From Escherichia coli (GTDB lineage Bacteria > Pseudomonadota > Gammaproteobacteria > Enterobacterales > Enterobacteriaceae): a stretch of DNA of 64,000 nt. The number at the start of each line of letters is the position of its first letter. Positions within the stretch are counted from its first letter, which is position 1. Shown in pieces: positions 1-64,000 of this stretch. A program made the position numbers and the translations under genes. The notes under the pieces are model-generated. The model saw only the letters and a list, made by a program, of their open reading frames with translations, was not told where the DNA came from and made no database searches. The DNA lies in the NCBI RefSeq assembly GCF_003018115.1, contig NZ_CP027457.1, one strand, 5' to 3'.

Positions 1-947
1 TTTCCCGCAGCGGCGTCATCGATAGCTTTGCGGTAAACCTGTGCGGTGCGTGCACAATAGTAGAAAGATTTGGTACGACCTTCGATTTTCAGCGAATGCA
101 CGCCCATTTTGGTCAGGCGTTCTACATGGGCGATGGCGCGCAGATCTTTCGAGTTCATGATGTAAGTGCCGTGCTCATCTTCAAACGCGGTCATATACTC
201 GCCCGGACGCTGGGCCTCTTCGATCATAAACACTTTGTCGGTTGGTGCGCCGATACCCAGCGTCGGCTCAACATTTTGCACCGGAATCGGCTCGTACTTG
301 TGTACGATGTTGCCAACATCATCTTCTTTCCCTTCCTGGACGTTGTACTCCCAGCGGCAGGCGTTGGTGCAGGTGCCCTGGTTCGGGTCGCGCTTGTTGA
401 TATAGCCAGAGAGCAGGCAGCGACCGGAGTAGGCCATGCACAGCGCGCCGTGAACGAAGATCTCGATCTCCATATCCGGCACCTGATTGCGGATCTCTTC
501 AATCTCTTCCAGCGACAGCTCGCGAGAGAGGATCACGCGGGTCAGGCCCATTTGCTGCCAGAATTTCACCGTCGCCCAGTTCACGGCGTTAGCCTGCACC
601 GAAAGGTGGATCGGCATTTCAGGGAAGTGCTCACGCACCAGCATAATCAGCCCTGGATCGGACATAATCAGCGCATCCGGCCCCATTTCCACCACCGGTT
701 TCAGGTCACGGATAAAGGTTTTCAGCTTGGCGTTGTGCGGTGCAATGTTGACCACGACATAAAACTTTTTCCCCAGCGCGTGGGCTTCATTGATGCCGAG
801 CTGAAGATTTTCGTGGTTGAATTCGTTGTTGCGCACACGCAGGGAATAACGCGGCTGGCCCGCATAAACAGCATCTGCGCCATAAGCGAAAGCGTAACGC
901 ATATTTTTCAGCGTTCCCGCCGGGGAAAGGAGTTCCGGTTTAAACAT
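1..947 (-). CDS. yegQ: U32-family peptidase YegQ, 5' portion only (gene runs off the window start)
   Basis: Minus-strand frame opens at ATG (complement of 945-947) and stays open to the window edge; translation starts MFKPELLSP. The + strand ORF 96..989 in the track is its antisense shadow. Confidence 0.8.
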   Translation of the reverse strand, partial: MFKPELLSPAGTLKNMRYAFAYGADAVYAGQPRYSLRVRNNEFNHENLQLGINEAHALGKKFYVVVNIAPHNAKLKTFIRDLKPVVEMGPDALIMSDPGLIMLVREHFPEMPIHLSVQANAVNWATVKFWQQMGLTRVILSRELSLEEIEEIRNQVPDMEIEIFVHGALCMAYSGRCLLSGYINKRDPNQGTCTNACRWEYNVQEGKEDDVGNIVHKYEPIPVQNVEPTLGIGAPTDKVFMIEEAQRPGEYMTAFEDEHGTYIMNSKDLRAIAHVERLTKMGVHSLKIEGRTKSFYYCARTAQVYRKAIDDAAAG

Positions 948-1049
948 AATTCTCTCGTTCTGATGACAGGTCAGATCCGCTTCACCTGATGAAGCGGTTA
1001 GGGGAGTGCCCCCACTTTAAGGGCGGGCATTGTAGCGCAATCGGCGGGT

Positions 1050-1346
1050 TTAGCTCCAGTGTAAATGTCTGGTGGCGTCCTGGTTTTGGTTAAGGATACG
1101 AATGACGATAATTTCCCCTGGTGATTGCAGGAAATAAATGACGTGGCGTTCAAAAGGAAGAACAAAAATACCTTCGCCTAATTCAGGTCTGGGCGTACCT
1201 ATATTATTGTTACTCAGAATCTGGAGAACGTCTGAAAGATGTTCCACATATCTGTCGGCTTGTGGTTCGCCGAAATGGTGATAGCTGTAATACCAGATGC
1301 CTTCTAAATCCTCATTGGCTTTTGGCATGAGTTTAATAATACGCAC
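1050..1346 (-). CDS. ParE/RelE-superfamily toxin (type II TA)
   Basis: 98-aa ORF; C-terminal segment PFERHVIYFLQSPGEIIVIRILNQNQD resembles the ParE fold signature; its start overlaps the stop of the upstream antitoxin-like ORF by about 1 nt. Confidence 0.65.
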   Translation of the reverse strand: MRIIKLMPKANEDLEGIWYYSYHHFGEPQADRYVEHLSDVLQILSNNNIGTPRPELGEGIFVLPFERHVIYFLQSPGEIIVIRILNQNQDATRHLHWS

Positions 1347-1347
1347 A

Positions 1348-1599
1348 TTATTTCCTTATCCCTGCTTTCACCTTCCGTAAGAACGCGTCCTTTTCCCACG
1401 GCTGAGCTTCACCACTACTCAACCCTTCTGCGAGCATGTCACGTAACGCTTGCAGGCGAGACTCTGCTTGCTTTTCTCGAAGTAATCGCAGTGACTCACG
1501 GATCACTTCGCTTTGGGTGCGATAGTCGCCGGATTCAATTAAGGACTCGATAAATTCACGCAACTCATCGCCGAGATCAACCGTCATCGTTCTGGCCAT
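1348..1599 (-). CDS. ParD-like ribbon-helix-helix antitoxin
   Basis: Small ORF, MARTMTVDLGDELREFIESLIESGDYRTQSEVIRESLRLLRE matches the ParD/CopG-like pattern; sits immediately upstream of the toxin. Track ORF extends to 1644; the internal Met at 1599 is the more likely start. Confidence 0.6.
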   Translation of the reverse strand: MARTMTVDLGDELREFIESLIESGDYRTQSEVIRESLRLLREKQAESRLQALRDMLAEGLSSGEAQPWEKDAFLRKVKAGIRK

Positions 1600-1852
1600 T
1601 TTACGCCCGCCTGTAAGTAAAAATCTTACATCAGTGTATGTCATAAACCGGATAGCGTCACGAAAGTATTAGAAGATATTTTGGCACATGAACATGTTCA
1701 GGAGGATAAGTATGGGATGGTAAACAAAGAAAGCACAACGAGTGCTCGTCAGTGCCCACTATTTTAATGGCGGCGGTTACTCTTAATTATTAATAACTAA
1801 GCGTTATTTGGATATAAAGCCGGACGCCAACAACCCACGCCCGGCATCGTAA

Positions 1853-2185
1853 TTACGTATTGTCTTTCACCGTCTGGCTTGTGCCATTGGCTTTAACGGA
1901 GGCAATTCCGGTTTCACGAGATTGCGCGGTGGCGTACATCTGGCTGGAGCCGATAATTTGATGATTAGCGGCTTTCAGATTGAAATAGAATTTGCCGTTA
2001 CTTGCCGTTTTTTTCTCATAGCGTTCTTCTTGCGGGCTGTTGCTACGCACCGACGCGATGCCCTTTTCCGCAGAGGCTTTTGAGGTATACAGCTCGCTGG
2101 TGAGGATAGTCTCACCATTGCCCGCTTTTAGCACAAACCGGAACTGATTATCACTGCTCTCACTGAGTTCAAACCAACCAGCCAT
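1853..2185 (-). CDS. yegP: YegP (DUF1508 family) protein
   Basis: Translation MAGWFELSESSDNQFRFVLKAGNGETILTSELYTSK... matches remembered YegP; start set at the internal Met of track ORF 1853..2224. Confidence 0.8.
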   Translation of the reverse strand: MAGWFELSESSDNQFRFVLKAGNGETILTSELYTSKASAEKGIASVRSNSPQEERYEKKTASNGKFYFNLKAANHQIIGSSQMYATAQSRETGIASVKANGTSQTVKDNT

Positions 2186-2375
2186 AATGACTCCTTGATT
2201 GAAATTGTGTATCGAAAACAGCATCTAAAGGTGCTGTTTACCGATTAAAGTATGAGCGATTTTCTGATGCCTGCCAGGGCGGAGAGATAATGTCAGTTTG
2301 CTGACCATGCGTGGGATAATGTTGCCGGATCGGGTCTGAACGCCATCTCCGGCTAACAAAATAATGTCGCTAAAA

Positions 2376-3098
2376 CTAAACGATGCGGCAGGCGTCGGCT
2401 TCCCAGCGGTAACCGACGCCGTAAACGGCGCGGATAAATGACTGTTCGGCGTCGAGAGATTCCAGCTTGCGGCGCAGGTTTTTAATGTGGCTGTCAATGG
2501 TGCGGTCGGTTACTACGCGGTAGTCGTCATAAAGATGATTGAGCAATTGCTCGCGGGAGAACACTTTTCCTGGTTCATGAGAGAGCGTTTTCAACAGACG
2601 AAATTCCGCAGGTGTCAGGTCAAGCATTTTACCGCGCCATGAAGCCTGAAAACGACCTTCGTCGATAATCAACGGGCTTTCAGCATCCTGTTGCTGCAAC
2701 TCGCGCTGCGGTTTGCAACGGCGCAAAATGGTTTTGACGCGCGCTACCACTTCCCGTGGGCTGTACGGCTTACAGATATAATCATCTGCGCCAATCTCCA
2801 GCCCCAGCAGGCGATCGATCTCTTCGATTTTTGCCGTCACCATCACGATCGGAATGTCAGAAAAACGACGAATTTCCCGGCACAGCGTCAGGCCATCGGT
2901 GCCAGGGAGCATCAGATCTAACAGGATCAGATCCGGTGGTGTCTGGCGCACATACGGCAGTACCTGATCGCCGTGGCTGATAAGCGTCGGCGCATAGCTC
3001 GCAGCACGCAGATAATCAATGAGCAACTGCCCCAGCTTCGGTTCATCTTCCACGATCAAAATACGCGGTGTGTTTTCGTCGATTGGTAACTCGGTCAT
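2376..3098 (-). CDS. baeR: Response regulator BaeR (OmpR family)
   Basis: 240 aa, receiver domain plus winged-helix; [26 protein letters not shown]...; 4-nt overlap with baeS. Confidence 0.95.
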
Positions 3099-4498
3099 AC
3101 TTCTCTCTGTAAATCCCGTTCCAGCGGTAACTCTACTGTAATGCTTACCCCGCCAAAAGGCGAATGGGCAGCAATAATGCGACCATTATGTGCTTCAACA
3201 ATGTTCAGGCAAATCGCCAGCCCCAGCCCGGAACCGCCGCTGGCACGGTTGCGGGAACCTTCGGTGCGATAAAAACGTTCAAACAATTTTTGTAGCTGAT
3301 CGTCACTGACACCTGGCGCACTGTCGGCAAAGGTCAGGCGCACCGTTTTGTCGCGCTGCCCGGCAGAGATTTGCAGGCTGCCGCCGCTGTCAGTGTAGCG
3401 CAGGCTGTTTTCCAGTAAGTTATTGAATAACTGCATTAAACGGTCGCGATCGCCAAATACGGTAATACTGTCTGGCAGGGAAAATTGCAGTTTCAGGCCA
3501 CGACTGGCGAATCGTTCGCGAAATGCGCCGCCCGCCACTTCCAGCAGTGGGATCAAATCTACCGGTGCTTTTTGATAGGCGAGAGCGCCTTCATCAGACA
3601 TCGACAACTGATGGAGATCGTCAACCAGTTTGGTCAGTGTACCGACCTCCGCCTGTAAAGACGCCACCGTCTCCGGCGTGAATTTACGCACGCCATCCTG
3701 AATGGCTTCCAGTTCACCGCGCAGCACCGCTAATGGCGTACGCAGTTCGTGAGAAATATCGGCCATAAAATCGCGCCGCATTTGCTGGTTTTTCTCCAGT
3801 GTGCTGGCAAGCTGGTTGAAGTCTTGCGCCAGTTTGCCCAGTTCATCTTCACTGGTGGGCGTTACGCGGGTAGTGAAATCGCCCGCCGCCAGTTTGTGCG
3901 TGCCATCGACAAGTCGTTTTACCGGTGCCAGTAAACCGCGCGCCAGCAGAAAGGTGGCGAGCGCCGCGAGTAACGTTGCCAGAGCGACAATCAACCAGCT
4001 GGTTTGCCGCTGTTGTTTATCGAAATTGATATCAGTATTGCGCGTTAACCGCTCAACGGGGGAGGCGATCACCGCGCCAACTTCCGCACCGTTGACCAGA
4101 ATGGGTCGCCGTGTACCGTCAGGTGGAATCGGCGCTCGCGGACCAACCAGCACTTTGTTGTTTTGATCAACCACCCAGAACTGGGTACGCCAGCCGTGCG
4201 GTGGCATACCCGGGCCGGGTTTATCTTCCGAATTATCGTGTTCAAATGAACGCAGGATCTGAAAGACAAAGCGATCATTGTTGCGCAGGAAGCGCCAGTT
4301 GCCATGCTGCGCATACTGCTCGCCAAGCGCATCACTTAACAGTTGTAATCGCTGTTCATTACCATGCTTGATGTAATCAATAAAGCCACGCTCAAAACTG
4401 ATACGCACCGCCCAGTGCATACTGATCAGCAAGACAATGCAGGTGGCGAAAATCGCCAGAAACAGTTTGCCGGTAATACCGGGTCGCCAGAACTTCAT
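3095..4498 (-). CDS. baeS: Sensor histidine kinase BaeS
   Basis: 467 aa with N-terminal TM segments, H-box (SHELRTPL) and ATPase motifs; position in the mdt-bae operon. Confidence 0.95.
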
Positions 4499-5910
4499 TG
4501 CGCGCTCCTTTTTCGCCGCGAAATAGCTACATTTTGATGCGTATCGTTCGGCACTCTGGCAAAGATGAACGCCGGAAGGGCGATGATCAACGCCATGCTA
4601 AGCCAGGTGTACATAAAGACGGTTTGTGTGGTGCCGCTGTCGACGCTGACATGCTGTGAACCAAAAAGTCCCAGCAACAGCCCGGCGATAGTGACGCCGA
4701 TACTCATCGACAATTGCATAATCATCGACAGCAGGCTGTTGCCGCTGCTCGCCAGATTGTCCGGGAGATCTTTCAGCGTCAGGGTGTTCATGGAGGAGAA
4801 ACGCGTCGAGTTGACCATCCCTTGTAAAAACAGGACGAACGGCAAAACGTAGTACCAGCCCAGCAGGGCGGTAGTCATAAACAACAGGGTGACCAGCGAC
4901 AGACCCAGCGTGGTCGCTACCAGTACCCGACGATAACCAAAGCGATTCACCACCTGTACCACAATTCGCTTCATTCCCATGCTGCCAAGCACCATCGGGA
5001 TCATCATCAGTCCGGCATGAAACGGTGAGAAACCGAGGCCAATTTGCAGGAAAACCGGTGTCATAAAGGGCAACATGCCACTGCCAATACGTCCGGCAAA
5101 GCTCCCCGCCAGGCCCAGCGAAAAGGTACGAGTGCGGAACAGTTTCAGACTGAAAAGAGCGCGGTGGTTATTTCTGGCGTGCAGCAGATAAAGCACCAGT
5201 GCCACCACGCCAACTGCGACCAGGCCTGCAATCGTCAGCGGCGATAAACCTGTACCTTTACTGCCGTCCAGCACCAGGGTTAATACCGCCATGCCAACCG
5301 CCAGCAATAAAAATCCGGAGAGATCAAAGCGCCGCGTCTGCATGGTGTAGTTCGGCATTAACAGCAATGTGGCGATCGCACCGATAATCCCCACCGGAAT
5401 GTTGATCAAAAAGATCCAGTGCCACGACGCGTACTCCACCAGCAGACCGCCGAGCGCCGGACCGAGCAGCGGACCGACCTGACCGGGTAACGTGACAAAG
5501 GTCATCGCCGCCATATATTGCTCGCGCGGTACGATTTTCATCACCGTCAATCTGCCGACCGGCACCATCATCGCGCCGCCAACGCCCTGTAACGCGCGTG
5601 CCAGCAACAGTTCGTTCAGCGTGCCGGAAAGCGCGCAAAACAGTGAACCGAGAGTAAACAGCACGATGGCGGTAAAGAAAATATTGCGCACGCCGACTTT
5701 GTCCGCCAGCCAGCCGCTGGCGGGCAGCATCACCGCCACGGTCAGCACATAAGAGACAATGACCATGTGCATATGCAACGGACTTTCCCCGAGGCTTTGC
5801 GCCATTGAGGGAAGGGCGGTGTTTACGATGGTGGTGTCCAGCGACTGCATAAAGAAGCCGAAAGCCACAATCCACAATTGCCAACGGGTGCTGTCGGGAA
5901 GATCTGTCAT
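4495..5910 (-). CDS. mdtD: MFS transporter MdtD
   Basis: 471 aa, polytopic membrane protein; operon position between mdtC and baeS. Confidence 0.9.
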
Positions 5911-8900
5911 TTACTCGGTTACCGTTTGTTTAGGTTTACGCGAAAAACGCAGCCGCAGACGGTCGAAAAAGAGATACACCACCGGCGTGGTATACAGCGT
6001 AAGGAGCTGGCTCATTACCAGTCCGCCGACAATGGTGATCCCCAGGGGTTGCCGCAGCTCCGAGCCGTCGCCGCCCGACAATACCAGCGGCAGCGCACCA
6101 AACAGCGCCGCCAGGGTGGTCATCATAATCGGGCGAAAACGCAGCAGACAGGCCTGGAAAATAGCTTCCTGCGGCGTCAGGTTACCGTGCCGTTGGGCTT
6201 CAAGCGCAAAATCGACCATCATAATGGCGTTTTTCTTCACGATGCCGATTAATAGCATGATCCCTATCAGGGCGATTAGGCTGAACGGGGCATTGAACAG
6301 CTCCAGCGCCAACAGCGCTCCAACGCCCGCCGAGGGCAGGGTGGAGAGAATCGTCAGCGGATGTACGTAACTCTCGTAAAGGATACCCAGCACGATATAC
6401 ACCGTGGCGATGGCGGCGATAATCAGGATCACCTGCGAGTTCATCGTCTCCTGGAACACCTGCGCCGTGCCGGCAAAACTGCCGCGCACCGTCGAAGGCA
6501 CACCAAGCTGGGTCATTGCGCGATCGATCGCCGCACTGGCGTCCGAGAGCGATTTTCCGGTCGGCAGGTTAAACGAAATGGTCGAGGCCGCCGATAATCC
6601 CTGATGATTCACCGATAGTGGGGCATTCGCCGGTTGCCATTTAGCGAAATACGACAGCGGGATCGCTTTGCCTTCGTTATTGATAACGAACATTTTTTCC
6701 AGCGCACTGATGTCCTGGGTATAGCGCGGATCCACTTCCATCACCACTTTATACTGGTTCATCGGCTGGTAAATGGTCGAGATTTGCCGCTGACCGAAGG
6801 CGTTATTTAACAGACTGTTGGCGGCTTGTACGTCGATTCCCAGCCGTGCCATGGTGTCACGGTCGTAAACCAGATTCATCTCCGCGCCGTTATCCTGCTG
6901 ATCGGAGTTCACGTCCGCCAGTTCCGGCAACGTCGCCAGTTTTTTGCGGATTTTCGGCTCCCATTCGCGCAGTGCCGCCAGGTCGTCGGATAACAACGTG
7001 TACTGGTAGCTGGCGTTCGACTGACGCCCACCAACGCGAATATCCTGTACCGCCATCAGGAACAGATTCGCCCCCGGTTCTTTCGCCAGTTTTACGCGCA
7101 GACGGTCGATAATTTGCTGCGCCGTTTCGCTGCGTTCGTCGCGTGGCTTGAGGGTGATAAACATCATCCCACTGTTAACTCGTGAACCGCCGGTAAAGCC
7201 GGTGACATTATCCACTGCCGGATCGTCACGGATAATTTTCATGAAATCCTGCAATTTGCCGCGCATCGCCTGAAACGAAATACTCTGATCCGCCTGAATC
7301 CCGCCCATCAACACGCCAGTGTCCTGCTCCGGGAAGAAGGTTTTCGGGATCGAGATATACAGCCAGATATTCAGCGCAATGGTGCCAAGCAGCACCACGC
7401 CCACCAGACGGGTATGATTGAGCACCCAGTTCAGTGACTTGCCGTAGCCTTGTTGCAGGGCTACCAACATGCGACCAAAACCACGCAGTCGCTTTTGCTC
7501 GCGCGGCTTGCTGGCTTTCAGCATCCAGCCACACATCATTGGCGTTAATGTCAGAGAAACCAGCAACGAAATACCAATGGCGACAGAAAGCGTCACGGCA
7601 AATTCGCGTAACAGTCGGCCCGGCAATCCGCCCATCAACAGCAGCGGCAGGAACACCGCCACCAGTGACAGACTCATCGACAGCACCGTAAAGCCGACTT
7701 CGCGAGTACCTTGTAGCGCGGCCTGTAGCGGTTTCATCCCCGCTTCCAGATGACGGGCAATGTTTTCCAGCACCACGATGGCGTCATCCACCACGAAACC
7801 AGTAGCGATGGTGAGCGCCATTAACGAAAGGTTATTGAGACTGAATCCGCACAGGTACATCGCCGCAAACGTACCAATCAGCGAAACCGGCACCGCAACG
7901 GCGGGAATAATAGTGGCGCGACCCGAGCGCAGGAATAAAAACACCACCAGAATCACCAGCGCCACCGAGATAATCAGCGTTTGCTCGACTTCTTCCAGCG
8001 AGGCGCGAATGGTGGGGGAGCGATCCTGAGCAATTTGCAGATCAATCGCCGCCGGAATGGTTTCCTGCAACTCCGGTAATTTTGCCCGGATGCTGTCTAC
8101 CGTCTGGATAATATTGGCTTCCGGCAGCTTGCGGATCATCAGCAAAATAGCCGGTTTGGCGTTGGTCATCCCGGCGTTGCGCACATCCTGCACCGAGTCG
8201 GTCACCGTCGCCACATCGCCCAGACGAACCGCGCCGCCGTTGTTGTAATGAATAATCAACGGCTGATATTCGGCGGCGGTTTTTAGCTCATCATTGGTCT
8301 GGATCTGCCAGCGGTGAGTGCCATCTTCCAGCGCCCCCTGCGGTTTACGCACGTTGGCATTGCTGATGGCGGTGCGTACGTCGTCCAGCGAGACGCCCTG
8401 ATTAAACAGCGCCTGCGGATTCAGCCCGACGCGTACGGCGGGCAGCGAGCTGCCGCCAACATCGACATCACCGACACCGTCGATTTGCGAAATCGTCGGA
8501 GCCAGCTGCGTCGAGGCAAAATCGTACAGTTCACCCTGCGAATAAGTATCGGATGTCAGCGTGAGGATCATAATTGGCGCATCCGACGGGTTAGCTTTGC
8601 GATAGGTCGGACGGCTGGGCATCCCGCTGGGCAGCAAACTTTGTGCAGCGTTGATCGCCGCCTGCACATCGCGCGCCGCGCCGTTGATATCCCGGTCAAA
8701 ATCAAACTGCAAAATAATACGCGTGCTGCCGAGCGAACTGCTGGAGGTCATTTCACTGACTCCGGCAATGCGCCCAAGTGAGCGCTCCAGCGGCGTGGCA
8801 ACGGAAGACGCCATTGTTTCTGGTGACGCACCGGGCAGCGAGGCGCTGACCATAATCACCGGAAAATCGACCTGCGGCAGCGGGGCGACCGGCAGCATAC

Positions 8901-8988
8901 GGAAGCCCAGTATGCCGCACAGGGTAATGGCAACCGACAGTAAAATCGTCGCCACCGGACGGTAAATGAAGAGGGCAAAAAACTTCAC
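5911..8988 (-). CDS. mdtC: RND multidrug efflux transporter MdtC
   Basis: 1025 aa RND permease (AcrB-like); directly follows mdtB. Confidence 0.95.
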
Positions 8989-11900
8989 TTACGCCTCCTC
9001 TTCATGGCGAGCAAAGCGACTTTTGGTCCACAATGCCAGGCGGTCGAACAGCAGATAAATCACCGGCGTGGTAAACAGCGTCAGCACCTGGCTGACAATC
9101 AGGCCGCCGACCATGCCGATACCTAACGGACGACGCAGTTCCGCGCCGACCCCGGTACTCAACATCAGCGGCAGCGCGCCAAGCAGAGCCGCCAGAGTGG
9201 TCATCAGGATCGGACGAAAACGCAACAGACAAGCCTGGTAGATGGCATCGCGCGGCGACATGCCTTGCTCGCGCTCAGCAGCCAGCGCGAAGTCGATCAT
9301 CATGATGGCGTTCTTCTTCACGATACCGATCAGCAAAATAATGCCGATAATCGCAATCACATCCAGTTCGCTACCGGCAATCATTAACGCCAGCAGTGCG
9401 CCGACTCCTGCGGTGGGTAGCGTCGAGAGAATGGTGATCGGGTGAATAAAGCTCTCGTACAGAATGCCGAGCACGATATACATCGCCACCACCGCCGTGA
9501 CAATCAGCCAGACAGTGCTGCCCAGCGCCGACTGGAAGGCGAGGGTGCTGCCCTGGAATTGCGTGGTGATATCCACCGGCAGATTCAGCGTCTTTTCGGT
9601 GTCCATAATCGCCTGCACCGCATCGCCCAGCGAATAGTTATCCGGCACGTTAAAGGAGATGGTCGTTACCGGGAACTGATCCAGATGGTTGATGGAAAGC
9701 GGCGCAAAACGCTGTTCAACTTTGGCAATTGAGCTTAACGGCACCACGCCGCCGTCGCTACTGGTCAGGCGAATGGTATCCAGCGCCGCGAGGCCCGGGG
9801 TAATTTCGGTGTTGTGCTCCAGCACTACGCGATACTGGTTAGCCTGAGTATAAATAGTGGAAATCAGTCGCTGACCAAACGCGTTGTACAGGGCGTTATC
9901 GACATCCGCCATGCTGATCCCCAGACGGCTGGCGCTGTCGCGATCAACATTGACATACGCCACCAGCCCTTTGTCCTGCCAGTCGCTGGAGACATCAGAA
10001 AGCTGTGGCAGTTGCTGGAGTTCTTCCATCAACTGTGGCACCCAGGTACTGAGCGCATCCAGTGAGGTGGCCTGCAAGGTAAACTGGTACTGGGTGCGGC
10101 TGACCTGAGTATCAATAGTCAGATCCTGCGTTGGTTGCAGGAAGAGATCGACGCCCGGCACTTTATCTACCGCCGTTTGCAGACGGGCGATGACTTTTTG
10201 CACCCGATCATCACGTTCATCCAACGGTTTGAGGTTGATTTGTAAACGTGCACTATTCAGCGACGGGTTAGTGCCATCAACGCCAACAAATGAGGTCAGG
10301 CTTTGCACTGCCGGATCCTGCAAAATCACGTCCGCGACCTGGCGTTGTCGCTGGGCCATATTGGCAAAGGAGCTGGATTGCGGTGCCTGCAAAGTGCCCT
10401 GAATAATGCCGTTGTCCTGTACCGGGAAGAAACCTTTCGGAATGAACACCCATAAGAGAACGCTAAGCAGCAGCGTGCTGAGCGCCACGCTTAAGGTCAG
10501 CCACGGATGATTCAGCACCTTCGCCAGTCCACGACCATAGGCGGCGATTATCCTGTCGAACATTTTTTCCGAGGCACGGGAGAATCGGTTCTGTTTACGC
10601 AGCGACTCCTGGCTGAGCATCCGCGCGCACATCATCGGTGTCAGGGTCAGCGACACCACCGCTGAGATCAAAATCGCTACCGCCAGGGTAATAGCAAATT
10701 CGCGGAACAGTCGCCCGACGATATCGCCCATAAACAGCAGTGGAATCAACACCGCAATCAGCGAGAAGGTCAGCGAGATAATGGTAAAGCCGATTTCACC
10801 CGCGCCTTTGAGCGCCGCCGCCAACGGTTTTTCGCCTTTTTCGATATAGCGGGAAATGTTTTCGATCACTACGATGGCGTCATCGACCACGAATCCGGTG
10901 GCGATAGTTAACGCCATCAGTGTCAGGTTATTGATTGAAAAATCGAGAAACACCATAACCGCAAAAGTGCCGATTAACGACAGCGGTACAGCAACACCGG
11001 GAATGATGGTCGCCGGAATATTGCGCAAAAACAGGTAGATGATCATGACTACCAGCGCGATAGCCATCATCAATTCAAACTGAGTATCATCGACGGATGC
11101 GCGAATATTGGTGGTGCGATCGGAAAGCACTGTCACCTTCACCGATTTCGGCAGACTCTCGGTGAGCTGTGGCAGCATCTGCCGGATGCTGTCGGCGGTG
11201 GAGATAATGTTAGCACCGGGCTGGCGCTGAACATTCATCACAATGGCCTGTTCTTTGTTCGCCCACGCGCCGAGCCAGCTGTTTTCTGCTCCTTGCTCTA
11301 CGGTTGCGACATCGCCCAGACGAATCGGTGCGCCGTTCTGGTAGGCGATGATTAGCTGGCGATACTCTTCGGCGGATTGCATCTGGTCGTTAGCGGAAAG
11401 CGTGACCGCACGGGAAGGGCCGTCGAGGCTACCTTTTGCCGAGTTGACGTTAGCTCCGGTAATGGCGGTGCGCACGGTTTCGCTGGTCAGGCCGAGGGCG
11501 GCAATCGCCTGGGCGTTAAGTTTGACGCGAACAGCCGGACGCTGACCGCCGGAAAGCGTCACCAGTCCGACACCGGAAATCTGCGAGATTTTCTGCGCGA
11601 CGCGGGTTTCCACCATATCTTCTACCTGGGTCATCGGCATGGCGGTTGAGGTGACGGCGAGCGTCATGATCGGCGGATCTGCCGGGTTCACTTTGCTGTA
11701 AACCGGCGGGTTAGGCAGATCGCTCGGCAACAAGTTGGTCGCAGCGTTAATCGCGGCCTGCACTTCCTGCTCGGCGACATCGAGCGGTAATGTTAGCTGG
11801 AACTGCAAAGTGATAACTGACGCACCGCCGGAACTTTGCGACGACATCTGTTTCAGGCCAGACATCTGCCCGAACTGGCGTTCGAGCGGCGCGGTAACGG

Positions 11901-12111
11901 CAGAGGTCATGACATCCGGGCTGGCACCTGGGTAGAGCGTGACCACCTGAATGGTCGGATAGTCCACTTCCGGCAGCGCCGAAACGGGCAGGGCGCGATA
12001 ACCGATAATCCCGGCGAGTAAGATCGCCACCATCAGCAGCGTGGTGGCCACAGGACGCATAATAAACAGGCGCGACGGGCCGCCTGTGCTGCTCGGGGGT
12101 AACACCTGCAT
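8989..12111 (-). CDS. mdtB: RND multidrug efflux transporter MdtB
   Basis: 1040 aa RND permease; start overlaps the mdtA stop. Confidence 0.95.
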
Positions 12112-13358
12112 CAGGAGCGTGCTCCTTTTTTCGCGTATTCGCGGCTGGTGGCTTTCTCTTCCGGAGTAGTGGCGCTCTGGGCTTCCACCACTTCCACTTT
12201 CGCCCCTTCGGTCAGGCGATCAATGCCGTCTGTCACCACGCGATCGCCCGCAGAAATACCTGCACGGATCACCACTTTCTGACTGTCCTGAATGCCCGGC
12301 GTCACCAGATGTTTGCTGACCTTGTTTTCGCTACTCAGCACCCAGACAAAATGGCCTTCATTGCCCATTTGCAGGGCGGCCGTTGGGATCACTACGGCGT
12401 TTTGTTCGGTGTCGACTAACATGCGCGCGTTAACAAACTGATTGGGAAACAGCGCATCATCCTGATTATTAAAGCGTGCTTTCACTTTAATCGTACCGGT
12501 TGTGGCATCGATTTGGTTATCGAGGCTTAACAGCGTGCCTTCACTTAATTTCTTCGAATTGGTGCGATCCCAGGCTTCTACCACCAGCGGTTTTCCGGCT
12601 TTTTGCGCCTGCACTACAGTAGCGATATCGCTTTCCGGCAGGGTAAAGACTAAATCGATAGGATGCGTCTGGGTGATCACCACAATTCCGGTGGTATCAC
12701 CACTGGAGATTTGGTTACCAACATCAACCTGCTTGAGACCAACGCGACCATCGACTGGTGCGGTGATGCGGCTCCAGTCGAGTTGCAGCTGCGCGCTGGC
12801 GACGCTTGCTTCATCAGCCTTAATGGTGCCTTCGGTTTCACTGACCAGCGCCTGTTGGGCATCCAGCTCCTGACGGGAGACGAGATTGGTTTTTGCCAGT
12901 TGCTGATAACGCGCCAGATCACGGCGGGCGTTAGCAAGCGTGGCTTTATCTTTTGCCAGTTGGCCCTGGGCTTGTGCTAATGCAACTTTGAACTGGCTGG
13001 GGTCAATTTCTGCCAGTAAATCGCCTGCTTTGACCTGCTGGCCTTCCTGGAAATGTAACGCCATCAGTTGACCGTCCACGCGGCTGCGCACCGTAACAGT
13101 ATTAGCGGCGGTAATGGTGCCAAGCCCGATGAGGTAACGCGGAACTGCCTGTTCTACGGCGGTCGCCGCCTGAACCGGGGCTAATGGGCCGGAACGCATA
13201 CCACGGCGACCACCCGCTGGCGATTGCTGCGCTTGTTTCGTCGCCCCTGGGGCTGCACTCTGGGAGTCATTGCGGCCTTGCCAGAACCAGAATGCGGCGA
13301 TGGCGGCGATAACCACCACGATTACGATTACCCAACGGGATTTATAACTGCCTTTCAT
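12111..13358 (-). CDS. mdtA: Membrane fusion (periplasmic adaptor) protein MdtA
   Basis: Track ORF 12111..13505; conserved start [15 protein letters not shown] at internal ATG (complement of 13356-13358); RND adaptor family. Confidence 0.9.
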
Positions 13359-13411
13359 CGTTAAGAGTTTCTCTTCCTGAAACGTTTCGCGGAATGATAC
13401 TAGTGTAGCCA

Positions 13412-13429
13412 GCCAATAAGGGAGAAAAA
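13412..13429 (-). promoter_or_regulatory. BaeR binding box upstream of mdtA
   Basis: Minus-strand sequence TTTTTCTCCCTTATTGGC, about 55-70 nt upstream of the mdtA start, matches the remembered BaeR consensus TTTTTCTCCATDATTGGC. Confidence 0.6.
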
Positions 13430-13585
13430 TGGAGGAATTATGAAACACTATCGGGAATCGTCTGAATGGCGGGCACATTTGCGAGCACGCATCCAGTAAT
13501 AACACAGGAAACTATTTTATCTACGCGTTAGCGATAGACTACATACAGGGCGAAAGGAGGTAAGCCGCAGATTTCAGCCGGATGC

Positions 13586-13729
13586 TGAAACGGGAAAGCC
13601 CCTCCCGAGGAAGGGGCCTTAAATAAGGAAAGGGTCATGATGAAGCTACTCATCATCGTGGTGCTCTTAGTGATTAGCTACCCAGCATACTAAGACTACC
13701 AGGGCGGGGGAAACCCCGCTCTACCCTCA
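13586..13729 (-). ncRNA. sibB: Sib antisense sRNA (antitoxin to ibs), copy 1; ends approximate
   Basis: Antisense to the ibs ORF; candidate -35 TTGACA (complement of 13759-13764) and -10 TACTTT (complement of 13736-13741); hairpin 13598-13620 followed by a T-rich run on the minus strand as terminator. Confidence 0.5.
13637..13693 (+). CDS. ibsB: Type I toxin Ibs (18 aa, MMKLLIIVVLLVISYPAY), IbsB-like
   Basis: 19-codon ORF encoding a hydrophobic peptide of the Ibs family; located between mdtA and yegL as ibsA/ibsB are in K-12. Confidence 0.75.
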   Translation: MMKLLIIVVLLVISYPAY

Positions 13730-13913
13730 CTCCTGAAAGTATGCCTTCACGATAAGATTGTCAATCCGCAGGCTTTGCCGTCTGCGATCCTGCCAGCAAA
13801 AATTCTTTGCGAGACGTTACGCAATAATCACACTGGAAACTATTTTATCTGCAAGTCAGCGATAGACTAAGTGCATGGCGAAAGGAGGTAAGCCGACGAT
13901 TTCAGCGGGACGC

Positions 13914-14057
13914 TGAAACGGGAAAGCCCCTCCCGAGGAAGGGGCCTTAAATAAGGAAAGGGTCATGATGAAGCTACTCATCATCGTGGTGCTCTTAGTC
14001 ATAAGCTTCCCCGCTTACTAAGACTACCAGGGCGGGGGAAACCCCGCTCTACCCTCA
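13914..14057 (-). ncRNA. Sib antisense sRNA, copy 2; ends approximate
   Basis: Same promoter/terminator arrangement as copy 1, shifted by one repeat unit. Confidence 0.45.
13965..14021 (+). CDS. ibsB: Type I toxin Ibs (MMKLLIIVVLLVISFPAY), IbsB-like, second copy
   Basis: Same 19-codon ORF, one residue different from copy 1; repeat unit 2. Confidence 0.75.
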   Translation: MMKLLIIVVLLVISFPAY

Positions 14058-14242
14058 CTCCTGAAAGTATGCCTTCACGATAAGATTGTCAATCCGCAGG
14101 CTTTGTAGTCTGCGATCCTGCCAGCAAATATTCTTTGCGAGTCGTTACGCAATAATCACAGAGGAAACTATTTTATTCACGCGTTAGCGATAGACTGCAT
14201 TCAGGGCGAAAGGAGGTAAGCCGATGATTTCAGCGGGACGCT

Positions 14243-14386
14243 GAAACGGGAAAGCCTCTCCCGGAGAAGAGGGCTTTTAATAAGGAAAGGGTTATGATGA
14301 AGCACGTCATCATACTGGTGATACTCTTAGTGATTAGCTTCCAGGCTTACTAAGAACACCAGGGGGAGGGGGAAACCTCTCCCTAA
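14243..14386 (-). ncRNA. sibA: Sib antisense sRNA, copy 3; ends approximate
   Basis: Antisense to the third ibs ORF; flanking hairpin gcctctcccggagaagagggc conserved in position. Confidence 0.4.
14294..14353 (+). CDS. ibsA: Type I toxin Ibs (19 aa, MMKHVIILVILLVISFQAY), IbsA-like
   Basis: 20-codon ORF in the third, more diverged repeat unit; nearest to yegL. Confidence 0.7.
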   Translation: MMKHVIILVILLVISFQAY

Positions 14387-14573
14387 CCCTCACTCCTGAA
14401 ATTATGTCACTCCGCCCTTAGTGTCAATCGACGGCTCTCCGTTCTTGCGAGGCGAATAGCAAAATTTTCTGCGCCGCCGGGCCTAATTCTGAAAGTTTCT
14501 TCGTTTGCTCTTATTTCATTATTGCAGTCGGTATGATACCGGACCTCGATAATTCTCTAAGAAAGGATTTCTT

Positions 14574-15233
14574 ATGAGCGAACAAATCACGTTTGCCACC
14601 AGCGATTTTGCCAGTAACCCGGAACCACGTTGCCCCTGCATTTTGCTGCTGGATGTTTCTGGTTCTATGAACGGTAGACCTATTAATGAACTTAACGCCG
14701 GATTGGTTACCTTTCGTGATGAACTGCTTGCTGATCCGCTGGCTTTAAAAAGAGTGGAACTCGGCATTGTGACGTTCGGCCCGGTGCATGTGGAACAACC
14801 CTTTACCAGCGCCGCTAATTTTTTTCCGCCCATCCTGTTTGCCCAGGGCGATACACCAATGGGTGCGGCCATTACCAAAGCCCTGGATATGGTAGAGGAG
14901 CGGAAACGTGAGTATCGTGCAAATGGTATTTCGTATTATCGCCCGTGGATTTTCCTGATTACCGATGGTGCACCAACCGATGAGTGGCAGGCTGCAGCCA
15001 ACAAAGTGTTTCGGGGGGAAGAAGATAAAAGGTTTGCTTTCTTTTCCATCGGTGTTCAGGGGGCGGATATGAAGACGCTGGCACAAATCAGCGTTCGTCA
15101 GCCTTTGCCTCTGCAAGGATTACAATTCCGTGAACTGTTTAGCTGGTTATCCAGTTCGCTGCGTTCGGTTTCCCGCTCCACGCCGGGAACGGAAGTTGTG
15201 CTGGAAGCGCCAAAAGGCTGGACGTCAGTGTGA
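14574..15233 (+). CDS. yegL: von Willebrand factor A (vWA, TerY-like) domain protein YegL
   Basis: 219 aa; vWA MIDAS-like segment [12 protein letters not shown]; first gene of a three-gene operon with overlapping stops/starts. Confidence 0.85.
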
Positions 15234-15991
15234 GCTGGCGTCTGGTTTATGCATCCGCTGTTGGAACGTCGCACATTAGCGCTGATTTACCTTGTCAGGA
15301 TGCCTGCCAGATGCAGGTTGCCTGGTTAAACGATCAGCAACCATTACTGGTGATGTTTCTTGCTGATGGTGCAGGCAGCGTCTCGCAGGGTGGCGAAGGC
15401 GCGATGCTCGCCGTCAATGAAGCGATGGCTTATATGTCGCAAAAAGTGCAGGGTGGGGAATTGGGGCTTAATGATATCCTCGCCACGGATATTGTGCTGA
15501 CTATTCGTCAGCGACTTTTTGCCGAGGCGGAAGCCAAAGAATTAGCAGTTCGCGATTTTGCCTGCACGTTTCTGGGATTGATTTCATCGGCTAATGGCAC
15601 CTTGATTATGCAGATTGGCGATGGCGGCGTGGTGGTGGATTTTGGTCACGGTCTGCAATTGCCGCTTACGCCGATGGTGGGTGAATATGCCAATATGACG
15701 CACTTCATTACCGATGAAGATGCCGTTTCCAGACTGGAAACTTTCACCAGCACTGAGCGTGTGCATAAAGTTGCAGCATTTACGGATGGTATCCAGCGAC
15801 TGGCGTTAAATATGCTGGATAATTCTCCTCATGTACCTTTCTTTACCCCGTTTTTCAATGGACTGGCGTCAGCAACGCAGGAACAACTCGATTTATTACC
15901 TGAATTGTTAAAGCAGTTTTTGTCCAGCCCGGCGGTAAACGAGCGTACGGATGATGATAAAACGTTGGCACTGGCGCTGTGGTTACCATGA
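15230..15991 (+). CDS. yegK: PP2C-family Ser/Thr protein phosphatase YegK (PphC)
   Basis: 253 aa; 4-nt overlap with yegL and 13-nt overlap with yegI. Confidence 0.8.
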
Positions 15992-17928
15992 AACCCACTT
16001 TATATACTGCTACTGGTGAGTGCGTTACGCCAGGCCGTGAACTGGGCAAAGGCGGTGAAGGCGCGGTTTATGATATCAATGAGTTTGTCGATAGCGTCGC
16101 CAAGATTTATCACACGCCGCCACCCGCCTTAAAACAGGACAAACTTGCCTTTATGGCTGCGACAGCTGACGCGCAATTGTTGAATTATGTCGCCTGGCCG
16201 CAGGCAACGCTTCACGGTGGACGAGGCGGAAAAGTTATCGGTTTTATGATGCCAAAAGTTTCTGGTAAAGAACCGATTCATATGATCTATAGCCCGGCAC
16301 ATCGTCGTCAACGTTACCCTCATTGTGCGTGGGATTTTCTACTCTATGTTGCGCGCAATATTGCTTCATCTTTTGCTACGGTTCACGAGCACGGGCACGT
16401 CGTGGGTGACGTAAACCAGAACAGTTTTATGGTAGGTCGCGACAGCAAAGTGGTACTGATTGATAGCGACTCCTTTCAGATTAACGCCAATGGCACACTG
16501 CATTTATGCGAAGTCGGCGTGTCGCATTTTACGCCGCCAGAGCTACAAACCTTGTCGTCATTTGTCGGCTTTGAACGCACAAAAAATCACGATAATTTTG
16601 GCCTTGCGTTGCTGATTTTTCACGTCTTGTTTGGTGGCCGGCATCCTTATTCTGGTGTGCCGCTTATCTCTGATGCGGGTAATGCGCTGGAGACGGATAT
16701 TACCCATTTCCGTTATGCCTACGCGTCAGATAATCAGCGACGTGGTTTAAAACCGCCGCCACGATCGATTCCGCTATCGATGTTACCGAGTGATGTTGAA
16801 GCCATGTTTCAGCAGGCATTCACGGAAAGTGGCGTGGCAACCGGGCGTCCGACGGCTAAAGCGTGGGTAGCGGCACTTGATTCTCTGCGCCAACAGTTAA
16901 AGAAATGTACCGTTTCGGCAATGCATGTTTATCCCGGTCATTTGGCTGACTGCCCATGGTGTGCGCTGGATAATCAAGGTGTTATCTATTTTATTGATCT
17001 CGGCGAAGAGGTCATTACCACCGGCGGGGATTTTGTGCTGGCAAAAGTCTGGGCGATGGTGATGGCGTCAGTAGCACCGCCAGCATTGCAACTGCCATTA
17101 CCCGATCATTTCCAACCGACTGGCAGGCCGCTTCCTTTAGGCCTGTTACGGCGCGAATACATCATTCTGCTTGAGATCGCACTGTCAGCATTATCGCTGC
17201 TGCTTTGCGGCCTTCAGGCAGAACCGCGTTATATTATTTTGGTTCCTGTGCTGGCGGCTATCTGGATTATTGGCAGTCTGACAAGCAAAGCGTACAAAGC
17301 AGAAGTTCAGCAACGCCGTGAGGCATTTAATCGTGCGAAAATGGACTATGACCATTTAGTCCGCCAGATCCAGCAGGTAGGCGGCCTGGAAGGTTTTATC
17401 GCCAAACGGACGATGCTCGAAAAAATGAAGGACGAAATTCTCGGGTTACCGGAAGAAGAGAAACGCGCTCTGGCAGCACTTCATGACACTGCAAGGGAAC
17501 GGCAGAAGCAGAAGTTTCTGGAGGGATTTTTTATTGATGTTGCCTCTATTCCCGGCGTTGGCCCTGCGCGTAAAGCGGCGTTACGGTCTTTTGGTATTGA
17601 AACAGCCGCAGATGTTACCCGTCGTGGCGTTAAGCAAGTGAAAGGGTTTGGCGACCATCTGACCCAGGCGGTTATCGACTGGAAAGCGAGTTGTGAACGC
17701 CGTTTTGTGTTCAGGCCGAATGAAGCGATAACGCCTGCAGACAGACAAGCGGTACTGACTAAAATGGCCGCCAAACGACATCGGCTGGAATCGACGTTGA
17801 CTGTCGGCGCGACAGAGTTGCAGCGATTCCGCCTTCAAGCTCCAGCACGGACCATGCCGTTGATGGAACCGTTACGTCAGGCAGCAGAAAAACTGGCCCA
17901 GGCGCAGGCAGATTTAAGCCGCTGCTGA
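15979..17928 (+). CDS. yegI: Ser/Thr protein kinase-like protein YegI
   Basis: 649 aa; N-terminal kinase-like region (GKGGEGAVY glycine loop, HGDVNQNSFMV catalytic-loop-like, DSDSFQ), central TM segment, C-terminal coiled region. Confidence 0.85.
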   Translation: MVTMKPTLYTATGECVTPGRELGKGGEGAVYDINEFVDSVAKIYHTPPPALKQDKLAFMAATADAQLLNYVAWPQATLHGGRGGKVIGFMMPKVSGKEPIHMIYSPAHRRQRYPHCAWDFLLYVARNIASSFATVHEHGHVVGDVNQNSFMVGRDSKVVLIDSDSFQINANGTLHLCEVGVSHFTPPELQTLSSFVGFERTKNHDNFGLALLIFHVLFGGRHPYSGVPLISDAGNALETDITHFRYAYASDNQRRGLKPPPRSIPLSMLPSDVEAMFQQAFTESGVATGRPTAKAWVAALDSLRQQLKKCTVSAMHVYPGHLADCPWCALDNQGVIYFIDLGEEVITTGGDFVLAKVWAMVMASVAPPALQLPLPDHFQPTGRPLPLGLLRREYIILLEIALSALSLLLCGLQAEPRYIILVPVLAAIWIIGSLTSKAYKAEVQQRREAFNRAKMDYDHLVRQIQQVGGLEGFIAKRTMLEKMKDEILGLPEEEKRALAALHDTARERQKQKFLEGFFIDVASIPGVGPARKAALRSFGIETAADVTRRGVKQVKGFGDHLTQAVIDWKASCERRFVFRPNEAITPADRQAVLTKMAAKRHRLESTLTVGATELQRFRLQAPARTMPLMEPLRQAAEKLAQAQADLSRC

Positions 17929-17939
17929 GCCATTTTCTT

Positions 17940-19292
17940 TTAACGAAATACCACTTCCGCCCAGCGAGCCAGCCCGGCGGTGACGGAGCCAAAGTCATCG
18001 CCGCCTGCAATCGGAATGCCCGGCAACTGTTCTGCCAGCGCTTTTTTAATCAGCGGAGAACGGGCGCTACCGCCGGTCAGGTAGATAACGTCCGGTTTTT
18101 CCTGGGCGTTATCCAGGGCCAGTTGCACCTGTTCCAGAATCCGCGCCAGTGGCTGGCTGAGGGCGCTTTCCAGCCCTTGCTGGCTAATCAGCGTAGCCAG
18201 TTCATCGCTGATAAACGGCAGTGAGGCGCGGGTTTCCGCAGTGCTGGAAAGAGCAATTTTGCTCTCTTCTGCGCTACGCACCAGGCGATAGCTTAAACGC
18301 TGACGCCAGACTTTCTGTAGCAGGGCCACTTTTTCCGGTTCGCGGGCATCGCGTACCAGATCGTTAAGCAGACGACCGTTGGCACTACTGTAGAAATCAC
18401 TCTGCGCAGGTACGTCGTTGATGGCAACCGCATTCCACCACGGCAGAATCGGCAGGGCGATGCCTTTTTCGGTTTCGCCACCCATGCCCAGTAACGGCAT
18501 CAGGTTTTTAAACGCCAGTGCGATGTCCAGATCGTTACCGCCAATACGGCAACCACTGTGACCCAGCAGGCTGGCTTCACGATCGAGACGCGAACGCCAC
18601 TGCGGCCCCATCAGCAGCAATGAACAGTCAGTCGTACCACCGCCGATATCCACCACCAGCACCCGTTTTTCTTCCTGCAAGGTGGCTTCGTAATCCAGCC
18701 CAGCCGCGACCGGCTCGTACTGGAATACCACGTCCCTGAATCCGGCACGCTTCGCCGCGCGTTCCAGAATCCCTTGCGCCTGGGCGTTTGCTTCATCGCC
18801 GCCCAGCCCCTGGAAGTTGATCGGGCGACCAATCACCGCCTGAGTAATCGCTTCTGGCAGCTGCGCCTGCGCCTGCTGGCGAATGTGCAACATCATTGCG
18901 CAGACCAGATCCTCAAACAGCGCTACCTGCTGCGGTTTTAAGCCGCTGGCACCGAGGAACGATTTTGGTGATTTCACAAACCACACTTCTTCTGGATCAT
19001 CAATGTACTGTGCCAGTGAGGAAAGACCGAACTGCACGCTTTTCGCCGTAACATCGATATCTTCTTCGCGGTTATAACGAATCGCCCGACGTAACAGCGC
19101 CTGCGTTTCATCGTCGTCTGCCGGAACATCATGATGGCGGTACAGCCATTCACTTACTGCTTCACGCGTTGGCGCGCAAAGCATTGAAGGCAGCAGCGTG
19201 CTGTCGTTTTCCATTTTCAGTAATTGCGGTTTACCGTCACGCATGACCGCCACTGAACAGTTTGCTGTACCGTAATCAAAACCAATAAACAC
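17940..19292 (-). CDS. yegD: Hsp70-like (actin-fold ATPase) protein YegD
   Basis: 450 aa; MFIGFDYGTANCSVAVM... sugar-kinase/Hsp70/actin fold; convergent with yegI. Confidence 0.9.
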   Translation of the reverse strand: MFIGFDYGTANCSVAVMRDGKPQLLKMENDSTLLPSMLCAPTREAVSEWLYRHHDVPADDDETQALLRRAIRYNREEDIDVTAKSVQFGLSSLAQYIDDPEEVWFVKSPKSFLGASGLKPQQVALFEDLVCAMMLHIRQQAQAQLPEAITQAVIGRPINFQGLGGDEANAQAQGILERAAKRAGFRDVVFQYEPVAAGLDYEATLQEEKRVLVVDIGGGTTDCSLLLMGPQWRSRLDREASLLGHSGCRIGGNDLDIALAFKNLMPLLGMGGETEKGIALPILPWWNAVAINDVPAQSDFYSSANGRLLNDLVRDAREPEKVALLQKVWRQRLSYRLVRSAEESKIALSSTAETRASLPFISDELATLISQQGLESALSQPLARILEQVQLALDNAQEKPDVIYLTGGSARSPLIKKALAEQLPGIPIAGGDDFGSVTAGLARWAEVVFR

Positions 19293-19365
19293 GAATTAAT
19301 CCCCATGCCGGTGAAGAAGGGGCGTGACTTTAGCGAAATGTTGCCGTCGCGACAACCGGAATATG

Positions 19366-19376
19366 AAAGCAAAGCG
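19366..19376 (+). promoter_or_regulatory. Candidate Ada box in the alkA promoter
   Basis: AAAGCAAAGCG about 50 nt upstream of the alkA ATG; resembles the remembered Ada site AAAGCAAA of alkA. Confidence 0.4.
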
Positions 19377-19425
19377 TAGCGTCTGAATAACGTTTATGCT
19401 GAAAGCGGATGAATAAGGAGATGCG

Positions 19426-20283
19426 ATGTATACCCTGAACTGGCAGCCGCCGTATGACTGGTCGTGGATGTTGGGATTTCTCGCCGCCCGTGCGGTGAGT
19501 GGTGTGGAAACGGTCGCTGAGGATTATTATGCCCGTAGTCTGGCGGTGGGCGAATATCGCGGCGTGGTGACTGCTATTCCGGATATAGCCCGCCATACTC
19601 TGCACATAAATTTAAGTGCAGGTTTAGAACCCGTTGCCGCTGAGTGTCTGGCGAAAATGAGCCGCCTGTTTGATCTGCAATGTAACCCGCAGATTGTTAA
19701 CGGTGCGTTGGGCAAGTTAGGCGCGGCGCGGCCCGGATTGCGTTTACCCGGCTGTATTGATGCTTTTGAGCAGGGTGTGCGGGCGATTTTAGGCCAACTG
19801 GTGAGCGTGGCGATGGCGGCAAAATTGACTGCCAAAGTTGTACAGCTTTATGGCGAACGGCTGGATGATTTTCCGGAGTATATCTGCTTCCCCACGCCTC
19901 AGCGGCTGGCAGCAGCCGACCCGCAGGCATTAAAAGCGTTAGGCATGCCGTTGAAACGGGCAGAGGCACTGATTCATCTGGCAAATGCGGCGCTGGAGGG
20001 CAGCTTACCAATGACAATTCCGGGCGATGTGGAGCAGGCGATGAAAACGCTGCAAACTTTTCCGGGTATCGGGCGCTGGACGGCGAATTATTTCGCTTTG
20101 CGTGGCTGGCAGGCGAAAGATGTTTTTCTGCCGGATGATTATCTGATTAAACAGCGATTTCCGGGGATGACACCGGCACAAATCCGCCGTTATGCCGAGC
20201 GCTGGAAGCCCTGGCGTTCTTATGCGCTGTTGCATATCTGGTATACGGAAGGCTGGCAACCAGACGGAACGGACGAATTGTAG
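19426..20283 (+). CDS. alkA: 3-methyladenine DNA glycosylase II AlkA
   Basis: 285 aa; MYTLNWQPPYDWSWMLGFLAARAVS... matches AlkA over nearly its whole length. Confidence 0.95.
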   Translation: MYTLNWQPPYDWSWMLGFLAARAVSGVETVAEDYYARSLAVGEYRGVVTAIPDIARHTLHINLSAGLEPVAAECLAKMSRLFDLQCNPQIVNGALGKLGAARPGLRLPGCIDAFEQGVRAILGQLVSVAMAAKLTAKVVQLYGERLDDFPEYICFPTPQRLAAADPQALKALGMPLKRAEALIHLANAALEGSLPMTIPGDVEQAMKTLQTFPGIGRWTANYFALRGWQAKDVFLPDDYLIKQRFPGMTPAQIRRYAERWKPWRSYALLHIWYTEGWQPDGTDEL

Positions 20284-20304
20284 GCCTGATACGTCGCATC
20301 AGGC
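20284..20304. terminator. Hairpin between convergent alkA and dgcE (terminator or REP-like)
   Basis: gcctgat-acgtcgc-atcaggc inverted repeat immediately after the alkA stop. Confidence 0.4.
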
Positions 20305-20321
20305 AATGGGCAAACGCTCCC

Positions 20322-23300
20322 TCAGTTAATCGCGAAATAACTGCTATTCACCAGCAAATCCAGCGGTTGGGCATCGGCAATCACATCACCATAAATCAGA
20401 TCGACGCCGATGCCAGAAAGCGTATCCATCACTAAGGGTAAAACGACTGGCCCGGCGATGGTTTTCATCCCGAGTCGCTGAGCGTGCCCCTGAATAATCG
20501 TAATCAGCATCTCATCCATCAAATTACCCTGCACGTTGGCGCATAACTCACCATCAAGTAGCAGGTAATCTGCCATATTCGCTTTCAGCGAGTTGAAGAT
20601 TTGCAGATCGCGGCCCACCTGGCTGAGCACTATCCGACATCCCGCCAGCCGCAGTTTTTGCACGCTTTCTGCGTGATCTAAAATCGCTTCAGCCGGAATA
20701 ATCAGGTGTAATAACCGTGGTGGTAGAGGGCTATTTTCCAGCTGCTCAAGCAGATCATTCACCAGCGTGGCGCTACTCAAACCGGCAACGGAAAGGGGGA
20801 GGGCGATGCTTATGCCTTTACTGGCAACCGCTTTTGCGGCCAGCTGGAAAAATTCGTGGAATACCCGTCGGTCAAGAGCATGGCTAAGTGCCGGATCGCT
20901 GAAGCTACGACGAAATTTTTGTTCATCAATAATCTCGCCTTCGCAACTCCAGAGTTTAAGCGAAATCAGCCACAAATTACGCGCTTCCGGGATCCGCGGC
21001 GAAGCGACACCGTGGGCCATCATCATCAACTGATTCTCTTTAATCATCCGCCACTGTTCATCAAGCGACATCGCCGCCCGTTCGCTATGTGCGGCAGCTT
21101 GCTGTGGTTCGTAAACCGTCACCCGGCCCCGTCCACCATTTTTGGAGGCATAACAGGCGATATCAGCCTGCGACATCACTTCTGCCGCCTGATGATTGTT
21201 GTCATCAATCAAGGTAATCCCGGCACTGGCACCTACCCGATGCACACGGCCTTCCCATATAAAGTGATAATCATTCACGGCACTGATAATGCGTGTAGCG
21301 ATAAAACGCGCACTTTCGATATTACAGTCTGGCAACAGTAGACCAAATTCATCACCACCGAGTCGCGCCAGCACGTCGCTGGAGCGCAGCATACTCAGCA
21401 TCAACGACGCCAGTTCGCGCAGCAAAGCGTCGCCCGCCGCATGCCCGGCGCTGTCATTCACCGCTTTAAAGCGATCAAGATCGATAAACACCAGGGCATG
21501 TCGCTGATGTGTACTGTTTACCGTTTGCAGCAGCATACGCAGTTGCTTCTCAAAACTGGCGCGATTGGCGAGATGCGTCAGTGCATCATGGGAGGCGCTG
21601 TAGCTCAGCTGGCGCAGCATTTTGCGTGATTCGGTAACGTCCTGAATCACCAGAACCGAACCAATATTGCTGCCGTCCAGAGTACTTAACGGCGTAATAC
21701 TGTAATGCACGTCGTAGCTGCCGCCGCTCCGGCAGTGCAACACCACATCTTGTTCAATCGCGGAACGTGAGGTGTCGGCACTGTAAATGTTCTCCATCAG
21801 GGGACCATTGTCGCCAAAGGTAATATGCAACACCGTCAGGAGCGGAACACCTAATGCTTCTTCCTGCGTCCAGCCGCTCATCTTCTCCGCCACTGGATTC
21901 ATAAAGGTAATTTTCATTGCCATATCAATACAGACCACGGCTTCGCCGATGGAGTCCAGCGTTATGTGCAGGCGCTCTTTTTCCTGAAACAATGCCTCGT
22001 TAAGCTGTTTAACCTCAGTCATATCCATATTAATGCCGAGCAGGCGTTCGACTTCGCCTTCTTTATTCAGTACCCGGTTGGCGAGGGCGCGGATATGGCG
22101 AATACCGTCTTTTACGGTAATGCGAAATTCCAGTTTAAAGGGCGAGCGTGATTGCAACGAATCACGAATCACTTTTTCGGCATGCTGGCGATCTTCCGGC
22201 AGCACGCACTCGTACCACACCTGCCAGTTCGGTTTGATATGTGGAGGAATTTCATACAGCTCGAACATCCGCTTATCCCAGCTAAAAATATTCGGCTTCA
22301 ACTCCCACTCCCAGATGCCAATCCCGCCCGCTTCGTTAGCCAGCGTGATGCGCTCCATAAGTTGCTGATTCACCTGTTCGGTGCGTTTTAGCTCGTTAAT
22401 GTCTTCAATCTGAGCGATAAAATAGAGCGGCGTGCCATCCGTGTGGCGCACCAGTGAGACGGCAAGCAACGCCCAGACAACATCGCCATTGCGGTTGTAG
22501 TAGCGTTTTTCCATTGAATAGGTGTTTATTTCACCGCTTATCAGCTTTTCAACCTGTTGGAGATCTTTATTGAGATCCTCCGGCCAGGTCAGTTGCTGAA
22601 AGGTGAGTCCGCGCAGCTCTTCCTGACTGTACCCGAGAAACTGGCAGAGCGCTTTGTTGGTTTGCAGCCATTGTCCCTCGGTGCCCACTAACGCCATACC
22701 GATAGCGGAATATTCCATGGCGTTCCGAAAACGGGTTTCGCTTTCGGAAATGTGTTTGCGTTCCGCACGAAAGGCATACATCACCATCGTCATGATGTTG
22801 GCGGGCAGCAGGATCAGCAAAAACGGTAGCCACGGCATATGGCTCATCAGGTATGTACGCGGCGTAGCAAGCAGGGAGGGATCCGCGGCCATCATCAGCG
22901 ACACCATCATCACCGTGGTAAGGAAGATCAAAAAGGCTTCCATTCGTGGCAGGCGCACGGCGCTCCACATCAACAGCACAATAATGAAAGTAAAAGGCCA
23001 CGGCAGATACAGCATCGAAAGCCAGCTTAACGTCAGTGTGATGGCTAACGTGAGCAGCGACTCAAAAAGCAACCGTGGGTTGCGATGGCGCAGCAGATAG
23101 TGTGGTTTAAATAACAATCCCAGCGGCACCAGTGCCAGAGCGCCGATGGATTCTGACAGTACCCATATCAAAAATGCCCTGAGAGGATCGTCTCCGGCCG
23201 TCAGCAGGACAACCAGACCCCCCCCCAACAGAGGCGGAACAATGGCGCTGCCGAGTGCCAGACGCAGCCAGTCAGCCAGATTTTGCAAGGGGTTATACCA

Positions 23301-23639
23301 CGGCAGCAATTTACGTAGCAGCACTGCCCCGACCACGGCTTCAACAATATTGATGGTCGTCCAGGTCATGTTCAGCGAGCTGGTGGAAAAAAGCAGGATG
23401 GATGCGGCGATATTTCCCAGCGAACAGCTCAGCGCAATTCCCGGCCACATGCGCCCGGCATGGCGATAAAACGCCACCATCATGATGGACGTCGGGAACC
23501 ACAGTGGGGCGAGTTGGGTGCCAAACTGCGAAAGCTCAAGCGAGAAAAGGGTAAAGATAAACGAGACTAAACCTAAACTGACCAGGTGAAGCAGCGGGTG
23601 GGGCAGGGCAATTAATACATGCTGTGATTGTTTGCTCAT
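20322..23639 (-). CDS. dgcE: Diguanylate cyclase DgcE (YegE): MASE1-PAS-GGDEF-EAL
   Basis: 1105 aa; N-terminal polytopic membrane region, PAS repeats, GGDEF (RLGGDEFG) and a C-terminal EAL-like region. Confidence 0.9.
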   Translation of the reverse strand: MSKQSQHVLIALPHPLLHLVSLGLVSFIFTLFSLELSQFGTQLAPLWFPTSIMMVAFYRHAGRMWPGIALSCSLGNIAASILLFSTSSLNMTWTTINIVEAVVGAVLLRKLLPWYNPLQNLADWLRLALGSAIVPPLLGGGLVVLLTAGDDPLRAFLIWVLSESIGALALVPLGLLFKPHYLLRHRNPRLLFESLLTLAITLTLSWLSMLYLPWPFTFIIVLLMWSAVRLPRMEAFLIFLTTVMMVSLMMAADPSLLATPRTYLMSHMPWLPFLLILLPANIMTMVMYAFRAERKHISESETRFRNAMEYSAIGMALVGTEGQWLQTNKALCQFLGYSQEELRGLTFQQLTWPEDLNKDLQQVEKLISGEINTYSMEKRYYNRNGDVVWALLAVSLVRHTDGTPLYFIAQIEDINELKRTEQVNQQLMERITLANEAGGIGIWEWELKPNIFSWDKRMFELYEIPPHIKPNWQVWYECVLPEDRQHAEKVIRDSLQSRSPFKLEFRITVKDGIRHIRALANRVLNKEGEVERLLGINMDMTEVKQLNEALFQEKERLHITLDSIGEAVVCIDMAMKITFMNPVAEKMSGWTQEEALGVPLLTVLHITFGDNGPLMENIYSADTSRSAIEQDVVLHCRSGGSYDVHYSITPLSTLDGSNIGSVLVIQDVTESRKMLRQLSYSASHDALTHLANRASFEKQLRMLLQTVNSTHQRHALVFIDLDRFKAVNDSAGHAAGDALLRELASLMLSMLRSSDVLARLGGDEFGLLLPDCNIESARFIATRIISAVNDYHFIWEGRVHRVGASAGITLIDDNNHQAAEVMSQADIACYASKNGGRGRVTVYEPQQAAAHSERAAMSLDEQWRMIKENQLMMMAHGVASPRIPEARNLWLISLKLWSCEGEIIDEQKFRRSFSDPALSHALDRRVFHEFFQLAAKAVASKGISIALPLSVAGLSSATLVNDLLEQLENSPLPPRLLHLIIPAEAILDHAESVQKLRLAGCRIVLSQVGRDLQIFNSLKANMADYLLLDGELCANVQGNLMDEMLITIIQGHAQRLGMKTIAGPVVLPLVMDTLSGIGVDLIYGDVIADAQPLDLLVNSSYFAIN

Positions 23640-23956
23640 TACCGCTTTATCCGCAAGACCAGGTCGCCAGTATTCGTTTCTGTGTTTATGCTAGTACAAA
23701 AGTTTTACATTTTATATGCGAATTGCTCATAAAGTGACGTAAAGGCGGATAATTTGCGCAACTGCGTATAACATTTTTTACCTTACATAAAACTGATCAA
23801 CGTAATTTGCCACCGGGAATTCTTTGTCAACAATTAACTCTGAGCGCGCGGCAACGCTATTCGACTGGTATCAGACGGATGAAATCCCTATAATTGCCGC
23901 GTTTGGCGCTTCGTCGCCCCCTTCCTAACATCCAGGTTAATCAGGTCGCTAAATAT

Positions 23957-24598
23957 ATGACTGATCAGTCTCATCAGTGCGTCATTATCGGTATCGCTGG
24001 CGCATCGGCTTCCGGCAAGAGTCTTATTGCCAGTACCCTTTATCGTGAATTACGTGAGCAAGTCGGTGATGAACACATCGGCGTAATTCCCGAAGACTGC
24101 TATTACAAAGATCAAAGCCATCTGTCGATGGAAGAACGCGTTAAGACCAACTACGACCATCCCAGCGCGATGGATCACAGCCTGTTGCTTGAGCATTTAC
24201 AAGCGTTGAAACGCGGCTCGGCAATTGACCTGCCGGTTTACAGCTATGTTGAACATACGCGTATGAAAGAAACGGTGACGGTTGAGCCGAAGAAGGTCAT
24301 CATTCTCGAAGGCATTTTGTTGCTGACGGATGCGCGTTTGCGTGACGAACTTAACTTCTCCATTTTCGTTGATACCCCGCTGGATATCTGCCTGATGCGC
24401 CGCATCAAGCGTGACGTTAACGAGCGTGGGCGTTCAATGGATTCCGTGATGGCGCAATATCAAAAAACCGTGCGCCCGATGTTCCTGCAATTCATTGAGC
24501 CTTCTAAACAATATGCGGACATTATCGTGCCGCGCGGCGGGAAAAACCGCATCGCGATCGATATATTGAAAGCGAAAATAAGTCAGTTCTTTGAATAA
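23957..24598 (+). CDS. udk: Uridine kinase
   Basis: Start set at [22 protein letters not shown] (P-loop) inside track ORF 23894..24598. Confidence 0.9.
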
Positions 24599-24689
24599 GC
24601 TTGATAAATTGTGTACCGTTCAGTGATAACCTGGTATGCCCTTGACGTAATTGGCGTTAAGGGAGTGATGCGCGAAAGGAGAAAATGCC

Positions 24690-25271
24690 ATGCGTCTGTG
24701 TGACCGAGATATTGAAGCCTGGCTTGATGAAGGCCGTTTGTCGATCAACCCACGTCCGCCAGTGGAGCGTATTAACGGCGCGACGGTGGATGTACGCCTG
24801 GGCAATAAATTTCGTACCTTCCGTGGTCACACGGCAGCGTTTATCGATCTGAGCGGTCCCAAAGATGAAGTGAGCGCCGCGCTTGACCGCGTGATGAGCG
24901 ATGAGATCGTTCTCGACGAGGGCGAGGCGTTCTATCTTCACCCAGGAGAGCTGGCGCTGGCGGTGACGCTGGAGTCGGTGACGCTGCCAGCCGATCTGGT
25001 GGGCTGGCTGGACGGGCGTTCCTCTTTGGCGCGTCTGGGGCTGATGGTGCACGTCACCGCGCACCGTATCGATCCGGGCTGGTCTGGTTGCATTGTGCTG
25101 GAGTTCTACAACTCCGGTAAGCTGCCGCTGGCGCTGCGTCCGGGCATGTTAATTGGTGCGCTGAGCTTTGAGCCGCTTTCCGGCCCGGCGGCGCGACCTT
25201 ACAACCGCCGTGAAGATGCGAAATATCGCAACCAGCAGGGCGCGGTAGCCAGCCGAATCGATAAAGACTAA
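24690..25271 (+). CDS. dcd: dCTP deaminase
   Basis: 193 aa; [21 protein letters not shown]... matches Dcd. Confidence 0.95.
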
Positions 25272-25292
25272 TTCAGGCCCATTGAGGATACC

Positions 25293-27146
25293 ATGAGACG
25301 ATTTCTGACGACGCTGATGATACTCCTGGTCGTGCTGGTGGCCGGGTTATCTGCGTTAGTGTTGCTGGTGAATCCGAATGATTTCCGCGACTATATGGTC
25401 AAGCAAGTTGCTGCACGTAGCGGTTATCAATTGCAGCTCGACGGGCCACTGCGTTGGCACGTCTGGCCGCAGCTTAGTATCCTCTCCGGGCGAATGTCTC
25501 TCACCGCCCAGGGCGCAAGCCAGCCACTGGTTCGCGCCGACAACATGCGTCTGGACGTGGCGCTTTTACCACTACTGAGTCATCAACTGAGCGTTAAGCA
25601 GGTGATGCTAAAAGGGGCAGTGATTCAACTGACGCCGCAGACGGAAGCGGTGCGCAGTGAAGACGCTCCGGTTGCACCGCGCGACAATACCTTGCCGGAT
25701 CTGTCAGACGATCGCGGATGGTCGTTTGATATATCCAGTCTTAAGGTGGCGGACAGCGTGCTGGTGTTCCAGCATGAAGATGACGAGCAGGTGACAATCC
25801 GCAATATTCGCCTGCAAATGGAACAAGATCCCCAACATCGTGGTTCATTTGAGTTCTCCGGGCGGGTTAATCGCGATCAGCGCGATCTCACGATATCCCT
25901 TAACGGTACGGTAGATGCTTCTGATTATCCGCATGATTTAACGGCGGCTATTGAACAAATTAACTGGCAGTTGCAGGGTGCAGATTTACCAAAACAAGGT
26001 ATTCAGGGGCAGGGGAGTTTCCAGGCCCAGTGGCAGGAGTCACATAAACGCCTTTCATTTAACCAAATCAGCTTGACCGCCAATGACAGCACGCTGAGCG
26101 GGCAAGCACAGGTCACGCTGACAGAGAAACCTGAATGGCAGCTGAGACTGCAATTCCCGCAACTGAATCTTGACAACCTCATCCCGCTTAATGAAACAGC
26201 GAATGGTGAAAACGGTGCCGCGCAGCAGGGGCAGAGCCAATCAACATTGCCGCGCCCGGTCATTTCTTCGCGTATTGATGAACCGGCATATCAGGGACTG
26301 CAAGGCTTTACGGCTGATATTTTGTTGCAGGCCAGTAACGTGCGCTGGCGCGGAATGAATTTTACAGATGTTGCCACGCAAATGACCAACAAGTCGGGTT
26401 TGCTGGAAATTACTCAACTGCAGGGCAAGCTTAACGGTGGACAGGTTTCACTGCCGGGCACGCTGGACGCGACATCAATAAATCCGCGGATAAACTTCCA
26501 GCCACGGCTGGAAAACGTTGAGATTGGTACCATTCTGAAGGCGTTTAACTATCCGATTTCGTTGACCGGAAAAATGTCACTGGCTGGTGATTTCTCCGGT
26601 GCTGACATAGATGCCGACGCATTCCGCCACAACTGGCAAGGACAGGCACATGTCGAAATGACCGACACGCGCATGGAAGGGATGAACTTCCAGCAGATGA
26701 TTCAGCAAGCGGTAGAACGTAATGGTGGTGATGTGAAGGCCGCTGAAAACTTCGATAACGTAACGCGTCTTGACCGCTTTACCACCGATTTGACGTTGAA
26801 GGATGGCGTCGTGACGTTAAACGACATGCAAGGTCAATCGCCTGTGCTGGCGCTGACAGGGGAAGGCATGTTGAATCTGGCAGATCAAACCTGCGACACC
26901 CAGTTTGATATTCGGGTCGTGGGTGGCTGGAACGGGGAAAGCAAACTGATTGATTTCCTCAAAGAAACGCCAGTACCGCTGCGGGTTTATGGCAACTGGC
27001 AGCAACTCAATTACAGTCTGCAAGTGGATCAGTTACTGCGCAAACATCTACAGGACGAAGCGAAACGTCGCCTGAATGACTGGGCCGAGCGGAATAAAGA
27101 TTCCCGCAATGGCAAAGATGTGAAGAAGTTGCTGGAGAAGATGTAG
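25293..27146 (+). CDS. asmA: Outer-membrane assembly protein AsmA
   Basis: 617 aa with N-terminal signal anchor; position after dcd. Confidence 0.9.
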   Translation: MRRFLTTLMILLVVLVAGLSALVLLVNPNDFRDYMVKQVAARSGYQLQLDGPLRWHVWPQLSILSGRMSLTAQGASQPLVRADNMRLDVALLPLLSHQLSVKQVMLKGAVIQLTPQTEAVRSEDAPVAPRDNTLPDLSDDRGWSFDISSLKVADSVLVFQHEDDEQVTIRNIRLQMEQDPQHRGSFEFSGRVNRDQRDLTISLNGTVDASDYPHDLTAAIEQINWQLQGADLPKQGIQGQGSFQAQWQESHKRLSFNQISLTANDSTLSGQAQVTLTEKPEWQLRLQFPQLNLDNLIPLNETANGENGAAQQGQSQSTLPRPVISSRIDEPAYQGLQGFTADILLQASNVRWRGMNFTDVATQMTNKSGLLEITQLQGKLNGGQVSLPGTLDATSINPRINFQPRLENVEIGTILKAFNYPISLTGKMSLAGDFSGADIDADAFRHNWQGQAHVEMTDTRMEGMNFQQMIQQAVERNGGDVKAAENFDNVTRLDRFTTDLTLKDGVVTLNDMQGQSPVLALTGEGMLNLADQTCDTQFDIRVVGGWNGESKLIDFLKETPVPLRVYGNWQQLNYSLQVDQLLRKHLQDEAKRRLNDWAERNKDSRNGKDVKKLLEKM

Positions 27147-27156
27147 GACAAGTTAT

Positions 27157-27194
27157 GCAGATGGCGGCGTCAATTTGTCGCCATCTGTATTTAT
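27157..27194 (+). terminator. Rho-independent terminator after asmA
   Basis: Stem gcagatggcg / cgccatctg (27157-27187) followed by TATTTAT. Confidence 0.55.
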
Positions 27195-27198
27195 AGCA

Positions 27199-27489
27199 CT
27201 AAGCAGCATGTGGATATTGAATTTCAATACGTTGAATATGTAGTCCTGCATGAGCCATCATGGTGATCAATTTATCGATACTAAAGATCTGGATCTTACC
27301 TCTGGCAAGTTCAGATATGCGAGGTTGAGTGACCCCTAAAGCAGAAGCTGCCTGAGCCTGGCTAAACCCTTGTTGTTCAATCCAGTTATTAATGATCGTT
27401 ACAAGCTCGGCACGGATCCGCATATTTTCCGCTTGTTCAGGGGTGTCACTCACCGCATCCCACACACTATCAAAGGTTTCAATTTTCAT
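27199..27489 (-). CDS. HigA-like HTH (XRE-family) antitoxin
   Basis: About 96 aa; HTH segment FSQAQAASALGVTQPRISELARGK; located downstream of and overlapping the toxin gene (toxin-first order typical of HigBA). Confidence 0.65.
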   Translation of the reverse strand: MKIETFDSVWDAVSDTPEQAENMRIRAELVTIINNWIEQQGFSQAQAASALGVTQPRISELARGKIQIFSIDKLITMMAHAGLHIQRIEIQYPHAA

Positions 27490-27817
27490 TTTTCCGCTCC
27501 TGAACAAGTTCTTTATAGCGTCGTTTGGCTAAATCAATATCCGATTGACTGGTAGTCTGTGTTTTCTTTTGAAAACAATGCAATACGTAAACCGCTTCTT
27601 CAAATTTTGCGACATACATGACGCGATAGATCCCATCAGCATCGCGAGTACGAATCTCTCGCACACCAGGGCCGATAGTTGAAAAAGATTTCCAGTCGTA
27701 TGGGTTTAACCCTTGTTGGATCCTGTCGAGTTGATAGCCAATTTCCTGTCGAGACGATTCTGGAAATGCGCGTAAATCGTCAAGACTGGTATCAAGAAAA
27801 GCCAGCTTTTTTCTCAT
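27479..27817 (-). CDS. HigB-like (RelE/ParE superfamily, phage Gp49-like) toxin
   Basis: 112 aa; GVREIRTRDADGIYRVMYVAKFEEAVYVLHCFQKKTQ fits the Gp49/HigB-type toxin pattern; minus-strand TATAAT (complement of 27834-27839) and AAGGA lie just upstream. Confidence 0.65.
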   Translation of the reverse strand: MRKKLAFLDTSLDDLRAFPESSRQEIGYQLDRIQQGLNPYDWKSFSTIGPGVREIRTRDADGIYRVMYVAKFEEAVYVLHCFQKKTQTTSQSDIDLAKRRYKELVQERKNEN

Positions 27818-27856
27818 TACTCCATCCTTAGATTATACTAAATTTTGTATAAATCA

Positions 27857-27884
27857 AATGCGCAGTTTGAACCTGCGCATTTGA
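27857..27884 (-). terminator. Perfect palindrome downstream of yegH (terminator and/or operator of the HigBA-like promoter)
   Basis: caaatgcgcag ... ctgcgcatttg followed on the minus strand by ATTTATACAAAATTT; sits between the yegH stop and the putative higB -10. Confidence 0.45.
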
Positions 27885-27891
27885 TGTTTTA

Positions 27892-29474
27892 TCACACCTC
27901 GTACTCCATCTCGCCATCCTTACGTAGCGGAATAATCTGCACCTTCTGCACGCGATGGCTTTCCACCTGCAACGTTTTAAGCAGATAATCCCCCACCTGA
28001 ACTTCTTCGCCAGGTTTTGGAATACGCTGTAAATATTCCATCAACAGCCCGGCAATGGTGTGATATTCACGTTTTTCATCCAGCGGCAGCGGCACATATT
28101 GCACCAGATCCTCCAGCGGCATATGACCATTCGCCGTCCAGGAACCGTCCGCATTCTTCTGAATATCATGGCGGGCGTCGATCTCTTCCACTTCGTTCGG
28201 TAAGTTACCGGCAATGGTTTCAGTGACGTCACTTAATGTCACAATCCCTTCCACCGAGCCAAACTCATCCACCACAAAAGCAAAGTGCGTGCGGGCATTA
28301 CGGAACTGCTCCAGGGCAGGTAACAACGGCAAGGTTTCCGGGAACACCAGCGGCTGGCGAATCAACACCCGCAGGTTGAGCGGTTCGCCACGCAGTGACT
28401 GTTGTAGCAGGTCGATAACGTGAACAACACCGAGCAAATCTTCTGCGTCATCACCGTCGGTAACCACCAGCCGCGTATGCTGATTTCGCTCCAGCAACTG
28501 GCGGATCTCGTCTTCCGGCGCGTTGAGATCGATATGCTCAATATCGTGGCGCGACGTCATAATGCTGCTGACAGTACGCTGGTTAAGATTAAGTACCCGC
28601 TCAATCATCCGCCGTTCCTGCGGATTAAAGATCTGCTGGTTACCATGATCCACCAGCATGGACGCGGTTTCGGCGTCCAGTTCCGCATCTTCTTTTTGCC
28701 CGCTAAGCAGGCGCATTACCGCTTCGGTAGTCCGCTGGCGTAGCGTCTGGTTAGCGGAAAGAAAACGTCGCCGGTTAAAGATAGCCAACTGATTGAGCGC
28801 CTCGATCATCACCGAGAAACCAATGGCAGCGTACAGGTAGCCTTTCGGAATGACGAAGCCGAAACCTTCTGCCACCAGGCTAAAGCCAATCATCAACAGG
28901 AAGCTTAAGCAGAGAATAACGATGGTCGGGTGACTGTTAACAAATTGCGTTAACGGCTTGCTGGCCATCAACATCAGGCTGATAGCGATAACCACGGCGG
29001 CCATCATGACCAGTAAATGGTCGACCATCCCGACGGCGGTAATCACTGAGTCGAGTGAGAAGATGGCGTCCAGTACCACAATTTGTGTCACCACCCCCAG
29101 AACTTCGCACCTTTGCGTTGTGTGGGATTATTGCTGTCTTTCCCTTCCAGCCGTTCGTTCAGCTCCATCGTGGCTTTGAACAACAGGAAGAAACCACCAA
29201 ACAGCATGATTAAGTCGCGGGCGCTAAAGGTAAACGAGCGGAAGCTGAACAGCGGTTGCGTCAGGGTGACCAGCCAGGAGATTGACGCCAGCAGTAACAG
29301 GCGCATTAACATCGCCAGCAGCAGCCCGGTAACCCGTGCGCGGTCGCGCTGCTTCGGCGGTAGTTTTTCGGCGAGGATGGCAATAAAGACCAGGTTATCA
29401 ATGCCGAGGACCAGTTCGATCACAATCAGCGTGATTAACCCGGCCCAGATAGACGGATCGGCAATCCATTCCAT
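27892..29474 (-). pseudogene. yegH: yegH (TerC-family membrane protein with CBS/CorC domains), reading frame interrupted near 29088-29096
   Basis: Two adjacent track ORFs (29088..29540 N-terminal TerC part; 27892..29094 C-terminal part, GTG start) together cover one protein remembered as about 527 aa; frames differ by one nucleotide at ...AKFWGW* / (M)VTQIVVLD. Confidence 0.7.
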
Positions 29475-29635
29475 AGTAAGTACAAAACCTATTCGTTGTA
29501 TGACAAATGTCACAATTCGATCATGGATAAATCGGGGCAAAAATGCAATGTTGCAGCACTATTTATCTCATATTATTTGAGGGTAATAACCTCACATTAT
29601 CCCTGAATTAAAAGTGGTAATAATAAAACATTATT

Positions 29636-29649
29636 TAAGAAATATCGCA
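29636..29649 (+). promoter_or_regulatory. Candidate RcsAB box upstream of the colanic acid operon
   Basis: TAAGAAATATCGCA resembles the RcsAB box consensus TaAGaatatTCctA; about 480 nt upstream of wza. Confidence 0.35.
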
Positions 29650-29915
29650 TGTGGAGGCGCAATATTAAATATTGTCAACCTAAAGAAACTCCTAAAAACC
29701 ATATTGAATGACACTTAATATAATTCTTAAAAATAGCCAATTGCCGAATTGTTACCTTGCCTGCTATTCCGTTAGCTGTAACACTTCCTCCTGCATTATT
29801 GGAGAGCCAATATTCAATTACCATAATGTCACCTTATATTCGGAAGTTAATTTCCGCAATAACCCTTTCTCATCAACGATTGTATGCAGAGAGGGTTTGA
29901 AAAATTAAGCTAAAT

Positions 29916-29954
29916 CAGTGTATTGGTAGCTAAAAAGCCAGGGGCGGTAGCGTG
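29916..29954 (+). promoter_or_regulatory. JUMPstart element with ops site (GGCGGTAGCGTG) in the wza leader
   Basis: cagtgtattggtagctaaaaagccaggggcGGCGGTAGCGTG matches the 39-bp JUMPstart/ops motif used by RfaH. Confidence 0.8.
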
Positions 29955-30132
29955 TCTGGATGCCTGAAAGACCAGTCTGAATTATTCTGTCAATAGCCTG
30001 CGGATGAAATCAATTTTTTTAGGACTGATGCCAGTTAAATTTGTATTCAATTAACTGCAAGGTAAATGTGCATGGCGACATTGCTATTAATAGTGCACAG
30101 GATAATTACTCTGCCAAAGTGATAAATAAACA

Positions 30133-31272
30133 ATGATGAAATCCAAAATGAAATTGATGCCATTATTGGTGTCAGTAACCTTGATAAGCGGTTGCACAGT
30201 ACTTCCGGGCAGCAATATGTCGACGATGGGCAAAGACGTCATCAAACAGCAGGACGCTGATTTCGATCTCGACAAAATGGTGAATGTTTATCCGTTGACC
30301 CCGCGCCTGATTGATCAATTACGTCCACGACCCAACGTAGCGCGCCCCAATATGACGCTGGAAAGTGAGATCGCGAATTACCAGTATCGCGTCGGGCCGG
30401 GGGACGTTCTGAATGTCACCGTCTGGGATCACCCGGAACTCACCACGCCAGCCGGTCAGTACCGCAGCTCCAGTGACACCGGCAACTGGGTACAGCCTGA
30501 CGGCACTATGTTTTACCCGTATATCGGCAAGGTTCACGTAGTCGGGAAAACGCTCGCTGAAATCCGCAGTGATATTACCGGGCGCTTAGCGACGTACATC
30601 GCTGACCCGCAGGTGGACGTTAATATCGCCGCCTTCCGCTCACAAAAGGCCTATATCTCCGGACAGGTGAATAAATCCGGTCAACAGGCGATCACCAACG
30701 TACCACTGACCATTCTCGACGCCATCAACGCCGCAGGTGGCCTGACCGACACCGCTGACTGGCGCAACGTGGTGCTAACACACAATGGTCGTGAAGAACG
30801 CATTTCTTTGCAGGCGCTGATGCAAAACGGCGACCTCAATCAGAACCGACTGCTTTATCCCGGCGATATTCTCTACGTGCCGCGTAATGATGATCTGAAA
30901 GTGTTTGTGATGGGTGAAGTGAAGAAACAGAGCACCCTGAAAATGGACTTTAGCGGCATGACCCTGACTGAAGCCCTGGGCAATGCCGAAGGTATCGACA
31001 TGACCACCTCCAACGCCAGCGGCATCTTTGTCATTCGTCCGCTGAAAGGCGAGGGCGGGCGTAATGGCAAGATTGCCAATATCTACCAGCTGGATATGTC
31101 CGATGCGACGTCGCTGGTGATGGCGACAGAATTCCGCCTGCAACCTTATGACGTGGTGTATGTCACCACCGCCCCGGTTTCCCGCTGGAACCGTCTGATC
31201 AATCAGTTGCTGCCAACTATTAGCGGTGTCCGTTACATGACGGATACAGCCAGCGACATTCATAACTGGTAA
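30133..31272 (+). CDS. wza: Outer-membrane polysaccharide export lipoprotein Wza
   Basis: 379 aa, lipoprotein signal (LISGC); matches Wza. Confidence 0.95.
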
Positions 31273-31277
31273 TCGTC

Positions 31278-31721
31278 ATGTTTAACAACATCTTAGTTGT
31301 CTGTGTCGGCAATATTTGCCGTTCCCCGACGGCGGAACGCTTACTGCAACGTTATCACCCGGAGCTGAAAGTGGAGTCCGCTGGACTCGGCGCGCTGGTC
31401 GGTAAGGGCGCTGATCCTACCGCTATCAGCGTCGCCGCAGAACATCAACTGTCTCTGGAAGGTCACTGTGCACGGCAAATCAGCCGCCGCCTGTGTCGCA
31501 ACTATGACCTGATTTTGACCATGGAAAAGCGCCATATCGAACGCTTATGCGAGATGGCACCTGAGATGCGCGGCAAAGTGATGCTGTTTGGTCACTGGGA
31601 TAACGAATGTGAAATCCCCGATCCGTATCGCAAAAGCCGGGAAACGTTTGCAGCGGTGTACACATTACTTGAACGGTCTGCCCGCCAGTGGGCGCAGGCA
31701 TTGAACGCAGAGCAGGTATAA
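31278..31721 (+). CDS. wzb: Low-molecular-weight protein-tyrosine phosphatase Wzb
   Basis: 147 aa; CVGNICRSP active-site motif. Confidence 0.95.
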   Translation: MFNNILVVCVGNICRSPTAERLLQRYHPELKVESAGLGALVGKGADPTAISVAAEHQLSLEGHCARQISRRLCRNYDLILTMEKRHIERLCEMAPEMRGKVMLFGHWDNECEIPDPYRKSRETFAAVYTLLERSARQWAQALNAEQV

Positions 31722-31723
31722 GA

Positions 31724-33886
31724 ATGACAGAAAAAGTAAAACAACATGCCGCTCCGGTAACGGGCAGTGATGAAATCGATATTGGTCGCCTGGTCGGCAC
31801 CGTCATTGAAGCGCGCTGGTGGGTGATTGGCATCACCGCTGTATTTGCCCTCTGTGCTGTGGTTTACACTTTCTTCGCCACGCCGATTTATAGTGCCGAC
31901 GCACTGGTACAAATCGAACAAAACAGCGGCAATTCGTTAGTGCAGGACATTGGCTCGGCATTAGCCAACAAACCGCCTGCATCGGACGCCGAGATCCAGT
32001 TGATTCGTTCGCGTCTGGTGCTTGGTAAAACGGTGGACGATCTAGACCTCGATATTGCGGTGAGCAAAAACACGTTCCCGATTTTCGGTGCGGGCTGGGA
32101 TCGTTTGATGGGACGTCAGAACGAGACGGTGAAAGTGACCACCTTTAACCGCCCGAAAGAGATGGCGGACCAGGTGTTTACGCTTAATGTGCTGGATGAC
32201 AAAAACTACACTCTGAGCAGTGATGGCGGCTTTAGCGCCCGTGGGCAAGCGGGCCAGATGCTGAAAAAAGAAGGCGTCACGCTGATGGTTGAAGCCATTC
32301 ACGCCCGCCCGGGCAGTGAGTTTACCGTCACCAAATACTCCACGTTGGGGATGATCAACCAACTGCAAAACAGCCTGACGGTAACGGAGAACGGCAAAGA
32401 CGCAGGCGTACTGAGCCTGACTTATACCGGTGAAGATCGCGAACAGATCCGCGACATTCTTAACAGCATCGCCCGTAACTATCAGGAACAAAATATTGAG
32501 CGCAAATCGGCGGAAGCGTCGAAAAGCCTCGCTTTCCTCGCGCAACAGTTACCGGAAGTACGTAGCCGCCTCGATGTTGCCGAAAACAAACTGAATGCCT
32601 TCCGTCAGGATAAAGATTCTGTTGATCTGCCGCTGGAAGCGAAAGCGGTGCTCGATTCGATGGTGAACATCGACGCGCAGTTGAACGAACTGACCTTTAA
32701 AGAGGCGGAAATCTCCAAGCTGTACACCAAAGTTCACCCCGCGTACCGCACGCTGCTGGAGAAACGTCAGGCGCTGGAAGACGAAAAAGCCAAACTTAAT
32801 GGTCGCGTAACGGCGATGCCGAAAACCCAGCAGGAAATTGTCCGTCTGACCCGCGATGTCGAGTCTGGTCAGCAGGTCTATATGCAACTGCTGAATAAAG
32901 AGCAGGAGCTGAAAATCACCGAAGCCAGCACCGTCGGCGATGTGCGCATTGTTGACCCGGCAATCACCCAGCCAGGTGTACTGAAACCGAAGAAAGGGCT
33001 GATTATCCTTGGGGCGATTATTCTTGGCCTGATGCTCTCTATCGTGGGTGTGCTGCTGCGCTCGTTGTTTAATCGCGGCATCGAAAGCCCGCAGGTGCTG
33101 GAAGAACACGGTATCAGCGTCTATGCCAGCATCCCGTTGTCGGAATGGCAGAAAGCGCGCGATAGCGTCAAAACCATCAAAGGGATTAAACGCTATAAAC
33201 AGAGCCAGCTACTGGCGGTGGGGAATCCAACCGATCTGGCGATTGAAGCCATCCGCAGTCTGCGTACCAGTCTGCACTTCGCGATGATGCAGGCGCAGAA
33301 CAATGTGTTGATGATGACCGGGGTTAGCCCGTCAATCGGTAAAACCTTTGTCTGCGCCAACCTGGCGGCGGTGATCAGCCAGACCAATAAACGCGTGTTG
33401 TTGATCGACTGCGATATGCGCAAAGGCTACACCCACGAGCTGTTGGGCACCAATAACGTCAATGGCCTGTCGGAAATTCTGATTGGTCAGGGCGATATTA
33501 CTACCGCAGCTAAACCGACCTCTATTGCCAAATTTGACCTGATCCCGCGCGGTCAGGTGCCGCCAAATCCTTCTGAACTGTTGATGAGCGAACGCTTTGC
33601 CGAACTGGTGAACTGGGCGAGTAAAAACTATGACCTGGTGTTGATTGATACGCCGCCGATTCTGGCAGTGACCGATGCGGCAATTGTTGGTCGTCATGTC
33701 GGAACCACATTAATGGTGGCGCGTTATGCGGTCAACACATTGAAAGAAGTGGAAACCAGTCTGAGCCGCTTTGAGCAAAACGGTATTCCGGTGAAAGGGG
33801 TGATTCTGAACTCCATCTTCCGCCGCGCCAGCGCGTATCAGGATTATGGCTATTACGAATACGAATATAAGTCGGATGCGAAATAA
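31724..33886 (+). CDS. wzc: Tyrosine autokinase / co-polymerase Wzc
   Basis: Start at MTEKVKQHAAP inside track ORF 31688..33886; Walker A (GVSPSIGKT) and C-terminal Tyr-rich tail (YQDYGYYEYEYKSD). Confidence 0.95.
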   Translation: MTEKVKQHAAPVTGSDEIDIGRLVGTVIEARWWVIGITAVFALCAVVYTFFATPIYSADALVQIEQNSGNSLVQDIGSALANKPPASDAEIQLIRSRLVLGKTVDDLDLDIAVSKNTFPIFGAGWDRLMGRQNETVKVTTFNRPKEMADQVFTLNVLDDKNYTLSSDGGFSARGQAGQMLKKEGVTLMVEAIHARPGSEFTVTKYSTLGMINQLQNSLTVTENGKDAGVLSLTYTGEDREQIRDILNSIARNYQEQNIERKSAEASKSLAFLAQQLPEVRSRLDVAENKLNAFRQDKDSVDLPLEAKAVLDSMVNIDAQLNELTFKEAEISKLYTKVHPAYRTLLEKRQALEDEKAKLNGRVTAMPKTQQEIVRLTRDVESGQQVYMQLLNKEQELKITEASTVGDVRIVDPAITQPGVLKPKKGLIILGAIILGLMLSIVGVLLRSLFNRGIESPQVLEEHGISVYASIPLSEWQKARDSVKTIKGIKRYKQSQLLAVGNPTDLAIEAIRSLRTSLHFAMMQAQNNVLMMTGVSPSIGKTFVCANLAAVISQTNKRVLLIDCDMRKGYTHELLGTNNVNGLSEILIGQGDITTAAKPTSIAKFDLIPRGQVPPNPSELLMSERFAELVNWASKNYDLVLIDTPPILAVTDAAIVGRHVGTTLMVARYAVNTLKEVETSLSRFEQNGIPVKGVILNSIFRRASAYQDYGYYEYEYKSDAK

Positions 33887-33896
33887 CGACATCCGC

Positions 33897-34005
33897 TGTC
33901 GGATGCGATGCTGACGCATCTTATCCGACCTACCTTCACGCCGCATCCGGCAAGCAAACCAGCTCCGTAGGCCGGATAAGGCGCTCACGCCGCATCCGGC
34001 AACAG
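33897..34005. repeat. REP/BIME elements between wzc and wcaA
   Basis: Inverted copies of the REP motif (gtcggatgcg...cttatccgacctac and gtaggccggataaggcgctcacgccgcatccggca). Confidence 0.75.
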
Positions 34006-34063
34006 AACCCGTAAACAAGCTTATAAACCGGCAGAACATCTCGATACTCCGGGAGAACAACCT

Positions 34064-34903
34064 ATGAAAGACAATCCGCTGATCTCAATCTATATGCCGA
34101 CCTGGAACCGCCAACAACTGGCGATTCGGGCGATAAAATCGGTCCTGCGCCAGGACTACAGCAACTGGGAGATGATCATCGTGGATGATTGCTCCACCTC
34201 CTGGGAACAACTGCAACAGTACGTCACCGCCCTCAACGATCCGCGTATTACCTACATTCACAACGACATTAACAGCGGGGCGTGCGCGGTACGTAACCAG
34301 GCGATTATGCTGGCGCAAGGGGAATACATTACCGGGATCGATGACGATGATGAATGGACGCCCAACCGCCTGAGCGTCTTCCTCGCCCATAAACAGCAAC
34401 TGGTCACTCACGCCTTTTTGTACGCTAACGACTACGTATGCCAGGGAGAAGTTTATTCCCAACCGGCAAGCTTACCACTGTATCCCAAATCGCCGTACTC
34501 ACGCCGCCTGTTCTATAAACGCAATATCATTGGCAATCAGGTTTTTACCTGGGCGTGGCGTTTCAAAGAGTGCTTGTTCGATACCGAACTGAAAGCAGCA
34601 CAGGATTACGACATCTTCCTGCGGATGGTGGTGGAGTATGGCGAACCGTGGAAAGTGGAAGAGGCGACGCAGATCCTGCATATCAATCACGGTGAAATGC
34701 AGATCACCTCGTCACCGAAAAAATTCTCCGGGTACTTCCACTTTTACCGCAAGCACAAAGATAAATTTGACCGTGCAAGCAAAAAATATCAGCTGTTTAC
34801 CCTCTACCAGATCCGCAATAAACGTATGACCTGGCGCACTTTGCTGACGCTGCTTTCGGTGCGTAACGGCAAACGTCTGGCTGATGGTATTCGGGGGCGC
34901 TAA
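34064..34903 (+). CDS. wcaA: Colanic acid glycosyltransferase WcaA (GT2)
   Basis: 279 aa, GT2 motifs (IIVDDCS, DDDDEW); cluster position. Confidence 0.9.
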   Translation: MKDNPLISIYMPTWNRQQLAIRAIKSVLRQDYSNWEMIIVDDCSTSWEQLQQYVTALNDPRITYIHNDINSGACAVRNQAIMLAQGEYITGIDDDDEWTPNRLSVFLAHKQQLVTHAFLYANDYVCQGEVYSQPASLPLYPKSPYSRRLFYKRNIIGNQVFTWAWRFKECLFDTELKAAQDYDIFLRMVVEYGEPWKVEEATQILHINHGEMQITSSPKKFSGYFHFYRKHKDKFDRASKKYQLFTLYQIRNKRMTWRTLLTLLSVRNGKRLADGIRGR

Positions 34904-34905
34904 AG

Positions 34906-35394
34906 ATGCTGGAAGATCTGCGCGCCAACAGCTGGAGTTTACGTCCGTGCTGCATGGTTCTAGCCTATCGCGTCGCTCATTTTTGTTCGGTGTGGCGCAA
35001 AAAGAACGTCCTCAACAATCTGTGGGCGGCCCCGCTGCTGGTGCTGTATCGCATTATCACCGAATGCTTTTTCGGTTATGAAATCCAGGCCGCCGCGACC
35101 ATTGGCCGCCGCTTTACTATCCATCACGGTTACGCCGTAGTGATCAATAAAAACGTGGTAGCGGGGGATGATTTCACCATTCGCCACGGCGTCACTATCG
35201 GCAATCGTGGTGCCGATAACATGGCATGTCCACATATTGGCAACGGCGTCGAACTCGGTGCCAACGTTATTATTCTTGGTGATATCACGCTTGGTAACAA
35301 CGTCACCGTGGGTGCGGGCAGCGTGGTGCTCGACTCTGTCCCGGACAACGCGCTGGTGGTGGGAGAAAAAGCGCGAGTGAAGGTAATTAAATGA
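34906..35394 (+). CDS. wcaB: Colanic acid acetyltransferase WcaB (hexapeptide repeat)
   Basis: 162 aa with left-handed beta-helix hexapeptide repeats. Confidence 0.9.
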   Translation: MLEDLRANSWSLRPCCMVLAYRVAHFCSVWRKKNVLNNLWAAPLLVLYRIITECFFGYEIQAAATIGRRFTIHHGYAVVINKNVVAGDDFTIRHGVTIGNRGADNMACPHIGNGVELGANVIILGDITLGNNVTVGAGSVVLDSVPDNALVVGEKARVKVIK

Positions 35395-36608
35395 ATATTT
35401 TGCAATTTAATGTGCGACTGGCGGAAGGCGGGGCAGCAGGTGTGGCGTTAGATCTCCACCAGCGTGCGCTGCAACAGGGGCTAGCGTCACATTTTGTCTA
35501 CGGTTACGGCAAAGGCGGCAAAGAGAGCGTCAGCCATCAAAACTATCCGCAGGTCATCAAACATACGCCGCGGATGACTGCAATGGCGAATATTGTCCTG
35601 TTTCGTCTGTTTAATCGCGATCTGTTTGGCAATTTCAATGAGTTATATCGCACCATTACTCGCACACCGGGTCCGGTGGTCCTGCATTTTCATGTGCTGC
35701 ACAGCTACTGGCTAAATCTTAAGAGCGTGGTGCGCTTTTGCGAAAAAGTGAAAAACCATAAACCGGACGTCACTCTGGTCTGGACGCTGCACGACCACTG
35801 GAGTGTTACCGGACGCTGCGCCTTTACCGACGGTTGCGAAGGCTGGAAAACAGGCTGCCAGAAATGCCCGACCTTAAATAATTATCCGCCGGTGAAGATT
35901 GATCGGGCGCACCAGCTGGTGGCGGGCAAACGCCAGTTATTCCGTGAGATGCTGGCGCTGGGCTGTCAGTTTATTTCCCCCAGCCAGCATGTGGCTGACG
36001 CTTTCAATAGCCTGTACGGTCCAGGGCGTTGCCGGATTATCAATAACGGTATTGATATGGCAACCGAAGCGATTCTGGCGGATCTGCCTCCGGTGCGCGA
36101 AACCCAGGGTAAGCCGAAAATCGCGGTGGTGGCGCATGACCTGCGTTACGACGGCAAGACTAACCAGCAACTGGTGCGTGAGATGATGGCGCTGGGCGAC
36201 AAAATCGAACTGCATACCTTTGGTAAGTTCTCGCCGTTCACCGCTGGTAACGTGGTTAATCACGGCTTTGAAACCGACAAACGTAAGCTGATGAGCGCGC
36301 TCAATCAGATGGATGCGCTGGTATTCAGTTCTCGCGTCGATAACTACCCGCTGATTTTGTGTGAGGCGCTATCGATTGGCGTGCCGGTGATTGCCACCCA
36401 TAGCGACGCGGCGCGGGAAGTGCTGCAAAAATCCGGCGGTAAAACCGTCAGCGAAGAAGACGTGCTGCAACTGGTGCAGTTAAGCAAACCGGAAATCGCG
36501 CAGGCGATATTTGGTACCACGTTGGCCGGGTTCAGCCAACGTAGCCGCGCCGCCTACAGTGGACAACAGATGCTGGAGGAGTATGTCAACTTCTATCAGA
36601 ATCTGTAG
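35391..36608 (+). CDS. wcaC: Colanic acid glycosyltransferase WcaC (GT4)
   Basis: 405 aa; cluster position. Confidence 0.9.
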   Translation: MNILQFNVRLAEGGAAGVALDLHQRALQQGLASHFVYGYGKGGKESVSHQNYPQVIKHTPRMTAMANIVLFRLFNRDLFGNFNELYRTITRTPGPVVLHFHVLHSYWLNLKSVVRFCEKVKNHKPDVTLVWTLHDHWSVTGRCAFTDGCEGWKTGCQKCPTLNNYPPVKIDRAHQLVAGKRQLFREMLALGCQFISPSQHVADAFNSLYGPGRCRIINNGIDMATEAILADLPPVRETQGKPKIAVVAHDLRYDGKTNQQLVREMMALGDKIELHTFGKFSPFTAGNVVNHGFETDKRKLMSALNQMDALVFSSRVDNYPLILCEALSIGVPVIATHSDAAREVLQKSGGKTVSEEDVLQLVQLSKPEIAQAIFGTTLAGFSQRSRAAYSGQQMLEEYVNFYQNL

Positions 36609-37800
36609 CTACCTGCTGCTGCCGCTGATCTACCTGCTGGTTAACGTCAAAATCGCCCAGCTTGGTGAAAGTTTCCCCATCACTATCGTCACTTTTTTAC
36701 CTGTCTTGTTACTGCTGTTTTTAGAACGCATCAGCGTTAAAAAATTGATGATTGCCTTAGGGGTTGGCGCGGGGCTCACGGCGTTCAACTATCTGTTTGG
36801 TCAGTCGTTGGATGCCAGTAAATACGTCACTTCAACCATGCTGTTTGTCTATATTGTGATCATTATTGGCATGGTGTGGAGTATTCGCTTTAAAACGATT
36901 TCGCCACACAACCATCGCAAGATATTACGTTTCTTTTATCTGGTGGTCGGGCTGGTGGTGGCGCTGGCGGCGGTGGAGATGGCGCAAATTATCCTCACCG
37001 GTGGCAGCAGTATTATGGAGTCGATTTCGAAATATCTGATTTATAGCAACAGCTATGTACTGAATTTCATTAAATTCGGCGGCAAGCGCACGACAGCACT
37101 TTATTTCGAACCGGCATTTTTCGCTCTGGCATTAATCTCAATTTGGCTCAGCATCAAACAGTTTGGTATCAAAACGCCTAAAACAGATGCTATGATTCTC
37201 GCAGGGATAATATTATCCGGATCGTTTTCAGGGGTTATGACCTTTATCCTGTTTTATTTGCTGGAGTGGGCATTCCAATATCTGAATAAAGAGGCGATTA
37301 AGAAAAAGTTACCGTTAGCATTGATTTCTCTGGCTGTATTCCTGGTTGGTGTGGTAATCGCGTTTCCTTATATTTCCACCCGTCTGGGCGATTTAGGTAC
37401 GGAAGGATCGTCATCGTATTATCGTATTGTCGGTCCGCTGGTGATGGTCGGTTATTCTTTGACCCATATTGACGGTGTAGTCAGATTTGGCTCACTTTAT
37501 GAATATGTCGCATCATTCGGAATATTTAACGGTGCGGATGTCGGAAAAACCATAGACAATGGTTTGTATCTGCTGATTATTTATTTTTCCTGGTTCGCGG
37601 TGTTTTTATCGCTGTGGTACATGGGGAAAGTGATAAAAATGATGATCAACGCTTTTGGTGATAACCGCAATTTTCGCGTGCAATTATATCTTTTTACTCC
37701 GGTTTCGCTGTTTTTTACCGGTTCGATATTTAGCCCGGAATATGCATTTTTAATCGTCTGTCCGTTTATTTTGCGAAAAGCGTTAAATATTACGAGGTAA
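36583..37800 (+). CDS. wcaD: Colanic acid polymerase WcaD
   Basis: Start at [15 protein letters not shown] inside track ORF 36511..37800; polytopic membrane protein. Confidence 0.85.
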
Positions 37801-37810
37801 GAATAAGAAC

Positions 37811-38557
37811 ATGTTGCTTAGCATAATCACTGTCGCGTTTCGTAACCTCGAAGGGATAGTCAAAACACATGCCTCGCTGGCGCATCTGGCGCAGGCGGAC
37901 GATATCAGCTTCGAATGGATTGTTGTCGATGGCGGTTCCAACGACGGTACCCGTGAGTATCTGGAGAATCTCAATAGTATCTATAACCTACGCTTTGTCA
38001 GCGAGCCAGATAACGGTATCTACGACGCCATGAACAAGGGCATTGCGATGGCACAAGGCAAGTTCGCGTTGTTTCTCAACTCGGGCGATATTTTTCATCA
38101 GGATGCCGCAAATTTTGTTCGTAAGTTAAAAATGCAAAAAGATAACGTGATGATCACCGGCGATGCGCTGCTGGATTTTGGCGACGGGCATAAAATTAAG
38201 CGTAGTGCTAAACCGGGTTGGTATATTTATCACAGCCTGCCCGCCAGCCATCAGGCGATATTTTTCCCGGTATCCGGTTTGAAAAAATGGCGTTATGACC
38301 TGGAATATAAAGTTTCTTCTGATTACGCGCTGGCAGCTAAAATGTATAAAGCAGGTTATGCATTTAAAAAACTCAATGGCCTGGTGTCTGAATTTTCCAT
38401 GGGTGGGGTATCAACCACCAATAATATGGAATTGTGTGCTGACGCCAAAAAAGTCCAACGGCAGATATTACATGTGCCTGGCTTCTGGGCAGAATTATCC
38501 TGGCATTTACGCCAACGTACTACCTCAAAGACGAAAGCCTTATATAACAAAAGCTGA
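37811..38557 (+). CDS. wcaE: Colanic acid glycosyltransferase WcaE (GT2)
   Basis: 248 aa; cluster position. Confidence 0.9.
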
Positions 38558-38572
38558 ATATAAGGGAAAACG

Positions 38573-39121
38573 ATGCAGGATTTAAGCGGTTTCTCGGTGC
38601 CGAAAGGGTTCCGGGGCGGCAACGCTATTAAAGTGCAATTATGGTGGGCAGTACAGGCAACAATATTTGCCTGGTCGCCACAAGTATTGTATCGCTGGCG
38701 GGCTTTTTTATTACGTTTATTCGGAGCAAAAATAGGAAAAAACGTAGTTATTCGTCCGTCAGTAAAAATTACCTATCCGTGGAAATTAACCTTAGGTGAT
38801 TACGCGTGGGTCGGCGATGACGTCAATTTATATACCCTCGGTGAAATAACCATTGGCGCACATTCGGTGATATCGCAAAAAAGTTATTTATGCACCGGTA
38901 GCCACGACCATGCAAGTCAACATTTCACCATTAACGCCACGCCTATTGTGATTGGCGAGAAATGCTGGCTGGCAACCGATGTCTTTGTTGCCCCAGGCGT
39001 CACAATCGGCGACGGCACTGTCGTGGGTGCACGAAGCAGTGTTTTTAAATCGCTTCCGGCAAATGTGGTTTGCCGGGGGAATCCCGCAGTGGTGATACGC
39101 GAACGCGTTGAAACTGAATAA
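38573..39121 (+). CDS. wcaF: Colanic acid acetyltransferase WcaF (hexapeptide repeat)
   Basis: 182 aa; cluster position. Confidence 0.9.
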   Translation: MQDLSGFSVPKGFRGGNAIKVQLWWAVQATIFAWSPQVLYRWRAFLLRLFGAKIGKNVVIRPSVKITYPWKLTLGDYAWVGDDVNLYTLGEITIGAHSVISQKSYLCTGSHDHASQHFTINATPIVIGEKCWLATDVFVAPGVTIGDGTVVGARSSVFKSLPANVVCRGNPAVVIRERVETE

Positions 39122-39146
39122 ATTCAAAAATACAGAGGAATAAGAC

Positions 39147-40268
39147 ATGTCAAAAGTCGCTCTCATCACCGGTGTAACCGGACAAGACGGTTCTTACCTG
39201 GCAGAGTTTCTGCTGGAAAAAGGTTACGAGGTGCATGGTATTAAGCGTCGCGCATCGTCATTCAACACCGAGCGCGTGGATCACATTTATCAGGATCCGC
39301 ACACCTGCAACCCGAAATTCCATCTGCATTATGGCGACCTGAGTGATACCTCTAACCTGACGCGCATTTTGCGTGAAGTACAGCCGGATGAAGTGTACAA
39401 CCTGGGGGCAATGAGCCACGTTGCGGTCTCTTTTGAGTCACCAGAATATACCGCTGACGTCGACGCGATGGGTACGCTGCGCCTGCTGGAGGCGATCCGC
39501 TTCCTCGGTCTGGAAAAGAAAACCCGTTTTTATCAGGCTTCCACCTCTGAACTGTACGGTCTGGTGCAGGAAATTCCGCAGAAAGAAACCACGCCGTTCT
39601 ACCCGCGATCTCCGTATGCGGTCGCCAAACTGTACGCCTACTGGATCACCGTTAACTACCGCGAATCCTACGGCATGTACGCCTGTAACGGTATTCTCTT
39701 CAACCATGAATCCCCGCGCCGCGGTGAAACCTTCGTTACCCGCAAAATCACCCGCGCAATCGCCAATATCGCCCAGGGGCTGGAGTCGTGCCTGTACCTC
39801 GGCAATATGGATTCCCTGCGTGACTGGGGCCATGCCAAAGACTACGTAAAAATGCAGTGGATGATGCTGCAACAGGAACAGCCGGAAGATTTCGTTATTG
39901 CTACCGGCGTTCAGTACTCCGTACGTCAGTTCGTGGAAATGGCGGCAGCACAGTTGGGCATCAAACTGCGCTTTGAAGGCACGGGTGTTGAAGAGAAGGG
40001 CATTGTGGTTTCCGTCACCGGGCATGACGCGCCGGGCGTTAAACCGGGTGATGTGATTATCGCCGTTGATCCGCGTTACTTCCGTCCGGCAGAAGTTGAA
40101 ACGCTGCTCGGCGACCCGACCAAAGCGCACGAAAAACTGGGCTGGAAACCGGAAATCACCCTCAGAGAGATGGTGTCTGAAATGGTGGCTAATGACCTCG
40201 AAGCGGCGAAAAAACACTCTCTGCTGAAATCTCACGGCTACGACGTGGCGATCGCGCTGGAGTCATAA
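39147..40268 (+). CDS. gmd: GDP-mannose 4,6-dehydratase
   Basis: 373 aa; [31 protein letters not shown] matches Gmd. Confidence 0.95.
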
Positions 40269-40270
40269 GC

Positions 40271-41236
40271 ATGAGTAAACAACGCATTTTTATCGCTGGC
40301 CATCGTGGGATGGTCGGTTCTGCCATCAAGCGGCAGCTCGAACAGCGCGGTGATGTGGATCTGGTATTACGTACCCGCGACGAGCTGAACCTGCTGGACA
40401 GCCGCGCCGTGCATGATTTCTTTGCCAGCGAACGCATTGACCAGGTCTATCTGGCGGCGGCGAAAGTGGGCGGCATTGTTGCCAACAACACCTATCCGGC
40501 GGATTTCATCTACCAGAACATGATGATTGAGAGCAACATCATTCACGCCGCGCATCAGAACGACGTGAACAAACTGCTGTTTCTCGGATCGTCCTGCATC
40601 TACCCGAAACTGGCAAAACAGCCGATGGCAGAAAGCGAGTTATTGCAGGGCACGCTGGAGCCGACCAACGAGCCTTACGCCATTGCCAAAATCGCCGGGA
40701 TCAAACTGTGCGAATCTTACAATCGCCAGTACGGACGAGATTACCGCTCGGTCATGCCGACCAACCTGTATGGCCCGCATGACAACTTCCACCCGAGTAA
40801 TTCGCATGTGATCCCAGCATTGCTGCGTCGCTTCCACGAGGCGACGGCACAGAATGCGCCGGACGTGGTGGTGTGGGGCAGCGGTACACCGATGCGTGAA
40901 TTCCTGCACGTCGATGATATGGCGGCGGCGAGCATTCATGTGATGGAGCTGGCGCACGAAGTCTGGCTGGAAAACACCCAGCCGATGCTGTCGCACATTA
41001 ACGTCGGCACGGGCGTTGACTGCACTATCCGCGAGCTGGCGCAAACCATCGCCAAAGTGGTGGGTTACAAAGGTCGGGTGGTTTTTGATGCCAGTAAACC
41101 GGATGGTACGCCGCGCAAACTGCTTGATGTGACGCGCCTGCATCAGCTTGGCTGGTATCACGAAATCTCACTGGAAGCGGGGCTTGCCAGCACTTACCAG
41201 TGGTTCCTTGAGAATCAAGACCGCTTTCGGGGGTAA
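40271..41236 (+). CDS. fcl: GDP-L-fucose synthase (WcaG)
   Basis: 321 aa; [19 protein letters not shown]ossmann motif; follows gmd. Confidence 0.95.
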
Positions 41237-41238
41237 TG

Positions 41239-41718
41239 ATGTTTTTACGTCAGGAAGACTTTGCCACGGTAGTGCGCTCCACACCGCTTGTCTCTCTCGA
41301 CTTTATTGTCGAGAACAGTCGCGGCGAGTTTCTGCTTGGCAAAAGAACCAACCGCCCGGCGCAGGGTTACTGGTTTGTGCCGGGAGGGCGCGTGCAGAAA
41401 GACGAAACGCTGGAAGCCGCATTCGAGCGGCTGACGATGGCGGAACTGGGGCTGCGTCTGCCGATAACAGCAGGCCAGTTTTACGGTGTCTGGCAGCACT
41501 TTTATGACGATAACTTCTCCGGCACGGATTTCACCACTCACTATGTGGTGCTCGGTTTTCGCTTCAGAGTCGCTGAAGAAGATCTGATACTGCCGGATGA
41601 GCAGCATGACGATTACCGCTGGCTGACGCCGGACGCGCTGCTCGCCAGTAACGATGTTCACGCTAACAGCCGCGCCTATTTTCTCGCTGAGAAGCGTGCC
41701 GGAGTACCCGGATTATGA
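41239..41718 (+). CDS. gmm: GDP-mannose mannosyl hydrolase (Nudix; WcaH)
   Basis: About 159 aa, [24 protein letters not shown]...; track ORF begins one codon earlier (41236). Confidence 0.9.
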
Positions 41719-42938
41719 AAATACTGGTCTACGGCATTAACTACTCGCCGGAGTTAACCGGTATCGGCAAATACACCGGCGAGATGGTGGAATGGCTGGC
41801 GGCACAAGGTCATGAGGTGCGGGTTATTACCGCACCGCCTTACTACCCGCAGTGGCAGGTGGGTGAGAACTATTCCGCCTGGCGCTACAAACGAGAAGAG
41901 GGGGCCGCCACGGTGTGGCGCTGCCCGCTGTATGTGCCAAAACAGCCGAGCACCCTGAAACGCCTGTTGCATCTCGGCAGTTTTGCCGTCAGCAGTTTCT
42001 TTCCACTGATGGCGCAACGTCGCTGGAAGCCGGATCGCATTATCGGCGTAGTGCCAACGCTGTTTTGCACGCCGGGAATGCGCCTGCTGGCGAAGCTCTC
42101 TGGTGCGCGTACCGTGCTGCATATTCAGGATTACGAAGTGGACGCCATGCTGGGGCTGGGCCTTGCCGGAAAAGGCAAAGGCGGCAAAGTGGCACAGCTG
42201 GCAACGGCGTTCGAACGTAGCGGACTGCATAACGTCGATAACGTTTCCACGATTTCGCGTTCGATGATGAATAAAGCCATCGAAAAAGGCGTGGCGGCGG
42301 ATAACGTCATCTTCTTCCCCAACTGGTCGGAAATTGCCCGTTTTCAACATGTTGCAGACGCCGATGTTGATGCCCTTCGTAACCAGCTTGGCCTGCCGGA
42401 TAACAAAAAAATCATTCTTTACTCCGGCAATATTGGTGAAAAGCAGGGGCTGGAAAACGTTATTGAAGCTGCCGATCGTCTGCGCGATGAACCGCTGATT
42501 TTTGCCATTGTCGGGCAGGGCGGCGGCAAAGCGCGGCTGGAAAAAATGGCGCAGCAGCGTGGACTGCGCAACATGCAATTTTTCCCGCTGCAATCGTATG
42601 ACGCTTTACCCGCACTGCTGAAGATGGGCGATTGCCATCTGGTGGTGCAAAAACGCGGCGCGGCAGATGCCGTATTGCCGTCGAAACTGACCAATATTCT
42701 GGCGGTAGGCGGTAACGCGGTGATTACCGCAGAGGCCCACACAGAACTGGGGCAGCTTTGCGAAACCTTTCCGGGCATTGCGGTTTGCGTAGAACCGGAA
42801 TCGGTCGAGGCGCTGGTGGCGGGGATCCGTCAGGCGCTCCTGCTGCCCAAACACAACACGGTGGCACGTGAATATGCCGAACGCACACTCGATAAAGAGA
42901 ACGTGTTACGTCAATTTATAAATGATATTCGGGGATAA
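41715..42938 (+). CDS. wcaI: Colanic acid glycosyltransferase WcaI (GT4)
   Basis: 407 aa; cluster position. Confidence 0.9.
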
Positions 42939-42940
42939 TT

Positions 42941-44377
42941 ATGGCGCAGTCGAAACTCTATCCAGTTGTGATGGCAGGTGGCTCCGGTAGCCGCTTATGG
43001 CCGCTTTCCCGCGTACTTTACCCCAAGCAGTTTTTATGCCTGAAAGGCGATCTCACCATGCTGCAAACCACCATCTGCCGCCTGAACGGCGTGGAGTGCG
43101 AAAGCCCGGTGGTGATTTGCAATGAGCAGCACCGCTTTATTGTCGCGGAACAGCTGCGTCAACTGAACAAACTCACCGAGAACATTATTCTCGAACCGGC
43201 AGGGCGTAACACTGCACCTGCCATTGCACTGGCGGCGCTGGCGGCAAAACGTCATAGCCCGGAGAGCGACCCGTTAATGCTGGTATTGGCGGCGGATCAT
43301 GTGATTGCCGATGAAGACGCGTTCCGTGCCGCCGTGCGTAATGCCATGCCATATGCCGAAGCGGGCAAGCTGGTGACCTTCGGCATTGTGCCGGATCTAC
43401 CAGAAACCGGTTATGGCTATATTCGTCGCGGTGAAGTGTCTGCGGGTGAGCAGGATACGGTGGCCTTTGAAGTGGCGCAGTTTGTCGAAAAACCGAATCT
43501 GGAAACCGCCCAGGCCTATGTGGCAAGCGGCGAATATTACTGGAACAGCGGTATGTTCCTGTTCCGCGCCGGACGCTATCTCGAAGAACTGAAAAAATAT
43601 CGCCCGGATATTCTCGATGCCTGTGAAAAAGCGATGAGCGCCGTCGATCCGGATCTTGATTTTATTCGTGTGGATGAAGAAGCGTTTCTCGCCTGCCCGG
43701 AAGAGTCGGTGGATTACGCGGTCATGGAACGTACGGCAGATGCTGTTGTGGTGCCGATGGATGCGGGCTGGAGCGATGTTGGTTCCTGGTCTTCATTATG
43801 GGAGATCAGCGCCCACACCGCCGAGGGCAACGTTTGCCACGGCGATGTGATTAATCACAAAACTGAAAACAGCTATGTGTACGCCGAATCTGGCCTGGTC
43901 ACCACCGTCGGGGTGAAAGATCTGGTAGTGGTGCAGACCAAAGATGCGGTGCTGATTGCCGACCGTAACGCGGTGCAGGATGTGAAAAAAGTGGTCGAGC
44001 AGATCAAAGCCGATGGTCGCCATGAGCATCGGGTGCATCGCGAAGTGTATCGTCCGTGGGGCAAATATGACTCTATCGACGCGGGCGACCGCTACCAGGT
44101 GAAACGCATCACCGTGAAACCGGGCGAGGGCTTGTCGGTACAGATGCACCATCACCGCGCGGAACACTGGGTAGTGGTCGCGGGAACGGCAAAAGTCACC
44201 ATTGATGGTGATATCAAACTGCTTGGTGAAAACGAGTCCATTTATATTCCGCTGGGGGCGACGCACTGCCTGGAAAATCCGGGGAAAATTCCGCTCGATT
44301 TAATTGAAGTGCGCTCCGGCTCTTATCTCGAAGAGGATGATGTGGTGCGCTTCGCGGATCGCTACGGACGGGTGTAA
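42941..44377 (+). CDS. cpsB: Mannose-1-phosphate guanylyltransferase (ManC/CpsB)
   Basis: 478 aa; [24 protein letters not shown] nucleotidyltransferase motif plus C-terminal cupin domain. Confidence 0.95.
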
Positions 44378-44378
44378 A

Positions 44379-44482
<104 letters not shown>

Positions 44483-44569
44483 GAATGCGAAACCGAGATG
44501 TAAATAACGACAAAAACAAAATTGGCCGTTTCGGTCAGGGCCAACTATTGCCTGAAAAAGGGTAACGAC

Positions 44570-45940
44570 ATGAAAAAATTAACCTGCTTTAAAGCCTATG
44601 ATATTCGCGGGAAATTAGGCGAAGAACTGAATGAAGATATTGCCTGGCGCATTGGTCGTGCCTATGGCGAATTTCTCAAACCGAAAACCATTGTGTTAGG
44701 CGGTGATGTCCGTCTCACCAGCGAAACCTTAAAACTGGCGCTGGCAAAAGGTTTACAGGATGCGGGCGTCGATGTGCTGGATATCGGCATGTCCGGCACC
44801 GAAGAGATCTATTTCGCCACGTTCCATCTCGGCGTGGATGGCGGCATTGAAGTTACTGCCAGCCATAATCCGATGGATTACAACGGCATGAAACTGGTGC
44901 GCGAAGGGGCTCGCCCGATCAGCGGCGATACCGGACTGCGCGATGTCCAGCGTCTGGCAGAAGCCAACGACTTTCCTCCCGTTGATGCAACCAAACGCGG
45001 TCGCTATCAGCAAATCAATCTGCGTGACGCTTACGTTGATCACCTGTTCGGTTATATCAATGTCAAAAACCTCACGCCGCTCAAGCTGGTGATCAACTCC
45101 GGGAACGGCGCAGCGGGTCCGGTGGTGGACGCCATTGAAGCCCGCTTTAAAGCCCTCGGCGCGCCCGTGGAATTAATCAAAGTACACAACACACCGGACG
45201 GCAATTTCCCCAACGGTATTCCTAACCCGCTGCTACCGGAATGTCGCGACGACACCCGCAATGCGGTCATCAAACACGGCGCGGATATGGGCATTGCCTT
45301 TGATGGCGATTTTGACCGCTGTTTCCTGTTTGACGAAAAAGGGCAGTTTATCGAGGGCTATTACATTGTCGGCCTGCTGGCAGAAGCATTCCTCGAAAAA
45401 AATCCCGGCGCGAAGATCATCCACGATCCACGTCTCTCCTGGAACACCGTTGATGTGGTGACTGCCGCAGGTGGCACGCCGGTAATGTCGAAAACCGGAC
45501 ACGCCTTTATTAAAGAACGTATGCGCAAGGAGGACGCCATCTACGGTGGCGAAATGAGCGCTCACCATTACTTCCGTGATTTCGCTTACTGCGACAGCGG
45601 CATGATCCCGTGGCTACTGGTAGCCGAACTGGTGTGCCTGAAAGAGAAAACGCTGGGCGAACTGGTACGCGACCGGATGGTGGCGTTTCCGGCAAGCGGT
45701 GAGATCAACAGCAAACTGGCGCAACCCGCTGAGGCGATTAACCGCGTGGAACAGCATTTTAGCCGTGAGGCGCTGGCGGTGGATCGTACCGATGGCATCA
45801 GTATGACCTTTGCCGACTGGCGTTTTAACCTGCGCTCCTCCAACACCGAACCGGTGGTGCGGTTGAATGTGGAATCGCGCGGTGATGTGCCGCTGATGGA
45901 AGCGCGAACGCGAACTCTGCTGACGTTGCTGAACGAGTAA
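44570..45940 (+). CDS. cpsG: Phosphomannomutase (ManB/CpsG)
   Basis: Start at [14 protein letters not shown] inside track ORF 44522..45940; TASHNP active-site motif. Confidence 0.95.
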
Positions 45941-45994
45941 TGTCGGATCTTCCCTTACCCCACTGCGGGTAAGGGGCTAATAACAGGAACAACG

Positions 45995-47389
45995 ATGACA
46001 AATCTAAAAAAGCGCGAGCGAGCGAAAACCAATGCATCGTTAATCTCTATGGTGCAACGCTTTTCAGATATCACCATCATGTTTGCCGGACTATGGCTGG
46101 TTTGCGAAGTGAGCGGCCTGTCATTCCTCTACATGCACCTGTTGGTGGCACTGATTACGCTGGTGGTGTTCCAGATGCTGGGCGGCATCACCGATTTTTA
46201 TCGCTCATGGCGCGGTGTTCGGGCAGCGACAGAATTTGCTCTGTTGCTACAAAACTGGACGTTAAGCGTGATTTTCAGCGCCGGACTGGTGGCGTTCAAC
46301 AATGATTTCGACACGCAACTGAAAATCTGGCTGGCGTGGTATGGGCTGACCAGCATCGGACTGGTGGTTTGCCGTTCATGTATTCGTATTGGGGCGGGCT
46401 GGCTGCGTAATCATGGCTATAACAAGCGCATGGTCGCCGTAGCGGGGGATTTAGCCGCCGGACAAATGCTGATGGAGAGCTTCCGTAATCAGCCGTGGTT
46501 AGGGTTTGAAGTGGTGGGGGTTTACCACGACCCGAAACCGGGCGGCGTTTCTAACGACTGGGCGGGTAACCTGCAACAGCTGGTCGAGGATGCTAAAGCG
46601 GGTAAGATTCATAACGTCTATATCGCGATGCAAATGTGCGACGGCGCGCGAGTGAAAAAACTGGTCCATCAACTGGCGGACACCACCTGTTCGGTGCTGC
46701 TGATCCCCGATGTCTTTACCTTCAACATTCTCCATTCACGTCTCGAAGAGATGAACGGCGTTCCGGTGGTGCCGCTGTATGACACGCCGCTTTCCGGGGT
46801 TAACCGCCTGCTAAAACGTGCGGAAGACATTGTGCTGGCGACGCTGATCTTGCTGCTGATCTCCCCGGTGCTGTGCTGTATTGCGCTGGCGGTGAAACTC
46901 AGTTCACCTGGGCCGGTTATTTTCCGCCAGACTCGCTATGGCATGGATGGCAAGCCGATCAAAGTGTGGAAGTTCCGTTCCATGAAAGTGATGGAGAACG
47001 ACAAAGTGGTGACTCAGGCGACGCAGAACGATCCGCGCGTCACCAAAGTGGGGAACTTTCTGCGCCGCACCTCGCTGGATGAACTGCCGCAGTTTATCAA
47101 TGTGCTGACCGGGGGGATGTCGATTGTCGGTCCACGTCCGCACGCAGTAGCGCATAACGAACAGTATCGCCAGCTCATTGAAGGCTACATGCTGCGCCAC
47201 AAAGTGAAACCGGGCATTACCGGCTGGGCGCAGATTAATGGCTGGCGCGGCGAAACCGACACGCTGGAGAAAATGGAAAAACGCGTCGAGTTCGACCTTG
47301 AGTACATCCGCGAATGGAGCGTCTGGTTCGATATCAAAATCGTTTTCCTGACGGTGTTCAAAGGTTTCGTTAACAAAGCGGCATATTGA
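45995..47389 (+). CDS. wcaJ: Undecaprenyl-phosphate glucose-1-phosphate transferase WcaJ
   Basis: 464 aa, N-terminal TM region and C-terminal sugar-transferase domain. Confidence 0.95.
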   Translation: MTNLKKRERAKTNASLISMVQRFSDITIMFAGLWLVCEVSGLSFLYMHLLVALITLVVFQMLGGITDFYRSWRGVRAATEFALLLQNWTLSVIFSAGLVAFNNDFDTQLKIWLAWYGLTSIGLVVCRSCIRIGAGWLRNHGYNKRMVAVAGDLAAGQMLMESFRNQPWLGFEVVGVYHDPKPGGVSNDWAGNLQQLVEDAKAGKIHNVYIAMQMCDGARVKKLVHQLADTTCSVLLIPDVFTFNILHSRLEEMNGVPVVPLYDTPLSGVNRLLKRAEDIVLATLILLLISPVLCCIALAVKLSSPGPVIFRQTRYGMDGKPIKVWKFRSMKVMENDKVVTQATQNDPRVTKVGNFLRRTSLDELPQFINVLTGGMSIVGPRPHAVAHNEQYRQLIEGYMLRHKVKPGITGWAQINGWRGETDTLEKMEKRVEFDLEYIREWSVWFDIKIVFLTVFKGFVNKAAY

Positions 47390-47390
47390 T

Positions 47391-48869
47391 ATGAGCTTAC
47401 GTGAAAAAACCATCAGCGGCGCGAAGTGGTCGGCGATTGCCACGGTGATCATCATCGGCCTCGGGCTGGTGCAGATGACCGTGCTGGCGCGGATTATCGA
47501 CAACCACCAGTTCGGCCTGCTGACTGTGTCGCTGGTGATTATCGCGCTGGCAGATACGCTTTCTGACTTCGGTATCGCTAACTCGATTATTCAGCGAAAA
47601 GAAATCAGTCACCTTGAACTCACCACGTTGTACTGGCTGAACGTCGGGCTGGGGATCGTGGTGTGCGTGGCGGTGTTTTTGTTGAGTGATCTCATCGGCG
47701 ACGTGCTGAATAACCCGGACCTGGCACCGTTGATTAAAACATTGTCGCTGGCGTTTGTGGTGATCCCCCACGGGCAACAGTTCCGCGCGTTGATGCAGAA
47801 GGAGCTGGAGTTCAACAAAATCGGCATGATCGAAACCAGCGCGGTGCTGGCGGGCTTCACTTTTACGGTGGTTAGCGCCCATTTCTGGCCGCTGGCGATG
47901 ACCGCGATCCTCGGTTATCTGGTCAATAGTGCGGTAAGAACGCTGCTGTTTGGCTACTTTGGTCGAAAAATTTATCGCCCCGGTCTGCATTTCTCGCTGG
48001 CGTCAGTTGCGCCGAACTTACGCTTTGGTGCCTGGCTGACGGCGGACAGCATCATCAACTATCTCAACACCAACCTTTCAACGCTGGTGCTGGCGCGTAT
48101 TCTTGGCGCGGGCGTGGCAGGGGGATACAACCTGGCGTACAACGTGGCCGTCGTACCGCCGATGAAGCTGAACCCAATCATCACCCGCGTGTTATTTCCG
48201 GCATTCGCCAAAATTCAGGACGACACCGAAAAGTTGCGCGTGAACTTCTACAAGCTGCTGTCGGTGGTGGGGATTATCAACTTTCCGGCGCTGCTCGGGC
48301 TGATGGTGGTGTCGAATAACTTTGTACCGCTGGTCTTTGGTGAGAAGTGGAACAGCATTATTCCGGTGCTGCAATTGCTGTGTATTGTGGGTCTGCTGCG
48401 CTCCGTGGGTAACCCGATTGGTTCGCTGCTGATGGCGAAAGCGCGGGTCGATATCAGCTTTAAATTCAACGTATTCAAAACATTTCTGTTTATTCCGGCG
48501 ATTGTTATTGGTGGGCAGATGGCGGGCGCAATCGGCGTCACGCTCGGTTTCCTGCTGGTGCAGATTATCAACACCATTCTGAGTTACTTCGTGATGATTA
48601 AACCGGTACTCGGTTCCAGTTATCGCCAGTACATCCTGAGTTTGTGGCTGCCGTTTTATCTCTCGCTGCCGACGCTGGTGGTCAGTTATGCGCTGGGCAT
48701 TGTGCTGAAAGGGCAACTGGCGCTGGGGATGCTGCTGGCGGTGCAAATAGCCGCGGGCGTGCTGGCGTTTGTGGTGATGATTGTGCTGTCGCGCCATCCG
48801 CTGATGGTGGAAGTGAAGCGTCAGTTTTGTCGCAGCGAAAAAATGAAAATGCTTTTACGGGCGGGGTGA
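47391..48869 (+). CDS. wzxC: Colanic acid repeat-unit flippase WzxC
   Basis: 492 aa polytopic membrane protein; cluster position. Confidence 0.9.
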   Translation: MSLREKTISGAKWSAIATVIIIGLGLVQMTVLARIIDNHQFGLLTVSLVIIALADTLSDFGIANSIIQRKEISHLELTTLYWLNVGLGIVVCVAVFLLSDLIGDVLNNPDLAPLIKTLSLAFVVIPHGQQFRALMQKELEFNKIGMIETSAVLAGFTFTVVSAHFWPLAMTAILGYLVNSAVRTLLFGYFGRKIYRPGLHFSLASVAPNLRFGAWLTADSIINYLNTNLSTLVLARILGAGVAGGYNLAYNVAVVPPMKLNPIITRVLFPAFAKIQDDTEKLRVNFYKLLSVVGIINFPALLGLMVVSNNFVPLVFGEKWNSIIPVLQLLCIVGLLRSVGNPIGSLLMAKARVDISFKFNVFKTFLFIPAIVIGGQMAGAIGVTLGFLLVQIINTILSYFVMIKPVLGSSYRQYILSLWLPFYLSLPTLVVSYALGIVLKGQLALGMLLAVQIAAGVLAFVVMIVLSRHPLMVEVKRQFCRSEKMKMLLRAG

Positions 48870-48897
48870 GTTGCTGTTTTCGGTTCCGACAACGGTT

Positions 48898-48990
48898 GCC
48901 GGGTGCAGCGTAAAACGCCTTATCCATCCTACGGTTCTGTGCTCGGGACCTGTAGGCCTGATAAGACGCGCCAGCGTCGCATCAGGCAAA
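48898..48990. repeat. REP/BIME elements between wzxC and wcaK
   Basis: REP-like inverted motifs (gcgtaaaacgccttatccatcctac ... gtaggcctgataagacgcgccagcgtcgcatcaggc). Confidence 0.7.
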
Positions 48991-49048
48991 AAGCGGCAAC
49001 GAACACAACAAACACAGCCTCACCTGGCATCAAATTTATGAGGAAAAA

Positions 49049-50329
49049 ATGAAATTACTTATTCTGGGCAACCACACTTGCGGCAATCGTGGCGACAGTG
49101 CCATCTTGCGCGGCTTACTTGATGCCATCAACATCCTCAATCCACAAGCCGAAGTGGACGTGATGAGCCGCTATCCGGTCAGTTCTTCCTGGCTGCTCAA
49201 CCGCCCGGTAATGGGCGATCCGCTGTTCCTGCAAATGAAACAACACAACAGCGCGGCGGGCGTTGTCGGGCGCGTTAAAAAAGTCCTCCGTCGCCGCTAT
49301 CAACACCAGGTATTGCTCTCACGCGTCACCGACACTGGCAAGCTGCGTAATATCGCCATCGCCCAGGGATTCACCGACTTCGTGCGCATGCTCTCAGGTT
49401 ACGACGCCATTATTCAGGTCGGAGGATCGTTTTTTGTCGATCTCTACGGCGTGCCGCAGTTTGAACATGCGCTTTGCACGTTTATGGCGAAAAAGCCGCT
49501 GTTTATGATTGGTCACAGCGTCGGCCCCTTCCAGGATGAGCAATTTAACCAACTGGCGAACTACGTTTTTGGTCACTGTGACGCGCTGATCCTGCGCGAA
49601 TCGGTCAGCCTTGATTTGATGAAACGCAGCAATATCACCACTGCAAAAGTTGAACATGGCGTCGATACCGCGTGGCTGGTCGATCACCACACAGAAGATT
49701 TCACCGCCAGCTATGCCGTCCAACACTGGCTGGACGTTGCCGCACAACAGAAAACGGTGGCAATTACCCTGCGCGAACTGGCACCGTTTGACAAACGCCT
49801 CGGCACCACTCAACAAGCGTATGAAAAAGCCTTTGCCGGGGTGGTCAATCGCATTCTCGACGGAGGCTATCAGGTCATTGCGCTCTCCACCTGTACGGGC
49901 ATCGACAGCTATAACAAAGACGACCGCATGGTAGCGCTCAATCTGCGCCAGCACATCAGCGATCCTGCCCGTTACCACGTAGTGATGGATGAACTCAACG
50001 ATCTGGAAATGGGCAAAATTCTCGGGGCCTGTGAACTCACCGTCGGTACGCGCCTGCACTCCGCCATTATCTCGATGAATTTTGCCACTCCGGCAATTGC
50101 CATCAACTACGAACATAAATCCGCCGGGATCATGCAACAACTGGGGCTGCCAGAGATGGCGATTGATATCCGTCATTTACTGGACGGCAGCTTGCAAGCG
50201 ATGGTTGCGGATACCTTAGGCCAGCTTCCGGCGCTGAACGCACGACTTAACGAAGCCGTCAGTCGCGAACGTCAGACAGGAATGCAGATGGTGCAGTCTG
50301 TGCTTGAGCGCATCGGGGAGGCGAAATGA
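49049..50329 (+). CDS. wcaK: Colanic acid pyruvyl transferase WcaK
   Basis: 426 aa; cluster position. Confidence 0.9.
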   Translation: MKLLILGNHTCGNRGDSAILRGLLDAINILNPQAEVDVMSRYPVSSSWLLNRPVMGDPLFLQMKQHNSAAGVVGRVKKVLRRRYQHQVLLSRVTDTGKLRNIAIAQGFTDFVRMLSGYDAIIQVGGSFFVDLYGVPQFEHALCTFMAKKPLFMIGHSVGPFQDEQFNQLANYVFGHCDALILRESVSLDLMKRSNITTAKVEHGVDTAWLVDHHTEDFTASYAVQHWLDVAAQQKTVAITLRELAPFDKRLGTTQQAYEKAFAGVVNRILDGGYQVIALSTCTGIDSYNKDDRMVALNLRQHISDPARYHVVMDELNDLEMGKILGACELTVGTRLHSAIISMNFATPAIAINYEHKSAGIMQQLGLPEMAIDIRHLLDGSLQAMVADTLGQLPALNARLNEAVSRERQTGMQMVQSVLERIGEAK

Positions 50330-51546
50330 AGGTCGGCTTCTTTTTACTGAAATTTCCGCTGTCGTCGGAAACTTTCGTCCTCAACCAAATTACCGCGTTT
50401 ATTGATATGGGATTTGAGGTGGAGATTGTCGCGCTGCAAAAAGGCGATACAGAGAACACCCACGCGGCATGGACGAAATACAACCTTGCCGCCAGAACCC
50501 GCTGGTTACAGGACGAACCAACGGGCAAAGTGGCGAAGCTGCGCCACCGCGCCAGCCAGACGTTACGCGGCATTCATCGTAAAAATACCTGGCAGGCGCT
50601 CAACCTCAAACGCTATGGTGCCGAGTCGCGGAACCTGATTTTGTCTGCCATTTGCGGTCAGGTCGCAACACCATTTCATGCCGATGTGTTCATCGCTCAT
50701 TTTGGCCCGGCGGGGGTAACCGCAGCAAAACTACGGGAACTGGGGGTCATTCGCGGCAAAATTGCCACTATCTTCCACGGTATTGATATCTCCAGTCGGG
50801 AAGTGCTCAACCACTACACTCCCGAATATCAGCAACTGTTCCGCCGTGGCGACCTGATGCTACCGATAAGTGATTTGTGGGCCGGAAGGCTGCAAAAAAT
50901 GGGCTGCCCGAGGGAAAAAATTGCCGTATCGCGCATGGGCGTGGACATGACGCGCTTTAGCCCGCGTCCGGTGAAAGCGCCCGCAACGCCGCTGGAAATC
51001 ATATCCGTCGCACGCTTAACCGAGAAAAAAGGTCTGCATGTAGCGATTGAAGCCTGCCGTCAGTTGAAAGAGCAGGGCGTGGCATTTCGCTATCGCATCC
51101 TCGGCATTGGCCCGTGGGAACGACGCCTGCGTACCCTCATCGAACAATATCAACTGGAAGATGTGGTAGATATGCCGGGCTTTAAACCGAGCCACGAAGT
51201 GAAAGCGATGCTCGACGACGCGGATGTCTTCCTGTTGCCATCGGTAACGGGCGCGGATGGCGATATGGAAGGCATTCCGGTGGCGCTAATGGAAGCGATG
51301 GCGGTCGGCATTCCGGTGGTTTCTACTCTGCATAGCGGAATACCGGAACTGGTGGAGGCCGATAAATCCGGCTGGCTGGTGCCTGAGAACGATGCTCGCG
51401 CACTGGCGCAACGACTGGCGGCGTTTAGCCAACTGGACACCGACGAACTGGCTCCGGTCGTCAAACGTGCTCGCGAAAAAGTCGAACACGATTTTAACCA
51501 GCAGGTGATTAATCGGGAACTCGCCAGCTTGTTACAGGCTTTATAG
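50326..51546 (+). CDS. wcaL: Colanic acid glycosyltransferase WcaL (GT4)
   Basis: 406 aa; cluster position. Confidence 0.9.
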
Positions 51547-51556
51547 AGGAGAACGC

Positions 51557-52951
51557 ATGCCATTTAAAAAACTCTCCCGACGCACCTTCCTGACGGCAAG
51601 CTCGGCGCTTGCCTTCCTCCATACCCCTTTCGCTCGCGCACTTCCCGCCCGACAAAGCGTTAACATTAACAACTACAACCCTCACGACTGGATCGCCTCA
51701 TTTAAACAAGCCTTCAGCGAAGGGCAAACGGTCGTCGTGCCTGCTGGATTGGTTTGTGACAATATCAACACCGGCATCTTCATTCCTGCAGGTAAAACGT
51801 TACACATCCTTGGAAGCCTGCGCGGCAACGGCAGAGGGCGATTTGTCTTACAGGACGGCAGCCAGGTGACAGGGGGGGAGGGCGGCAGTATGCATAACAT
51901 CACCCTGGATGTGCGCGGGTCTGACTGCACCATTAAAGGGCTGGCGATGAGCGGCTTTGGCCCGGTAACGCAGATTTATATCGGCGGCAAAAACAAACGG
52001 GTCATGCGTAACCTGACCATCGATAACCTGAACGTTAGCCACGCTAATTACGCCATCTTACGCCAGGGATTTCATAACCAGATTATCGGTGCCAACATCA
52101 CCAATTGTAAGTTCAGTGATTTACAGGGGGACGCCATCGAATGGAACGTGGCAATTAACGACAGTAATATTTTGATTTCCGACCATGTCATTGAGCGCAT
52201 CAACTGTACTAACGGAAAAATCAACTGGGGCATCGGCATAGGCCTTGCGGGGAGTACTTATGATAATAACTACCCGGAAGACCAGGCAGTGAAAAACTTT
52301 GTCGTGGCGAATATCACGGGATCGGATTGTCGGCAGTTGATACATGTTGAAAATGGTAAACATTTTGTTATTCGTAATATCAAAGCCCGCAATATCACAC
52401 CGGATTTCAGTAAGAAAGCAGGTATTGATAACGCCACGGTCGCTATTTACGGTTGTGACAATTTCGTGATTGATAATATTGAAATGATTAATAGCGCCGG
52501 GATGTTAATCGGCTATGGGGTAATTAAAGGCAAATATCTCTCGATACCGCAAAATTTCCGAGTGAATAATATTCAACTGGATAATACCCACCTTGCTTAC
52601 AAATTGCGCGGTATCCAAATCTCCGCCGGCAATGCCGTCTCCTTTGTGGCACTGACTAACATTGAGATGAAGCGTGCCTCGCTTGAGCTACACAATAAAC
52701 CGCAACACCTTTTTATGCGAAATATCAAGGTGATGCAGGAATCCTCAGTTGGACCCGCATTGAGCATGAACTTCGACATGCGCAAAGACGTTCGAGGCGT
52801 CTTTATGGCGAAAAAAGAAACACTGCTGTCACTTGCAAATGTTCATGCGGTGAATGAAAAAGGACAAAGCTCCGTCGATATCGACAGGATAAATCACCAT
52901 ATTGTTAATGTGGAAAAGATTAACTTTAGATTGCCGGAACGGAGGGAGTAG
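51557..52951 (+). CDS. wcaM: Colanic acid biosynthesis protein WcaM
   Basis: 464 aa with Tat-like signal ([14 protein letters not shown]); last gene of the cluster. Confidence 0.9.
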
Positions 52952-53125
52952 ATTTGCGACCATTCCTGGAAAAATGGAGCCATACTTAGGAACAATGCTA
53001 CAGCAATCCACAACGAAGCGGCGTAACATCACAAGTAATTCAGTAATCAATTCAGGGTAATTGATGCTGGCGAAAAAAATCGAACAAGCTATAATTCAGC
53101 AACCATTTTACAGGTGGATGAAATA

Positions 53126-54019
53126 ATGACGAATTTAAAAGCAGTTATTCCTGTAGCGGGTCTTGGGATGCATATGTTGCCTGCCACTAAGGCGATTCCC
53201 AAAGAGATGCTACCGATCGTCGACAAGCCAATGATTCAGTACATTGTTGACGAGATTGTGGCTGCAGGGATCAAAGAAATCCTCCTGGTAACTCACGCGT
53301 CCAAGAACGCGGTCGAAAACCACTTCGACACCTCTTATGAATTAGAATCTCTCCTTGAGCAGCGCGTGAAGCGTCAACTGCTGGCGGAAGTGCAGTCCAT
53401 CTGTCCGCCGGGCGTGACCATTATGAACGTACGTCAGGGCGAACCTTTAGGTTTAGGCCACTCCATTTTATGTGCACGACCTGCCATTGGTGACAATCCA
53501 TTTGTCGTGGTACTGCCAGACGTTGTGATCGACGACGCCAGCGCCGACCCGCTGCGCTACAACCTTGCTGCCATGATTGCACGATTCAACGAAACGGGTC
53601 GTAGCCAGGTGCTGGCAAAACGTATGCCGGGTGACCTCTCTGAATACTCCGTCATTCAGACCAAAGAACCACTGGATCGTGAAGGTAAAGTCAGCCGCAT
53701 TGTTGAATTCATCGAAAAACCGGATCAGCCGCAGACGCTGGACTCAGACATCATGGCCGTTGGTCGCTATGTGCTTTCTGCCGATATTTGGCCGGAACTT
53801 GAACGCACTCAGCCTGGTGCATGGGGACGTATTCAGCTGACTGATGCCATTGCTGAACTGGCGAAAAAACAGTCCGTTGATGCCATGCTGATGACAGGTG
53901 ACAGCTACGACTGCGGTAAAAAAATGGGTTATATGCAGGCATTTGTGAAGTATGGACTACGCAACCTAAAAGAAGGGGCGAAGTTCCGTAAAGGGATTGA
54001 GAAGCTGTTAAGCGAATAA
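53126..54019 (+). CDS. galF: UTP-glucose-1-phosphate uridylyltransferase-like regulatory subunit GalF
   Basis: Start at [14 protein letters not shown] inside track ORF 53114..54019; 297 aa. Confidence 0.95.
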
Positions 54020-54059
54020 TGAAAATCTGACCGGATGTAACGGTTGATAAGAAAATTAT

Positions 54060-54120
54060 AACGGCAGTGAAGATTCGTGGCGAAAGTAATATGTTGCGAA
54101 TATTCCTGCCGTTGTTTTAT
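54060..54120 (+). terminator. Candidate terminator after galF
   Basis: acggcag ... ctgccgtt inverted repeat followed by GTTTTAT. Confidence 0.4.
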
Positions 54121-54277
54121 ATAAACAATCAGAATAACAACGAGTTAGCAATAGGATTTTAGTCAAAGTTTTCCAGGATTTTCCTTGTTTCCTGAGCGGA
54201 TTGGTAAGACAATTAGCGTTTGAATTTTTCGAGTTAAGCGCGAGTGGGTAACGCTCGTCACATCGTAGGCATGCATG

Positions 54278-54316
54278 CAGTGCTCTGGTAGCTGTAAAGC
54301 CAGGGGCGGTAGCGTA
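54278..54316 (+). promoter_or_regulatory. JUMPstart element with ops-like site (GGCGGTAGCGTA) in the O-antigen operon leader
   Basis: cagtgctctggtagctgtaaagccaggggcggtagcgta; nearly identical to the element upstream of wza. Confidence 0.8.
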
Positions 54317-54352
54317 TTTGCTTATTTTTATCGTGTAATCAAAGTGATTGTT

Positions 54353-54724
54353 ATGAATAAGATAATAGTTGATCTTGACGGTACTTTAACTGAGGAAGAT
54401 ACAAATGATTATACTAAAGTTAAACCAAAACTAAAAGTTGTTAAAAAATTGTATGAATTTAAAAAAATGGGATTCAGTATTGTAATAATGACAGCAAGGA
54501 ATATGCGAACATTTGATGGTAATATTGGAAAGATTAATATACATACACTTCCTGTAATCATTGACTGGCTTAATGAAAATAATATCCCGTACGATGAAGT
54601 TATTGTGGGGAAGCCATGGTGCGGTAATAAGGGATTTTATGTTGATGATCGGGCACTAAGGCCTTCTGAATTTGCAAGATTAAATCTTCAAGAGATAAAC
54701 GAATTATTTGATAAGGATAAATAA
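54353..54724 (+). CDS. HAD-superfamily phosphatase-like protein (O-antigen cluster gene 1)
   Basis: Start at MNKIIVDLDGTLT (HAD motif I DxDGT at 54371-54385) inside track ORF 54275..54724; AT-rich codon usage. Confidence 0.65.
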   Translation: MNKIIVDLDGTLTEEDTNDYTKVKPKLKVVKKLYEFKKMGFSIVIMTARNMRTFDGNIGKINIHTLPVIIDWLNENNIPYDEVIVGKPWCGNKGFYVDDRALRPSEFARLNLQEINELFDKDK

Positions 54725-56313
54725 TGCTTTTAATACTATCGTCTGCGTATATTGATATTGATTTACAGTCTGAATTTGGTCGGTTGCCACCGAGCATGTT
54801 ACCGCTAGGAAATAAACGATTAGTTCAACATCAAAAAAAACTTCTTAACACGAATGAGTTGATGATAATCACTTTACCTAAATCATATAAAATATCAGAA
54901 TGGGACAGGAAGTGGTTAGATAATAATAATATAAAAATAGTCTTTGTTAATGATGGTGGGGCGCTTGGTGAATCGGTATTATATGCTATTGAATATATTA
55001 AAACATTAAACATTTCTGAACATCTCAGGATTTTGTATGGAGATACTTTGATTCTTTCAAATATAAAAGATGACTCAAATGTAATCGCTGTATCTAACTC
55101 TGAGGATAATTATAACTGGGCTAGAGTCGAAAATCAGAATGCATATATAAAAATATCCACCGAAAATGATGTGGACATTTTAGGAGGAGATATACTTTGT
55201 GGCTATTTTTCATTTAGTGATATAGATCTTCTTCGGGAGTGTTTGATTTCTAATAATTATAACTTTATTGAAGCCATAAAAAGTTACCATGCAAAAAGTT
55301 TTCTATTTGTTAGAAAAATTGATGAATGGTTGGATTTTGGTCATGTGAATACTTATTACAAGTCAAAGATGAAATATACAACGCAAAGAGCATTCAATGA
55401 GTTATATATTAATTCAGATTGGGTATGCAAATCTAGTCAGGATTATGAGAAGATTTTAGCTGAGGCGAACTGGTTTGAAAAAATACCACTGGAATTAAAA
55501 AAATATATACCACAGTACTTAGGTAAAGAGTCTAAAAATAATAAGAGTGCAAGTTATAAACTAGAATATTTGTGTCATACTGCACTAAATGAATTATATG
55601 TCTTTAGTGAATTACCGCTAACTGTATGGAAGTCAATATTGGAAAAATGCCTTGACTTCGTTCGAGAGAGTAAAAGTTATATACCATCTGATAAAGAACG
55701 ATTCTCAACAATTAATGAGTTATTGATTGACAAGACCAATGCTAGGCTTGTCTCTTTCTGTTCAGAAAAACAATTTTCTATTAATGATAAATGGGACTTT
55801 AAGGGGAAAAGGATTAGTGTCTCTGATATACTTGATGTAGCGGCTAAATATATCCCTAATGATAATAATCCATCTTTGATGCACGGAGACTTATGCTTTA
55901 GTAATATATTATTTGATTTTAGAGCAGGTAGAATTAAATTAATTGATCCTCGAGGATTATCTGTTGATAGAAATTATACAATTTATGGTTCATACTATTA
56001 TGATTTAGCTAAACTTAGTCATTCAATATTGGGAATGTATGATTGGATAGTGGCAGGCTATTGTGATGCGAACATCTGTGAACGAAAAATAGAATTGAGT
56101 TTTGTTAATGATAAAAAAATCGAAAATATAAAAAGTATTTTTATTGACATGATTACTGCACAATTCGATATTACTCTAAATGAATTGTACGCAATGCAAA
56201 TTTATCTATTCTTATCAATGTTACCACTCCATTCAGATGATGTGCAACGGCAAAAAGCATTGTTCGCAAATGTCTTTAGATTATATGAACTTTTACAGGA
56301 GATTGAAAAATGA
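54724..56313 (+). CDS. Two-domain protein: N-terminal nucleotidyltransferase-like region and C-terminal choline/aminoglycoside-kinase-like domain
   Basis: 529 aa; C-terminal Brenner motif HGDLCFSNILFD (HGD at 55882-55890) and LIDPRG; start overlaps the upstream stop. Confidence 0.6.
   Translation: MLLILSSAYIDIDLQSEFGRLPPSMLPLGNKRLVQHQKKLLNTNELMIITLPKSYKISEWDRKWLDNNNIKIVFVNDGGALGESVLYAIEYIKTLNISEHLRILYGDTLILSNIKDDSNVIAVSNSEDNYNWARVENQNAYIKISTENDVDILGGDILCGYFSFSDIDLLRECLISNNYNFIEAIKSYHAKSFLFVRKIDEWLDFGHVNTYYKSKMKYTTQRAFNELYINSDWVCKSSQDYEKILAEANWFEKIPLELKKYIPQYLGKESKNNKSASYKLEYLCHTALNELYVFSELPLTVWKSILEKCLDFVRESKSYIPSDKERFSTINELLIDKTNARLVSFCSEKQFSINDKWDFKGKRISVSDILDVAAKYIPNDNNPSLMHGDLCFSNILFDFRAGRIKLIDPRGLSVDRNYTIYGSYYYDLAKLSHSILGMYDWIVAGYCDANICERKIELSFVNDKKIENIKSIFIDMITAQFDITLNELYAMQIYLFLSMLPLHSDDVQRQKALFANVFRLYELLQEIEK

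Positions 56314-64000: not shown

What the first reader, a model, noticed from the sequence alone, without database searches (positions are those of the whole stretch)
29916..29954. Two near-identical JUMPstart/ops elements mark the colanic acid and O-antigen operons
The 39-bp motif occurs at 29916-29954 (ops GGCGGTAGCGTG) and at 54278-54316 (GGCGGTAGCGTA), each in the leader of a long polysaccharide operon. This is consistent with RfaH-dependent antitermination of both.
Basis: partly seen in the sequence, partly recalled or inferred. Interest (0 to 1): 0.3.

Follow-up and report, generated by a model that had tools for sequence, protein, structure and literature searches.

The report
Two JUMPstart/ops antitermination signals, E. 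coli
The two 39-base motifs are real copies of the well-known JUMPstart/ops signal that loads the anti-terminator RfaH onto RNA polymerase at the start of the colanic acid and O-antigen operons of E. coli, so the finding is correct but ordinary.

Summary
Observation confirmed. The 39-nt motif is at 29916-29954 and 54278-54316 on the + strand. The copies are 33/39 identical, and both match Rfam JUMPstart (RF01707) at 57 bits against a threshold of 35. No other ops-like 12-mer with one mismatch or fewer occurs in the 64 kb.

Site 1 lies 178 nt upstream of wza, the first gene of the 22.8-kb colanic acid operon. Site 2 lies 36 nt upstream of the first gene of a 9.1-kb, 30.6% G+C O20/O137-family O-antigen cluster, just after galF.

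RfaH ChIP-seq in E. coli CFT073 lists wza and the O-antigen leader among eight RfaH-bound ops sites. The window's wza JUMPstart is 39/39 identical to CFT073's, and the O-antigen one is 38/39 identical.

The only departure is G12 to A in site 2, at the pause-determining position rather than the RfaH-contact core. It is a minority allele: 87 E. coli genomes carry the identical A12 leader, and about 7% of JUMPstarts across species have A12. The same 12-mer (CFT073 c1882) and other A12 ops (kpsM) are RfaH-bound in vivo, so it does not refute the claim.

Already known; low interest.

The parts
29916..29954 (+). JUMPstart copy 1, in the colanic acid (wza) leader
   Evidence: Rfam RF01707 at 57.3 bits, full-length model match. 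It is 39/39 identical to the CFT073 wza leader.
29943..29954 (+). ops element GGCGGTAGCGTG (perfect consensus). It starts 190 nt before the wza ATG.
   Evidence: Exact match. Same sequence and same -190 spacing as the RfaH-ChIP-positive wza ops of CFT073.
29923..29941 (+). Predicted 5-bp stem-loop of JUMPstart 1 (UUGGU / 9-nt loop / GCCAG)
   Evidence: Rfam consensus structure line. It forms in the 27-nt fold, but the energy is no better than shuffles.
29800..29827 (+). Only sigma-70-like site upstream of JUMPstart 1 (TGGAGA-16-CATAAT). Candidate wza promoter, not mapped here.
   Evidence: Consensus scan. The region is invariant between the window and CFT073. Assignment is an inference.
30133..52951 (+). 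Colanic acid operon wza-wzb-wzc-wcaA...wcaM (20 genes, 22.8 kb, 52.7% G+C)
   Evidence: ORFs. RefSeq annotation of near-identical genomes. G+C.
54278..54316 (+). JUMPstart copy 2, in the O-antigen leader downstream of galF
   Evidence: Rfam RF01707 at 56.9 bits. Identical to CFT073 through ops T11.
54305..54316 (+). ops element GGCGGTAGCGTA (G12 to A). It ends 36 nt before the first O-antigen gene.
   Evidence: One mismatch to the consensus. The same 12-mer is RfaH-bound at CFT073 c1882.
54285..54303 (+). Predicted 5-bp stem-loop of JUMPstart 2 (CUGGU / 9-nt loop / GCCAG)
   Evidence: Rfam structure line. Present in the minimum-energy fold, z-score about 0.
54238..54352 (+). Inferred 5' untranslated leader of the O-antigen operon. 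The start is transferred from CFT073.
   Evidence: In CFT073 the transcription unit starts 67 nt upstream of ops (Data Set S2A of PMC9765446). That start maps to window position ~54238 in alignment A3. Inference; no consensus promoter was found there.
54353..63414 (+). O20/O137-family O-antigen gene cluster (HAD hydrolase ... wzy, wzx ... pssD, pssE; 9.1 kb, 30.6% G+C)
   Evidence: 99.0-99.2% identical to five annotated E. coli genomes, including an O20:H12 strain. G+C.

Best explanation
Both motifs are functional JUMPstart elements whose 3' 12 nt is the ops signal. RNA polymerase starts at a promoter upstream of each leader and transcribes into ops. The ops bases, exposed on the non-template strand of the transcription bubble, form a small hairpin (C3:G8 pair, G5 and T6 presented) that RfaH recognises while the polymerase pauses at U11. 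RfaH then stays bound for the rest of the operon. It suppresses pausing, Rho-dependent termination and H-NS-mediated elongation silencing, and it helps recruit ribosomes to genes that lack Shine-Dalgarno sites. This allows full-length expression of the 22.8-kb colanic acid operon once Rcs activates its promoter, and of the AT-rich 9.1-kb O-antigen operon. Shown here: presence, strand, position, family membership and conservation of the elements. Taken from published work on orthologous leaders: RfaH occupancy and the mechanism. Inferred: that this strain behaves the same way, and that G12A in site 2 weakens the U11 pause without abolishing RfaH loading.
For: Rfam JUMPstart hits of 57 bits at exactly the stated coordinates. 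Both are on the sense (non-template) strand in intergenic leaders of same-strand operons. The wza leader is 98% identical to CFT073 with the JUMPstart 39/39, and the O-antigen leader is identical through ops T11. CFT073 RfaH ChIP-seq lists wza, wzx (O-antigen), rfaQ, hlyC, kpsM, tssH, c4518 and c1882 as the eight bound leader ops sites (PMC9765446). ops positions 2-11, which carry the RfaH contacts and the pause U, are consensus in both sites, and mutational data rank G5, T6, G8 and T11 as most critical (PMC5995543). A12 ops are RfaH-bound in vivo: kpsM GGCGGTAGCATA and c1882 GGCGGTAGCGTA. K1 strain NU14 has GGCGGTAGCGTA 28 nt before kpsM, and about 1120 E. coli genomes carry that 40-mer. Neither first gene has a Shine-Dalgarno sequence, and the O-antigen cluster is 30.6% G+C; both are typical of RfaH targets. 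Reviews state that colanic acid transcription uses JUMPstart-RfaH antitermination and that RfaH is needed for genes downstream of wzc (PMC9976346, PMC3673037).
Against: Nothing was measured in this strain: there are no transcript, ChIP or rfaH-mutant data. rfaH itself lies outside the window. In CFT073 the wza site bound RfaH only in a delta-hns delta-stpA background, because the promoter is otherwise silent. G12 is part of the pause-inducing TG that the E. coli targets validated by 2009 share. G12C removed the U11 pause in vitro and cut the RfaH effect from 35.9-fold to 20.0-fold in vivo. G12A itself has not been tested, and it is a minority allele in O-antigen leaders. The promoters were not mapped; the consensus scan found only one weak candidate for wza and none for the O-antigen leader.
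Confidence: 0.9

Rival explanations
1. Site 2 is a weakened ops. The G12 to A change lowers the U11 pause enough that RfaH loads on only a fraction of polymerases, so O-antigen expression in this serogroup is appreciably (at least 2-fold) less RfaH-stimulated than in G12 strains.
For: G12C eliminates the U11 pause in vitro. It reduces the RfaH effect to 20.0-fold from 35.9-fold, and expression with RfaH to 25% of wild type. G is strongly preferred at position 12: 98 of 112 JUMPstart-like sites across species, and 58 of 60 sampled E. coli O-antigen leaders are non-A.
Against: G12C did not abrogate RfaH recruitment. Natural A12 ops at kpsM (wild-type CFT073) and c1882 give RfaH ChIP signal. A12 recurs in front of three unrelated O-antigen clusters and in 87 genomes, so it is tolerated. 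A purine-to-purine change may be milder than G to C.
Confidence: 0.25
2. The elements act mainly as RNA. The conserved 5' stem-loop of JUMPstart is a cis-regulatory RNA structure (for example a pause or processing hairpin) that works independently of RfaH.
For: Rfam models JUMPstart with a 5-bp stem. Weinberg et al. 2010 report a conserved stem-loop (PMC2864571). In 113 sites the two variable 5'-arm bases stay able to pair with G (C/T 108 of 113 and T/C 111 of 113). The stem ends 12 nt before the U11 pause position (sequence reading).
Against: Folding energies are no better than shuffled sequence (z about 0). My cross-species set had the 3' arm fixed by the search pattern, so no true covariation could be measured. 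ops alone suffices for RfaH action in reporter and in vitro systems.
Confidence: 0.05
3. The copies are conserved only as the edge of the recombination flank for swapping polysaccharide clusters, and have no regulatory role in this strain.
For: Homology between serogroups ends exactly after ops position 12.
Against: The same motif is kept in front of the non-variable colanic acid operon, and in front of kps, rfaQ and hly leaders that are not cluster junctions. It is bound by RfaH in vivo. Site-specific conservation across more than 100 species implies selection on the sequence itself.
Confidence: 0.03

Closest known systems
JUMPstart element (Hobbs & Reeves 1994; Rfam RF01707)
   Same: Same 39-nt sequence and 5-bp stem-loop, with ops at the 3' end. 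Same position just upstream of polysaccharide gene clusters on the sense strand. Both copies score 57 bits against a threshold of 35.
   Different: Nothing of substance. Copy 2 ends in A where the family consensus has G.
ops/RfaH sites of E. coli CFT073 wza and wzx (O-antigen) leaders (Hustmyer et al. 2022, PMC9765446)
   Same: Orthologous loci. The wza leader is 98% identical, with the same ops and the same 190-nt distance to wza. The O-antigen leader is identical from galF to ops T11.
   Different: CFT073 has G12 in the O-antigen ops and an O6 cluster downstream. The window has A12 and an O20/O137-family cluster, with the first gene 36 nt after ops rather than about 60 nt.
ops of the group 2 capsule kpsM leader and of CFT073 c1882 (type VI secretion locus)
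   Same: Natural ops with A at position 12. These are GGCGGTAGCATA (CFT073 kpsM), GGCGGTAGCGTA (NU14 kpsM and CFT073 c1882). The c1882 12-mer plus the following TTT is identical to window site 2. Both CFT073 sites are RfaH-ChIP-positive.
   Different: Different operons. c1882 has only the ops, without the full JUMPstart 5' half.

Membership tests
JUMPstart (Rfam RF01707) | Sequence plus structure match to the 38-position covariance model above the curated gathering score (35 bits) | tested here: met
   57.3 bits (29916-29954) and 56.9 bits (54278-54316), full-length matches.
JUMPstart (Rfam RF01707) | Located in the 5' leader just upstream of a polysaccharide gene cluster, on the sense strand | tested here: met
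   Site 1 ends 178 nt before wza. Site 2 ends 36 nt before the first O-antigen gene. All are on the + strand.
JUMPstart (Rfam RF01707) | Conserved 5-bp stem-loop in the 5' half | tested here: inconclusive
   Both copies can form the stem (U.G or C-G closing pair), but the energy equals that of shuffles. My comparative set could not show two-sided covariation.
RfaH-dependent ops site | RfaH-contact core intact: C3:G8 pair, G4, G5, T6, A7 | tested here: met
   Positions 1-11 are GGCGGTAGCGT in both sites. Criteria from PMC5995543.
RfaH-dependent ops site | Pause-inducing T11-G12 dinucleotide | tested here: not met
   Met for site 1 (TG). Site 2 has TA. This feature is not absolute: the RfaH-bound ops of kpsM and c1882 in CFT073 also end in TA, and G12C retains recruitment.
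RfaH-dependent ops site | Lies on the non-template strand in an untranslated leader downstream of the promoter, not inside a translated gene | tested here: met
   Both are intergenic and on the sense strand. The in-frame ATG at 54275 is not the annotated start. The promoter position is only inferred.
RfaH-dependent ops site | RfaH occupancy of the transcription unit, or rfaH-dependent distal gene expression | not testable with these tools
   Available only for orthologous leaders in CFT073 (ChIP-seq) and from the literature on K-12, K92 and K30.
RfaH-dependent ops site | rfaH gene present in the same genome | not testable with these tools
   rfaH maps far outside this 64-kb window. The window is E. 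coli, in which rfaH is a core gene by established knowledge.

The most novel reading that the evidence does not exclude
Position 12 of the O-antigen ops may act as a natural tuning knob. The minority A12 allele sits exactly at the junction where serogroup-specific DNA begins. It could lower the U11 pause and hence the fraction of polymerases that load RfaH, setting a lower O-antigen expression level in the O20/O137, O174 and 'O8-flippase' lineages. A related idea is that the JUMPstart stem-loop, ending 12 nt upstream of U11, acts as an exit-channel hairpin that shapes the ops pause.
Probability: 0.12. Interest if true: 0.4.

Novelty: already known. Interest (0 to 1): 0.1.

Why it matters
It matters little beyond correct annotation. 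JUMPstart/ops elements in front of the E. coli colanic acid and O-antigen clusters have been described since the 1990s, and RfaH occupancy at both leaders was mapped genome-wide in 2022. The useful points are practical. The two sites mark the starts of two RfaH-controlled transcription units. The O-antigen site marks the exact left boundary of serogroup-specific DNA. An ops ending in A should not be rejected by motif scans that require a terminal G.

Tried and rejected
1. Chance occurrence was rejected: Rfam E-values are about 1e-10, and only these two sites have one mismatch or fewer to ops.

2. 'G12A disqualifies site 2' was rejected after I found the same 12-mer among the RfaH-ChIP-positive sites of CFT073 and A12 ops in kpsM leaders.

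3. I searched for an RcsAB box upstream of wza using the consensus TAAGAATATTCCTA, recalled from memory, with up to 3 mismatches. Nothing was found near wza and the total hits were at chance level. A 4-mismatch candidate at 29717-29730 (- strand) was left unassigned.

4. Intrinsic terminator scans inside both operons gave counts at or below the shuffle expectation. No specific terminator that RfaH would override was identified. Rho- or H-NS-dependent polarity is the likelier target, but it is not testable here.

5. The consensus promoter scan found no sigma-70 match between galF and site 2. The start of the leader was transferred from CFT073 instead.

6. Stout 1996 (PMC178186) is not held in the library, so the mapped cps promoter could not be checked.

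7. The hairpin fold energies are unremarkable. I did not claim structural support beyond the Rfam model.

Full report
**1. The observation.**
Reading the window directly gives CAGTGTATTGGTAGCTAAAAAGCCAGGGGCGGTAGCGTG at 29916-29954. It gives CAGTGCTCTGGTAGCTGTAAAGCCAGGGGCGGTAGCGTA at 54278-54316. Both are on the + strand.

A pairwise alignment with 40 nt of flank on each side shows 33/39 identities inside the motif. There is no similarity beyond its edges.

Rfam's JUMPstart model (RF01707) hits exactly these two intervals, full length. The scores are 57.3 and 56.9 bits against a gathering score of 35, with E = 1.6e-10 and 2.1e-10 for the 64-kb window (alignments).

A search with GGCGGTAGCGTG finds one exact match (29943-29954) and one single-mismatch match (54305-54316). 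The eight two-mismatch matches are no more than shuffles give.

**2. Context.**
The window is E. coli. The 2 kb around site 1 is 95-100% identical to 4,815 complete genomes, where it is annotated yegH, then wza and wzb.

ORFs and the annotation of an O20:H12 strain (L001) give the layout:

| Feature | Window coordinates | Note |
|---|---|---|
| yegH | up to 29580 | on the - strand |
| yegH-wza intergenic region | 29581-30132 | 552 nt, 35.5% G+C |
| colanic acid operon wza-wzb-wzc-wcaA...wcaM | 30133-52951 | 22.8 kb, 52.7% G+C |
| galF | 53126-54019 | |
| galF-first O-antigen gene intergenic region | 54020-54352 | 333 nt |
| O-antigen cluster | 54353-63414 | ten genes, 9.1 kb, 30.6% G+C |
| gnd | after 63414 | |

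The O-antigen cluster runs HAD hydrolase, hypothetical protein, GT2, wzy and wzx of the O20/O137 family, GT61, GT25, GT4, pssD, pssE.

Site 1 ends 178 nt before the wza ATG. Site 2 ends 36 nt before the first O-antigen gene. Both lie on the sense strand of the operon they precede.

Matches to genomes of other serogroups stop at window 54315-54317, which is exactly at the end of ops.

**3. What it is and how it works.**
The JUMPstart/ops system is well characterised. According to Zuber et al. 2018 (PMC5995543), ops acts as DNA on the non-template strand of a paused elongation complex:
- The C3:G8 pair closes a small hairpin that presents G5 and T6 to RfaH.
- T11 and G12 form the pause-inducing dinucleotide.

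In their lux reporter the RfaH effect was 35.9-fold for wild type. It fell to 4.7-4.9-fold for G5A, G8C and T11G, and to 20.0-fold for G12C (source data). [quoted passage not shown]

Both window sites have the consensus at positions 1-11. Site 2 differs only at position 12 (G to A). This substitution was not tested in that study.

**4. Evidence from orthologous and related sequences.**
Hustmyer et al. 2022 (PMC9765446) mapped RfaH by ChIP-seq in E. coli CFT073 and found eight bound leader ops sites. Their Data Set S2A lists:

| CFT073 site | ops sequence | Note |
|---|---|---|
| wzx (O-antigen) | GGCGGTAGCGTG | transcription unit starts 67 nt upstream of ops |
| rfaQ, tssH, c4518 | ...GTG | |
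| hlyC | GGCGGTAGCATG | |
| kpsM | GGCGGTAGCATA | A at position 12 |
| c1882 | GGCGGTAGCGTA | A at position 12 |

I fetched the CFT073 loci and aligned them with the window:
- The wza leader is 98% identical over 540 nt. The JUMPstart is 39/39 identical, and the ops-to-ATG spacing is the same 190 nt.
- The galF-O-antigen leader is nearly identical from galF to ops T11. It then diverges completely.
- The CFT073 transcription-unit start maps to window position ~54238. That would give a leader of about 115 nt. This is an inference from an RNA-seq-based prediction in another strain.
- The c1882 site reads GGCGGTAGCGTATTT, identical to window site 2 over ops plus three further bases.

Separately, recombineering primers in two papers carry TTGGTAGCTGTTAAGCCAAGGGCGGTAGCGTACCTGAAGA. 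This 40-mer is present in about 1,120 complete E. coli genomes. In the K1 strain NU14 its ops ends 28 nt before the kpsM-type ABC transporter gene, which is followed by kpsT and the neu genes.

An ops ending in A is therefore the native signal of the classic RfaH-dependent group 2 capsule region 3.

**5. How common is A12?**
- The 77-mer 54240-54316 matches 2,557 of 5,426 complete E. coli genomes.
- In a systematic sample of 60 of those genomes, 58 alignments stop one base short, meaning a base other than A at position 12. K-12 is among them.
- With the E-value cut set between the 77/77 and 76/76 scores, 87 genomes carry the identical A12 leader.
- A12 is found in front of at least three unrelated O-antigen clusters: O20/O137, O174, and a cluster annotated with an 'O8 family' flippase. 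Similarity among them ends immediately after the A.
Of these, 112 are JUMPstart-like (113 by an automatic filter, one of which I set aside as a false positive). The next base is G in 98, A in 8, T in 4 and C in 2.

So G12 is strongly preferred but not invariant. A12 is a tolerated minority allele.

**6. Supporting features.**
Neither wza nor the first O-antigen gene has a recognisable Shine-Dalgarno sequence. This fits the published model in which RfaH recruits ribosomes (established knowledge, summarised).

The O-antigen cluster's 30.6% G+C fits the H-NS-silenced, horizontally acquired targets described by Hustmyer et al..

Reviews state that colanic acid transcription uses a JUMPstart-RfaH antitermination mechanism (PMC9976346). 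They also state that RfaH is required for genes downstream of wzc (PMC3673037). Navasa et al. 2014 (FEBS Lett 588:922) is cited for RfaH control of colanic acid, but it is not held in the library.

**7. Weak points.**
- Nothing was measured in this strain, and rfaH lies outside the window.
- The only sigma-70-like site upstream of site 1 is TGGAGA-16-CATAAT at 29800-29827. None was found for site 2.
- An RcsAB-box search with a consensus recalled from memory found nothing near wza.
- Terminator-like hairpins inside the operons are at chance level. The polarity that RfaH overcomes is therefore more likely Rho- or H-NS-dependent, which these tools cannot show.
- The Rfam 5-bp stem can form in both copies, but it folds no better than shuffled sequence.
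- In the cross-species set the two variable 5'-arm positions remain able to pair with G in 108 of 113 and 111 of 113 sites. The 3' arm was fixed by my search pattern, however, so this is not a covariation test.

**8. Comparison and verdict.**
The two elements are members of the JUMPstart family. They are orthologues of the experimentally RfaH-bound wza and O-antigen leader ops sites of E. coli.

The one defining feature not met is the terminal G of the pause dinucleotide in site 2. That feature is demonstrably not required for RfaH occupancy in vivo, although it may lower pausing.

Both were described in the 1990s (Hobbs & Reeves 1994 and Stout 1996, as cited) and mapped genome-wide in 2022. 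Novelty: already known. Interest: low.

The only mildly open question is whether the A12 allele tunes RfaH loading, and with it O-antigen expression. A related open point is whether the JUMPstart stem, which ends 12 nt before the pause site, shapes the pause.

Noticed in passing
window 13622-13764, 13950-14092, 14279-14427 (- strand): Three tandem SIB RNA genes (Rfam RF00113, 142-150 bits). These are the antitoxin RNAs of Ibs/Sib type I toxin-antitoxin pairs, spaced about 330 nt apart.
   Followed up: no
window 44516-44565 (+ strand): An algC RNA motif (Rfam RF02929, 78 bits against a threshold of 33.8) in the 192-nt cpsB-cpsG gap inside the colanic acid operon, just upstream of the phosphomannomutase gene cpsG.
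   Followed up: no
window 54315-54317; L002 and L003 around 9077; L125: Sequence similarity between E. coli strains of different O serogroups ends exactly after ops position 12. The JUMPstart is therefore the last conserved base block before serogroup-specific DNA, and position 12 (G or A) sits at that junction.
   Followed up: partly
window 30112-30120 and 54337-54345: Both first genes (wza and the O-antigen HAD hydrolase) lack a Shine-Dalgarno sequence. They share the 9-mer CAAAGTGAT about 8-13 nt upstream of their ATG. This may be chance; it was not tested.
   Followed up: no
window 54275-54352: An ATG at 54275, inside the conserved leader, is in frame with the first O-antigen gene. This makes a mechanical ORF (54275-54724) that would run through the JUMPstart. 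RefSeq annotation of near-identical genomes starts the gene at 54353 (MNKIIVDLDGT...), which places the HAD DxDxT motif at the N-terminus.
   Followed up: partly
window 54353-63414 versus 30133-52951: There is a sharp composition contrast. The O-antigen cluster is 30.6% G+C against 52.7% for the colanic acid operon, and it has many promoter-like AT-rich sites on both strands (63 found against 51 expected).
   Followed up: no
L126 (CFT073 2423638-2424776) and L127 (CFT073 1715753-1715764): In CFT073 wza is annotated as a frameshifted pseudogene, although its leader ops binds RfaH. The c1882 ops in front of a type VI secretion PAAR/VgrG locus is a bare ops without the JUMPstart 5' half.
   Followed up: no

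What the first reader, a model, noticed from the sequence alone, without database searches (positions are those of the whole stretch)
33897..48990. REP/BIME clusters within the colanic acid operon
REP-type palindromes occupy three intergenic gaps inside the operon (wzc/wcaA, cpsB/cpsG, wzxC/wcaK). They may act as mRNA stability or partial termination points that set differential expression along this long operon.
Basis: partly seen in the sequence, partly recalled or inferred. Interest (0 to 1): 0.2.

Follow-up and report, generated by a model that had tools for sequence, protein, structure and literature searches.

The report
REP/BIME palindromes in colanic acid operon
Three gaps between genes of the E. 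coli colanic acid capsule operon hold ordinary REP/BIME palindromic repeats, already described in the literature; their copy number varies widely between strains, so at most one of them (after wzc) is likely to matter much for expression.

Summary
The window is E. coli (100% identical to strain EC93) and the three long gaps in the wza–wcaM operon each hold REP palindromes. wzc/wcaA has two full REPs plus a half. cpsB/cpsG and wzxC/wcaK each have one y+z2 BIME-2 unit, and cpsB/cpsG also has a half REP.

None is new. Iguchi et al. 2011 reported REPs in exactly these three gaps, with indels between strains.

In 5,426 complete E. coli genomes the gaps are length-polymorphic in whole repeat units:
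- wzc/wcaA: 92, 128 or 177 nt.
- cpsB/cpsG: about 101–104, 128, 192 or 280 nt. K-12 keeps only a half REP.
- wzxC/wcaK: about 72 to 661 nt, which is 0 to 6 units of 96 bp.

In about 70 other Enterobacteriaceae species the same loose junctions are filled by REPs or by an unrelated boxC-like palindrome family. wzc/wcaA is the most consistently structured.

The regulatory reading is only partly supported. The hairpins are stable (−18 to −22 kcal/mol) but have no U-tract. The operon carries a JUMPstart/ops element. K-12 array data show a drop of about 1 log2 only at wzc→wcaA. The conserved element of the cpsB/cpsG gap is the algC RNA motif, not the REPs.

Verdict: already known, low interest.

The parts
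33898..33933 (-). REP, 36 nt, diverged y/z2-like. It reads ...CCTAC on the + strand, so GTAG is on the − strand. It starts 11 nt after the wzc stop codon (33884–33886).
   Evidence: Sequence; inverted-repeat arms (I3); half-site scan; RNA hairpin of −19.4 kcal/mol.
33939..33951 (+). Half REP: a y-type arm, CGCCGCATCCGGC, with no partner arm. With its flank it forms a direct repeat (CACGCCGCATCCGGCAA) with the arm at 33985–34001. This repeat bounds the 49-nt segment that is absent from the 128-nt allele.
   Evidence: comparison of the window, K-12 and L083 alleles.
33967..34000 (+). REP, y type, with 0 mismatches in both consensus arms. It is the counterpart of the single REP in the K-12 wzc/wcaA gap.
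   Evidence: (I5); hairpin of −20.9 kcal/mol.
44379..44391 (+). Half REP (z2 arm, CGTCGCATCAGGC), starting 2 nt after the cpsB stop codon. It is a direct repeat of 44467–44479, and the two copies bound the 88-nt BIME unit that K-12 lacks.
44399..44432 (-). REP, y type, 34 nt. It is the first half of a BIME-2 unit.
   Evidence: (I3); hairpin of −19.2 kcal/mol.
44444..44479 (+). REP, z2 type, 36 nt, with 1 mismatch to the strict consensus. It is the second half of the BIME-2 unit, after an 11-nt linker.
   Evidence: (I5); hairpin of −18.2 kcal/mol.
44516..44565 (+). algC RNA motif (Rfam RF02929), immediately upstream of the cpsG start codon (44570). It is not a REP. It is the conserved part of this gap.
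   Evidence: 78.2 bits against a gathering score of 33.8. Also found upstream of cpsG in Citrobacter, Enterobacter, Kluyvera and Kosakonia.
48898..48932 (-). REP, y type, degenerate (GCCGGGTGCAGCG...CCATCCTAC), forming only a weak hairpin. It is the first half of a BIME-2 unit.
   Evidence: hairpin of only −8.6 kcal/mol. The K-12 counterpart is intact.
48952..48987 (+). REP, z2 type, 36 nt, with 0 mismatches to the strict consensus. It is the second half of the BIME-2 unit, after a 19-nt linker.
   Evidence: (I2); hairpin of −21.9 kcal/mol.
29916..29954 (+). JUMPstart element containing ops (GGCGGTAG at 29943–29950), upstream of wza. It is context for whether RNA polymerase would terminate at the REP gaps.
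   Evidence: Rfam RF01707, 57.3 bits; sequence; ops match.

Best explanation
These are ordinary members of the E. coli REP family, arranged as one atypical cluster (wzc/wcaA) and two BIME-2 units of y+z2 type (cpsB/cpsG and wzxC/wcaK).

They are non-autonomous palindromic repeats, associated in E. coli with the RayT/TnpA-REP transposase. They have settled in the few junctions of the colanic acid operon where neighbouring genes are not translationally coupled. There they expand and contract in whole units, by recombination or slippage between their own direct repeats.

Shown here: their identity, their positions, their unit-wise polymorphism, and the colonisation of the same loose junctions by other palindrome families in other genera.

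Inferred: once transcribed, each REP forms a hairpin of about −20 kcal/mol that can slow 3'→5' exonucleases. This would modestly stabilise the mRNA segment upstream of it. The effect is most likely to matter after wzc, where it would favour wza-wzb-wzc over the downstream genes. RNA polymerase modified by RfaH through the JUMPstart/ops element would mostly read through. The cpsB/cpsG and wzxC/wcaK arrays are most likely near-neutral passengers with small, strain-variable effects.
For: - Identity. The window is 100% identical to the E. coli EC93 colanic acid cluster. REP consensus matches are far above chance. Arms are mapped. The y/z2 and BIME-2 definitions come from PMC3333891.
- Dispersed family. 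Each gap query hits many other places per genome, median 11. One such place is next to an annotated rayT gene (H182).
- Prior description. REPs in wcaK-wzxC, cpsG-cpsB and wcaA-wzc, with indels between strains, were reported in PMC3158064.
- Unit-wise polymorphism. Alleles are 92/128/177 nt, about 101/104/128/192/280 nt, and about 72/145/179/275/371/467/661 nt with a 96-bp period. Sequence-level dissection shows that direct repeats bound the units.
- Loose junctions only. In about 70 other species every other junction is 15 nt or less. The wzc/wcaA, cpsB/cpsG, cpsG/wcaJ, wcaF/gmd and wzxC/wcaK junctions carry REP-like or boxC-like palindromes.
- RNA effect. General precedent for REP stabilisers and BIME attenuation is in PMC6061677. 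A stem-loop attenuator after wzc is stated in PMC2516531. K-12 data show about a 1 log2 drop from wzc to wcaA.
Against: - No direct transcript data exist for this strain or for these alleles.
- The K-12 array values are fold changes, not absolute levels. They are noisy: wcaD–F recover to 7.2 after wcaA–C at about 5.6.
- The 'attenuator after wzc' statement in PMC2516531 cites a review, and I could not read the primary evidence.
- The high frequency of a strong hairpin at wzc/wcaA across genera could reflect selection, meaning a real function. It could equally reflect mere tolerance of insertions. This analysis cannot separate the two.
- Transposition or recombination by RayT at these loci is inferred from the family, not shown here.
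Confidence: 0.7

Rival explanations
1. All three REP clusters are selected regulatory devices, acting as partial terminators or decay barriers that set a stepwise expression gradient along the operon.
For: - The hairpins are stable in all three gaps.
- There is precedent for BIME-associated attenuation and REP stabilisation.
- A stem-loop attenuator after wzc is stated, and similar stem-loops lie after wzc in Klebsiella cps clusters.
- About 60 nt of unstructured, A/C-rich spacer follows each cluster, before an independent Shine-Dalgarno sequence.
Against: - There is no U-tract terminator on the + strand in any of the three gaps.
- JUMPstart/ops is present upstream of wza.
- Copy number ranges from 0 to 6 units among E. 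coli strains, and K-12 has no full REP in cpsB/cpsG.
- In K-12 there is no drop across wzxC/wcaK despite four REPs, and none across cpsB/cpsG.
- Of the 48 non-E. coli species where the wzxC/wcaK gap could be measured, 40 have a gap under 40 nt.
Confidence: 0.15
2. The function is at the DNA level. The two y+z2 BIME-2 units act as DNA gyrase binding and cleavage sites that relieve positive supercoiling ahead of polymerase on this 22-kb operon, which is rich in membrane-protein genes. Alternatively, they act as recombination junctions that help exchange the segment flanking the O-antigen cluster.
For: - BIME-2 repeats are in vivo gyrase targets (Espéli & Boccard 1997, listed as a reference in PMC3333891).
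- Both downstream clusters are y+z2.
- Iguchi et al. found that some REP indels coincide with junctions of sequence similarity in this region.
- In my searches some genomes match only downstream of the REP cluster: query positions 152–492 and 178–479. This suggests mosaic boundaries at these gaps.
Against: - Nothing here tests gyrase binding.
- The arrays are absent in some E. coli strains and in many other genera, without obvious consequence.
- Gene boundaries would be natural mosaic junctions even without REPs.
Confidence: 0.1
3. Translational control of the upstream gene. A REP hairpin within about 15 nt of a stop codon stalls the terminating ribosome and lowers output of that protein. This is the model I recall from Liang, Rudd and Deutscher, Mol Cell 2015, which I could not retrieve. 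It would apply to Wzc and CpsB in this strain.
For: - The first wzc/wcaA REP stem starts 11 nt after the wzc stop codon.
- In the cpsB/cpsG gap the predicted fold pairs the half REP, starting 1–2 nt after the cpsB stop, with the y REP arm.
Against: - The paper could not be read here, so the rule rests on memory.
- In K-12 the single wzc/wcaA REP lies 24 nt from the stop codon, and the cpsB half REP has no partner. The arrangement is therefore not conserved even within E. coli.
- The wzxC stop codon is 28 nt from its REP.
Confidence: 0.05

Closest known systems
E. coli REP (PU) sequences of y and z2 type, and BIME-2 arrays
   Same: The consensus arms match, including the GTAG/CTAC foot and the internal mismatch in the stem. 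The elements are 34–36 nt long. y and z2 sit in inverted pairs with short linkers. The units repeat in tandem, and copy number varies between strains. The location is extragenic.
   Different: Nothing essential differs. The wzc/wcaA cluster is not a y+z2 pair: it is a diverged REP, a half REP and a y REP, so it is an 'atypical' BIME. The y REP at 48898–48932 is degenerate.
REP mRNA stabilisers inside operons (malE–malF, hisJ–hisQ)
   Same: REP hairpins lie in an intercistronic gap of a polycistronic mRNA, downstream of a cistron expected to be needed at a higher level. Here that would be the export machinery wza-wzb-wzc.
   Different: No transcript or half-life data exist for this locus. Copy number is not fixed within the species.
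Stem-loop attenuator after wzc in group 1 capsule (cps) clusters of E. coli K30 and Klebsiella, read through with RfaH/JUMPstart
   Same: The position is the same, immediately after wzc. The operon logic is the same, with JUMPstart/ops upstream. One paper states that the colanic acid operon has such an attenuator.
   Different: Here the structure is supplied by dispersed REPs and has no U-tract. In other genera it is supplied by boxC-like palindromes. The Klebsiella examples were predicted as Rho-independent attenuators.
naRNA4 / REP325-derived nucleoid-associated RNA (Rfam RF02564)
   Same: The cpsB/cpsG BIME resembles this REP-derived RNA model, scoring 41.1, 31.7 and 28.9 bits.
   Different: All matches are below the gathering score of 59.5. 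The resemblance only reflects shared REP sequence.
boxC-like nested palindromes (CCCTCACCC…CCCTCTCCC/GGGAGAGGG…GGGTGAGGG)
   Same: They occupy the same operon junctions in Enterobacter, Lelliottia, Kluyvera, Pseudocitrobacter and other genera. They also occupy wzxC/wcaK in the E. coli B lineage.
   Different: The sequence family is unrelated to REP, and the window contains no copy. The name 'boxC' is from memory and was not checked against a reference set.

Membership tests
REP (E. coli y/z2 types) | An imperfect palindrome of 34–36 nt matching the y or z2 consensus arms, with the GTAG/CTAC tetranucleotide at the foot | tested here: met
   0–1 mismatches to the strict 36-nt consensus for two copies; arms with 0–3 mismatches for all eight elements. 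The consensus I used is from memory. The y/z2/GTAG definition is from PMC3333891.
REP (E. coli y/z2 types) | An internal mismatch or bulge in the hairpin stem | tested here: met
   The folds show an internal loop between the outer and inner helices in every full copy.
REP (E. coli y/z2 types) | A dispersed, high-copy, extragenic family within the genome | tested here: met
   All copies here are intergenic. The gap queries hit a median of 11 places, and up to 30, per E. coli genome. One of those places flanks an annotated rayT gene (H182).
BIME-2 | One y and one z2 REP in inverse orientation, separated by a short linker | tested here: met
   Met for 44399–44479 (11-nt linker) and 48898–48987 (19-nt linker). 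Not met for the wzc/wcaA cluster, which is atypical.
BIME-2 | Tandem repetition of the unit, with copy number varying between strains | tested here: met
   The 88-bp unit is present 0, 1 or 2 times at cpsB/cpsG. The 96-bp unit is present 0 to 6 times at wzxC/wcaK.
BIME-2 | Binding and cleavage by DNA gyrase | not testable with these tools
   This needs gyrase ChIP or quinolone cleavage mapping.
REP mRNA stabiliser / BIME attenuator (functional class) | A stable hairpin in the sense transcript within an intercistronic gap | tested here: met
   z about −4.3; −18 to −22 kcal/mol per REP, except −8.6 for the degenerate y copy.
REP mRNA stabiliser / BIME attenuator (functional class) | The upstream mRNA segment is more abundant or longer-lived than the downstream segment, in a REP-dependent way | tested here: inconclusive
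   Only K-12 fold-change data were found. They show about a 1 log2 drop at wzc→wcaA and none at the other two gaps. No 3'-end entries for these genes were found in the Term-seq supplements that are held.
Intrinsic (Rho-independent) terminator | A GC-rich hairpin followed directly by a U-tract on the transcribed strand | tested here: not met
   There is no + strand terminator-like site within any of the three gaps.
algC RNA motif (RF02929), 3' part of the cpsB/cpsG gap | A covariance-model score above Rfam's gathering threshold, in a position upstream of a phosphomannomutase gene | tested here: met
   78.2 bits against 33.8, ending 4 nt before the cpsG ATG. The motif is present in 4 of 7 other genera tested.

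The most novel reading that the evidence does not exclude
The wzc/wcaA junction may be under selection to carry a strong RNA hairpin. That hairpin would be supplied again and again by whichever mobile palindrome family is active in the host: REP in Escherichia and Citrobacter, boxC-like elements in Enterobacter, Lelliottia, Kluyvera and others. This would be convergent domestication of selfish repeats as an operon-internal attenuator or stabiliser. By extension, the unit-number polymorphism of the BIME-2 arrays at cpsB/cpsG and wzxC/wcaK (0 to 6 units) would act as a strain-level tuning knob for capsule gene stoichiometry.
Probability: 0.2. Interest if true: 0.45.

Novelty: already known. Interest (0 to 1): 0.12.

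Why it matters
It matters little as a discovery. REPs in these exact gaps, their indels between strains, the BIME-2 architecture and the idea of a stem-loop attenuator after wzc are all already in the literature.

The practical value is for annotation:
- The long gaps in this operon are explained by repeat insertions.
- Their lengths are strain markers.
- The conserved regulatory candidate before cpsG is the algC motif, not the REPs.

The cross-genus pattern would be a tidy example of repeat domestication if selection could be shown. In that pattern, different palindrome families fill the same loose junctions, and wzc/wcaA is filled most consistently.

Tried and rejected
- A fuzzy-regex REP scan timed out. 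I replaced it with Hamming half-site scans.
- A first shuffle z-score run timed out. I reran it with fewer shuffles in parallel.
- The RefSeq K-12 record in this collection shows no repeat_region features for the cluster, so REP names from K-12 annotation could not be used.
- Liang et al. 2015 (REP and translation) could not be retrieved by DOI or PMID.
- Supplements of the Dar & Sorek Term-seq paper are not held. The Adams et al. 2021 3'-end tables contain none of the six genes, as expected for an operon that is silent in standard culture.
- Searches for RNA-seq tables covering the whole operon found only the colicin M array paper.
- A search for literature on the algC motif found nothing.
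- My first cross-genus conclusion, that wzxC/wcaK is bare outside Escherichia, was biased. The loci ended 73 nt into wcaK, which censored long gaps. I corrected this.
- Internal promoters in the gaps were rejected: there are no sigma-70-like sites.
- The palindrome at 24390–24410 was rejected as a REP. It has no GTAG foot and looks like a chance palindrome.
Full report
**What the window is.** The stretch 33000–49500 is 100% identical to the chromosome of E. coli strain EC93. It lies in the colanic acid cluster, with wza at 30133 through wcaM ending at 52951, all on the + strand. Most neighbouring genes in the cluster overlap or sit within about 25 nt of each other. Three junctions are long:
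- wzc/wcaA, 33887–34063, 177 nt
- cpsB/cpsG, 44378–44569, 192 nt
- wzxC/wcaK, 48870–49048, 179 nt

**Observation check.** Reading the gaps shows the familiar REP arms GCCGGATGCGGCG…CGCCTTATCCGGCCTAC (y type) and GCCTGATGCGACG…CGTCTTATCAGGCCTAC (z2 type).
- A strict 36-nt degenerate consensus with up to 3 mismatches finds two copies, 44444–44479 and 48952–48987. None are found in 100 dinucleotide-preserving shuffles.
- A half-site scan places eight full or partial REPs in the three gaps. Outside them it finds only one short REP at 20280–20304. A palindrome at 24390–24410 has no GTAG foot and looks like chance.
- Inverted-repeat detection recovers the stems.
- Each gap folds better as RNA than all 200 shuffles, with z of −4.4, −4.3 and −4.3.
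- Single REP hairpins are −18 to −22 kcal/mol. The exception is the degenerate y copy at 48898–48932, at −8.6.

The observation and its coordinates are therefore correct.

**Anatomy.** Ton-Hoang et al. define BIME-2 as y plus z2 in inverse orientation with a short linker, repeated in tandem, with copy number variable between strains (PMC3333891).
- The cpsB/cpsG cluster is a y REP, an 11-nt linker and a z2 REP. A half z2 arm precedes it.
- The wzxC/wcaK cluster is a degenerate y REP, a 19-nt linker and a z2 REP.
- Both of these are single BIME-2 units.
- The wzc/wcaA cluster is atypical: a diverged REP, a half y arm and a perfect y REP.

**Polymorphism within E. coli.** K-12 MG1655 has gaps of 92, 104 and 275 nt. 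These hold one REP, only a half REP, and four REPs respectively. I searched each gap with 150-nt flanks against 5,426 complete genomes and read allele lengths from evenly spaced samples of 60 records.
- wzc/wcaA: 177, 128 or 92 nt. The K-12-like 92-nt form is about half of the sample.
- cpsB/cpsG: 192 nt in the majority, with about 280, 128, 104 and 101 nt also seen.
- wzxC/wcaK: about 72, 145, 179, 275, 371, 467 and 661 nt.

Fetching representative alleles showed the following:
- The cpsB/cpsG variants differ by an 88-bp unit bounded by the direct repeat CGTCGCATCAGGC.
- The wzxC/wcaK variants differ by a 96-bp unit present 0 to 6 times. The empty site reads CGGCAACGAAC.
- The wzc/wcaA 177-nt form equals the 128-nt form plus a 49-nt segment bounded by CACGCCGCATCCGGCAA.
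- One cpsB/cpsG allele (101 nt) has no REP trace at all.
- The E. coli B lineage has a boxC-like element in wzxC/wcaK instead of REPs.

This is the known behaviour of BIMEs. Iguchi et al. [quoted passage not shown] They also reported that a REP is conserved in wcaA-wzc in all their strains (PMC3158064).

**Other genera.** Using WcaF as a probe I fetched the cluster from 80 species-level genomes of Enterobacteriaceae and measured every junction from wza to wcaK.
- Twelve junctions have a median gap of 15 nt or less.
- wzc/wcaA is loose: median 108 nt, 63 of 70 at least 60 nt, and 53 of 70 folding at −25 kcal/mol or better.
- cpsB/cpsG is loose: median 110 nt.
- cpsG/wcaJ is loose: median 74 nt, with 34 of 68 strongly folded.
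- wcaF/gmd is loose in a minority (11 of 78 at least 60 nt).
- wzxC/wcaK is loose in a minority. It is bare in 40 of 48 measured loci, but about 10 of 15 loci that ran off the fetched DNA, plus several measured ones, carry palindromes.

The fillers are REP-like in Citrobacter and Escherichia. In Enterobacter, Lelliottia, Kluyvera, Pseudocitrobacter, Pseudenterobacter and others they belong to an unrelated family of nested palindromes (CCCTCACCC–CCCTCTCCC…GGGAGAGGG–GGGTGAGGG). Some form arrays of 299–353 nt. That family is dispersed over several junctions in those loci and absent from this window. A few genera, including Pseudescherichia, Silvania and Yokenella, have bare wzc/wcaA gaps of 20–34 nt.

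That was biased, because the fetched loci ended 73 nt into wcaK. correct it.

**What the elements probably do.** REP hairpins can protect upstream mRNA from 3' exonucleases, many Rho-dependent transcripts end at such structures, and BIMEs can attenuate transcription. This is summarised with primary references in PMC6061677.

For this operon specifically:
- None of the three gaps has a + strand hairpin followed by a U-tract, and none has a sigma-70-like promoter.
- A JUMPstart element with ops (GGCGGTAG, 29943–29950) precedes wza. It is conserved in other genera. By established knowledge this loads RfaH and suppresses termination downstream.
[quoted passage not shown] Comparable stem-loops after wzc are predicted in Klebsiella cps clusters (PMC3438125).
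- The only per-gene expression series I found is K-12 after colicin M, as log2 fold change at 60 min (PMC3599342). The values are:
  - wza/wzb/wzc: 7.1/6.3/6.7
  - wcaA/B/C: 5.7/5.7/5.5
  - wcaD–F: 7.2–7.3
  - cpsB: 5.10 and cpsG: 5.15
  - wzxC: 4.45 and wcaK: 4.45
  - wcaM: 2.7

There is thus a possible step after wzc, where K-12 has one REP. There is none at cpsB/cpsG, where K-12 has no full REP. There is none at wzxC/wcaK, where K-12 has four REPs.

Together with the 0-to-6-unit polymorphism, this argues that only the wzc/wcaA structure is a serious candidate for a selected role. The other two arrays look like tolerated passengers with at most small, strain-variable effects. Term-seq tables that I could search contain none of these genes, as expected for an operon that is silent in standard culture.

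The last 50 nt before the cpsG start codon (44516–44565) match the Rfam algC RNA motif at 78.2 bits against a threshold of 33.8. The motif is also found in the same place in Citrobacter, Enterobacter, Kluyvera and Kosakonia. It explains why the baseline gap is about 105–110 nt across genera. An RNAfold prediction pairs UUGCCU with GGGUAA, which would cover the Shine-Dalgarno region. This pairing is not part of the Rfam consensus structure. The BIME itself gives only sub-threshold matches to the REP-derived naRNA4 model.

**Verdict.** The elements are ordinary REP/BIME-2 repeats, already described at these exact positions. The regulatory interpretation is a standard hypothesis that is plausible for wzc/wcaA and weakly supported elsewhere. 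Novelty: already known. Interest is low. The one reading with some novelty is convergent filling of the wzc/wcaA junction by different palindrome families under selection. It needs allele-swap and transcript-end experiments to distinguish it from simple tolerance of insertions.

Noticed in passing
window 44516-44565 (+): An algC RNA motif (Rfam RF02929, 78.2 bits) lies directly upstream of cpsG. It is conserved in the same position in Citrobacter, Enterobacter, Kluyvera and Kosakonia. It is the conserved part of the cpsB/cpsG gap. In an RNAfold prediction its 3' part may pair over the cpsG Shine-Dalgarno sequence.
   Followed up: partly
window 45951-45976 (cpsG/wcaJ gap 45941-45994): A fourth structured junction. 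A perfect 10-bp hairpin, CCCTTACCCC-ACTGCG-GGGTAAGGGG (−17.1 kcal/mol), sits in the 54-nt cpsG/wcaJ gap. In many other genera this junction is longer and holds boxC-like palindromes (21 of 68 species).
   Followed up: partly
L008, L014, L018, L031, L037, L043, L046, L048, L051, L068, L075 and others, about 5130-5490 (wzc/wcaA gap): In Enterobacter, Lelliottia, Kluyvera, Pseudocitrobacter and other genera the wzc/wcaA gap is filled by nested boxC-like palindromes. Folding energy is −0.5 to −0.76 kcal/mol per nt, and some form arrays of 299–353 nt. The same family recurs at the cpsG/wcaJ, wcaF/gmd and wzxC/wcaK junctions.
   Followed up: partly
L090 151-311 (E. coli B lineage, wzxC/wcaK gap): E. 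coli B-type strains carry a different 161-nt wzxC/wcaK gap, with a boxC-like element (CCCTCACCCTAACCCTCTCCCCAGGGGGCGAGGGG) instead of REPs. The end of wzxC also diverges. About 3 of the 60 sampled records are of this type.
   Followed up: partly
window 44378 and 48897 boundaries; hits H120-H121, H174-H181: Some E. coli genomes match the query only from the REP cluster onward. The 3' end of cpsB or of wzxC is too divergent for megablast, while cpsG or wcaK is conserved. This suggests mosaic or recombination boundaries at these gaps, as Iguchi et al. 2011 proposed.
   Followed up: no
window 29916-29954 and 54278-54316 (+): There are two JUMPstart elements with ops. One is upstream of wza and one is upstream of the O-antigen cluster after galF. 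GGCGGTAG occurs 8 times in the window against 1.27 expected. One copy lies inside wcaI at 42701–42708 on the sense strand.
   Followed up: no
window 13622-14427 (-): Three tandem SIB RNA (Sib antitoxin) copies are present: 13622–13764, 13950–14092 and 14279–14427, scoring 142–150 bits. K-12 has, from memory, two at the corresponding sibA/sibB locus.
   Followed up: no
window 20280-20304: A short solitary REP, GTAGGCCTGATACGTCGCATCAGGC, lies outside the operon. It is the only other REP-like element in the window with both arms.
   Followed up: no
window 44370-44536: The cpsB/cpsG BIME gives sub-threshold matches to Rfam naRNA4 (the REP325-derived nucleoid-associated RNA). The scores are 41.1, 31.7 and 28.9 bits against a gathering score of 59.5.
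   Followed up: no
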